Origin: Geosiphon pyriformis uo1
Lineage: Eukaryota > Fungi > Glomeromycota
Direction of reading: 5' to 3'
Length of the DNA stretch: 64,000 nt
Assembly (NCBI GenBank): GCA_016748015.1
Contig: JAAOMT010000777.1
Location: 4,347 to 68,346 of the forward strand
Positions 1 through 64,000 of the stretch are shown piece by piece. Position 1 is the stretch's first letter. Each line of letters starts with the position of its first letter. The position numbers were made by a program, and so were the translations under genes. Under the pieces are notes generated by a model that searched no databases, was not told the DNA's origin, and saw nothing but the letters and a program-made list of their open reading frames with translations.

Positions 1-379
1 TAATTAACCAATTTAATAAAAAAAATTTTTCTATGACAAAGTGAGGTCTTATTACTATAAACATGAATTATGCTGTTTCAAAATGTGACCAGCTACTCAG
101 AAAAATTTTTTAGTTATCTGAGATTTTCTTTATTTTCCAAAAACAAAAGTTACTTTTCAATAAACTAAACAATTAAAAAATATTTCTTCAGTTTAATAAA
201 ATTTTAATTCTTAAATTCATTTGCAAATATTGAATTTCAAAAATGTATGTTTTAATTTTTTATCTGATTATCTGTTAATTACATATTAGTAAAAAGACTG
301 CAGATTGAAATATCAATATTTGAAAAAGCTTTTTATATTTTATCAATAGCATTTTAGCAATTTTTTCCCACTTTATCAT

Positions 380-880
380 AATTTTGAGAATTCATAATTT
401 CTCTGATGTTAGAATTGTTGTTGGAAAAGTGCCTAATATAAAAATTTTTCAGCTTATTCACAAATTTTAGCAGCAGCAAGATCACACAATATTTTGTTGT
501 AACACTTTCTATTAATTAAGTTAAAAGAGAAAACAATGCAATTATCTTTACTAAACATAATATTTCATCTAATATTTTTGATCTAATTCTCAAGTAAGGG
601 TTTTTATTTGCTTCAAAGTATTTTGGGTAAAATAAATTCATATGTTTTATTTCTTTCACAGATACTATATATAATGATAAGATTTCTTTTAATAAATATG
701 GAGTACTTACTATTTAAAATTACCTATTACTGCTGATAAACTTATTCTAGAAAACATTATTGATCACCTTCAAGACTATTTAATTAAACACAATACAAAA
801 GAGCTAGAAAAAAATTTTGTCATTTTGCAGAAAACTTCAATTATGTCTGATTCTTTCAAAAATTTACAAAAATTCTGCTC
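380..880 (+). pseudogene. BTB/POZ(-BACK) domain protein pseudogene, Glomeromycotina-type
   Basis: Manual translation across frameshifts: NFSDVRIVVGKVPNIKIF..AYSQILAA..RS..YF..LS.N*VKRENNAIIFTKHNISSNIFDLILK [GTAAG..CAG intron 594-661] YIYNDKI...ADKLILENIIDHLQDYLIKH...SFKNLQKFC. This matches the BTB motif pattern SDV.I.VG..F.AHS.IL.ARS.YF. Stops and frameshifts present. Confidence 0.75.
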
Positions 881-1094
881 TATAATAATATTTTAGGGAC
901 AAAAAAAGTTATATATGTATAAATTAAATTTATTATTATTACAAACTTTAATGCACAAAAATTAGCAAAGAATAATATATATATTTTTATGAAATCCAAA
1001 AATTATTCATAGAATGAATTAATAATAATATTTTATATATAATCTTATTTATTCAATAAAAAATGTTTAAAAAAATGTACTATAATTTTTCGAG

Positions 1095-1198
1095 CAATGT
1101 TTATATTGCTAAGTAATATGCTGTGATTTCTGACAATGCTTCATATTGTTAAGCAATATGTTATAATTTCTAACAATACTCCATATTATTAAAAAATG
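1095..1198. repeat. ~40-bp tandem repeat (2.6 copies) with a palindromic core
   Basis: Units start at 1095, 1134 and 1174. The core consensus CATATTGCT-A-AGCAATATG is an inverted repeat. Confidence 0.7.
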
Positions 1199-1279
1199 TA
1201 CTTATATGCTAAATACTATTCTCCTATTAGTTTATTTGTTTTTTTAACTACTTTTTTTTGTACTATTTTCTTATAAATA

Positions 1280-1945
1280 ATACCAATTACTTATATAGTT
1301 ATATTGTAATAAATATCAACTCTTTTTCAGGAATTACTCATTTGGAAGCTTACTAAAATATATAGTTACTTTGTAATAAAAGTCAATTTTTCTACAGAAA
1401 TTTCATTTGTAGACTACCTTTATAATTATAATAAAAAGAAAAAACAAATAAAAAAAACATAAAAAAAATAAAATTTTGTTAAAAAAATTGTTTTTTATCC
1501 AAACTTAGAGTTATTAACAGTTTTACTGAAATTAGTAGTTAATTAATTTCAAAATACTAGTTGGGTCTTGGGAAATTTCAAGTGCAATTATTTCGAGAAT
1601 TTGAATTTTTAATTTATTTGATATTTATTATTTTTTTTAAAGAGGATTAATATATTTTTAAGATAAAGTTGATTCTAAAAAAAATAATTCTTGATCAGAT
1701 ACATTTTCTTAAAGAAAGAAGCTCTTCTTTTATACAACTTGTTGTAATACTAATCTATGAACTTAAACTTTTCTCTTTGTTATAATTTCAATTATACAAA
1801 TTGGGTTATTAATTAAATAGTAATATTTGATAATTTGATTAAATGATAAGTAATAATTTGAAATAGTATTAATATATGTTAATTAATAATAAGAATTATA
1901 AGAGTAATTTCATGTTAATTACTGGCTAAAATTCTATTAGTAACA
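1280..1945 (-). mobile_element. Truncated family-2 LTR (solo or 5' LTR remnant)
   Basis: Homologous to the LTRs at 16257-17201, 25056-26032, 30936-31900 and 41133-42065. Ends in TAGTAACA at 1945 (TG start on the minus strand). No PPT adjacent, and the U3 repeat block is deleted near 1790. Confidence 0.85.
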
Positions 1946-2441
1946 CTGGCCACATGTAGTAAGAGCATAAATTGTGTTTAATTTGAGCACTTAGTTTAAA
2001 TCTATGTATTAGATAACAGTTGAGCTTCACTTATAAAACTTAATAATAATAAAAAATAAATTATATCTTAATATATAATTAATTAATAAATAATATGATT
2101 TAATGTTTTCTCAATAGTTGTTTTTTAACAAAATTATTTTGTTATTAAATTTGAATATATATTAAACAATATTGCTTTGTTTTTTTTTATTATTCTAAGT
2201 AAATTGTTTTAATTTTATTAATTTTAAATAAAATAATTTCTAAATAATTTTTAAATTCTGTTTGTTCTTATTAAAATAATTTTTTTTAAACTAAATCATT
2301 TTATTCATTTGTTAATTTAGTTAAATATAATATAATATAGTAAAATCTAAGATAAACCTATAAATCTTATAATTATATTAAGTAAAATCTGTTATAAATA
2401 GACATTTTTTAAGAACAACAACATCTTTTGAAAGCAGACCC

Positions 2442-2658
2442 AATTAACCAAACTAAGTAATACAACTTTGAATAAAAAATTCAAATAAGTAATATTGTTA
2501 TTACTAAAACAGATAATCTTACATATAACAATTAGTTTTTAAAAACAATAAAAAGCAAATCTAATTAAAAATACTATAAAGTTGATTAAATTAAGTGATA
2601 CAACTTTGAATAAAAAATTCAAATAAGTAATACTATTATTATTAAAACAGGTAAGCTT
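2442..2658. repeat. ~79-bp direct duplication, 138 bp apart
   Basis: 2442-2520 vs 2580-2658 share ATACAACTTTGAATAAAAAATTCAAATAAGTAATA. Mismatches are almost all transitions. Confidence 0.7.
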
Positions 2659-4749
2659 AAAAATAAAGATCCTTTTTTATTATATATAATAGTTAGTTTT
2701 TATTACAAAAAACTTAAATTTTTCTATAAATAACAAAATCTATAATATAATTACTTTTGGAAAAAAAATGCAAACTTTTAATTGTCATTGTCTTTGCTTT
2801 GTAAGTTTTTTGCAACTCATTGTATTGATACTAGCCAAAATTTTTAACATTTTTAAAACAAATATCAGCAATATGATAGATGTCATTATAATAAAAACTC
2901 TTATAAGACAATATCTATAATAAAAAATTAATAAATAATACAGTAAGTAATAAATCTAATTCAAATTTATCTTTGTTTTGTAATTTGACTTTTTTTAGGA
3001 AAATTGATTTCTTCTGATAAATCTTTATTTTGAAGAGATGTTTTTTTATTAATAATGCTAATTCTCATAATATAAATGATAAGAATTAGAGACAATTACT
3101 GATTAATTTTTTTTTAATATGATATTACGTATATATTAATAAAAATACTTAAAAAAAGTTAGAATACAAAATAAAAAAGAAAAAAAAATATAAATACTTT
3201 ATTCAAGCTTTCCAGTCTCCAATGATATGTATTTTTTAGTCATATAAATATTTGTAAGAACATTTTTTGAAGCTTTTTTATTTGTTAATTTGAATTTTAA
3301 TTCACATAAAAATTTTGCCAGTATTTAAGACAAAACTTAAAATAATCATTTTCTAAAAATACCAAAATTTGCAGTTTTCTATAAATTAAATTATATGCAT
3401 TAATATAAATATATTAACTGTAGCAAAATAAAAAAAAATAAGCAAAAATATTACATAAAATAAAAAATATATAATAAACTTATATTAAAGTAATATTAAA
3501 ACAATTTATTGAGAATAAACCTTTTTTTAAGCAGTTGTTAAAACTGTACATAGTTGTTATTGTATTTTTAATAACAAAAAAATTTTGATCCAAGAAAAAA
3601 CTGCTTAAAAAATTATTCTAAAAGTCTTTCAAATAAATACAACTGATTTTTTTATTAAATTTACATATAATAATAAATTTGCAATCCAAAAAATTATGGT
3701 TTTAATTTATTATTTTTGTTTTATAAGCTCAAAAATGCAAAGAAAACAATTTGTTTGTAAAATTAGTTTAATTTTAGCAAAAAAAATAACTTGTTTATAA
3801 ATATTTTAGTTGTCAAAAATGCTTTAAATTAAGATTAGACTTATATTCATTAAACATATGAAAATTAAGCACAAACTTCTTTGATTTTCACTATATAACA
3901 TTGTAAAACAATTAAATTGCTATAAAAGTCTTTGTTTATTAGAACTAATTACATAAAAATAACTTGCTTTTTTAATTATTAAGTTATAAATTTATTATTA
4001 AAGAAAAAAAATTATAAAAAAAACAGTTATATTATCTTTAATTTTTTTAATAATTTATTAGCATATCTAATAATATCATTTAATTAAAAAGTGAGTTGCT
4101 TAATATTAATATCTTCAAAAATAATATTTACAATTATTTTGTTATTATCAATGATTTTAATAATTTGTGCTTTGTAATAAAATCTGTCTAAAATTATATC
4201 TTAAAGTTAAATAAATTCTTATAATATTAATTAGATTTTTCTTTTATTTTTAAAACCTCTCTTTTAAAATAATCTAAGCTTATTTTTAATGTGGCCATTA
4301 ACATTTTTTTGATAAAAATAAGACTTAAAAAAATTAGTTGTAAATAATTTGACAACAAACTTATATAGAAAAGACAAATTATTATATAAACTATATAAAA
4401 TAAAATAAAATATTATCTTTGCAATTTATATTTGTAAAAATAAATAATATATCAGTATTAAAAAAAATTAAATAAACTAACAAAATATTTACTTTTAAAA
4501 CATAAATTCACTAAAAATAAACTATTAATATATATATAAAATTAAACCAAATTAATAAAAGCTTTATCTTTCTATCTTAAATTCTTTAATGAATTGATGA
4601 ACAATATTTTAACAGTTATGATCTCAAATGACATTAAAACTACATAGACAAGCAAATTTTCTATTTTTATATGTAACATATAATAATTTTATCTATTATT
4701 TAACAAAATTTTTGTCAATTGGTTCAAGAATCTCTGATTCTAAATTCTC

Positions 4750-7000
4750 AAAGTTTTTTTTATTAGAATTATCTTTTATCTTACTATTAACGTATTAAAA
4801 AGCAATATTTATGCCAACAAATTAAATAACACTTTAGATACATTAATTAATTTCTAAAAATGATATAAATTATAAACTGTTTTTAAAGAAAAAGATCACA
4901 CATAATAATTATTTATCTTGTACTAAATTTCTTTTATATAACAGTTCTTCTTGTTAATTAATTTATTTTTTTTCTCTTCTAACTTTAATTTTGTTAGATT
5001 TTTGTCTTTTTCTTGTCAAAACTTTTTAAAAAAAAACTTAATATAGTTTTTACAAAATTTTTTTGCATTTTACTTTTCTATTTCTTTAGTATTAATACAC
5101 ATTAAAATAGTAAATTTTTTAAGATTTGAATATAGAAATTTGGTGTATTTTTTTCAATAATATATTATTATATTTTTTTTAAAATAACTCTCTAATAACA
5201 TAATTATTTTTATAGAACAATTAATACATTTATAATCTGGTCAAATATTTAGTGTATTAAAGTATTTATATGAAATATAAGTTATAAAATCAAATTATTT
5301 TTTACTAACCAATTTATTGGCTGAACCAATGTAATCAAAAATAGATTATAATAGCTTTTATAATAGTTAAATTTTTAATTCAAATAGTAACTTAAAATTT
5401 TTGCAAGTCTAAAAAAGTAATTTTCTATTAATCAAATATTTCTTAATTTCAAGATTATTTGACAAATCTAAATTGGTAAAATGTTCAATTTCTAAGTCAT
5501 TAATCATTTATGTTTTTTGCAAACCATTTTTTGAGCACATTAGCTATAAAATGATAATATTATAAGATTAAAATATAAAACCCAATAAATCTTTAAAATT
5601 TTATCTCTATGCCAATCACACAAGACTATTTGAGTTTTTAGAAAATGTTTCTTGGCTGCTACTAAATAAAAATTTCATTTGTTTATAGCTAACCACTTAG
5701 AATTTGATTCTATATTGCTTTTATAACTATATTTAATAAACTTTTAATAAAAGAATTATTGTACAATTTATAAATTGAAAATTTCAATTAAACAAAAATT
5801 ATTATACAATTTACTTACTTAAATATTAAATTAATAACTGGTATTGTTTTTTTATTACTTATAAATTATGCTAAAACTTGACCACATAGTTCATTTAACT
5901 AATTATAAAAACAGTATTGAAAAAGTTTATGCTATTGTAATGGCTAGAATCTAGAGACAAAAAATCTGGATATTTGTATAATAGTTTTAACATGACTGTA
6001 GATGCAATACCAAAAAGTATAGTTTAACTCTTAGAATTTTGAGCATTTTTAATTCCATATTGTTTTAATATGATAATGTCTTCAGCCTTATAAGTATTCA
6101 TTAGAAAATGAACTTATTAATAAAGTAAATTAATATAATAATATATATAAAAAAATGAATGTAAGCAATTTCTTACTTTTTTAAATTCTAACATATTTAA
6201 ATAATATAACTTTTTATCATACTTAAGAGCATTTTGAATTGTCTTAAGATTAGATGCAAATCGAGTAGAAATTAGTTGAACTTAATTTGTAACTCTATTA
6301 TTTGTGCTCAAATTTTTTACATTATTCATTAATTTTAAAAATAATTAATATTAATAAAATTTAATTATTTTTTCGAATTTATATTTAAACTTACCAATTG
6401 TAATTATTAAAAGTAATACATTTGTAGTTTTATTTGAAATAGTTTTTTTAATTAAATTGGCCATTTGGTATAGTTTTTTTCAAATGTAATTAGGATCATG
6501 ATTTCTATAACACTCAATATTACATAAATTGAATGACTTGTTATAAAAAATTACAATATAATCTTTCTAATTATATTTAGTTTTATAATACTTTTTTTAT
6601 AAATAAAGATAAAATTAATACTTTTTAATTTTAATTAGATATTATTTTTCTATATATATTAACTTTGAATTTGTATTTTTGTTTGTATTTTCATTTACAA
6701 ATATAATGGCTTTTACATTTCTTTTATGTACCTTAATATTCAATAAAATACTATTATCTATATAGAAGTATAATTTATATAAATAACAATCTCTTAATCA
6801 CTTTTTATGTATACAGTTATGATCAAAAATTTTATAGTTATAAGAATATTGTATTAAATATATATAAATCTAATACTAAAGATACTTCTATAAGTAGTAT
6901 TTATATATATTAAATAATTGGCAATAATAGGCCAAATAGTCTTTTTTGTTTCAATAAACCTAATAAACAAATCATAAGTGTTTATTAGTAATAATATTAT
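4750..7000 (-). pseudogene. Mutator/MULE-type transposase pseudogene (intron-containing, probable SWIM finger)
   Basis: Minus-strand translation gives ILFGIASTVMLKLLYKYPDFLSLDSSHYNSINF...GQVLA*FIS..TIPVI (first Asp region) and KWLAINK*NFYLVAAKKHFLKTQIVLCDWH (MULE second Asp and CxxH). LLESYF lies near 5190 and C..LICWH near 4815. GTAAG intron donors present. Boundaries approximate. Confidence 0.65.
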
Positions 7001-7529
7001 AGTAGTAAAAATAATGTACTTTTATTTTTTCTACATATTTTATATATTTTATTTTTTTTAATCTTATATAATATAGTCAATAAAATACAATTTATTACAG
7101 ATTTCACTTGATACAATCATGAAGTTTACAAGTTTAAAATTCAATTGCATTTATTTTTATATAGTGTGTACAACTTAATTCTAACTACTAAACTTAATAA
7201 AATTCAAATTATTACTTCTTGCTCAAAAAAAAATAGACACTTAATTTAATCAATGAATGATAAAGCTATTTAAATTAAACAATATTATGTTTTCAAATTT
7301 TCTGTAAAATAATTTTTAAAAAAACAGTAGTGATTTAAAGTTGATTAATTTTACTATTAAACTGATAATTTGGCTACTTATACAAAATCAACATATATAA
7401 TCATATTTATTGCTAATTGGCTAATTTAAAAATAGTATATTAAGTAAATTTTTTTTAATTATAACATCAACTTTTTAGTATAATACTAAATTAACTAATT
7501 TATTAAATATCAATTAATTATAAAACTGA

Positions 7530-9572
7530 ATTAAGAACTTAGCAATATAAATAGTATTTTTTAACTGCAAATTCTGTTATTTAATTTGTTAAACTTTTTT
7601 GGTACACATCCATATAATAAAATGTTTTTCTTGCATATTAATGAATAGTTGTAAGTAAAATAAAAATAAAAACTAATAAAACAGTTTTTTGTAATCCTGT
7701 TTATAAGTAATCATAATATGATTAATTAAATTTTTTGGTTATATTTTAAAAGTTTTCAATATAGTTAAGCTCACAATAAAACTTTAAATAAAACACAATT
7801 TAATATTTAGTTACAACAATAGTCTCTTTTAGCTGTCTTTTTTATGCTAAAAAGTTTGGTTGTTTACTCATTATTTTTTATGTTTCTTTTAATTTTAATT
7901 TTTTATTTGGCCATAATCTTTTTTTAATTAAAATTTGTTTTAATTCTTTTGCCTGTTCACACAATTTAAAAATTTAATAATCTGATAAAAAGATTATATT
8001 CTGTTAAATTTTTTACTAAAATATGTACTTTGCATCTTTGGTTGCTTTTTATTAAGGCTAAAATTTATATACTTAGCAATAAGTATATCTGGTAAAAAAG
8101 TGGCATGACTTAATACATTATTAAATGCAAATAAAGCCTAACATCTTGGAAAACATACTTCAAATATGGAAATAGCACATTTAACTATCTGATTAATTAA
8201 GTTCTTGGCCTTTTATCAATCATTATTATTTTTGCCTAAGTATATAATAATACAAACTTTTCTAGAAAAGTTGTTTGATGTTTGTATTTTCTTAGGAAGT
8301 ACAAGACAACCACAAACATCAGTCAAAAATTTACTAATATGAATTGGATAACTATTACTTTTTTTTATAAAAATTGTTCTCTATTAGGAATCCAAAAACT
8401 TTGACTTCTATCATAAGCTGAGAAAATACACTCATCATGTGTAATAAAAATAAGTAATTGTATATTATTCTTTGATCAAATTATCTTTTTTAAATCATTT
8501 TCTAAGAAAGTGAACATCTTATGTTTAAGTTTACTCATTTTTTCTAAAAATATTTTTCAATAGATTATTACATCTTCTTTTTCATATCCATTTATATACA
8601 CTCTCTTTTTTACCTTAACATATACATATTCAATTTTTTTCAAATAATTTCTTACTGTATTGAAATAAATAATTGAAAATAGTGCAAATTCAAGTCCTGA
8701 CAAAATAATTTCATTTATCTGTGTCATTAACATTTGTAAAGTAATATTTCACTTATGTTCTTGAATATATAATTTTATTTGAAGAAGGATATTCTTATCT
8801 TAAAAAAAACTTCATATTTTGGCATGATGTCCTCAGTAAAAGTAAGAAATTTGATGAATCATTACATATTTATGTGTCTAAGAACAAATACATTTAGCAT
8901 GATATACTTTTTTTTTTATTGTATTAGCAATAATTTTATTTGCTTCCATTTTTGAATAACTGCATTTTACAAGTTGGAGATAGAAACAAATGCCATTTAG
9001 ACATATCTAAATCTCACTATTTATATTTTTCTTTTTGATATTTAATACCAGGTTTTTGAGAGCTGCTGAAAGTTTATTATGTCAATTACAATTCTCATCT
9101 TTATTATCCAATTGTCTGTCAATATCATCATTTGCTTTTATATTAGTCTTATTAGCCAGCTCTTTATTAACTTTCTTAGCAGATCTCTTAGTATTCCAAA
9201 AGATATGCAATATAAGAGTTTTCTTTGCTGCCTCATACTGTTGTTGATTTTTTTTTCTTTTAGTACAACTTAAGTTTCTATATAATGTAGTCTATATGCT
9301 TCATAAGAAGCATGTTTTTGATAATATTTTTTTGCTGCTTTTTGAAGTTTTTTAACAATGCTTACAGCATTATCATTTTTCATTGGCCTATTATGAACAA
9401 AAAAACTATTAACATCATCATAACTGCCCAGTTCATTATAAAAAAAAATATTGTTAATATTAGAATAATCTTTAGAGTTATCATTAATAGATATATTTTA
9501 GATATATTAATGTGCAACTTTTGCTTCATAAGCTTTTTTTGAATGTTTTTAACATTTAGTTAGACATGACAT
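7530..9572 (-). pseudogene. IS630/Tc1-mariner-like DDE transposase pseudogene (copy T1)
   Basis: ITHDECIFSAYD..FWIP..EQ; HISKFLTDVCG; AISIFEVCFP..ALFAFNN..SH; KQPKM; CELNYIENF; KFAVKKY at the C-terminus. Probable ATG at 9572. Many transition-derived stops. Confidence 0.8.
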
Positions 9573-10584
9573 GTTGGTAAATTAGAAATCTTCCTTAATA
9601 AAATCTAGCTAACATAACTAATTGTTACTTTTATTTGATAATTAACAAACTTTAATCATAACAGGGAGCAAAAACTTAGACTGAATTATTTACTATTGAA
9701 AGAACTTTCTCATTGATTAGTAATGACTTCAGTGTTATGGGTAAACTTGGTGGGTATAGAAAATGGTAACTTTTGGTGCTCTCAATTATTGATGATGCGT
9801 CTTCCACATAATTCTGTTGGCTTAGTCTTGATTATCAGTCTCTGAAGGTCTATTTCTGGATGTGAATTCACCTATTGAGTTCTTTGGTTATAAGGCACAG
9901 AGTTTGTCTTTTGTCAATTGCAATGTTTTTCGTAAATGTAAGCTTTCTTCTCTGAACTAACAAGCACAGTTGTTAGGATTTGGCATTGTCTTTTCGCCTT
10001 TCTGGTAAGCTAATAAGATAATATTAATATCCAAAATATAGGGAGAGCTTCCCTTTTTTACCAGACTATCATGAAGTCTATTTCCAGACAGTCAATTTTA
10101 CTATATTGCTACTTCACAAAAAATAAGACAGAAAAAGAAAAAAAAAGAAAAAAAAAAGAAAAAAAAAAAGAAAAAAGATAAATTAGTATTGTCAATTGCC
10201 ATAATCAAGAGCAATTGGTCCAAATCATTAATAGGTTTGAGGTGGTTATGCTAAGAACATCTGTCCTAGAATGGAGGTATGATACAAGAGTTAATTCATG
10301 TAAATTCTACAAAGTTCGAGAACATAAATTTGTGATTCTGATTTTTTTTAATAATTGGTTTTATTTCAGGAGCTGAAAATAGGGAAGATAATAAAGGATG
10401 AAGAAGTATGGATATTTTATTCTTGTTTAGAGATTCATATCTATCTGTCTGTTTTTTTTCACTTCTACAACTACTTGCTTTTATACATTCTTTTGGTTTT
10501 ACAGGATTGTTTTCAATTGTCTTGCTATTGCTAGCTATTGCTTTGTTGTTTCTGTTATTGCTTTGTTTTTCTACATTATTGCTA

Positions 10585-10768
10585 GTTATCCTATGTTATA
10601 ACACATTATCTGATATTATTACATGTTATTCTGTGTTATCCTGTATTATAACACGTTATCCTATGTTATTGTGTGCTATTCTGTGTTATCCTGCATTATA
10701 ACACATTATTCTATGTTATAATACATTATCCAACGTTATTGTGCATTATTCTGTGTTATGTCACATTT
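10585..10768. repeat. 10-bp-period tandem array (~17 units), CpG-decayed GCGTTAT core
   Basis: TTAT recurs every 10 bp and is preceded alternately by TG, CA, TA or CG (ctatgttata acacattatc ... acacgttatc). Confidence 0.85.
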
Positions 10769-12257
10769 TGGTCATGTTTCTTCATAACTTTAGATTGGTT
10801 ATTTTACTTAGGTAATATTGGTTAAAAGGTAAGTAATTTTATTTATTTATAAGTGTATTTTATGTTAGTTTTATATTTTTTAATGCATTTTTTTTATTTT
10901 ATTTAAATTAGTCTTTATTGACTATAATTTTTATAATTATTACAATATTTAAATGATTATTATAATAGAAACAATTATAATTATTAATAAGTAATTGTTC
11001 TTTTTTTTGTACACAAATAAGAGCTTTTATTCATTTTGTGATATTCAATATCTGATTGCCTTTTTGTTAGTTTTATTGCTGCTATTTTTATATATATATT
11101 ATACACATAATTAAAAAAAATTGATATTTTTTAAACATCTCCTAATTAGTTGATTTTCTCTTATCCAAACATTAATTATTATTGTGTTACAGTGAGGCAT
11201 ATAGGTCACAGTTGTGGAATTACAAGAACATGTGATCTGTGAACTCGAATATCCACCAATAAAATTACAATATTGCTGTGTTTTGTGATCTCAAATTTTG
11301 CCACTTAAAAATTTTTTAGTCAGGACTAAGTTGTATAAAACTAATTTACATTAAATTTACTATGAAACCAATACTATTAAAAAAAACAAAAAGAAAAGAT
11401 TGCTTCATATATTTTTAAAATCAATAATACCCAAACTTTTCAGGAATATTTAAATAAAGCATAATTTTATTATCTAAAAACTCACAATCAAGTCTGAATA
11501 ATAGCATATTTAATGATATTTTACTAAAGTAACTGAAGTATAGGGATACTCATCAATGGTTCTAGTAAATATGTACTTTATAAGTTGTTATTTGTAAAAT
11601 TAAGTCTATCAATTCTCATGCTACATGATCAAACATTAATCACAGGGACAACAATCTGACAACCTGATTTAATGTATGCAATTGTTCTACAATGTGATAT
11701 GTCTCATAATACAAGGAAATACAACAAAATATAAATGTGCACACTATATGTTCTTCTCTTTTATACTAATAAATCTGACAACATGAACCAAAAACCAATC
11801 TTTGAATTTACTTTTCAATAGTTGAAAGACCATTCTGATGTTACCACCAACAAAATTTACAAAAAGTACTTTAAAATACAAAAAACAGTATAAGTTAATA
11901 GAAGAGCAATAGAAGTTCATAGAATAGCTATAAGTTCAACAAGAAAATAATTGGAATACATTACAACATGTGTATTGGGAAAAATATAGAATAGAATATT
12001 ATTGAATATACATAAATTTGTTACAAAAATAAACTTAAAATAGAGCATAGTAAAATTGGCTTGGGCTTATCTATTTTGTTTTTTATTTTGACACTGGTTT
12101 TACAGAAGCATCTCATTTGTAAAATGAAGTCAAGAAACAGAAATTTAACTGAAATTATGTTGTATTGAAAAACACATTTAAAAATACTTTGATAAAGCCT
12201 CAAAAAGACTACATTGATGTATTTTTTTGTTATTTAGAACAGTATGCTAGTATATAA

Positions 12258-14330
12258 ATGCTGCAACAGTTTTATGCTCCATTTATATTATTCATACAAA
12301 CTAGCAATACTGACAAGTCAAGACTATTAAGAGAATTAGCATTTGAAAAAGACGTCTTTGTAGTATATATTTGTTTGTGTGATTCAAAATTGAGAGGCCA
12401 TCCAAAGTATTTTATTATTGCTAATGTACTCACTGAACAAGCTTTTCTGAAAGCTTATTATCTTACTTTTTTGTCAGCTTTGTTTGGTGTATATTCAGAA
12501 TTCTTTAATCAACAACTTTGTAAAAATACAGAAAATATATGTGGTTGTATGTTTGATATTTTTATTAGTGACAAAGATGATAAAATATTTGAGTTGCAAA
12601 ACACATTTTGGAATAATGTGTCAGAACAGATAAAATTGCAAGAGACCTTGAATAAGCCAGTGTCTGTTGTTGTAAAAGAGTTAGAAAGCCACTATAAAGA
12701 CCTCATAATTACTTTAAAAAACCTGTACAACCTCTTTTTATTTAAAGTGCTATTAGTTCTTGACAAAACTAGTGTATTAATTAACAGAAAAAATAACAAA
12801 AGTAATTTTTATAATTTATGGAGAGCACTACAGACTATTCCACACAAGACTAATGTCTGTTTTATAGCACTTTTTACAGATACACTTTTAAGAGTCTCAG
12901 ATTTTTCTTCTGTCAAATGCTATGATCTATCCACCAAAGTCAGTTATGAAGAGAAACTATACAAACTATTTTACTTTCTTGACATATTTAATTGCCATAT
13001 GCAACAATTAGCAAATATTACAGTTTCATTATCAATAGCTCAAATTCACAATATGAGACAACCTCTTTGAGCAAATGTTGATAAAAAAGCTATTATATAA
13101 TATGCCATAGAAAAAATTTTCTGTGACAGAAAAAAAGCCAGAAATATATATAAAGTGGAACATAAAGCAGTTATCAAAAAAGTAATAGAAGCACTAGCAA
13201 TTTTTAGACTACAGCTCTATTTAGAAATCTCAAATCTTTTACAACAAGCATCTGAGTTAATCAGTAGTCATATGAGAATCATGCACCATATTATTGAGAC
13301 ATGGAAATTTTTTACTACAATATCTTCTAGTAAACCTGTATTGGCTGAGACTGCAAGCCATATAATAAACTACTCTGAGATTTTTGTATAAGTTTTAGAC
13401 TACTTAGTCAGTTCAATTAGGAATCATGTTGTTGTCAATGCAAATAATTAGAGTAAACTTGTCAGCAAAATTCTGTGTTTTTTGACAATTGACAAAGTAA
13501 TTTAGTCGAAATCCAAACAATCAGAATCCAAATTCTAGAACATGTACTTACAGCCTATCATTATACAAGAATTTTTTGATGCACTTGTTGGTTCAGAGTT
13601 GTGCAAAAAGCTTAGTCTAATTTTTGCTAAAAAAGCCAATGGCATGATGCTTCGCAATAGCAAAATCAGGTTTAAATATTTTACATATGTTGAGTTCACT
13701 TCTATTAAACTGGATCTTATTAACTTTTTCTTTTGTGAAACAGCTGTGTTTTGTAAATAAAATCAAAAAGGAGTGGATATCATCATTCCAGTTGTTATGG
13801 TTCAAGATGATGAAACTCTAATTACAGAAAAAAATATGACATTTATCAGTATTCAAGTCAAAAATTGTAAAGCTGATGGTCTAACTAGTAATAAAGATCA
13901 GCAAAAAGAGAGCACACAATCATTTAAACAACAGAAGATAGATAATATATTTAAATAAACAGCTTGCTATATTGGCATTGATAACTGCAAACTATTCTTT
14001 TTACTTTATCTTGGGATTTACATGAGTTTTGGAGTGACATTTAAAGATATTGAATACAATAACACTTTAGACATTAGAATAATAACATGAATAGATTTCA
14101 AAGATAGAATGAGACATTTGAGCATTTATGGACTCTCAAAAAATGTGTATACATGTTTCAATAATACAAACAGTAATATAATAGAATCACTGTTGCACAA
14201 GTTGTTAATATTTTATGTTAATTCTATTGAAAAAAAAAATAGCATTCTGTAGGACAGATATAAAGCAAGTAATAAATGAGTTCAACAGTATAAAAAGATT
14301 GTGAAAAGTATTGAGTCTTTACAGTATAAT
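12258..14330 (+). pseudogene. Crinkler-type P-loop NTPase + C-terminal PD-(D/E)xK REase pseudogene
   Basis: ORF fragments 12258-13070, 13155-13391, 13542-13760 and 13773-13958 are collinear. They show YAPF..IQTSNTDKSRLL (decayed Walker A QSSGTGKS), VVYICL, LLVLDK (Walker B), SKPVLAETA and AVFCK*NQKGVDIIIPV...FISIQVKN (REase D..QxK). Confidence 0.7.
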
Positions 14331-14596
14331 CATAGTATGTTAGTGTATCATTGTCTTTTTTTGTCACATCTACTAATCCTCTGTTATACTAAAAAGATGA
14401 AAAAAAAAACACAAAAGAGCATATACAGTGCAATAAGAATAGAACAATAATTATTATTGTTCTAATCTATAGTAATTTCTTACTGGCAGAAAACTATTAT
14501 TGAATTGTGCAATATTAATAAAATCAATAAAACTTGCCAAATATGGTGTGAAAATTTTACAAAATAATAAAAATTTATATATAGAATTAACTGTAT

Positions 14597-15790
14597 ATGA
14601 AAGATTATAATAATAATGGTTCAACCAAATATAAAAAAGCAATATATTTCCTGGAAATAGGTTGTAAATGTGGTTCAAAAATAATTTTAAAAAAGAAGTT
14701 TGCTAAATTACATGAAGCATTTCACACTTACTCTAAATTTGAACAAAACATATTTTTAATAGTCCAGCTAAAAGCAATAAATGATAGAGAAATAACTACC
14801 AGCCAACTTTTTAAAAAGAAAATGTATACTAATAAAAAAACTTTTTATTATTAAGATCACAATACACTTTTTTGTTAGAAAATATATCTTAACATGTTAG
14901 GAATTGGTCATATTTACTTTGAAAACATTAAAAATTACTTAATAACATATAATATAATACTATGCATTTATAGTAACATAAAATAAATACCATGATAAAA
15001 AACTAAAATAACAATTGATATAATCATTGCTACCACTGTGAAAAATTTTCTCGAGAATTACACTGAAATACATAGATTATTAAGTCTTGGTAAAAATGTT
15101 AACCAAATTACTCAATTGCATATATTTTTACTAATCAAAACTAGTTATAAATCAGTCTATTGTGATTTTATTGTAGATTTTGAAAATGATAAAACATTGA
15201 AATTGTTAAAATATGATGCATTTTGCAAGTTATGGCATTAATTAACACTTTATATTCAAATTATGAATTAAAGAACCAATTTATGTAATACTTGTTACCA
15301 TTTTTAGAATGATTTACAATACAATACTTGCAAAGAAGAAGAGGCAAAAAATTTATTGAAAAATTTAAAAAAACATCTAGTTAAGGCTAAATTAAAGAGA
15401 AACTATTACAACAAAAATACAAAATTAACAGAACAACAAAGATAATTAGTAGACAAGAATTATCTTGTAACAGAAGTTAAAGCTGATTATTGTAATGTTG
15501 ATGTTACTGCTCATTACAGTTATGATTGAGCACAAAATGTTCACATTTCACATTCTGATCAACAGGTAAAATTTATTATCTTAGTCTGCATAAAGTGTAT
15601 TTATTTGGTATATAAAATAAAACAATATGTAAACAAATTAATTACGTTCTCAATAAAGGCAAAATAATAGGCAAAAATCCTAATGGTATACCAAATCTGG
15701 TTTTTGATGGAATAAAAAATTGAATAAAAGTAAAAAACATTTGAAAATTATTTGTAACAATATGAGTGGTCAAAATAAAAATAATGTTAT
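14597..15790 (+). pseudogene. Sola-like DDD transposase pseudogene, 3'-truncated
   Basis: GCKCG; FLENYTEIH; LWH..IQIM..RTNLCNTC; AHYSYD*AQNVH; KVYLFGI; QINYVL..GKNPN; ICNNMSGQNKNN (DNC.GQNKN motif). Confidence 0.7.
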
Positions 15791-15984
15791 AGTGTAAATC
15801 ATTTATAATCATCAAAAATGTAGATCAGTCTAAAATTTTAAATAATGATCTTTATGTGTTTTTATTTATATAATTAAATTTTATTGGTTAATATACATGT
15901 GGTTTTAATATATTATTTATAAAAAAAAAAATTTTATTAAATTTTATATAATATTAAACCAAATACAGTATTACAAAGTTTGAA

Positions 15985-16256
15985 TATTATCTGGAATTTT
16001 TTTATAAGATTTCTACTTTTTTATAGCATATTTTACTAATTTTTAATCAAGATCTTTTTTATAAAGATTCATATAACATCAATATTTTCTTGAAAATTGT
16101 TTAATAATTATTAAAAATCCTGATTTAAGATTTTCAAGCACTGTTTTTTGTAATCTTTTCCATAAATAATCATATTATTACATATATATTTTTTAGCAGC
16201 TTTTTAATATCTTTTAATAAAATTTAATTCACAATGAAATTTTGAAAAAAATACAC
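15985..16256 (-). pseudogene. DDE transposase copy T2, 3' piece
   Basis: Reads IFF.KFHCELNFI.RY..AAK...LQKTV...YMNLY...KYAIKK*KSY. Joins in register to the 26033 piece (HKC|IF) once element E and one 4-bp TSD copy are removed. Confidence 0.8.
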
Positions 16257-17201
16257 TATTACTGAAGATTTTTGGTTTCTTTTCTTAAATGTTGTTAATA
16301 CTTAATTGCTGTAAATTAATGCTTTCTGAAAGTAGTTGAACCTTTGATAACTGAATTTACTTTTCAAATTATCTTCTATAATTTAAACTGCTAAACTTAT
16401 AAGTAAAATAGCCAATTCTGTGCCAATTATATTATGTAGTTATATTGTAATAAATATCAACTTTTTTTTAGGAATTGCTTATCTGAAAGCTTGCTAAAAT
16501 TGTGTAATTACTTTGTAGTAAAAGTCAACTCTTCTATAGAAATCTTGTTTGTAAACTATCCTAATGATTATAATAAGAAAAATAAAAGAAAATAAAAAAA
16601 ATATAAAAGAATTGGAATTTTGTGAAGAGAATCATTTTCTGATCTAGGCCTAGAGTCATTAACAGTTTACTAAAATTGGTAGCTAATTAATTTCAAAAAG
16701 TTAGTAGAGTTTTCAGAGAATTTTAAGTGCAATTTTTAATTAAAAAATTTGGTTTTCAAGTATTGATTTTTATTTGATTTTTTTTTAAAAAAGTAAGAAA
16801 AATATCTATGGTAAGATAATTTTAATAAAAAATATATTTTTTTGAAGAAAAAAGCTTTTTTTTTATACAACTTGTTATAATACTAATTTATAAACTTAAA
16901 TTTTTTTTTGCTATGATTTTGACAAACTAAAGATACATTTTGGTAAATTAAAAGTTATTTCAGTAAACTATTTGTAATTTCAGTAAACTATTCATAATTT
17001 CAGTAAATTTTTACAAATTTTTGTGAATTTTTGAATGTTACATAGTTCAGAATATTGTATAATTTAATCATCTTAATTTCTATTATACAAATTAGGTTAT
17101 TAATTAAATAATAATATTCGATAATTTGATTAAATAATAAGTTATAATTTGAAATGATATTAATATATGCTAATTAATAATACGAATTATAAAGATAATT
17201 T
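16257..17201 (-). repeat. 3' LTR of E (its start and the PPT are deleted)
   Basis: Matches 25056-~25998. Relative to 31860-31955, about 89 bp are missing between two TAATTTT microhomologies. Confidence 0.85.
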
Positions 17202-17204
17202 TAA

Positions 17205-17792
17205 GATAGTGATCCAAAATTATTGAAGTAATTTGGTCTGAAAATTGTTGAAATTTTAGTTTTGTGAGTTTGCCAATTTATTAAATTTTTATTGGTTGAA
17301 GTATTGGATTTTGTAGGACATTCTCACAAGTATTGAATAGGTCATAGAGTCTATAAGCTGTTTTAAGTTTGTAATAAGTGTTTGTTAATTCAACTGCTGT
17401 CTTAAATTTGTTGTGAATTTGTTTTTGTATAGCTTCTAAAGTGAGGTTTGTTGTTGCAAGTTCCAGTTTTTGTTCATAAAATGTTCTTTTAATATAAAAA
17501 TATCTAAATATGGAGATATATTCATAACTTTATTTATTAAGAAACAGTTGAAGCTTTTGTTGGGTTGTGGCATTTGGTATAATATCAATAGGAACAAATA
17601 AAAATTTTTTTTTAAGACTTGTTTCAAGAGTTCTGGCAATTGAATTTCAGAATAACTTCTTATATTTCTTCTATAAGGGTGATAATTTTGCAAATTGTTT
17701 ACTACTTGGACTGTAATTTCTTTTGGAATGTAATTAATTTGACTTCTATTGATCATTATGGATAAGTTAAAAAGTGTTTTTAAAGCTAACAT
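17205..17792 (-). pseudogene. E ORF3 (unknown function, env position)
   Basis: ORF 17436-17792 continues past a stop into KTAYRLYDLFNTCENVLQNP...IGKLTKLKFQQFSDQITSII. Aligns with ORF3 of A. Confidence 0.7.
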
Positions 17793-17989
17793 TAATTTGT
17801 AAGATATTTGTTAAATGTTTCGGAGAATAAACATTATAATAAAAATAAATTTTTAGAAATAAAAAAAACGAAAAAAAAATAATTTTTAGTATATAAGTTT
17901 TATATATTTTTGAATTTGGTTATTTTTTGATAATTATTTTACTATTTTTGATTAATGTTTCTGTATTTGTAGAGAGATTATTAATAAAA

Positions 17990-19367
17990 TTAAATGTTTA
18001 ATTTTTGTTTTATTATAACTCTTAGTTCTAAATTTTGAAGAATGTCTTTAGGATTAATTAAAGAAAAATATGTACCAATTTGTGAAATTGACAATTTAGG
18101 ATTATTTCTGAAATAATAGTGCTTTAGTCAATTTCCATGTGCAATTTTAGCTAAGATTTTGTTATTAAGTCTTAACTTGTATAATTTATTGTCTAAAATT
18201 TCATAAATATAAAATGATTTATCTTATTTATGTTCAAATTTTCTACTTTATTGTTTTTCAATCTTAGTTCTGTATAAGAAAACTTTGTTTCTAACTTTAA
18301 ATTCATTAGTAATTAATGGCAATTTGTTGTTATGCCATTTTTTTTATTAAGCTTAAAAGTGTTTAATATAAGTTGCTGCAATTTATCATTTTTTTTTCCA
18401 ATGTGCTAAGAAAAGTATAAGCTTTTTTTTAAAAAGTTTTTTAAAAGTTTTTTTCTGTAATGGGTTGTACTAGATATGTTTCTACTGTAAAATTACTTGG
18501 TAGTATTGCTGTTTTTCTATAAATAAGATCAAATAGTGTGTATTTTGTAGTATTTTGTTTTAATGTTCTACAAGCTAGTAACATTGATAAAATAAAGATA
18601 TGCTATTCTTGCTTAAAATTGGTTGAGACTTTAGTTAGTAATTTACATAATATTAGTTAAAACATTTTACAAATCTATTTTTTTGGAAATAATAGAGTAA
18701 TAAAAAAAGTTTTTTGATGTTAAATTATTCACAAATTCTAGTATCAATTTGTTTACAAAGTGTATTTTTAATTAAATAAAAGTTTAATTGGGCATTTATA
18801 TCTACAAATTATGTATTCATATATAAAATTTGCTATTGATTTTGTGTATATTCTTTAGATGATTCTGGTTTCAAGCCATTTGATAAGGTAATCTACTACA
18901 ACTATTATATATTGGTTTCCTTGAGTGGTAATAGATAGTGATCCAATTAAATCAATACCAACTTTGTTAAAAGATTATTCAACTTTGATTGGATTTAGAG
19001 ATTCAGTGAGGTGAATTTTTTCTTTTCTTTAACAACTATTACATGATTCTATATACTGTCAAATGTTTTTTTGCATGTAAAGCCAAAAATAATATTCAAG
19101 TATTTTTTGAATTGTACTGTCTTTTCCTAAATATGCTAATAATAAATCTGTGTACATGTTGTATAAGATTGTTTTTTTTTTATTTTCTTGTACTAATTGG
19201 AATAAGTTGATTAGATTTTGGTGATTTTGATAATAAATTTTATTATGATAAATAAAATATTATTTGGATTGTTGTTTTAATTGGTGTTTTTTATTTAAAG
19301 ACAAGTTTTTAGATATAGTAAGTGTCTTTAAATAGTTTTTGATATTGTTGTAAGTTTTTGAATCTAT
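17990..19367 (-). pseudogene. E integrase (separate ORF)
   Basis: (M>I)DSKTYNNIKNYLK after the RH stops, MYTDLLLAYLG and CNSC (HHCC), GIDLIGSL, LEH*NK, and terminal LQNLELRVII. Confidence 0.75.
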
Positions 19368-19433
19368 TGTTGTTAATTTTGTTGTTTATTAAGCTAATAA
19401 GTTGTTGGTGTTTTGTTTGTGTGAGTGTTGTTA

Positions 19434-22400
19434 TTAATTTTGCCTCATTTTTAAAAGGCTATTAACATTAGTGTGTAGTTTGTCAGATTTGTGATGGACA
19501 ATAAATTTGTAATTTGCTAAGAAATCAATTTATTAAGATTGTTTGACACTAAGTCCAGTTTTTTTTTGTTAAGCCATTTGAGACTAATATTATCTGTGAT
19601 AATATTGAATTTCTTGCTATTTTGAAGATATTGTTGAAAATGTTTAAAAGCCCAAATAACAGCTGTTGCTTCTAGTTTTGTTGAGCCATATTTTGTTTCT
19701 GGAGATTTTAATGTTTTGCTGACATAAACAATAACTTATTTATTGACATTGTGATCCAATTATAATAGAATAGTATTAAATACTATGTATAAAGCATCAG
19801 TGGCTAATTGGAATTATTTGTTGAAGTCTGGATAGGCAAGAACTGGTACTGTTGTCAATTTTACTTTGAAAGTTTCAAAAGCTTTTTGCTATTCATTAGT
19901 CTATTAATATAAGATATTTTTGTTGATAAGATAATTGAATGGTTTTGCAATTTCAGAAAATTCTTTGATGAATTTTTAATAGTAAGAGGTTAATTCAATA
20001 AATTTTCTTAATTCTATAGTATTTCTGGGAGTTTTGAAGTTTTTAACAGTGTTAATTGTTTTTGGATTAGGTTAAACTCTATCTTTGCTGATAATATATC
20101 CAAGAAAAATTAAGCTTGTTTTTCCAAAGTGATATTTTTTAATGTTCAATTTCAGTTCTGCTTTTTATAATCATTGAAATACTTTTTACAGGTGAATCAA
20201 ATAAGTTTTAAATATTAAGAAGTATACATTAGTGTTATTATAGTAAACAACTATTGATTGCCATAAGAGTTCTTTATATACAATATCTATAAGTTACTAA
20301 AATGTTGTTAGTGTATTGTAAAGTCTAAAAAACATGACATTGAACTTGTAGTTTCCTTTTTGGATGGTAAATGCTGTTTTGAATCAATTTTTGGGATCTA
20401 TTTCAACTTGCCAGTATTCACTTTCTAAGTCCAAAGTTGAAAAAAACTTTGGTTTTCTAAAAGCATCTAGCATGTTGTTGATTCTTAGAAGTAGATAGGC
20501 ATTTCCAATTGTTACACTGTTGAGTTAACAATAGTTTACACAAAATCTGATTTTTCCGTTTTTTTTAACAAGAACTATTAATAAAATCCAAAGGCTTTTT
20601 AATAATTAAATAAGATTATTATTAAGCATTTTTTGTATCTTTTCTTTAATAAATTAATAGCTGGCAGATGGACTTAATAGACTTGTTGGTGTTTTGGTAA
20701 AATATCTTCTGTATGGATTTGGTGCTAAACAATATTAATTTTTCTTAAGTCATTGTTGTCTTTTGCAAATATATCAGCAAATTCAGCAATGAGTTGCTTT
20801 AATTGTCTTTGTTATTGGGATTCTAAGAGACTTATGTTGATTCAAGAAAGTTTTTTTTCAATAAAATAGTAGTTTTTAGTAATAGGCAGAATATTTGGGT
20901 TTGAAAGAAAAGTATGTTTCACAATTTCAATAAATTTAGAAACAATTTAAACAGTTTTATCTTGAAAAATATTGCTATGTATTACTCCAATTTTTAATCT
21001 ATTTAATAAGATAATAGAGTAGTTGTTAGGATTATAAAATATAATTCAAAATTTCTTTATTTCTTTTGGAATATAAACATTTGGAATTGAGATTTTATGT
21101 TTCAGACAGATTTGTTCATTGGATTTAAAAATTTGGTAGGTGGTAATTAATTTTGGACAGATGTAAATTTCGTGATATTCTCCAAAGAGTAATATAATAA
21201 TTGGTTATAGAAGTCTAAAAATTTGATAAAATTCAATTTGTATTTTAAGAGTTATGTTTACTAAAACTATAAAATGTTTAGTTGAATTAAAACTTTGAGT
21301 TTTTCTATTACTCTTGCCTAATTGTTTTCTTTAGTTGACTGATTTCAGACCCAAAATTTTGATTAAAAATAGATAAATAACTTGTGCAATCTTTTTAGCA
21401 TGCTTAATTTTGAATGATTTATTAATTTTATTTTATAACATAATAATAATATCTCCAATATATTCTGTATTTATAATTCTTCTTTTAACATTGATTTCTT
21501 TGCTTGCCAATAATAATCAGGAAGCAATTTGAACTATTGCTTCTAGTAAAATTTTGAAACAATTTTAAGATTAATTTTAGTAAAGAACTTTGGTTGGAGG
21601 ACTAAAGTATTTTTGCCAAAATATTATAAGTCATATTCTGCATCAATTTCATGAGCTTTTTCTGGCTTTATTCTTTGTTTATTGTTGTCAAAGTATTTAA
21701 GTTATATAGCAGACTGATTTTTAGTAAAGTAGATTGAGATTGTTGTAATTTTTTCTTCTGGTTCTCCAAATTTAATTTTCTTTTAATTGTTTTTGTTGGA
21801 CAAGAAAATACTAAGAGTATAGTATTCTGAATACTATTAGTCATCACAAAACATGATGCACTCCTTACATAGTTTAATGTTCATTTGTTCTAATTATTAA
21901 ATTTAAGCTTTTTGGATCAGATAAGTATGATTTGCTATTTGGTAGTATGTTTTGACTTTATCTTCATAATCAAATCCAGTTAATTCTATAGTGTATTTAA
22001 AGTATTCTGCTTTTTTTATATGGCTAACATTTTTTTTGGTTCCTCTATTAATCAAAACTATGGCTAGTTTATAAGTTATCTTGGCATTATATGAATAATA
22101 GTAGAGTTTATTAAGAATGCTGTTGTATGCTATATTAAATAAAGTTTTTCTTTTTACTTTTTTAGCAATTGGTAGAACATATTAACAAGTTTGATTACAG
22201 ACTCAATCTTTCATTACAATATCAATCCAGTTGTATTCTTTTGGTAGCATTTTTCTATATGTGAAACAAATAATATTGTTTTATTTTTCACTTCTTTTTG
22301 GATATTTAAATCATTTTCTATAGTATGCTTTACAAAAATAGCATGTTTATTCTTCATATTTCTCCTCTAATAATATGTAAGCTTTAATCTATAAAAGCTT

Positions 22401-25010
22401 TTTATTATAATTTTTGTATTTTAGTAGAATATAAAGTGGTTTTTTTTGTAATTTGGGTGTAAAATAATGAACAATATTCTATTTTTTGAATTCTTCAAAG
22501 ATTTTTTGTCCTGCTTCTTTTGTTCAATTAGATGTTGATCCAAAAGCCATATATGTTTCAGTAATTGGCAATTTTTTCTTCTCTTTAAATTCAAACACTG
22601 AGACTTTTTCTGATTGTTTGTTAAAAGTACTACAAGTAGCAGGTACTCTGGTGTATTGTCTTTAGTATAAGATCTTTAATTCTTGAGTCTCTTAATCTAA
22701 ATTTGCATTGGCTTTAAGAAGCCAGTTATTTTTAACAAGAACTTGATATTGGAATGTATTTATGACAAAAATCTTAACTGAAATAATAATTTCATCAATT
22801 ATAAAAAAAAAATTGTCAATTTCTCTTATTAGTGTTTTTTTTATACTATTAGCTGTAACAATAACCATTTGAGCTGGTTGGTCAATATTTTGTTTGAGTT
22901 GTTACATCAATTGATAAGTAATAATGCTTTTAGCAAATTTACTGTTTAAGATTAAACAAATTGGTTTTTTTTCTATTTTGGTTTCTGTGTACATAGCTGT
23001 GATTGCTTTTTGCTCATTAACTGCTGCATTGTTAAGTAAGAATAATGATTTGTTTGCTTCAAATTCAAATGAAAATATATCTGAGAGATTGACATTTTGG
23101 GCAATTCTGACTGGTAGAATTGTATTGCTAAAAAAATTTTGTTTTAGTGCTGTAACTTCATATTCAAAAAGTGCAGTTTGTTAAAAATCCGATTTTTTTG
23201 GCATTATTAGATAATTGAGTTGAATGTAAAATTGATTAGGTTTTTGCTGAACAGAATTTCGGGGAACTAGTTAATTATTGGGGTTAAATCTGTTGTTGTT
23301 TGTTAAAAAACGGTTTTGTGGTGTAAATTGGTTTTGTTGGACCAGTTTTTTGGCTAGTACTTGATATTATTGAGTGGATGGTGCCTAGTATTGTTAAATC
23401 TATGAAGATTGTTGATATTGTTGTTGTAGTGTAAATTGATAGTAATTATTTTGTTATTGAGGTTTTAAAAAGTAATAAGCTGGTAATAAAAGTTGGTAAT
23501 AAGATTGTTGAAGTTAAAAATAATGTTGATTATTCCTAAATTGTTGGTCTCTTTGTATTTTCCTGCAATATTGTTTCCAGTGTCCTGGAATTCTACAATA
23601 ATGACAACTTTGGAGTTGATTGTTTGATAATGATATATAGTTGTTTTAAAGTTACTGTTGAGATAACTGGTATTTTTGTTGTTGCTGCTGTTGTTGATTT
23701 GTAAAGTAGTTTTTTACTTTTTTTGTAAGTTGATCAATTTTTTTTTCAGCTGCTAAGCTAGTTTTTTTGATTGCAAGATTGACAAATTTGGTGCAATTTG
23801 CTTTTTCTATTGCTATTTTGTAGTTTTTTACATATTAAATAACTGTAGTTAAGTCTTTTAGAGCATGTGGACAAACTTTCTTAATGAGTTTATTTTTTAA
23901 TCCTGCAATAAACTAATCTAAAATCTGGACATTAGAATAGTATTCATTGGTTTCCAATTGTTGAATTCATTAAAGTAGTTTGTTAAACTTTTTAAGATAA
24001 GTCATGACAGATTTAAATGGTTCTTGCTTGATATTTTAGAATTGGTTTTGAAATGTAATAAAGATATTGTTATTTGTAAATTGTTTCAAAAAAGCAGTTT
24101 AGAATGCTTGCCAGTCTTTAAAAGGTTCAGCCAAGTTTTCAAATTATTTACCTGCAGTTTTTTGAAAAAAATAAAGAATAGCTTTGAGCATTCTAGTGGT
24201 GATCTATTTATTTACATCATTTGTTTTTTGGATTTTGTCAAGCCATTTTTGTGGACAAGTGTCAGCATCTTTTCTAGTAAACTCAGTAATTTTTGTGATA
24301 TAGGTAATTGTTATTTTGTTTGTGTTTTTATTTTCAGTGGTTTTTTCTCTATGGATTCAGAAATGTTTTTGCTATTATCAAAGTAATTGCTTTGGTTTTC
24401 TGCTAAGAAGTCAAAAAGATTGATATTAGTAGATATTAATTCTGGTTGTTAAGTAAGACTTTTTGGTGTGATGAAATTTTCTGGTCTTGAAAATCGGATA
24501 AAAAGTAAACTTGGTGTTTGTAGTTGAGCAAATAAAATTAGAAATAGGATAATAAAAAGTAGTAATTTTGAACTGGTTCTTTGTTTAGGTATTTGTAAGT
24601 GTTTAAAAGTTGTATTTGGTGTGTTAAGTGTTATTTGAATTGGTTGAGTGTTTTTTTTACTTGTTTTAGATTTGAGTCAATGTCCAATGAAAATTTAAAT
24701 TGTACTGAATATTTTTTTTTACAGTATTGAATGATGTTGAAGTTGAGTTTTTGAAAGTAGATGTTAAGTATTTACTATTAAAGTCTTTTGTTCCTAAGTG
24801 TAAATAGTGCAACAAGTTTTTGTACAAGTTGTTTCTGATTTCTGAAATGTTATAATTTTCAAAAAGATAATTGTTGATATAGCTCTCAATGTATTGAAAA
24901 AAAAATTTCTTAAAAACTTTAATTTCGTCTTGAATGTTGAATATTTGCTTGCAGTAAGTGTAAATCAATTGATAATACTCTAGAGTTGTTGTGTTATTTG
25001 TAATTGCCAC
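19434..25010 (-). pseudogene. E gag-PR-Cys-rich-dUTPase-RT-RNaseH
   Basis: AAA GTG GCA start. CHYCRIPGHWKQYC near 23560-23610, LILNSKFAKSII (PR), HEIDAEYDL and IAQVIYL (dUTPase), FCVNYC and FSTLDLESEYWQ (RT), HTNVNSL (RH end). Confidence 0.8.
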
Positions 25011-25055
25011 TTTGAATTTGTTGTTGCTATGTTATTTTCATGGAAAAGCACCAAA

Positions 25056-26032
25056 TATTATCAGAGGTTTTTGGTCTCTTTTCTTAAATGTTGTTAATGC
25101 TTAATTGCTGTGAATTTATGTTTTCTAGAAGTAGTTGAATCTTTAATAACTGAATTTACTCTTTAAATTATCTTCTATAAAATGAACTACTGGACTTATA
25201 AGTAGAATAACCAATTTTGTGCCAATTATTTTATGTAGTTATATTGTAGTAAATAAGAACTTTTTTCCAAAAATTATTTGTCTAAAAGTTCACTAAAATT
25301 GTGTGATTACTTTGTAGTAAAAGTCAACTTTTTTACAAAAATCTTGTCTATAGACTACCCTAATAATTATAATAAGAAAAATAAAAGAAAAAAAAAATGT
25401 AAAAGAATTGAGATTTTGTAAAGGGAATTGTTTTCTGGTTTAAACCTGAAATCATTAACAATTTACTAAAATTGGTAGCTAATCAATTTCAAAATATTAG
25501 TAGGGTTTTCAGAAAATTTCAAGTGCAATTTTTAATTAAGAAATTTGGTTTTCAAGTATTTGATTTTTATTTGATTTTTTTTGAAGAAATAAAGAAGATA
25601 TCTATAGTAAGATAATTCTAATAGAAAATATATTTTCTTGAAGAAAAAAGCTTTTCTTTTATACAACTTGTTGTAGTACTAATCTATGAATTTGAACTTT
25701 TTTTTTGCTATAATTTTGACGAATTAAAGATATATTTTGGTAAATTACAAGTTATTTTGGTGAATTATTTGTAATTTCAGTGAACTATTCATAATTTCAA
25801 TGAATTTCTACAAATTTTAGCGAATTCTTAAATATTACATAGTTTAAGGTATTATATAATTTGATCATCCTATTTTCTATTATACAAATTGGATTATTAA
25901 TTAAATAATAATATTTAATAATTTGATTAAATAATAAATTATAATTTGAAATAATATTAATATATGCTAATTAATAATATGAGTTATAAAAATAATTTCA
26001 TGCTAATTAATGACTAAATTCCATTGATAACA
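25056..26032 (-). repeat. 5' LTR of E
   Basis: TG start at 26032, decayed TGATAATA end at 25056, followed by TT+PBS. Matches 16257-17201. Confidence 0.9.
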
Positions 26033-26342
26033 GCACTTATGTTTTATACTTTAGATTAAATTTTCAATTGTATTTTTTTGAGCAAAAAAATCAGATTTCA
26101 AAGATATTATTTAACATGCACAACAAGAAACTCTTAAAAATTTTTGATTTTTTCTTTGTATTTTTGGCATTCTAATACTAATTTTTTTGATGGCCATTTT
26201 TTTTATTCTATTAATACTTGTTTAATTTTTTTAAGTAATTTTTGAAGTTTTTTATCTAAATATGTTTCTGAGAAGATTATTAATTGTAATTAATTATCTA
26301 ATTCAAAAAAAATATTAAAGCTATTATTAAAAGCAAATATGA
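26033..26342 (-). pseudogene. DDE transposase copy T2, middle piece
   Basis: IFAFNNS...KIKQVLIE*..WPS...RVSCCAC*IISL.SDF.AQK...HKC. Bounded by elements E and G. Confidence 0.8.
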
Positions 26343-29300
26343 TGTTATTTATAGAAATTGGGAATTATAATAAGTAGATAAAATAATCAATCAGAAATAA
26401 ACATAGTAAACAGAAAAATTTCAGAATTTCTTTCAAGAAATTGCAGAATTTCAGAAATCTTATATAATAAAAATTATGTATAATGAGAGTATTAAAAGCA
26501 GAAAAAGTAGTATAAATACTCCAGAATATTTTAAAAAATAGTTTTCTATAACTTAAAATAGAATTATATTTATACTAATAAAATATCTATTATTACCCAA
26601 ATATATATTATTATTATTTGATTAAAAAAATATTAATTATTATTATACTAATAATACTTTATGCTAATAGAATCCAATATTTAATTATATTAAACCAATA
26701 GCTCTTAATCATGACTATTAATGAAATACTAATTTCTTATTTTTTTTATTTTTTTGTTATTATTAATTAATTAAAAAAATTAAGCATTGAGTTATTAATG
26801 TCAAAAATAAGTAAAAAATCTAAAAACAAAAATAAAAAACTTAAGAATAGCTTATTAGAAGGGCATAACTACCAAAATAAACTGGTTACTACACTGAAAA
26901 AAAAATTTATGAAAAAAATTATTAATTGAATCTCTGTTTATTATACAAAAAACTTAACCAAAACCGTTAGACACCAAAACCTTCAGAAATTACTATTATA
27001 TTTAACTATTAAGCACCAAGTTATGGGTTTGTTATTTGTTTAAACACTCTAAATAATTACCTATAATATTTGGTGCTTTTTATAAGATATAATCTAACAA
27101 AAAACCAGTATTAACAGCAATCATTCAAATCTATATTACTGTTAATGATAAAAACATTATTATCTAAAATACTATTCCAAAATAATCAAAAAAAAGCCAA
27201 ATTATTAAGAATTTATAACAATTTTTTTAAAGAATTTAAATTATGATCAACAATTCTATTAAGACTTTAATCATTACTATTTTAATCAAATTTCAAATTC
27301 ACCAGTAATTGGGCAAATACCAAGTCAAAAAAAAACAGTGATCAGAAAAATAATAATTAAAACCTAATTTCAAATAACTCAGCAGTTCAAACTCCAATTA
27401 TTTAAACTCTATTAAATTTAAACAATCCAAATTCAGCTCCTATTTTTCCAAAAAACTTATCTTTAATTATCTTAATTAATTTACTGCCAATAGCACAAAT
27501 TGTCACTTAGCAATAACTACAATTAAACAAGAAAACACAAAAGCAGTTACTATTTACTTGAAATACTTTTATTAAAATTTGCACTAAATTTAAACATTTA
27601 ATGCTAACTATTTTATAATATTACAAATTTTGAATCAATTTACTCACAGATTACACAGTAATTTGCTACAATGAATATATTTAATGTACCCAAATATTCT
27701 TTAAGATATAGTCACTTATGTTAGAAATTTTGAATTGGCAAAACTCAAAGCCAACTATTTTTAAACCATAAATCTAATTATAAATGAATTATTTGAATTG
27801 AATTCTAAGCTAAAACAATTTAGTAATTTGATTAACCAAAAATTAGAGATACTTAACTAACAATCTAGCAATCTATTAGCTTTTATAATATTGTGAAATC
27901 AAAGAAACTCCAATTGCTTCCAAAATCAATTGTGTTTATTATTAGCAAATCAATTATAATAATAAAAAACACATAATTATCACTACTGTAGTAAACAAAA
28001 ACATCTAAAAATAGACTATAAAACCAGATTAAATAACTAACAATCAGAAAATCAATATAAAAATTCTAATTACTGGTTTTAAACTCTAAATTATATCCAG
28101 AATCAAGAACAATATTAACATCAAATTTCATATCAACCAATAATATAGCAATTTATATATGTACTTCTAATATATTAAGCTTTAGCACTAGTAATTTATT
28201 AACTGTAGCCACAAGTAATCTATTAACTATAGTCATAAGTAATCTATTAACCCCAATAAATTTAAGCACTGTTCTAAAATACTGTGTTAATATTAACTGA
28301 AAATCAAAGACTGAAAATTATGTACACACAATAAAACTGAAAATCGACAATAATAATACACTAACCAATTCTCAGTTTATTGAACCAGTCATCAAAATTA
28401 CAACAATGAAGTTTGGGAAATAAGTACATCCAAAACCCGAATTCTTAAAACTATTTAAGTCTTTTAGTTATCTTAAAAAATGCTCAATTTAACAACCTAG
28501 AACATTCAAAACAATTATTTTTCAATAATATTCTATCAGCAACAGTTACCAAAAATGAGTTACTTACAGTCATATTTTTTTTAAATTAGAAAAAATCACA
28601 ATAATATTTCTATTTAATAGAGCTGCTTTCAATACCAAACTTATTACAGTTATGTACATAGACACTAAAATCAATGACCAATCTATTAAACTAATTTTTG
28701 ATAATAAATTAGCAGACAGTATCATCACATAACAATTTATGAATCAATTAGATTATTGAATTGATTATATTGCTAGTGCCAAAATTATCACAGCCAATAA
28801 AATAACAATAATTCTTATTGATAAAATTAATAACTTTTTTTTTGAAGTCAATGGCATCATTATATTTATTAAGTTTTTGTTATATAAATTACACAATACC
28901 AATTTCTTATTAATAATAACTGACTGTTTAAGACCAATACTGTGCTTAATTAGAACATTTAAGAATTACAGTTTAATCAAAATAATTAACATATTCAAAT
29001 ACCAGCTATATGCAATTAATTTAAAACAACACAATCACAATTATTAATAGAATTTAAGAAAAAAAATCTATTTGGAAAGTCTATTAAGTTTTGTAAACAG
29101 AAAATAATTACAACAAACTACCACTAATCTTTTTTTGAAACAACAAGGAAAAAGAAAAAAAAAGAATAAATTACATAACACTACTACCAAAAAANNNNNN
29201 NNNNNNNNNNNNNNNNNNNNNNNNNNNNNNNNNNNNNNNNNNNNNNNNNNNNNNNNNNNNNNNNNNNNNNNNNNNNNNNNNNNNNNNNNNNNNNNNNNNN

Positions 29301-30248
29301 NNNNNNNNNNNNNNNNNNNNNNNNNNNNNNNNNNNNNNNNNNNNNNNNNNNNNNNNNNNNNNNNNNNNNNNNNNNNNNNNNNNNNNNNNNNNNNNNNNNN
29401 NNNNNNNNNNNNNNNNNNNNNNNNNNNNNNNNNNNNNNNNNNNNNNNNNNNNNNNNNNNNNNNNNNNNNNNNNNNNNNNNNNNNNNNNNNNNNNNNNNNN
29501 NNNNNNNNNNNNNNNNNNNNNNNNNNNNNNNNNNNNNNNNNNNNNNNNNNNNNNNNNNNNNNNNNNNNNNNNNNNNNNNNNNNNNNNNNNNNNNNNNNNN
29601 NNNNNNNNNNNNNNNNNNNNNNNNNNNNNNNTTAAAAGCAAAAAAAGTAATGCAAACACTCCAAAATATTTCAAAAGATAGTTTTTTTATAACTTAAAAT
29701 AGAATTATATTTATACTAATAAAATATTTATTATTACCTAAATTTATATTATCATTACTTAATTAAAAAATATTAATTACTTTCACACTATCAATACTTC
29801 ATGTTAATAGAATTCAAATTTAATTATACTAGACCAAATGCTCTTAATCATGACTATTGACAAAATACTAATTTCTTATTTTATTTTCTTATTTTCTTAT
29901 TTTTTTTTGTTTTTTTTTTGTTTTATTTTTTAGTTGTTATTAATTGATTAAAAAGATTAAGCACTGAGTTATTAACATCAAAAATAATCTGGTAAAAGAT
30001 CTGAAAACAAAGATAAAAAACTTAAAGATAGCTTACCAGAAAAACATAATTGTTAAAATAAACTAGTTACTATACTAAAGAAAAAAATTCATAAAAAAAT
30101 TATTAATTGAATCTCTGTTTATTATACAAAGAACTCAACCAAAATTTTTAGACTCCAAAATCTTCAGAAATTACTATTATACTTAGCTATTAAGCACTAA
30201 GTTATAGATTTGTTATTTGTTTAAACACCCAAATAATTATTTATAACA
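26343..30248 (+). mobile_element. Element G: decayed family-1 LTR retrotransposon spanning the assembly gap
   Basis: 5' LTR 26343-27068 and eroded PBS TGGTGCTTTTTATAAG. Internally deleted gag and PR (KLIFDNKL) run to 29193. 3' LTR remnant at 29632-30248. TSD ATGA/ATAA. Confidence 0.85.
29194..29631. other. Assembly gap (438 N)
   Basis: Run of N. The real size may be larger because pol, IN and ORF3 of G are unaccounted for. Confidence 0.99.
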
Positions 30249-30935
30249 ATAACTATATAATTTGAATATAATTTCTCAAAAATTAAAATTGCTTTACATT
30301 CTACTATCTAATAATTATCTTAATTTATATCAGATTGTAAATAGTATTGTGTCTTTTTTAGTATATTAGAGTAGTTTTCTATATTATTTTGTTATCAATA
30401 TAAATGTTTATTAATTTTAGTTAGAAATTTATTGACCATAATTGATTTTTTATTTCCTTTTTTTCTTAGTGGCAAATTTTTATGCTCAGTCCATATACCA
30501 TACTTGTTATTATTTAAATAAAAAATGCATTTATTATAGACTACAAAAACTCTTTTTTTCTTTCTATTAAGTAAGTTAAGATGTATTTAATTTATAAATT
30601 CACTTTTATACTTTGACATATACTTTTTATGTTCATATAATTTTTCTAAAAAATTTTTTCGAAATTGCAAGACATTATTTCTTTTATGTTCATTATAATA
30701 TAAGTCTTAATAATGTTGTTGAAATAAATAACTAAGAATTTTGAATTATTTTACTATAGTTATAAGACTAATAGTTTTTTTTTTATTATTTCAATATTAG
30801 GAAACAATTTATGCTTAATGAATTTTTTAAATATGGCTAAAATAACATTGAAGTTTTGGTTTTTAATTCAAATATAACATTTTTCTACAATGTCTTTATC
30901 ATTAATTATTCTAATTTTTTTTTAGTGTTTTCTAT
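30249..30935 (-). pseudogene. DDE transposase copy T2, upstream piece
   Basis: VFVVYNKCIFY...GIWTEH..LPLRKK..SIMVNKFLT...KAILIFEKL. Continues into the 26342 piece after removing G. Cut at 30936 by the LTR of F. Confidence 0.75.
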
Positions 30936-32305
30936 TATTATTAGAGGTTTTTGGTTTCTTTTCTGAAATATTATTAATACTTATTTGTTGTGAATTCACA
31001 TTTTTTGGAAGTATTTGAATCTTTAATAACTGAATTTATTTTTTAATTATTTTCTATAATTTGAACTACTGGACATATAAGTAAAATGGCCAATTTTGTA
31101 TTAGTTACTTTATATAGTTATATTATAATAAATATTAACTCTTTTTTAAAAATTGCTTATTTAGAAGCTTATTAAAAATATGTAGTTATTTTGCTGTAAA
31201 ATTCAACTCTTCTACAAAAATTTTGTTTGTAGACTACTTTAATAATTATACTAAGAAAATAAAAGAAATATAAAAGAAATAAAATTTTGTAAAAGAATTA
31301 TTTTTTTATTTAGACCTGAAGTTACTAATAAATTATTGAAATTAGTAGCTAATTAATTTCAAAATATTAGTTAAGTTTTAGAGAATTTCAAGTATAATTA
31401 TTTTAAGAATTAGTTTTCAAAGTATATTTTTTTTTATTTTGAATTTGTACTGTAAGATAATTTTTGGTAAGATAAATCTAAGAAAAGATATTTCTAAGAA
31501 AAATATCTATGATATAATATATTTTCTCAAAGAAAAAAACTCTTTTTTTATACAACTTGTTATAATACTAGTCTATAAACTTTAACTTTTTTTTGCTATA
31601 ATTTTGACAAATTACAAATTATTTTATCGAATTATTAACTATTTTAGTGAACTATTTATTATTTTGGCAAATTTCTATAAATTTTAATGAATTTTTAAAT
31701 ATTATATAGTTTAGAGTATTGTGTAATTTGATCATCTTAATTTCTATTTGTACAAATTGAGTTATTAATTAAATAATAATATTTAATAATTTGGTTAAAA
31801 TAATAAATAATAAATAAAATAATATTAATATATACTAAATATAATAGGAATTATAAGAGTAATTTTATGCTATTTAATAATTAAAATTCTATTGGTAACA
31901 TAACTTTTTTCTTAAAACTGAGCTCTATTGAAGTTTAAATATTATCTGTAATTTTGAGATAGTGATTCAAAATTATTAAAGTAATTTGGTTCAAAAATTA
32001 TTAAAATTTTAGTTCAGTAAGCTTTTTATATATTGAATTTTTATTGGTTAAAGTATTAGATTTTGCAGGACATTTTCACAAGTATTGAATAAATTATAGA
32101 GTCTTAAAGCTGCTCTGAGTTTGTAATAAGCATTTGTTAATTCAGCTATTGTTTTGAATTCATTGTGTATTTGCTTTTATATAGCTTCAAAAATAAGATT
32201 GATTGCTTTAAGTTTTAGTTTCTGTTGGTACAGTGTTTTTTCAATTTGGAAATATTGATAATTAGGAATATATTTACTGCTTTTATTAAAACATATTTGA
32301 AAGTT
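30936..32305 (-). mobile_element. Element F: family-2 3' LTR (30936-31900), PPT and ORF3 3' half
   Basis: LTR homologous to E. A purine tract follows 31900 on the minus strand. 31901-32290 matches E ORF3 (17205-17560). Confidence 0.85.
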
Positions 32306-34328
32306 TTGTTATTAGTTTTTTTAGTTCAAAAGAAAATATTGCAATGAACAATTTGTCTTCTATGATATTAATAGATAGAATATTGTTAGTGAGTATTTTC
32401 TTGGTTTTTAAGTTGCTGAATGAATTGTTTGCTAGAAAATTTAAATAGTTCTGAGAATTTGAGTTTTGGGTGTACCCACTTTCCAAATTTTTTGGACATG
32501 ATTCTAATAACTAGTTTAATAAGCTGAAAACTGGTTAGTATATGATTATTGCGAATCTCTAGTTCTGTTATGTCTAAATAATTTTTGGTCTTTGGCTTTT
32601 GTTTAATGTTGACACAGTATTTTGGAGTGGTGTTTGAATTTGTTGGGATTGATAAATTATTTGTGGCTGTAGTTAATATATTATTAATGCTGAAGTTTAA
32701 TAAACTGAAAGTAAGTATATTAATTGTTATATTATTGGAGTATAAAGAGGCTAATACTAATATTGTTCTTAATTTGGAGTGTAATTCATAGTTTGAAATC
32801 TGTAATCAAAGTTTCAATATTAATTTTTTGATTGTTGATTATTGAATTTAAAATGACAATCTGCTTTTAGATAGTCTTGTTTATCACAATAGTAGTAATT
32901 ACACATCTTTTATTGCCATGATTGATTTGTCAATAATAATAGTATTAGATATGACTAATTCTGGAAATAAATAGAATTTTCTTGATTTTTACAATGTTAT
33001 AGAGACTGATAAATACCTTGGTTGTTAGTTAAGTATCCCTCAATTTTCTAATTGATGGCTTTACTAAATTGCATTAATTTGGTATCCAATTCAGATAATC
33101 TGTTCTTTACTAAATTTACAGCTTAGATATAATTGGCTTCAAGTTTAGCTAATTCAAAATTTCGGGTATATATAACTGTATTTTGAAAAGTATTTAAGTG
33201 TATTAGACATACTTATTGTAAAAAATTACTTTAAAATTCATGAATAAATTGGTTTAAAATTTGTGCTGTTGTAAAATAATTAGCTTGAATTATCTAGATT
33301 TAATGCAGATTCCCTTAAAAGTATTTTAAATAAGTGATGACTGTTTTAATATTATCTTGCTTAATGGTATTAAAGCTAGTTAACAGACAATTGATACTAT
33401 TGTTATTACTAAAATATTAAAGAAATATGATTTTAAATGTATCAAAATCTTGAGGTTTGTTTACAAAATTCTAATATTATAAATTGGTAGTGTCTTATAA
33501 AAAATAGAAAATTGCTTAAAAGACTTTGGTGTCATTCTATCTATTGGCTGTAATGATTTTTGCTATATTATTTAGTCATATTTCAGTATTGTTTTCTTTG
33601 CTAGTAAATTTTTCAAGTTTTACAATTAGTATATAGGCTATTAGTATTAGTAATAATAGTAATAGTAATAGTAATTGTTGTTGTTGTTGTGGTTGTTGTT
33701 AAGGTTATTGTTATGCAGTAATTAATACAACTGATAGATTAATAACAATAACTAGAAATAAGTCTTGGTGAATAATAAAAGTAGAGTTTAGATTATTCAG
33801 ATTTTGCAGAGTTTAAACAATCAGAGTTATAATTTCTGGATTAATTAGAATCAAGTTTTGATTATTATTTCTCTGCTTGCTGTTTTTTTTTTTAATTTGG
33901 TATCTTCTTAATAACTAATAGATCCAAAATTTGGTTAAATTGGCAGTAATTAAAGTCCTAATGGTATTGTTGGTTGTAATTTAAATTCTTCAAAAAAATT
34001 GCTATAGGTTTCTAATAATTTTGTTTTTTCTTGATTATTTTGGAATAATACTCTTGCTAATAGTATTTTCGTAGTTAATAGTAATATAAATTCTAATAGT
34101 ATGTAGATAATACTTTTTGGTATATAATAATATAACAGATTAATAGATAAAACAATTTTTAGTTTTTTCTAAATAGATAGTTGTATTTTTTTTTTTTTTT
34201 TTTTTTTATATTTTAACGAGTGAGGTCCAAACACGACCTAGTGCTATACATCATACAAATGATCTAAACTAGGTGCGAATCATGCACTTTCTACATGTGA
34301 CCAGCCACTCGGGCCAGTCAGGACTACA

Positions 34329-37300
34329 CTATACACTTATATGCACAGAAACTGAATCTCCAATACCTGAAAAAAATGGACAAAATTTACGAAACCCAAA
34401 ACCAACACCAAATGCCTCAGCCACCCTCAGCAATCTGACCACACCAGCCGAAAGCACCTTAGGCAAACCAGAAACCGAAGCAGGAATGGAGCCATCACTT
34501 GGAATCAAACCATGCTTCTCCATAAACGCTCGGTGTTTGGCCCGGACCAACCAAACATCATCCCGAAATGCTAAACAAAACTCACACACAAAGCTCACAA
34601 TCCTCTTAGCACCCTCCCTAGAATCTTTAAAGACCGAGATAGACTCACGAAACCATTCATCAAAAACAAAACCCTTACACAGAGCAACACTAACTCCAAT
34701 CTCAGAAACACAAGAAGCTAAGACCTGTAAGACACATAAAGAAGAATGAGAAAGGCCAGAAAGAGCCTCCCAAGTTGAAGCATGTGCACCCAACAAATGA
34801 GCATGGCCAACGGCATCTTAAGGACACAAAAAGACATGATCCGAGGTCTCAACATCACCACAAAACAGACAGACCACACTGGGGTAACTCCTGTCATATA
34901 AATGCTTGCACACAGCAACAGGAAGCCGATGATGGAGAGCCTTCATAAAGTAAGTATGACATACTGCCATGCGCATGCTAGTAAAACTGGATGCCAAGTG
35001 AGAATTGGGGTGCCACACCATAAAAGACATAGACCAATTGACATCAGCATGCAAACTATCATTCATAACACAAGAATCCACTCCAATCTCCCAATGAGCT
35101 TGGTGAAACGACCGGAAAACATCACGAACAAAGTGTCTAGAATTACCAGAAACCGCCATGCCACTAGCACATAGAAAACGTTCACTGACTAAATGAGGTA
35201 GGCACCAAGCAGAGCGAGCAGCACACTTGGCAAGCGCATCAGCATGCTCGTTGCCTGAGACACCTGAATGATCTTTCATCTTAACCCAATTCACATCCAA
35301 ATTCTTTTGACGAATGACAGTGGCAATGTAATGACGCTCGATCCAACAGTGGTTCCTGAAATCCGGATGAACCAGCGAAAACTCCGACCTACATGCATCT
35401 AAAGCAGCCTGGCTATCCGAGAACAAGTCAATCAAATGAGAAAAAGGAACACACTCAAGGGCCAAAGCTATGGCCTGCAGTTCCGTCAGAGTAGAAAAAA
35501 CCAAACCAGACACCATAACACTCAAACCCAAGTTAATGTCCTCAAAAAAAGCGGCAGCACCTGCTCTCATGTCAGCAGTGCCCAGACCAGAAAGAGACCC
35601 ATCCGTATACACAGAAAGGCGGGCAGCATCAATGGTTGGCAAAGTGTCACGAATCACACCAAAATTATGAGAAAGACGAATATCAGACACAGTTTGACCA
35701 TCTACCAAAGAAGAACTTGAGGAGAGAGGAACAACACCACCAAGAAAGCGAACAGAAAGATCAAACCAGAAAGGGACTGGGCCACGAGGGTCTAGCCTCT
35801 TCTAGTGTTTAAAGGTACCCCAACTGAAAACATCACCATTACGGTCACGAAGCTGTTCCATGAAAGCAATTCCATAACACCTGAGCGAAGAGATACACTT
35901 GAAAAAACAGGATTCACCAAGAACCAAAGACATAGGAGTACCATACTGACAACAAAAAGCACAATCCAGAGGGCCTCCTAAAGACAAATCACACCCAGAA
36001 AAAATGTGAATCACACCCGCCAAAAAATTATCTGAGGGACTGATACCAACACAAACTGAAAACAGCAAAGGATGATGAGGACGCCAGCTGAGAACCTGGA
36101 GGTCATGAGACCTATGAGAAAACAAGTGACCCAAGACACCAGTAGAATTTGCAAAAGCAACAACGGAGGCCGATTTACTCTCAGCCTGTATCTGTTTGAA
36201 AGTTTTTAAATTGTACAAAGAGGGGTGATAAAGTGCGTCACTGGGGAAATCACATGGCAACCCAGACTTGGACTTTAAGACCTTGCAAACTAGAGCATTC
36301 CATTTACTACAAACACCAACAGAAACAAAACTGAACTGAGTCCTGTAGCTGATGATAGGGAAAAGAACTGCAGACACCAAATATGCACACTGTTTGTCTG
36401 AAATTGCCTTTCTTAAAACAAGATTCGCAAAGAACCGTATATCAGCCTGAGCCTTAGCCAAGCTGGGCTTCGAAAGACCCTCAGAAGACAAAAAAATACC
36501 CAAATAGCGATGAGATTCCCCTCTCTTGGCAATGGAAATAGGTGCACTACTGATAGTCAAATGAGGATCCAGCACCCGGCAATTGATGGAAATGGCCACC
36601 ATTTTGTCATTGTTTATAGAAATATTGTTAAACCTAAAAAACTCGCTAGCAACATCAAGGATGCGTTGTGTAGCAGCTTGGCTGCTACCAACCCAGATAG
36701 TATCATTGACAAAAGTGCCGGCAGTAAGAAATGAAGACAGCTCAGCTCGAGAATCTACCCAGCCAGTTCTTGATATGAAATGAGAATTCAACCTGTAGCC
36801 ATACACACTATCCTGTCTCTTGACCTTACACAAAAGTGAATCATAAAAAATACACCAGAGAAGAGGCGAGAAAACTTCCCCTTGATCCAGCCCATCGTGG
36901 ATACAATACCCATTAGTCAAGCCAAAGTTAGTCATCACTTTGTTGATGTGACCATTGTGAATACTGCCAAAAAATCTAATAAACCTGTCACACATTTTGA
37001 TCCTGACTAGACTCCTCCTAAGATGTTCCCAACCAACTGAGTTATAAGCCTTGTGTATGTCCTGTAAAACCAGTCAAAGTTCACAGTTCTTTTTCAAGGC
37101 ATCCTCAACCACAGAACCAATAGCAAAAATGGGAGATTGAGTCATCGTACCTTTCAAAACCGAAAAATTGTCCCCATGAAAAACATCAAAAGTGCTGCAA
37201 GCCAAAGAGATCCTATCTGAAAGGATCTTGAAGAGAATTTTGCGGGCCATTTCAATTAAAGCTATAGGACAGGTGTTTGTGAGAACTCCCTCCCATTCAT

Positions 37301-39017
37301 ATGGTTTAGGAATCATCAAAACCCAAGCTTTTCTCCAAGGCCCAGGGACCGACTCACCAACCAAACAGAAATTCAAGAGCACCAAAAGCATATCCAAAAC
37401 AGATTTGTCACAATGTTTCCATAATTCATTGGAGATACCAGAAAGACCAGCCGCTTTTCCATCAGGAAAATCTTTAACAACAGCTAACAACTCATCAAAA
37501 CTAATCAAACACATGACATCAGAGAAAGCACCATCAAATACGTAATCCAGAGGCCGATATTGACGAGCCCAATCCTCAGATAAGTCAGACACCACCTCAC
37601 ATTTTCTGGTCCATCCCTTCATAATTTCGTCCACCTTAGACTTAACCAAATCAGACTCTAAAATCAACTCATCTTCTACAACCAAATGATCCAGGACCAT
37701 CTTGCGAAGAGGATGCTCCAAAACACTCCTAATGGTGTGACCCTTGTTCAGCTCAAAACTCTCCATTCTCTTACCAATAGCTTGCTTGATTGAGGATTTT
37801 TCAGCGCGCTTGGATTCTACTAACTTGAAGGAGTGGTATGATTTTCTAGCTTTGGCCAGTGCAGAGTGAATAAGATCAAAATTAGAACCTGAAAGAAACA
37901 GAGACTTAACCACCGATGCACCAGGGGAGTCGAGTCTGTGCCACACCTCCAACAAAGAAGCAAAACCATCACTAGAAGCCAAATGTGAAGCCTTGACCAA
38001 CTTAGAAACCAGCAGCTTCAGCTTGTGAAACCTAAAAGAAGTCTTGTAGAACACGCCATCAAAACCTTTGAACCATTTTTTCTTAAATGTACCACCCACT
38101 GAAAGAACCATAATCTTGCAAACAATGTCCCACATAGTGTCCACATCTGAAAATTTTACTGCCACACTGAAAGCATCCGAGAACATAGAGACATTAGCAG
38201 CTGAGGCATCCCTGAACTCCAACCACTTAGCTTCATTGGCATTTTTGACATCAAACTTCCAACAATCTTTATTTGCTTGCTTGCGAAGAGAATTCAAACA
38301 CGTATCCAAGAGCCCACCCAGACCCAAATCCACTGAAACAGCTTGATGGTCTGTGTCAAAATGCTCACTGACATTCAAAATCTTATGACGCACTATCGCA
38401 TTGACAAGACTTGAGGAGACAAACACGTAATCAATTGTTTTCTTAACACCCCTAAAATTTTCACAAGTGGGCATTTTTGCAGCTGGGCTGCCAACTAAAG
38501 AATTGACCAGACCCAAATCAAAGCATCTTTTGAAACTTGCACTTTTATGAAAGCCGTCTTCATTAAAATCGCCACCGAGAATGATGAAAGAAGATTTGTT
38601 GACAGTCTTTGCAATGAGAGAATTGATTTCACTAGCTTGAGAAAACCGAGCCACCGAAGAAGCACCAGCATAAAGCCCCAAAATCGACACAGAAAGTTTA
38701 CTCTTAAAAAGTAATTTAATGGAAAGGAGCCGACAAGGCACCTCAGAAACCTTGCACACATGACAAGCCAAAGAAACGTCCATAATAACAACAACACCCG
38801 CATCCAAGTGACCAGAGTCCAAACCAGAAGTAAACACTCAGACACCATCGAACTTGTCTGCAATCCACGGACAAACCCTACTCTTTAATTTCATTTCAGT
38901 AATGATAGAGACTAAATTGTTTATTTCCTTATGCCACCTAATAATGTCTTCTTGCTTAGCGGAATTGTTCATGCCCCTGACATTGCATGTAGCAACTTTT
39001 CAGACTAAACTGCTCAT
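34329..39017 (-). pseudogene. LINE ORF2: APE endonuclease-RT-RNase H-zinc finger
   Basis: The ATG at 39017 and all four listed ORF pieces share one frame. Motifs: ATCNVRG, GGDFN, IDYVF, TDH; GKAAGLSGI, QGEVFSPLL, FVND (FVDD with G>A); YTDGS, ELQAI, SDSQ, HSGVSGNEHAD; CLFC..ETSDHVFLC. Five in-frame stops, each one transition from a sense codon. Confidence 0.92.
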
Positions 39018-40806
39018 TGAGTAAGAGGTAGAGATACCGAAAGCACACCTAAACTGTCCACTTTGGCCGAAAGGCCCAGAACCATTTCCATTAGACACTT
39101 CATGCTGTCTTCCAGCTTAGACACCGAAGACATATTAAAAGACACTGCTTCCACAACATTTCCACCACTAGTGGACACACTCGAACTCTCACTCATTACT
39201 ACATCTGCCCCTTGATCCTGTGATGAAGAGGTCACCAACGGCTGACATCCAGGGCTAGGCTGGGAAACCATTGGCTCAAGTGCATCCAACCTCTTAGCCA
39301 GCTTACCAACTTGCTCCATGAGGCTGGCGAGACTGCGCTCAAGAGTGGCGAACCTATCGTTGACTTCCATCATAACCAGTTGGGATGGCTTCATCTCTGA
39401 AGAAGAGCCATTTGTTACCACAACATTCAAACCAGAGAGGGGGAGCGAAAAAGACCTGTGAGCAATCTTTGCCCAAGAGAGACCACCAAAAGAGACTGGA
39501 CGGGCAACCGGAGCTGAGCATTTGGCATAGATGGTTGCCAGCCTGCTTTTATCTGTATCCGAGAAAACCCTACACAGTGAACTACTAGAAGACAATTTCC
39601 CACCAACTGCACAACCCAATGATGTGTGACCCAATTTCTCACACTTGGCACATCTAGCAGAAATGAGGTAAGACCAGCAGAGATTGGTGTTCCTGAGTAC
39701 TGGCATGGTTCCCACAGCAGCATTCAATGATTCAGCAGAGTCGAAACAAACAACAGCACACCTGGCCTGAGCATACATAACAGAATGATGATCAATGACG
39801 CACGTTTTCTCACCCACAGATCTAACAAAGTCCCAGATATCATGAGCATTGGTTCCTATCAGCAATGTATAGAGCAGCGCCCTATGTTGGTCCCTTACAT
39901 CCCACGCTTCCTTGTCTGAATCAGCCTTAGTCACATGCACAGCATCTTTCTCAATTAAGATGGACCACTTAGCTGCAGCCAAATCAGCCTGATCCGATCG
40001 TTTGAATTCCACCACTGCCTTCTGCCACAGCCCGATTAACTGCATCTTGATCGTCCTAATAACTCCAAACTCAGATAGCACAGCATGCACAGCCTCAGCC
40101 AATGGTTTAACTGGAATTTCTTTCACGACCACAGCCCGATCTGATCGCCCAGATGCTTTTTTGAGATCGGCGTTTACTAAGATCTTTGCATTCGCAGCTT
40201 TATTAGTAGCTTTCATTAGACTCAATTCGGAAGTAAACGTTGCCCTGATGATTCCTGAGAATTTTGAGGGGGTAGATGCCCCCCAAAACCATTGATTCCA
40301 GAAAACAACTTCCTTACCACCACAAGTTTTTCCTGAGAAGATTTGCCGGCCACTTTATCCAAGCCAATATCCAATGCGAATGATTTCCTGACTGAAACAT
40401 TGACCAAATTTCTCACAGAAAGAGGGAGCTCAAGAGGAGCATCCAAGAGAATACCATCATCACTACCATCTTTTGAGAAGTCAATTTTCCCCAATGGCTT
40501 GCCCAACGCCTTTTTGGTTTTAACCTTCGAACTTGTGGGCATCTGATCATAATCTCCACCAGCCAGAGCTCCACTTTCACCATAATCAAAGCTGGTTTTT
40601 TCCACTAGACACTCCTTTTCCATATCAACACTTTCAGACTCAGTAGTGTCCCCAGTCTCCGAACTCCATGAACAAACACCAGGAACTTCAGCAGCAACCC
40701 TTCTGTTATCAATACCCTCTGCCAACACACCTCCCTTCCTCTTTTTCCTTGATGCAACTGCTTTAAAACCACTCTCAGAACCAGAAACTTTAGCAGTCTT
40801 TTTCAT
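39014..40806 (-). pseudogene. LINE ORF1 (RRM-like + CCHC knuckle), one frameshift
   Basis: ORFs 40222-40806 and 39014-40225 are joined by a 1-nt slip in a G run near 40280. Contains CAKCEKLGHTSLGC and a C-terminal coiled-coil-like segment. Confidence 0.85.
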
Positions 40807-41132
40807 AACAGCAATAACAGAGCCAACAGTGGCCTCGTAATCGAAAAACAGTTTTGATTTATCGTACTGAATGGTAAAAAACTTCTTTCAAAAAAACTTT
40901 TGACTCTTTTTTGAGAATTTTGGATGAAGGAGAGAAAGAAGTTTTTTGGTATTTTTTTTTGGTGTTTCTGTTGAAATTTGTAATTTTTTTTTGTCTGTAA
41001 AGATAATAAAAAATTTTTGTTAAGTGTAATTCCCAATTTTTTGGTTTATTTTTGTGATTAATAGTATAAATAAATAATTTGATAAAAGTGTAATGCTTTG
41101 TAATAGTTTATTGTAAAAATTCCTAAAAGTGA

Positions 41133-43149
41133 TGTTATTAGTAGAATTTTAGTTATTAATTAGCATGAAATTATCTTTATAATTCCTATTATTAATTAGT
41201 ATATATTATTATCATTTCAATTATTATTTATTATTTAATCAAATTATTAAATATTATTATTTAATTAATAATCTAATTTGTATCATAAAAATTAAGATGA
41301 TCAAATTACACAATACTCTAAACCATTTAATATTTAAAAATTCGCCGAAATTAATAGAAATTAGCCGAAATAATTAATAGTTTATGGAAATAATTTGTAG
41401 TTTGCTAAAATGTATTTTTAGTTTGCCAAAATTATAGCAAAAAGAAAAGTACAAGTTTAAAGACTAGTACTACAACAAGTTATATAAAAAAAAAGCTTTT
41501 TTTCAAGAAAATGTATCTTATTTCAGATATCTTAAGTAGAATCAATTATCTTTTACACATCTTTAAAAAATTAAATAAAAATCAAATATTCAAACCCAAA
41601 AATTTTTAATAATTATATCTGAAATTCCCAAAACCTAACTAACGTTTTTGAAATTGATTAACTATCAATTTCAATAATTTGTTAGTAATTCCAGGTCTAG
41701 ATAAAAAACGTTTCTCTTAATAAAATTCTATTTCTTTTATATTTTTTTTATTTTTTTTTATTTTTTTATTATAATTATTAAGGTAGTCTACAAACAAGAT
41801 TTCTGTAGAAGAGTTATAGCAAAGTAGCTACACATTTTAATGAGTTTTCAGATAAGCAATTCCTAAGAAAGAGTTAATATTTACTACAATGTAACTATAC
41901 AAAGTAATTGGCATAGAATTGGTCATTCTATTTATAAGCCCAGCAGTTTAAATAATAAAAGATAAATTTAGTTATTAAAGATTTAACTACTTCTTAAGAA
42001 TGTAAATTCACAGCAAACAAACATTAATAACATTCAGTAAAAAAGACCAAAAATCTTTGATAACATTTGGTGCTTTTTTACAAAAACAACACAGCAACAA
42101 CAAAATTCAAAGTAACAATTCTAGCAGATACAACTATTTTAGAGTATTATCAATTAATTTATATTTATTACAAACAGAAATTCAACATTCAAGACAGAGT
42201 TGAAATTTTTAAGAAAAAACTCTACTAGTACATTAAAAACTGCATCAACAATTATCTTTTTGGAAACTATAGCATCTTAGAAGTCAAATACAACCTATAT
42301 AAAAACCTGCTATACTATTCTTGTCTAAACACTAAAGATTTCAATAATCAAATACTTAATACTTACTTTTAAAAACTTAACTATAATATCATTCAATATT
42401 GTGAAAAAAAATACTCTGTATAATCTAAATTCTCTCTTGGTTTTAAATTAGAAACTAAAACAAACAACAAAAACAAACAAAAATTGAAACAACACTTAAA
42501 AACCACTTCAAACACTCTGAAAATACCAAAAATAAATGCCAATACTTGCAAACTTCAAAACAAGAAACCAGTATTAAACTTCTATTCTCAGTTACATTAT
42601 TTTTAGCTTCACTTGCTCAATAGCAAACTCCAAACTTACTATTTATCTGGTTCTTAAGACTAGAAAATTTTCAGTCCTCTAAAAATTTTACTTAATAGCA
42701 AGAACCAATATCAACCAGTACCAATCTTCTTAATTACTTACAAAAAAATCAAAGTAATCTTTCAAAGAACTTAGAAAGTGAAGAAACCAAATTAAAACAA
42801 AAAAAAACTTCCGAAAACAAAAAAAAAATAACAACTACATATATTGCAAAAATTACTAAATTCACAAAAATGGCTTGACAAAGTCCAGAAAGCAGGAAAT
42901 ACAAACAGATAAAATGCAACAAGAATGCTAAAAGCAATTTCATACTTTCTCCAAAAAACAACAGAAAAATGATTTGAAAACTTAGATGAATTATTTGAAA
43001 ATTGGCAAACATTCAAAGATGCTTTTTTACAACAAATTACTAACAACAATACCTCTATTACTCTCCAAAATTGCTTTTACAATATTAAACAAAAATTATC
43101 TGAAACTTTCATGACTTATCTTGGAAGATTTAACAAATTTTTTAGATGA
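41133..43149 (+). mobile_element. Element D: family-2 5' LTR (41133-42065), PBS and 5' gag; interrupted by C
   Basis: TGTTATTA...TGATAACA followed by TTTGGTGCTTTT. The gag (LEYYQLIY...FENWQTFKDAFLQQ) is homologous to E 24000-25010. Confidence 0.88.
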
Positions 43150-46100
43150 TATTACAGATAATTATTTGGAGTTTCAAAGCAAATAACAAATCTGTAACTT
43201 GGTACTTAATAATTGATATAATAGTGATATCTAAAAGTTATAGTGATTTGAAGAATTTTAGTAATTTGAAGGTTTTGGTTGAGTTTTTTATATAATGAAC
43301 AATGATTCAATAGTTGTTTTTAGTAGACTTCTAGAATTGCAATTCTGCCAAATTTTTTTTTTAGCATAATAGCCAGTAATTTTTCTGGTAAGCTATTTTT
43401 GATTCTGTAAGTATTCTATCCTTGTTTTACAGGTTTTTTACCAGTCTCTTTGATGTTGATAATTCTACACATTGATTCTTAATCAATTAGTAAACAACAA
43501 AACAAATAAAAAAAATTAAAAAAATTAAGTCAAGACAATTAAGTTAGTATTTCATTAATAGCCATGATCAAGAGCTATTGTTCTAGCATAGTTAAATATT
43601 GACAGCTATTAACATGAAGTGTTGATAGTTTAGAGTTTGATGAATATTTTTCAATCAAACAATAACAACATAAATTAGATATAGATAAGTATTTTATTGA
43701 TAATTTGATGATTTTATTTTAGCAAATATAAACTATTCTTAAAGCAATTAGAAAATAGATAGAAAGGGAAGTCCAAACTAAGAAGTCTGTCTTTTTTGCT
43801 TCTAATATTATTGCTATATATACAAATTTGAAATTTTTCAATTCCTCAATTTTTTTCACTAAAAATTCTACAATTCTTTAAGAAGAATTCTGAAATTCTG
43901 AAATCCTGTGATTTTTTGTATAAGAATCCTGTAATTTCTGGAATCCTAAAATTCCTTTAAAAAGAATCCTAAAATTCCATATTTTACTATGTCTACTTCT
44001 GATTGGCTAATATATATACTACTATGATTTTTATATTTTATGAATAATATTATTCTTTTCTTTTAATATTGAGCTCTGTCAAAATTCTTGAACTTTCTTA
44101 ATTTTTTTTCTTTAATTATTTCTTGGACTTTTTTTTCAAAAATTACCTGTGTTATTTTGGTCTGTAATTTTTTAAATTAGGCATTAATTATTTTACTTAT
44201 TTGATTAGTAATAACTGTATTTATTATTGTATTAAGTAGTATTTTTGGTCAGTCTTAAAATCCAGCATATAATTAATAGATAGCTTATGTTTGTATTATT
44301 AGATTGTTTTTTCCCACAAATTGCTTAAGTTATTGTAGTATTGTTATGTCAAATAATTGTTTTGTTTTATCTGTATATAAGTTCTGAATATTCAGATATT
44401 GTCTTAAGTAGAAATAACAAAAGTTTCTTAAAAATTAATGTATCTATCAATTCCATGTTTTTTTGTCAACTCTTGATATAGTATAATTTTTGTTTGTTTT
44501 TTTTTTGCTGATTTTACTTTTATGATTATCTTGTCAATAATGTTTTCTAGTTTTCTCTGTACTTCATATTGAGATTTCTTTCTTGTATCTTTATATTGAA
44601 TGGTTTGTTAGTTAATTGTAATTTTCATATGTTGTTGTTGAATTAATTGAAAAAATTATTGAGCCAATATGTAAATATTATTAGTAATTTCCATTTTTTT
44701 GATATTTTTTGTTACATTTTAACTCTTTATATAGAGTTTTGATGTTTTAATTTAACATATTTATGTTGATAATTATTAATGGTTCTAGATCTTGTAGAAT
44801 TTTTTCTGGTTGAACTAGTATTTTCTGTATTTCGAATTGTGAAATATCATAAATAGATGATGATACTATATTGTGATAGAGTTTTAATCAATCACTATGT
44901 GCTGTTTTGATTAAAATTTTGTTGTTCTATCTTAATTTATGAGCTTTATTTCCTAGAATTTCTTCTATGTAAAATGGTTTGTCCTATTTGAGATCAAATT
45001 TTCTATTCTATTGTTTTTTTGCTTTAATATAATGTAAGAGTACTTTGTCTTCTATCCTAAATTAAACTAGTTTGTCTGGTAATTGGTTATTGTGTTTTTC
45101 TTTTTATTTTTTTTGTGATTTTTGTATATTATTAGCTGCTTTTCACTATTTGTTTTCTAGAGTTTCCATTAAGTCATATGTTCTTTTCAATAATATTTCT
45201 TTGGAAATTGTCTTCTGTTATTGGTTTAGTTGGATATGTCTTGACTTTTATTTCAACTGGTAGTGTTGTTGTTCTACTATATATTAATTCAAATAATGTT
45301 GTTTGTGTAGTGTCTTGTTTTATTGTTCAATAAGTAAATAATACTAATAGTATAAATAAATCTTATTTGTCTTGGTTTTTTTGATTGATTTTAGTAATTG
45401 CTTCACACAGTATTCTATTGAATTTATCAACTAAGCCATTAGTTTGTTAATAATATGATGATGATAGTGGTCATTTAATTCCAAATTTTTAACTTAATTT
45501 TACCAATGTTCTGTTTACAAAGTAAGTTTTTTGGTCTGATAACTATTCTTTTAGACATCTGTGTTAACATATTAAGTCTTGATGAATAAATTCAGCTATA
45601 GATTTTGCATCTGCTCTTTGAATTGTTTTTGCTTTTGGTTATTTTGTGAAATAGTCTATAGTTACTACAATATATTTGTTTCCTTTGCTGATAATTGTCA
45701 GTAGTTTGAATAAGTCAATTCCAACGTGATCAAATAATTGTCCTATTTTAATTGGTTTCAATGGTTTGTTGAGTCTTGTTTCTTCTCTTCTTTAACAAGT
45801 ATCACAATTTTGAATTTATTGGATGATATTTGAATATATTAATAGCCAATAGTATCTTTTTCTGGTTTTTTTTATGGTTGCTTCTTTATAAAAATGTCCT
45901 GTCATTGAATCTGAGTGCATATTAAATAGTATTGTTTCTTTTTTTGGTTCTGTGATTACTCTAAATAGTTGGTCTGGATCCTTTTTTTTTTGATATAATA
46001 TATTTTAGTAGTTGATAAAATATTTGGATTATTGTTTTATGTTGCTTTGTTCTTTTTGAGATAATTTTTCCTTAAACAATTGAATATCAATATATTGTTG

Positions 46101-46532
46101 AAGTTGTTAATATTTTTGTGTATTCATCTTTTGTTATATTTTTGAGTTAAAATGTTCTTAGATTTGTTTTATTCATAACAAACTGTTGGCATTTTCATTT
46201 TTTTTTTCCTTTTTTATAATGTACTGTATAATTAAATAGTAAAAGCTCTATTTTCTATCTTATATGTTGATTGTCTTTGAATTCTTGTTTCTGAATTGAA
46301 GTTTATTCTTTGTAATTAGTATATACATTAAACTTTTGGCTCAAATATTCCTTTTATTTGATAACTGCCCAATAAATAGTTAAGTTTTTAGTGCTGGTGT
46401 TCCATAGTTTTTTTCTGCTAGACTCAAATTTCAAATGACATATACTACTAAATGTTCTTTTCTATTCAATCTTCTTTAAGATAATACAGCTTCTAATACT
46501 TGACTTAATACATCAGTAATAATGATGAATTA
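43150..46532 (-). mobile_element. Element C: family-1 3' half (RH, IN 44747-46127, ORF3 44063-44694, PPT, 3' LTR 43150-44049); interrupted by B
   Basis: Reverse complement aligns with A 55440-58827 (NYGTPAL, MHSDSMTGHFY, GIDL, SDQKTYF, DRAQY*). Confidence 0.88.
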
Positions 46533-47465
46533 TGTTACTCATAGAATATTGAAAATATAGTATTATTAGTCAGTAGATATTAGCCAATCAGATGTAGATA
46601 TAGTAAATATGAAATTCCAAGATTCCTTTCAGAAGAATTGCAGGATTCCAGAAATTTTAGAATTCTCTGACAAGGAATCACAAGATTCCAGGAATTTCAT
46701 GATTCCTGTTGCAAGAAATTGAGGAATTAAGAAATCTCAAATATATATAGTAGTAGCATTAGAAGCAGAAAAAAGAGAATCAACACCAAGAATTCTTAGC
46801 TTAGTTATCACAATTCTTAAATAAATAATTATTTACTATATCAAATTCATTCTTCACTATCAACACTTCATGTTAATAGTAACTGATACTTAACCATACT
46901 AGAACAATAGCTCTTAATCATGGCTATTGACAGGATACTAACTTGCGAATTGCCTTGGCTTATTTCTTAGTTTCTCTTTTATCTTTTTTTGTTTTCTTTG
47001 TTGTCTACTAACTTGATTAAAGGATTTACTCTTGGAGGACTTATGGAGTAATAAAACTTACTTAAAACAATACTTACTCTTGGAGGACTTATGGAGGAAT
47101 AAAACTTACTTAAAACAATACTTACTCTTAGAGAACTTACAGAAGAATAAACTTGCTTAAAACAATACTTACTCTTGGAGAACTTACGGAGGAACTGCCA
47201 TCAGAAAACAGCACTGGTATACACTTATGGAGAATATCATATTAGGAGAATCATCAATTATCAAGCTGAGCAAGCAATCAACAAAACTACAGTTTCAGGA
47301 AACTACTGATAAACTGTTATCATTAAATTTCTGTTCATTATACAAAGAACTTAATTAGAAAACCTTCAAATAAAATATCTTCAAATTATCATCGTCACCA
47401 ATCACTTTGCACACCAAGTTATGGATTTGTTATTCACTCAACACCCCAAGAATTCACCTGTAACA
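46533..47465 (+). repeat. 5' LTR of B
   Basis: TGTTAC...GTAACA termini, CCAAT box (AGCCAATCAG), GGA(A)TTCC repeats and TATATATA near 46742. Confidence 0.92.
47026..47194. repeat. 48-bp tandem repeat x3.5 inside the B LTR
   Basis: TTACTCTTGGAGGACTTATGGAGGAATAAAACTTACTTAAAACAATAC units start at 47026, 47074, 47122 and 47169. Confidence 0.9.
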
Positions 47466-47467
47466 TT

Positions 47468-47484
47468 TGGTGCTCCCTGTGAGG
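47468..47484 (+). promoter_or_regulatory. Primer binding site of B (TGGTGCTCCCTGTGAGG)
   Basis: Lies 2 nt after the LTR and is complementary to a tRNA 3' end CCUCACAGGGAGCACCA. This resembles elongator tRNA-Met or tRNA-Ile(UAU); identity not verified. Confidence 0.85.
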
Positions 47485-48658
47485 TATAATTCTACAGAGA
47501 ACTAGCACCAACAAGAACAAACCAAAAGTGGCAGAATCAGAAAATATAGGAGCAAACCATTTAGGATTCACAAAATTCTTGTTTCAACAATACAGCCAAC
47601 AATTAGAATTAAATAGTAATCATTACCCAGCCAAATCAGTCTTCAACTTCTATGTCAATGACAAAATCACTAAATTCTTAAGAGGAACAATTAACATTGA
47701 AACAGCAAGAGAAAACTTTTACACAGAATTATTCCAACACACCAACTTACCAAGAAACTATAATTTTGCACCAATAATCAGAAAAATCAACCAAACTATT
47801 GAAAAGTACACTCAACAACAATTTCCTATTACCTATACAGATAAAAGCAAAGGAAGGTTACAAACATTAGCAGTAATGCCTAAAGAGATACAACTACCAA
47901 CCTGGAAGAAACAAAGAATTGAATCCCCACCATATTTATCATATCATCACACACTTGGAAGCACTATCAATATTTCATCTGCAGGTGTGTCCACATCAAA
48001 CGTGACATCAATATTTAGACAATTTCCATTCCAAAGTAAACAAAAAAAAGTGGAGTTATTAGGACCATATGACAAATATTTCGAGCGATTTAAATTATGA
48101 TCACCAACACCATCAGGAATTCAATCACTGCCACTTCCACCAGATTTTGGAATCTCTGATTCATGGAAGGTAACGGAATGAAGAAGAAGAAACTGAAAAT
48201 CAAGAATTCATTTACCAGAACCCAATCACTGAAAACCTGGAAATTGAAACCCTGAATCTTCAGAACCAGCAAAATTTAAATTCAGTAAATTTGGAAGTTG
48301 AAACTCCAAATATTCAGACACCACCAACTCAGGATAATCGAAACCCCAATCTAATTAATCAACCAAACTTATCTCCAGTAATCATTATTGATCAACCACC
48401 AATTGATCCAATAGCTGAACCCATACAGCAATCACTTCAACTACCACCTTAAAAAAATCAACAACCACTTCAACAGCCACCACAACCACTCAACTTAGAC
48501 CCAATGGCCTATACACCAATCACAAAACTGGATAATTTCACCAGCAAAGAAGACAACACTCAAGTATGGCTGAATGATGTGGAAAAAGCCATTGTAGTCA
48601 ACGAATGGAATGACATCTGAGCAATACAAGCCATTCCCTATTTTCTTAAAGATACCAC

Positions 48659-49543
48659 TATTACTCATAGAAATATAGGAAATATATTAGCATAATTATT
48701 AGCCAATTAGAAGTAAGCATAGTAAATGTGGAATTCCAGAATTCCTCTCAAGAATTGCAGGATTCCAGGAATTTCAGAATTCCCAACAAGGAATTACAGA
48801 ATTCCAGAATTCCAGGATTCTTCTCAAAGGAATTGCAGGATTCCAGAAATTCCAGGATTCCTGTCATGAAGAATTGAGGAATTGAGGAATCTTAATTATG
48901 TATATATAGCAGTAGTGTTAGAAACAGAAAAGACAGAATTGATACCACAGAATCCTTAGCCTAGAAATGCCATCATCAAATAAAAATAATTATTTCATAT
49001 CTCAAATTCACTTTCCACTATCAACACTTCATGTTGATAGTAATTGATACTTAACCACACTGGAACAATAGCTCTTGATCATGGCTATTGATGGGATATT
49101 AATCTGCAAATCGCCTTGACTTATTTCTTTTGCTTTTTTTATTTTCTTTATTTCTTTTTCTTTATTTTATTTTGATTTATTGTTGTGTACTAATTGATAA
49201 AAAATTAAGCACTGAGTTATTGACGTCAAAGATAGCCTAGTAAAAGACCCAGAAATAAGAGTAGAATTTATATATTATCGGATAGCTTACCAAAAGGGCA
49301 CAACTGTCAGACTAAATCCAGCCACCATGCTGAGAAAGAAATTGGGAAAACTTTTGGAAAGATACATCTACCATCAACACTATTGAATCTCTGTTCATTA
49401 TACAAAAGATTCAACCAAAACCTTCAAATTCATAAAAACTTTCAGATACAACACTTGCAGAACATCACCAACAGAAATAGCTGTTGAGCACCAAGTTATG
49501 GGTTTGTTATTCAATTCAACAGCAGAAATAATCACCTGTAACA
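48659..49543 (+). repeat. 5' LTR of A (885 bp)
   Basis: Direct repeat of 57957-58827. Ends TGTAACA. Contains GGA(A)TTCC arrays at 48731-48890 and TATATATA near 48901. Confidence 0.95.
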
Positions 49544-49545
49544 TT

Positions 49546-49561
49546 TGGTGCTCCCTGTGAG
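49546..49561 (+). promoter_or_regulatory. Primer binding site of A
   Basis: TGGTGCTCCCTGTGAG, identical to B. Confidence 0.85.
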
Positions 49562-49605
49562 ATATAATTCTACAGAGAACCAGCACCGACAACACCAAAC
49601 CAAAA

Positions 49606-52600
49606 GTGGCAGAATCAGAAAATATAGGAGCAAACCATTTAGGATTTGCAAAATTTTTATTTTAACACTATTGTCAATACTTGGGATTAAACCACAATCA
49701 TATATCCGCCGAATCAGCCTTCAACTTCTATGTCAATGAAAAGATTTCCTCTTTATTAAGAACACCAGTGAATACTGAATCAGCAAGAGAAACTTTCTAT
49801 AGGGAGTTAATTCAAAACACCAACCTGCCAACAAATCATAATTTCGCATCCATCATCACTAAGATCAACAAAGAAATTGAACACCACACTTAACAAAGAT
49901 ATCCAATTACATACGCTAGTAAAGACAAGGAAAAATTACAAACACCAGCAGTAACACCCCGAAAAATACAGCCACCTCCTTGGAAGAAAAACAGAGTTGA
50001 ATCCCCAAGTAACCCATCCTACCACTATACACTTGGAAGTGCCATCAACATATCATTAACCGACATGTTCCAATCAACTGTGACATCAGCATTTGGACAA
50101 TTCTCATTCCAAAGTAGACAAAAGAAAACAGAATTGCTAGGACCATATGGCGAATACTTTGAGGGATTTAATTCGCAATCATCAACCCCATCAGGGCTTT
50201 GATTACCACCGCCTCCACCAGATTTCGGAATCTCTGATCTGTGAGAAGCAGCAGAATTAGAAAAAGAGGAAGAAGAATCAGAGGATCAAGAATTCACTTA
50301 CCTGCACCCAATCACTGAAAACCTGGAAGTTGAAATCCTGAACATCCAAATTCAGCAACAGTTAGAAAATCCAGAAATCGAAACTCCAAATATTTGAATG
50401 CTGCCAAATCAAAGAAATCAAAACCCCAAATTAATTAATCAGCAAAACTTACCTCTGATAATCATCATCAATCAACTGCCAATTAATCCCATAGCCGAAC
50501 CCATACAGCAGCCACTTCAGCTACCATCCCAACAGCCAGGACAACAACAACTGCTTCAACAGCCACCACAACCACCTAACTTAGACCCAATGGCCTACGC
50601 ACCAATTGCAAAACTTGACAACTTTATGGGTGAAAAAGATGATGCTCAAATATGGCTGAATGATGTAGAAAAGGCCATCACAGCCAATGAATGGAATGAT
50701 GCTCACATAATGCAAGCCATTCCCTACTTTCTCAAAGATACCGCCAATTCATGGTACTAGAGCTTGATTAATAAACCACAAGATTTCAATGCCTTTAAAG
50801 CGGAATTCCTAAAATACTTCAGCAACAACAATAACATCAATTGCCTAGTTAATACATTCACCACTATGAAACAAAGAGAAACTGAAGCAGTCACCACTTA
50901 CCTGGGATGCTTCCATCAAAACCTATGCCAAATTCAAGCAATTGATGCCAACTATTTCACAGCACCACAGATACTCAATCAGTTTATCTGTGGCCTGCAC
51001 AGCAGCATTTTGCAACATGTACATCCATTGTATCCAGGCACTCTTCAAGATGCAGTCACACGTGCCAGAAATTTTAAATCCGCTGAGTCAGAGGCTAACC
51101 ATGCCCAAGCCGTTAATCTAGTAATAAACGAATCATCTGAATTGGATTCCAAGTTGGAGAAGTTCAGTGAATTAATTAATAAGAGATTGGAAGGATACTT
51201 AGCTGACAATTACGCCATTTATTAGCCTCCACAACAACGCAATAATCAAAGAAACTCTAATCGTGCCCAAAATCAACCACACCCATCTTCATCAACCAAT
51301 CAACAGTGGCAACAGGAAACGTGTATCTGCCATTATTGTTGTAAACAAGAACATATCCAAATTGACTGTCGCCAGCATTTAAATAACCAACAATTGGGAA
51401 ATCAATATTGAAATCCCGATTGCCAGTTCCAAACTCTGAATCAGTACCCAAATCAAAACCCATCTGTCTACCTACCAGTGACGCAGTCATCAGTCTATTA
51501 GTCTCCAGTATATCAACTTCCAATTTATCAGCCGCAGTCACAAGTAATATATCAACCACAGCCACCAATAATCTATCAACCCCAACAGATCCAAACACCA
51601 CCCCAAAGCTTACCACTCAACAGAACCCAAAGACAGAGAATGACTCAACAGAGCTGGAGATTGACGATGGTAGTCCATCAACTGATCCCCAGTTCTTTAC
51701 AGCAACCATCTGGATTACGCCAGCAGAATTCGGGTACTGGTCAACCCCAGAATCTGAATTCCCAGAACTATTTAAGTCTCCTGGTCACCCCAGAAGATGC
51801 TTCAACCAACAATCCAGCATTTACCTAAGAACAACCACTCACCAGTAATATCTCACCTGCTACCATTACCAAAAATGAGTCATTGTCTACTATTTTTCCA
51901 TTCGAATTTAAGGAAACAGCTGTAATACCATTATTTAGTGGAGCCGCTATTGAAGCCAAACCAATTACTGCAATATACACTGACGCCAAAGTCAAAGGAC
52001 AATCCATCAAATTGATCCTGGACAGCGGTTTTGCAGGCAGCATAATCACAAAACAACTCATGGATCAATTAGGTCACCGAGTTGATCGAGCTGCCAGTGC
52101 TAGAATCATTACAGCCAATGGAGCAACCAAAACCCCAATCGGCGAAATCGACAACTTTCTTTTTGAAGTCAATGGCATCATGACTCCCATTAAAGTTCTA
52201 GTGATAGAAGCCACTCAATACCAAGCTCTCGTAGGTAATGACTGGCTATCTAAAGTCCACACAACGTTAGACTGGAACACCCAGAAACTCCAGCTAATGT
52301 ATCAGAATTAACACATATGTGTTCCGGCCATGTGTGGCCACTTCAAAACTCCTCCAAGAGAGAAACTATTGATTGAACTGGAGGAGGAGAAAGAAAAGCC
52401 TACTTGAAAAGCCTACCAAGTGTTGTAAGCAGACAAAGAGCACAACAAACTACTGCCAATACTCTTCTGGGATGATAGCAACAAGGAAAAAGGGAAACAA
52501 AAGGAAGAACTTACTTGGGAAACTAATGACCTGACATGGACCGACAATGATAAGAGCGAACCGACTTCAAGCTGGGAATGAGAAGAGGACAAAGAAAACA

Positions 52601-55600
52601 AAGAAAAAGCAAAAGAAGAAGAGACCACCCAAACTACCATTGCTTATACCACCTACACTATACCACAACGATCTACCTATCATTAACTTAAGCTTATATG
52701 CATCAATTGCGGCAAAAAATTGTTGTCAATGGGCGTATGCTGTGGGAACGATAAGGAATATTCAATGGCAACTAGGTTCTATTGCCACCCATGCATCTTT
52801 GAACACTTTGGAAGACCAAAACGAGTAGGGAAATGGGACAATCAGCTATGCTTAGCTTGTGGAGAGACTCTCTTGGATAAAGGAATGTGGCATGACATTC
52901 CTGGACATGGAGGAATGTGCAACATAGAGTGTCAATACACAATTCTAATCAGTGACTGGGTTAAAAAGAGAACACCAATTGAAACCGCTTGGCAAAGAGC
53001 AGTGCAACGATTAGACAGTTGTCCACATGACAATGACAAAATTTGGAGAATGGCAACCGCCAAAATTGAAGACACATTACCAGAAGAAATTCGGACAATT
53101 AAAAACAACCCATCAGAACCCATCAAGCTTGACTGGGACGCAGAGCCAGTCATAAACTTCCTGGAACCAGAAGAGTTCCATGAACACTACCAAAACTTGG
53201 CACCCACTAGAAAAGAGCAAGAACAATGGCTAGCACAGTTAAATACAAAACTGTGTCGCCATTGTTTAATTCCCAGTAACTTTGAGTATTGTAATGATTG
53301 TGATCTCATTTACAATCTATCACCACACATAATTTACTTAATCCCTGAAGAAGAAGAACCAATCAGCAGCTGTGCATTGGAATCAGAATTGCTGATTAAT
53401 CGCGATCCAAACTCTGATGATGACGACAAAAACCCCAGTTTCAGCTCTGTTCAAAATGGCAATAACGACAAAAACGATTCAGACTCAGATTCAAAACCTG
53501 ATTTAAACTATGAACAATACATTGCACTACCAGATCTCTCCAAGGAACAAGAGTTGAAATGGTATAGTGACAATGGGGAAGGTATTATGTCAGAACGTGT
53601 GTATGATACAGATGCAAGATTTGATCTGAGATATCCAGGAAAAGATGCCATTAAATTGGAACCACATTCACGCACCTGCATTGATCTGAAAATAGCACTA
53701 AAAATTCCGGCAACAACAATGGTTCAATTAGCATCTAGGAGTAGTTTAGCGAAAAGAGGGATCAATATAAGAGGAGAAATAATTGACGCGAGATATGTAG
53801 GAAATATCATCGCCATGCTACAAAATGACTCAGAAAAGGCCTATATAATAGAGCCCAATGAAAAGATAGCACAGGCAATATTCCTGCCTCTGGTTAGAGT
53901 AGCTCAATTAGTATCAGTGGGAAATAAGAAAAAATTAGGAATAACAGCAAGAGGAATACAAGGATTTGGATTAACAGGTAGAATAGATGTACCAGTTAAT
54001 ATGGCTGAGAAAAAAATTGTTGGCCAAGGAGAAATTATCTCAACTGGTCAAGTTATTTTCATCCCACCATATAGCCAGTACATGCTAGCAATAGAACAGA
54101 AGGAAAAAGAGCAAGAACAAATTTTTGAAGCTGAAGCAAACCTTTGTGAATCAGGGAAGATTGGGTTGATCAATCTCCACATACCAGCCAAAAACTATAG
54201 CAGCATAAAAATTCCCATCTACAACAACACTGACAATGTCATCAACATACCAGAAAGAACTACCACTGAATATTTAACCACAGAAATAGAAGACCAACCA
54301 CCAAACCCCATTCCAGACTTTCCACAACTTTGTAGATATGTTGACATCACATCACAAACAATCTATGGACGAGACAAATATTACTTGCTCCAACTAAAAC
54401 AATTGGAACAGATGAACATAGGAAACTTAAATCCACTCCAATATATGCAGCTCAAGATGTTACTCAACAATTTCAACAACATCTTTGCCAGCGAAAATAA
54501 GTTTGGCTGAACTGACATCATTCAGCATCAGATTAAGACTGGAGATGCAATGCCAATCAAACAAAAAGCATACAAAGTGCCACCAGCCAGCCACGAGATT
54601 ATTCGTCAAGAGATAAACAGAATGCTTGACAACAGACTAATTCAACCATCAATGAGTCTATGGTCATCACCAGTGGTACTCGTTCATAAGAAAAATAAAA
54701 AAATCTGGTTTTGTGTAGACTACAGGAAACTCAATGGTGTAACTTGTAGAGACAGTTATCCAACTCCACGAATACAGGAATTATTCGATGCTTTCAGTAG
54801 GAACAAATAGTTCTCCACATTAGATTTGGACAGTGGTTACTGGCAAGTAGCCATGAATTCAGCTGACAAAGAGAAGACAACATTTACTACTAGAGAAGAG
54901 AATTTCAAATTTGAAGTGATGCCATTCGGCTTAACCAATGCCCCAGCAACTTTCCAATGGCTAATGGAAATTGTTTATATGGACTTATTGTGGAAATCAG
55001 TAGTTGTATACTTGGATGACACCAATGTATTCTCAAAAACGTTTGATGATCATCTTCATTATCTTTAACAAGTGTTCGAAAAACTAAGAAGAGCAGAACT
55101 AAAGTTAAATGCAACAAAGTGCTTCTTTGGCAAGACAGAACTAAAATTCTTGGGACACATAGTCAGCAAAGATGGCATCAAAACAGATCCAGAGAAAATA
55201 GAGATAGTAAAGAACTTTCCAGTGCCAACCAATATAACAGAACTGAAATCATTCTTGAGATTTGCCAGCTACTATCATTATTTTATCAAGAACTTTTCCA
55301 AGATAGCACAGCCACTCAATCAACTGCAAAACAAAAATGCGAAATACGAATGAACAGAAAGTCAACAAGAAGCTTTTGATATTCTGATGAAAAAGCTCAT
55401 CCAAGCTCCAGTACTAATCTATCCAGATTACAGCAAACCATTCATCATCACCACCAATGCATCTGGCCAAGCATTGGGAGCAGTATTATCTCAGAGAGGA
55501 CTGGACAGCAGAAAACATCCAGTAGCATATACCAGCAGAGGTTTAACACCAGCCGAAAAGAACTATGGAACACCAGAACAAGAACACTTAGCAATATACT

Positions 55601-55812
55601 GGGCTGTCATGAAATGGAAAGAATACTTGAGCCAGAAGTTTGAAGTATACACAGATCACAAAGGATTAACATCACTCCAAAAACAAGAATTTGGAGATGG
55701 AAGACAGTTAAGATGGAAAATAGCACTCACACCATACAATTATACTATACATTACAAAAAGGGAAAAGACAACAGAAATGCTAACAGTTTATCATGAATA
55801 AAACAAATCTAA
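49606..55812 (+). pseudogene. A gag-PR-Cys-rich-dUTPase-RT-RNaseH polyprotein (single frame, in-frame stops only)
   Basis: ORFs starting 49681, 50398, 50764, 51640, 51883, 52720, 54550, 54826, 55072 and 55387 share one frame. Capsid from MAYAPI (50590), CX2CX4HX4C at 51328-51369, ILDSG at 52015-52029, YLDD, and RH TNASG/EQEHLA/VYTDH. Ends IKQI* at 55810-55812. Confidence 0.92.
53560..53980 (+). other. dut: dUTPase domain within the A polyprotein
   Basis: All five trimeric dUTPase motifs are present: A(G>R)FDL, RSS, IIDA(G>R)YVGNI, IAQ and RGIQGFG(S>L)TG. The deviations are G>A/C>T changes, and B keeps AGFDL. Confidence 0.92.
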
Positions 55813-55876
55813 GAACATTTTAACCCAAAAATATAATAAAACCAGAACAATACTAACAGAAAAATATAACAAAAAG

Positions 55877-57259
55877 ATGAACATACAAAAATATTAACAA
55901 CTGCAACATTATATAAACACTCAACAGTTTAAGGAGAATTTATTTCAAACAGAACAAAAGAGTATCAAACAACAATCAAAATATTTTATCACTCACCAAA
56001 ATATACTTTATCAAAAAAATAGAAGGGATCTAGATCAACCAACCAGAGTAATTATGGAGCCAGAAAAAGAGACAATATTATTCAACATGCACTCAAATCC
56101 AACAGCAGGACATTTTTACAAAGAAGCAATCATAGAAAGAACTAGAAAACGATACTATTGGCCATCAATATACCCAGACATTATTCAATATGTTCAAAAT
56201 TGTGATGCCTGTCAGTGAAAAGAAGGAACAAAACTCAGTGAACTATTAAGACCAATCAAAGTGGGACAACCATTTAATCATATGGGAATTGATTTAGTCA
56301 GACCATTAACAATCACCAGCAGAGGAAACAGATACATAGCAGTAGCTATGAATTATCTCACTAAATGGCCAGAGGTGAAAGCAATTTAAAGAGCAGATGC
56401 AGAATCCGTTGCCAAATTCATTTATCAGGATTTGATTTGTCGACATAGATGTCCAAAAGAATTATTATCAGACCAAGGAACTCATTTTGTGAACAGAACA
56501 TTAACAGAATTGAGCCAAAGATTCGGAATCAAGAGACCATTATCATCATCATACTATCCACAAACCAATAGATTAGTAGAAAGATTCAACAGAACATTGT
56601 GTAAAGCAATAGCCAAGCTCAGCCAAAAAAACCAGAATGATTAGAATTTGTTCATACCATCAGTACTATTTGCTTATTGGACAACAAAGCAGGATACTAC
56701 ACAAGCAACACCATTTGAATTAGTATATGGGAGAATAGCAACGTTACCAGTAGAAAGAAAAATTAATACATATCCAGCGGAACCAATAACAGAAGAAAAT
56801 TTTCAAGAAACATTGCTGAGAAGAACATATGACTTAATGGAAACATTGGAAAACAAACAAAGAAGAGCAGCTGATAATATCCAAAAGTCACAAGAAACAC
56901 AGAAAGAAAGACATGATAGTCAACTACCAGACAAACCAGTTGAATTCAAGATCGGAAACAAAGTATTACTGTATTGTACCAAAGCGGAAAAACAATGGAG
57001 TGAAAAATTTGACCCCAAATGGGACAGACCATTTCACATAGAATAAATTCTAGGAAATAGAGCTTACAAATTAAGATTGGATAACAAAATTTTAACCAAA
57101 GCAGCACATGGAGATCGACTGAAACCATATCACAACATCATGCTACTATCTACCAGTAACATTCCATAATTAGGAGTACAGAGAATACTAGTTCAACCAG
57201 ATGAGATTCCACAAGATCTGGAACCAATCATTATTATCGATAACAACACGTTAAATTGA
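55877..57259 (+). pseudogene. A integrase, stand-alone ORF (~460 codons)
   Basis: Own ATG in a different frame from pol. HHCC (MHSNPTAGHF..CDAC), GIDL, SDQGTHF, QTN(G>R)LVERFN and a GPF-like KWDRPF. No chromodomain. Confidence 0.9.
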
Positions 57260-57283
57260 TCCATCAAAAGAATATATAAAGAC

Positions 57284-57943
57284 ATGGTAGACGTGACAGG
57301 AAATATCAGAAAAATGAAAATTACAGACAACATTTATTCACTAGCACAACAACTCTTTCAATTAATCCAACACCAGAAAATGGAGATTACAATCAATCAA
57401 CAAACCATTCGATATCAAGATACTAGAAAGACATTGCAACTCAGAACACAGAAGAAAACTGAAAATACTGTGGACAAAATCATGGCAAAAGTAAAATTAG
57501 CAATAAAAGAATTGACAAAAGAGTCACTATATTAAGAATTGACTAAAGAAACTTGGAATTGGTAGATACAACAATTTCCACGAAACTATTGTTATTTTTA
57601 TTTGGGACAACATGTAAATATTCAGAATCTGTATATGGATAAAACAAAGCGATTATTCAACAAAAGATTACTACAACAATTAGAACATTTTGTGAGAAAG
57701 AACAACTTATCCACACAAGCCCAAGCCATATACTGAATACACACAGCATTTCAAGATAAACCAGAAATATTGCTCAATAGAGCAATGGATATGGTTACCA
57801 GTAATCAATTGGGAAAAATCACCAATGCTCAATTTGAAGAATTACAGACCCAAATAACACAAATAATTCTCAAAAATGAAATCCAGGAAATACTTCAAGA
57901 GGGGGAATTACATGAGTTAGATTTTGACGGAGCTCAATATTAA
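57284..57943 (+). pseudogene. A ORF3 (~210-219 aa, unknown function)
   Basis: One frame with three transition-type stops, ending LDFDGAQY* at the PPT. Homologues in C, E and F. Confidence 0.8.
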
Positions 57944-57956
57944 AAGGAGAAAATAA
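57942..57956 (+). promoter_or_regulatory. Polypurine tract of A
   Basis: AAAAGGAGAAAATAA immediately before the 3' LTR. Confidence 0.85.
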
Positions 57957-58827
57957 TATTATTCATAGAAATATAGAAAATATATTAGCATAATTATTAG
58001 CCAATCAGAAGTAAGCATAGTAAATGTGGAATTCCAGGATTCCTTTTAGAAATTGCAGAATTTCAGGAATTTCAAAATTCTCAATGAGGAATTGCAGGAT
58101 TCCAGAATTTCAGGATTCCTCTCAAAGAAATTGCAGGATTCCAGGAATTCCAGAATTCCTGTTGTGAAGAATCAAGAAATTGAGGAATCTCAATTATATA
58201 TATATAGCAGTAGTATTAAAAACAGAAAAAACAGAATCAATACCACAGAATCCTTAGCCTAGAAATGCCATCATCAAATAAAAATAATTATTTTATATTT
58301 CAAATTCACTCTCCACTATTAACACTTTATGTTGATAGTAATTGATACTTAACCACGCTGGAACAATAGCTCTTGATCATGGCTATTGATGGAATACTAA
58401 TCTGCAAATTGCCTTGGCTTATTTCTTTTGCTTTTTTTATTTTTTTTATTTTATTTTGATTTGTTGTTGTGTACTAATTGATAAAAAATTAAGCACTGAG
58501 TTATTGACATCAAGAATAGCCTGGTAAAAAACCCAGAAATAAGGGTAGAATTTATATATTATCAGATAGCTTACCAGAAAGACACGACTGCCAGACTAAA
58601 TCTGGCCACCATGCTGAGAAAGAAATTGGGAAAACTCTTGGAAAGATACATCTACCATTGACACTATTGAATCTCTGTTCATTATACAAAGGACTCAACC
58701 AAAACCTTCAGATCCATAAAAACCTTCAGATACAACACTTGCAGAACATCACCAACGGAAGTAGCTGTTAAGCACCAAGTTACAGGTTTGTTATTCAATT
58801 CAACAGCAGAAATAATCACCTGTAACA
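57957..58827 (+). repeat. 3' LTR of A (871 bp)
   Basis: Preceded by the PPT. Differs from the 5' LTR by transitions (U3 aligned in detail) and a 14-bp indel in the T-rich tract. Confidence 0.95.
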
Positions 58828-60370
58828 CTGCCAATTCATGGTATCAGAGCTTAATCAATAAACCACAAGACTTCAATGCCTTCAAAGTGGAATTTTTAAG
58901 ATACTTCAGCAACAATAGGAGAAACTAAAACAGTCACTACTTACCTGAAACACTTCCATAGAAATCTGCACTAGATTCAGGTAATTGATGCCAACTATTT
59001 TACAGCGCCACAGATTCTTAACCAGTTTATCCGTGGCCTGTGCAGCAACATCTTACAATATGTATGCCCATTGCATTCAGGCACCCTTCAAGATGCAGTT
59101 ACACGCACCAAAGATTTTGAATCAGCTAAGTCCGAAGCCAATCATGCCCAAGCTGTTAATCTAGTAATAAACAGATAATCTGAATTGGACTCCAAATTGA
59201 AACAATTCAGGGATTCAATTAATCAGAAATTAGAAAAATACTTAGCTGACAATTGCACAATTTATTAACCACCTTAACGACACAGCAATTCAGGAAACTA
59301 CAATTGTTCCCAAAATCAAGCACATCCCTCAACATTAGCCAATCAGCAGTGACAGCCAGAGATGCATGTCTGCCACAACTGTAGTAAACAAGAGCACATC
59401 AGAGCAAACTGCAATGCTTATAACTACCAGTGATCAGGAAATCAATATAGAAACCCCGATTGCCAATTTCAAACTCTGAGATATCAACAAAATCAGGAAC
59501 AATATCAAAACATTTACCTGCCAATAACGTAGCAGCCAATTTACCAAGCACCAGTATATTAGACTCCAGTTTATCAACTGCAACCACCAGCAATATATCA
59601 ACTGCAGCCACAAGTAATTTATCAACTCCAATCAATTCAGACACCACCTCAAAATTCAGTTAATATAACATCAAGCCACCCCAGACCTAGAATCACACAA
59701 AACTGGAAATTGGTGATGGTTGTTTACCAACTAATCCCCAGTTCTTCTAACTTACCATCAGAATCACATTTTCAGAATTCAGGTACCAGAGCCACCCAAA
59801 ACTCGAATTCTCAGAACTATTTAAGTCTCCTGGTTACCCCAGAAGATATCACTACCAACAATTCAGGATCCAACCAACAACAAGCACTTATCAACAACAT
59901 TCCACCAGCAACTGTCACCAATGACGAATTACTCGCAGCCATTTTTCCCTTTGACTTGAAAGAAACAATTGAAATTCTGTTATTTAGTGGAGCAGCTTTG
60001 GAAGAGAAACCAATTACTGCCATGTATACAGATGCCAAAATTGATGGCCATACCATCAAACTAATTTTGGATAGTGGATCAGCTAGCAGTATCATAACAA
60101 GACAACTCATGGATCAATTAGGTCACTGAGTTGACCGAGCTGCCAGTACAAGGATCATTATAGCTGATAGAGTGACCAAAACTCCAATAGGTGAAATAGA
60201 TAACCTACCTATTAAAATTAATGGCATCATGATACTCATCAAAGTCTTTGTGATAGAAGCCACTCAGTACCAAGCTCTTGTTGGAAATGATTGGCTATCC
60301 AAAACAAATGCCGTACTCGATTGGACGATGCAAGAGCTCCAACTGAGCCAAAATAGTTAACATACTCAAG

Positions 60371-61212
60371 CACCAGTAGTATGTGGCCACTTTAAACCAA
60401 CCAACTCACAACCATTAATCAAACTTGAGGAGGAAACAAAGAAACCAATATGGAAAGCATATCAGGTTTTGTGGGCTGATGTTAACTATAATGAACTGCC
60501 GCCCATACTCACCTGGGACAAAGACAATCATGGAAAAGGAAAGCAGAAAGAAGAACATATCTGAGAAACCACCATTGGCACTTGGATTGATGACAACCAA
60601 AATGAGTTGCCATCTACACTAAGTTGGAAAGAAAAAGGAAAGGGAAAGGAAAGAGAAGACAACCTACCAGAGGAAACTAAATCAACAAAAGACACCACCA
60701 GTGGCTGGACAAGTTTGTACTCCATCCATGAGCCACTACCAGAACCACCACACATACTGCTCAAATGCAAAAATTGTGAGAAGAAACTCTCCACCAGCAG
60801 TATGTGGCCACTTTAAACCAACTAACTCGCAACCACTAATCAAACTTGAGGAGGAAACAAAGAAACCAATATAGAAAGCATATTAGGTTTCATGAGCTGA
60901 TGTCAACTATAATAAACTACTGCCCATACTTGCCTGGGACAAAGACAACCATGGAAAAGGAAAGCAGAAAGAAGAACATACCTGGGAAACCATTATTGGC
61001 ACTTGAATTGATGACAACCAAAATGAGTTGCCACTTACACTAAGTTGGAAAGAAAAAGGAAAGAGAAAGGAAAGAGAAGACAACCTACCAGAGGAAACTA
61101 AATCAACAAAAGACACCACCAGTGGCTGGACAAGTTTGTACTCCGTCCATGAGCCACTACCAGAACCACCACACATACCATTCAAATGCAAAGATTGTGG
61201 GAAGAAACTCTC
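60371..61212 (+). repeat. 421-bp tandem duplication inside B (PR to Cys-rich linker)
   Basis: 60371-60791 and 60792-61212 align without gaps. The length is not a multiple of 3, so it frameshifts B. Confidence 0.95.
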
Positions 61213-64000
61213 TTCCATGGGAGCTTGAATCACACCAGACAAAAATCACTGGATGTGAACCCACTATTATTGCAAGCCTTGCCACTGCAAATGGTATGGC
61301 TACCTAAAAAGACAAGACAAGTAAGACAACAAACCATGTCTCGCTTGCGATGAACAGTTGCTTAACGAAGCAATGTGGAATGTGTGACACTTTGTACCAG
61401 TACACAATTCTCATCAGTGACTGGGTGAGTTGTGGTACACTAATAACTGCCACTTGGCACCAAGCAATCTCTCGCCTGGATGGATATTTACATGACAAAG
61501 ACAAGATCTAGTGGATGGTGAACACCAAAGTAGAAGGCACCATGCCCAGCGAAATTTTGGAAATCAAGAACAATTCTCCAGAACCAGTCAACATTATCCT
61601 AGTCCCCAACCCAGATGCTTTCTTCGACATTGAGACCAACTCAGAAGACTTCCACAAACATTATCAAAATTTAGCACTGACCAGAAAGGAACAGGAAGAG
61701 TGGTTAGCACAGCTAAACACTCAATTATGTGATTACTGTTTGATCCCATATAACTTTCAATATTGTAATGAGTGTGACCTCATTTACAATCTACCAATCC
61801 ATATAATCTACACGATTCCAGAGAAAGAGGAACCAATTAGCAGCTGTATATAGGAATCAGAAACACCATTCGATTCCGATTCAAACTCCAACAACGATGA
61901 TGACAAAAACACTAGTTCCAGTTCCATTCAAAATAGCGATAACAATGACAATGATTCAAACTCAGATTCAAACTCCGATTTAAAATATGAACAATATATC
62001 GCAATCTCTGATCTGATCAGAGAATTGGAACTAAAATGGTTCAGCGATAATAATGAAGGTATTATGTCAGAATGTGTGCATAATACTGATGCCGGATTTG
62101 ATCTGAGGTATCCAGGAAAAAATGCCATCAAATTGGAACCACATTTATGCATCTGCATTGATTTAAAAATAGCACTGAAAATTTCAGCAACAACAATGGT
62201 TCAATTAGCATCTAGGAATAGTTTAGTGAAAAGAGAAATTAATATAAAAGAAGGAATAATTGACATGGGATATGTAGGAAATATTATCACTATGCTACAA
62301 AATGACTCAGAAAAGGCCTATATAATAGAGCCCAATGAAAAAATAGTACAGACAATATTCCTGCCTCTGATTAGAGTAGCTCAGTTAGTATTAGTGGGAA
62401 AGAAGGAGGAATTAGGAATAACAGCAAGAGGAATACAGGAATTCGGATTGACAAGTAGAGTAAATGTACCAGTCAATATGGCAGAAAAAAAAATTGTTGA
62501 CCAAGAAAAAATTATCTCAATGGGTCAAGCAATTTTTATTCCATCATATGGCCAGTACATGATAGAGATAAAGCAGGAAATAAAAAAACAGAATCAGATT
62601 TTTGAAGCAGAACTAACCTTTTGTGAATCAGAAGAGATTGGACTCATCAATCTTTATATACCAGTCAAAAATTACAGCCACATCAAAATTCCCATCTACA
62701 ATAATACAGGAAATGTCATAGTAATACCAACTGGAACCACCATTGGATACTTAAGCACTGAAATAGAGGATCAACTACCAAGCACCATTTTGAACTTTCC
62801 ACAGCTTTGTAGATATGTTGATATCACATCACAAATAATATATAAACAAAGCAAATGTTATTTGCTCCAACCAGAACAATTGGAACAAATAAACATGGGA
62901 TACTTAAATCCACTCTAATATATGCAACTTAAGATGTTGCTTAACAATTTCAATGACATCTTTGCCAGTGAAAACAAGTTTGGCCAAACTGACATCATCT
63001 AACATCAGATCAAGACTGAAGATGCAATGCCAATTAAACAAAGAGCATACAGAGTACTACTAGCTAGCCACAAGATTATTTGTCAAGAGATAAACCAAAT
63101 GCTTGAAAATGGGCTAATTCAGCCATCAATGAGCCCATGGTCATCACCAGTAGTACTCGTCTGGAAAAAGAATGAGAAAATCCACTTTTGTGTGGATTAT
63201 AGAAAACTCAATGGAGTAACTTGTGAAAATAGCTATCCCACTCCACGGATCCAAGAATTATTCAATGTTTTCAGTGGAAACAAATGGTTTTCAACATTAG
63301 ACCTGGACAGTAGTTACTAGCAAGTAGCCATGAATCCAGCTGACAAAGAAAAGACAGCATTCACCACCAGAGAAAAAAATTTTGAATTTGAAGTAATGCC
63401 ATTTGGCTTAACCAATACACCAGTCACTTTCCAATGGCTAATGAAAATCATTTATATTGGCTTGTTGTGGAAATCAGTAGTTGTATACTTGGATGACACC
63501 AATGTATTTTCAAAAACATTTGATGATCATCTTCATCATCTTCAACAAGTGTTTGAAAGATTAAGAAGAGCAGAACTAAAGTTAAATGCAACAAAGTGCT
63601 TTTTTAGCAAAACAGAACTAAAATTCTTGGGACACATAGTCAGCAAAAATGGCATCAAAACGGATCCAAAGAAAATAGAGATAGTAAAGAACTTTCCAGT
63701 ACTGACCAATATGACAAAACTGAAATTATTCTTGGGATTTGCCAGCTACTATCAACATTTTATCAAGAACTTTTCCAAGATAGTGCAGCCACTCAACCAA
63801 CTGCAAACCAAGAATACAAAATATGAATGGACAGGAAGTCAACAAAAAGCTTTTGATATTCTAAAAAGAAAGCTTATTTAAGCTCCAGTACTGATCTATC
63901 CAGATTACAGCAAACCATTCATTATTACTACCAATGCATCTAGCCAAGCATTGGGAGTGGTACTATCTTAGAGAGGTCCAGACAGCAGAAAACATCCAGT

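Follow-up and report, generated by a model that had tools for sequence, protein, structure and literature searches.

In the standard model, long terminal repeat (LTR) retroelements package integrase (IN) by producing it within a Gag-Pol or Pol polyprotein, and a lineage with IN outside that polyprotein needs another route both to make the enzyme and to deliver it to the cDNA. In the Metaviridae (Ty3/gypsy), a single gag-pol frame is allowed, pol includes IN, and the third gene is an env with transmembrane and surface domains (ICTV, PMC7879559). A dUTPase between protease (PR) and reverse transcriptase (RT) is described, in the excerpts available, for PosPlaTy3-5 of Postia and for elements of Phanerochaete and Tuber (PMC2864245). 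LTR elements of bdelloid rotifers, in excerpts of their description, carry a dUTPase in pol, keep IN within pol and have an extra downstream non-env ORF3, the bdelloid ORF3s being env-like, GDSL, DEDDy, coiled-coil or TM proteins (PMC5408684). Foamy viruses, according to parts of two accounts, make Pol apart from Gag and package it via RNA/protein contacts (PMC3196705, PMC3705302).

Element A and the other copies in the window

The window, i.e., the whole 64,000-nucleotide stretch of Geosiphon pyriformis DNA that was analysed, contains at 48659-58827 (plus strand, as are all of its features below) element A, a mutation-killed copy of a Ty3/gypsy-type lineage with separate IN and ORF3 genes. 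Its 5' LTR (48659-49543) and 3' LTR (57957-58827) are 90% identical, the 72 differences over 871 columns being transitions without exception, and the PBS (49546-49561) begins with TGG 2 nt past the 5' LTR. The 4-bp flanks CCAC (48655-48658) and CTGC (58828-58831) are consistent with one CpG-decayed target-site duplication. A sits within the gag of another copy of its own family (47359-48658 and 58828-64000, plus strand) that carries dUTPase and RT; the RNase H (RH)-IN junction of this host copy falls beyond the window end (64000).

A single frame (49543-55812), interrupted by 21 premature stops but free of frameshifts, runs from gag to RH and ends at TAA 55810-55812, just as the original prediction had it. 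Along it lie the Gag capsid (50602-51075; Retrotrans_gag, Ty3_capsid), a CCHC knuckle read off the translation (about 51328-51369), an aspartic protease (51982-52251; gag-asp_proteas, E 2.3e-9), a Cys-rich region (52699-53298) with six CxxC-like pairs that is a predicted zinc binder, a dUTPase (53587-53979; E 4.8e-17) with 74-81% identity to Geosiphon proteins, the RT core (54685-55164; RVT_1, E 1.6e-29) and a Ty3/gypsy-type RH (55426-55737; RT_RNaseH, E 2.1e-32). The zinc finger proposed earlier for the Cys-rich region held up in part: CxxC-like pairs are kept in A and the host copy and partly in a second family (element E, below), but the region has no Pfam match, and the corresponding part of P0169 has no Atlas match.

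Past an A-rich spacer of 64 nt without ATG (55813-55876), IN begins at its own ATG (55877) in the +1 frame and ends with the TGA at 57257. This stand-alone gene (55877-57259) has HHCC, a DDE core, a weak SH3-like end and six premature stops; Pfam gave no Chromo match in it at E 0.1, and no chromodomain occurs in the Pfam labels among the 120 IN homologues listed. ORF3 (57284-57943; three premature stops), a member of a lineage-wide helical family, abuts the PPT (57942-57953) as predicted, its stop overlapping that tract.

Element E (26032-16257, minus strand; 4-bp flanks GTGC/GTGT) represents a second family with the same layout, i.e., gag-PR-Cys-rich-dUTPase-RT-RH, then IN, then ORF3 (dUTPase 21695-21280, Pol stop 19436, IN from 19367, ORF3 about 17685-17184), with ATA at the expected IN start position. 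The shared order, including the dUTPase and an ORF3 homologue recognised by HMM (E 6.6e-15), bears out the original prediction, as do the unrelated LTRs (best match 17 nt, no real match) and the differing gag N-termini, A's giving no match in E; the different PBS stands only in part, since its first 7 nt are identical in A and E. Copy B of the A family (43786-46530, minus strand) comprises the RH end, a stop at 46160, the IN ATG at 46127, ORF3 and the LTR start, and stops precede IN in B and E as they do in A. Spacer length differs between copies (30, 63, 64 and 66 nt), and in run X1 about 55% of the read depth lacks one A at 55871 (among 40 of 498 variant rows listed). The frame shift is inconstant too, IN of B (30-nt spacer) and of E (66 nt) lying in the RH frame behind stops. 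Both junction TAAs are common to A and B, although among the CAA/TAA codons of the two IN frames TAA is found in only 4/31 and 10/32, respectively.

Conservation of the split in relatives

Soil-metagenome relatives were taken as the best 80 of at least 517 confirmed loci, with a profile built from free-standing INs, so that fused relatives may be under-sampled. Within these best 80, no IN-RH fusion was seen in the 58 loci with an RH end upstream of IN: IN lies in another frame in 41 and in the same frame behind a stop in 17, the latter being the share expected without frame constraint, and many split relatives have long intact ORFs on both junction sides. The IN ATG occupies the exact aligned position in 52/58 loci and lies within one codon of it in 55/58, and its Kozak context is strong: of 75 IN starts, 56 have A at -3, whereas 113 of 415 internal in-frame ATGs do. 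Spacers are poor in ATGs (28 observed in 42 spacers versus 72 in shuffles; none in 17 word-rich spacers versus 18). The distance from stop to ATG, available for 55 loci, is -20 to +6 nt in 10, 24-115 nt in 34 and larger, up to 1600 nt, in 11; in L055, despite two extra ORFs between Pol and IN, the IN ATG overlaps the tail of the preceding ORF. We are highly confident that the architecture is real and that IN starts at its own AUG.

Among named proteins, the nearest are those of Geosiphon pyriformis and Rhizophagus. In a joint RT-RH+IN tree, built like the others from database matches with Ty3/gypsy-type domain content rather than GyDB/ICTV references and with no true outgroup, 18 split elements and two fused relatives grouped together (support 96/98) and A was sister to locus L014 (98/98). 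RT-RH alone supported the chosen group less well, recovering it as a single clade in just 26% of bootstrap trees, although monophyly of the 20 split rows was not rejected by an AU test (p 0.35). Close fused relatives exist: P0250, P0251 and P0255 appear uninterrupted, and P0249 clusters with P0250. Viral contigs yielded only distant INs.

ORF3 is one lineage-wide, all-helical, non-membrane family, found in 31 of 32 called downstream ORFs (at loci among the best 80 of at least 517). Its predicted model is a compact helical domain, no 19-residue hydropathy window exceeds 1.6 in any of 33 sequences, and pN is below pS in all 10 pairs tested. Members share no Pfam family; Foldseek against PDB and BFVD gave no match at E 0.001, the Atlas held no usable match for the ORF3 of L078, and the best VIA-align hit (Z 5.2 over 69 residues) means that a known fold is still possible. 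A's broken ORF3 scored no higher than shuffles with an HMM from 28 locus ORF3s and is tied to the family via P0408, P0442 and P0436.

By these counts separate IN and ORF3 genes are conserved in relatives and do not reflect decay, as originally predicted. The layout was also suggested to be possibly undescribed, and a literature search, with Repbase and GyDB outside its scope, found no described clade with it; Troyka and Kuafuorterviruses were considered as an earlier description and rejected because their IN lies inside Pol. Other parts of the prediction lack support in the form given. The dUTPase and Cys-rich region are not lineage markers, as the dUTPase is absent from all 25 relatives spanning PR-RT and known in fungi (PMC2864245); it is a local gain of a domain that fungal elements were already known to carry. 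A restriction to Glomeromycotina would suit the named relatives (Geosiphon, Rhizophagus, Cetraspora), but the 80 loci are without assigned host, and the suggested virus-like complexity draws no support from ORF3, which has no membrane segments.

Routes to a free integrase

Since intact relatives share the layout, translation of IN likely follows an unusual route. Gag-protease-RT-RNase H terminates at its own stop, IN and ORF3 being separate genes, and in the scheme that we propose ribosomes would restart on the full-length RNA close to the Pol stop, or be recruited there, and make IN from its own AUG; we give such a restart or internal-entry route about an even chance. Inefficient restarting would keep IN below Gag, a lower level that frameshifting could not give an element whose Gag and Pol share a frame, as they do in A. 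The junction signals would differ by sub-lineage: some would rely on stop/start overlaps, others on short spacers without structure (as in A), on repeated short words or on a covarying hairpin. This hairpin ends a few to ~30 nt before the IN ATG in 25 of the best 80 of at least 517 loci; its pattern was not found in viral contigs, and a search of 11 loci against Rfam was empty at E 1. Within the 64-kb window the hairpin model found nothing, so no signal was identified for A beyond one shared 10-mer. A branch-point reading of TACTAAC at 55852-55858 was dropped because position 55854 is C in 98% of the depth. The Cys-rich region of the window has no detectable relation to the extension that the hairpin sub-lineage carries at its Pol C-terminus (probability 0.7%).

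By analogy with foamy-virus Pol, free IN would have to reach the cDNA via RNA or protein contacts instead of a polyprotein, with ORF3 as a candidate helper, and the dUTPase and Cys-rich region would be later gains of Geosiphon-type families. The fullest version, in which an undescribed, polycistronic major LTR lineage, amplified to high copy number in Geosiphon and shared with further arbuscular-mycorrhizal fungi, frees its IN by translational coupling through several junction signals (a new RNA motif among them) and uses an ORF3 with a fold not in PDB to deliver or regulate IN, is tentative and, taken as a whole, rather doubtful.

IN and ORF3 might instead be translated by ordinary scanning from subgenomic mRNAs, generated from an internal promoter (within the spacer or ahead of it) or by splicing from the 5' LTR, which we regard as possible though not probable. 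The strong Kozak context and ATG-poor spacers would fit a short 5' UTR equally well. AT-rich tracts and the words TAACGG, TAACCC and GACACC recur far above shuffles (TAACGG 17 times versus 0.1 expected in the spacers of one sub-lineage), and the words resemble Myb-type DNA-binding sites, which favours an internal promoter. Restart at the Pol stop is hard to explain at the 11/55 loci with gaps above 115 nt, and ORF3, preceded by gaps of -38 to +316 nt, requires a route of its own too; ORF3s of LTR elements typically come from spliced messages, in excerpts of PMC5408684. However, the 22 nt before the IN ATG contain no AG in any of the 17 word-rich spacers, which speaks against an adjacent splice acceptor, and the stop/start overlaps (10/55) would be unneeded on a separate message. 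A Pol-IN fusion produced across the junction by stop readthrough, frameshifting or small-intron removal appears improbable. In-frame spacers in the window's sub-lineage (24 nt in L014, 30 in B, 66 in E and 63 in about half of the reads over A) would suit readthrough, three gene models in the database (P0247, P0248 and P0252) run from Pol into IN, and TGA-CTA between PR and RT in one sub-lineage probably indicates recoding within the lineage. Against this, phase is unconstrained (17/58 in frame), two or three in-frame stops interrupt the spacers of A and B, Met is conserved at a single position, and the joined models are without the RH C-terminus and the IN N-terminus, P0248 itself being placed among split loci.

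Two further readings fare worse. Ginger-like proteins with OTU, UCH or Ulp1 domains, 28-39% identical, are found among the longer IN homologues, as might be expected if IN were a foreign Ginger/GIN-like transposase module captured behind the RT gene, but the IN tree repeats several RT-RH subgroups, four Ginger-like rows lie across a 91-support branch, the fused relatives bear the same N-terminal IN extension and A has LTRs and RT; such a capture is largely refuted and very unlikely. The premature stops in A's first frame, the all-transition LTR differences and the junction frame that varies between copies would all be compatible with an ordinary gag-pol-IN element whose dead copies had decayed or been misassembled. 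For the lineage this is refuted by the relatives, split in 58/58 (among the best 80 of at least 517) and many with long intact ORFs flanking the junction, and by A, B and E each stopping directly after the RH end, which leaves it the slightest of probabilities.

These elements provide natural settings in which to study how eukaryotes translate downstream ORFs, along with a new RNA motif and a conserved accessory protein without a clear known fold. Classifiers built to find RT-RH-IN within one ORF will misinterpret them, and their database entries are named 'DDE-type integrase/transposase' or appear as joined gene models. Excerpts of the Geosiphon genome report put its LTR expansion at 41.2% of the genome (PMC11952901), and split-IN elements may be part of it.

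Comparison with known systems

A is like canonical Ty3/gypsy elements (Metaviridae) in its LTRs, PBS, PPT, Ty3-type capsid, CCHC knuckle and PR-RT-RH-IN order, but here IN is its own gene and ORF3 lacks a membrane segment. Unlike in errantivirus-like (env-carrying Ty3/gypsy) elements, the third gene is not a membrane glycoprotein, and unlike in chromoviruses there is no chromodomain at the IN C-terminus. The PosPlaTy3-5 type, compared by description only, has its dUTPase between PR and RT as A and E do; it differs in having a fused Gag-Pol ORF or gag plus pol, with no separate IN in the excerpts available (PMC2864245), and A has no chromodomain. Bdelloid elements share with A and E the dUTPase and an extra downstream ORF, and no Pfam or clear fold match ties this ORF3 to bdelloid-type ORF3 families.

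P0328, P0331, P0339 and P0343, which we take to be Gmr1-like elements, likewise have IN in an uncommon position for Ty3/gypsy (before RT), but there, unlike in A, IN is upstream of RT and fused, and those rows branch elsewhere. From Ginger/GIN transposons A differs in having RT and LTRs, its IN not being grouped with Ginger-like rows. Foamy viruses may serve as a working analogy for free IN, yet they are Retroviridae with env in which all of Pol is made apart from Gag, whereas in this lineage RT-RH remains joined to Gag and IN alone is freed. Given that a stop precedes IN in A, B, E and 58/58 loci, we consider the lineage a variant that works like Ty3/gypsy rather than a canonical member.

Layout and decay of the elements in the window

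Element A (48659-58827), a Ty3/gypsy-type LTR element with LTRs of 885 and 871 bp that are 90% identical, is nested within the gag of a second element from its own family and has 4-bp flanks; this host copy carries a 421-bp tandem duplication (60371-61212). All 72 differences between the LTRs, across 871 aligned columns, are transitions, which together with a CpG observed/expected ratio of 0.31 designates A as a heavily deaminated dead copy. A single frame extending between the PBS region and the TAA at 55810 contains Gag, protease, dUTPase, reverse transcriptase (RT) and RNase H (RH) domains (Pfam); 21 premature stops interrupt it, but no frameshift does. The integrase (IN) starts at its own ATG (55877) in the next frame and has HHCC, rve and weak SH3 regions, and a third gene, ORF3, lies 3' of IN and terminates on the PPT. 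We thus confirm the original prediction of a Gag-to-RH frame, an IN with its own ATG and an ORF3 on the PPT, and likewise that element E of a second family (26032-16257, minus strand) has the same gene order, including dUTPase and an ORF3 homologue, with an LTR unrelated to A's.

The frame offset of IN varies, and in the partial A-family copy B and in E the spacer lies in the RH frame, with stops. In the window's own sub-lineage spacer lengths are divisible by three, with 24 nt in L014 (775-798), a soil-metagenome relative close to A, 30 nt in B (46157-46128) and 66 nt in E (19433-19368), which sets this sub-lineage apart from the lineage at large. A's own spacer (55813-55876) is 63 nt in about half of the reads, as one adenine at 55871 is missing in ~55% of the depth of sequencing run X1. 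As many as 32,076 contigs of this run aligned, so A's family is very abundant in the sample.

Several other repeats were seen. Within A's LTR (48720-48890) there are repeated GGAATTCCAG-like units and three TTCnnGAA sites, which we take to resemble heat-shock elements. On the minus strand at 33642-30938, a gag region leads closely into an ORF3 homologue (32311-31972) and an LTR of family 2, an arrangement that suggests an internally deleted derivative with ORF3 retained. A LINE-like element (34330-40890, minus strand) with long ORFs and endonuclease, RT and RNase H motifs recognized by eye has GC and CpG above its surroundings and appears inserted into a gypsy gag. The window also holds a tandem array of 10-bp period (10561-10759) and an N run of 437 bases (29195-29631).

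A detached integrase among the relatives

The best 120 of 567 IN homologues, from a search among proteins of up to 805 aa, are 359-453 aa long and begin with methionine in 118 cases. Sources of IN homologues, longer proteins included, comprise among others Rhizophagus irregularis, R. clarus and Cetraspora. From soil metagenomes we took the best 80 of at least 517 confirmed loci, and as the RH end is off the contig in 22, junction counts rest on the other 58. None fuses IN to RH: IN lies in another frame in 41, and in 17 it shares the RH frame but comes after a stop. Longer proteins were sought with a query profile from free-standing INs, which may bias the result against fused forms; among the 120 listed (of 927), seven reach ≥ 41% identity (P0247, P0248, P0249, P0250, P0251, P0252, and P0255). 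Three of these (P0247, P0248, and P0252) are without the RH end and IN start and therefore look like joined gene models, and Pol-IN looks continuous in P0250, P0255, and P0251; P0249 fits neither set clearly. Fused forms thus exist near the lineage, as a minority of the sequences retrieved.

In an RT-RH FastTree of 221 rows, built like all our trees without named references or a true outgroup, all 43 split rows fall inside one 56-row group (support 96), which also takes in eight IN-less polyproteins and five joined or fused proteins. A quick IQ-TREE run on 77 hand-thinned rows placed the split group at 94, a 47-row bootstrap tree did not recover it (26% of replicates), and monophyly of the 20 split rows was compatible with an AU test (p = 0.35). 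In the joint RT-RH and IN tree (39 rows), 18 split elements form one group with the two fused proteins P0249 and P0250 (96/98); P0255 falls outside this group, and L014 is A's sister (98/98). The best reading of the trees is a single lineage with a native, detached IN.

Junction signals and the making of integrase

Of 55 stop-to-ATG gaps, 10 measure -20 to +6 nt, 34 measure 24-115 nt and 11 exceed that; with 10 in the shortest range, tight Pol-IN coupling is not general in this sample. Initiation at the conserved IN AUG is supported by A at -3 in 56 of 75 IN starts vs 113 of 415 internal ATGs, and by the depletion of ATG in 42 spacers (28 observed vs 72 expected, in a set restricted to non-overlapping junctions with gaps up to some 500 nt). 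Junctions comprise overlaps, word-rich spacers, and a hairpin before the ATG. Seventeen word-rich spacers, chosen by eye (L001, L003-L011, L013, L015, L021, L025, L033, L037, and L048; about 90 nt 5' of IN, without ATG), contain TAACGG, TAACCC, GGATWAC, and GACACC repeats far above shuffles, and share one 10-mer of this type with A. The hairpin, a conserved stem-bulge-hairpin some 40 nt long that lies immediately 5' of the IN start codon (L017:5740-5792, L042:5186-5241, L049:4457-4506, and 22 more), was found at 25 of the 80 loci (20 training sequences, three near-copies, two weak); in the 20 sequences from which the structure itself was derived, 98% of cells are paired and both sides change in 7 of 12 pairs. 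The 64-kb window has none, and Rfam gave no match in 11 loci tested. Hairpin-class Pol (L042:4348-5163 and nine more loci) runs 216-401 aa beyond RNase H, and this extension combines a conserved Cys/His-rich domain, of no Pfam family, with a run of acidic residues. In locus L055, Pol is separated from IN by a further pair of ORFs (6939-8249, a NUDIX and deoxynucleoside-kinase fusion, and 8216-8632), with a chain of overlaps reaching the IN ATG.

We consider that IN would be made on the full-length RNA by ribosome restart or internal entry, which we favor over all four rivals at about an even chance; eukaryotic re-initiation after a long ORF normally requires special signals. Synthesis from a subgenomic RNA is a plausible, distinctly less probable route, and the spacer words could be either an internal promoter or a translation signal. 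It is rather unlikely that IN arises as a fusion via recoding or splicing. A single in-frame TGA before RT is followed by CTA, a readthrough context, in eight of nine loci picked by eye (L027:2882, L028:5039, L036:2498, L041:2745, L053:5332, L056:1515, L067:870, and L073:3290; L055:5468 differs), suggesting that this sub-lineage may employ programmed readthrough at a different boundary, that of the protease-side ORF and RT.

That IN is a captured module seems very improbable; several RT subgroups recur in the IN tree, and four Ginger-like proteins fall outside. Least credible of all is a split that is mere artefact: an ATG lies within one codon of the aligned IN start in 55 of 58 loci, and both junction TAAs are common to A and B, where TAA makes up 13% and 31% of IN CAA/TAA codons, so that independent decay of the two copies is unlikely.

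ORF3, dUTPase and known systems

The dUTPase, put forward in the original prediction as a notable trait, proved ordinary. It is absent from the 80 loci, 25 of them spanning protease to RT, and PMC2864245 already places one at the same position in Postia elements. The Cys-rich region likewise had no match in the 80 loci, and both are local to Geosiphon-type families. Among the 120 matches listed, five Geosiphon pyriformis models (G9A89; 71-82% identity) are the closest named proteins that carry dUTPase, which, together with the ORF3 matches below, points to Geosiphon or a close relative as the likely host. ORF3 is lineage-wide. Of 47 loci with 500 nt of room after IN, 32 have a complete ORF of at least 110 aa there, and one profile, built from 29 of the 32, matches 31. 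In leave-one-out runs 31 of 32 alignment members outscore their own shuffles, the failure being a truncated Geosiphon fragment. A's ORF3 directly matches that of L014 (P0442, E = 6e-6), Geosiphon appears in 8 of 10 ORF3 matches looked up, and pN < pS in 10 of 10 pairs. The AlphaFold model of the L078 ORF3 is all-helical (mean pLDDT 95.6), with no clear fold match in PDB or BFVD, and none of 33 ORF3 sequences has a membrane-like segment, hence ORF3 is not env. The downstream ORF of L011 (6546-6941) ends in a helix-turn-helix and is not an ORF3 homologue.

No separate-IN LTR lineage was found in the literature searched, including the available portions of PMC2864245, PMC3248453, PMC2774666, PMC5408684, PMC6431247, PMC11952901, PMC13465315, PMC12440569, PMC11673190, and bioRxiv 2021.03.30.436303 and 2026.05.21.726589; subscription papers, Geosiphon genome papers and supplements may describe one, and Repbase, Dfam or GyDB entries could contain one. 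We deal with a real, conserved and apparently undescribed variant of the Ty3/gypsy plan, notable for its detached integrase and for the family of ORF3 proteins. For the route of a free IN to the cDNA, foamy-virus Pol may offer an analogy (PMC3196705). In the ICTV profile of Metaviridae (PMC7879559) IN lies inside pol and the third gene is env, whereas here IN is separate and ORF3 is not env.
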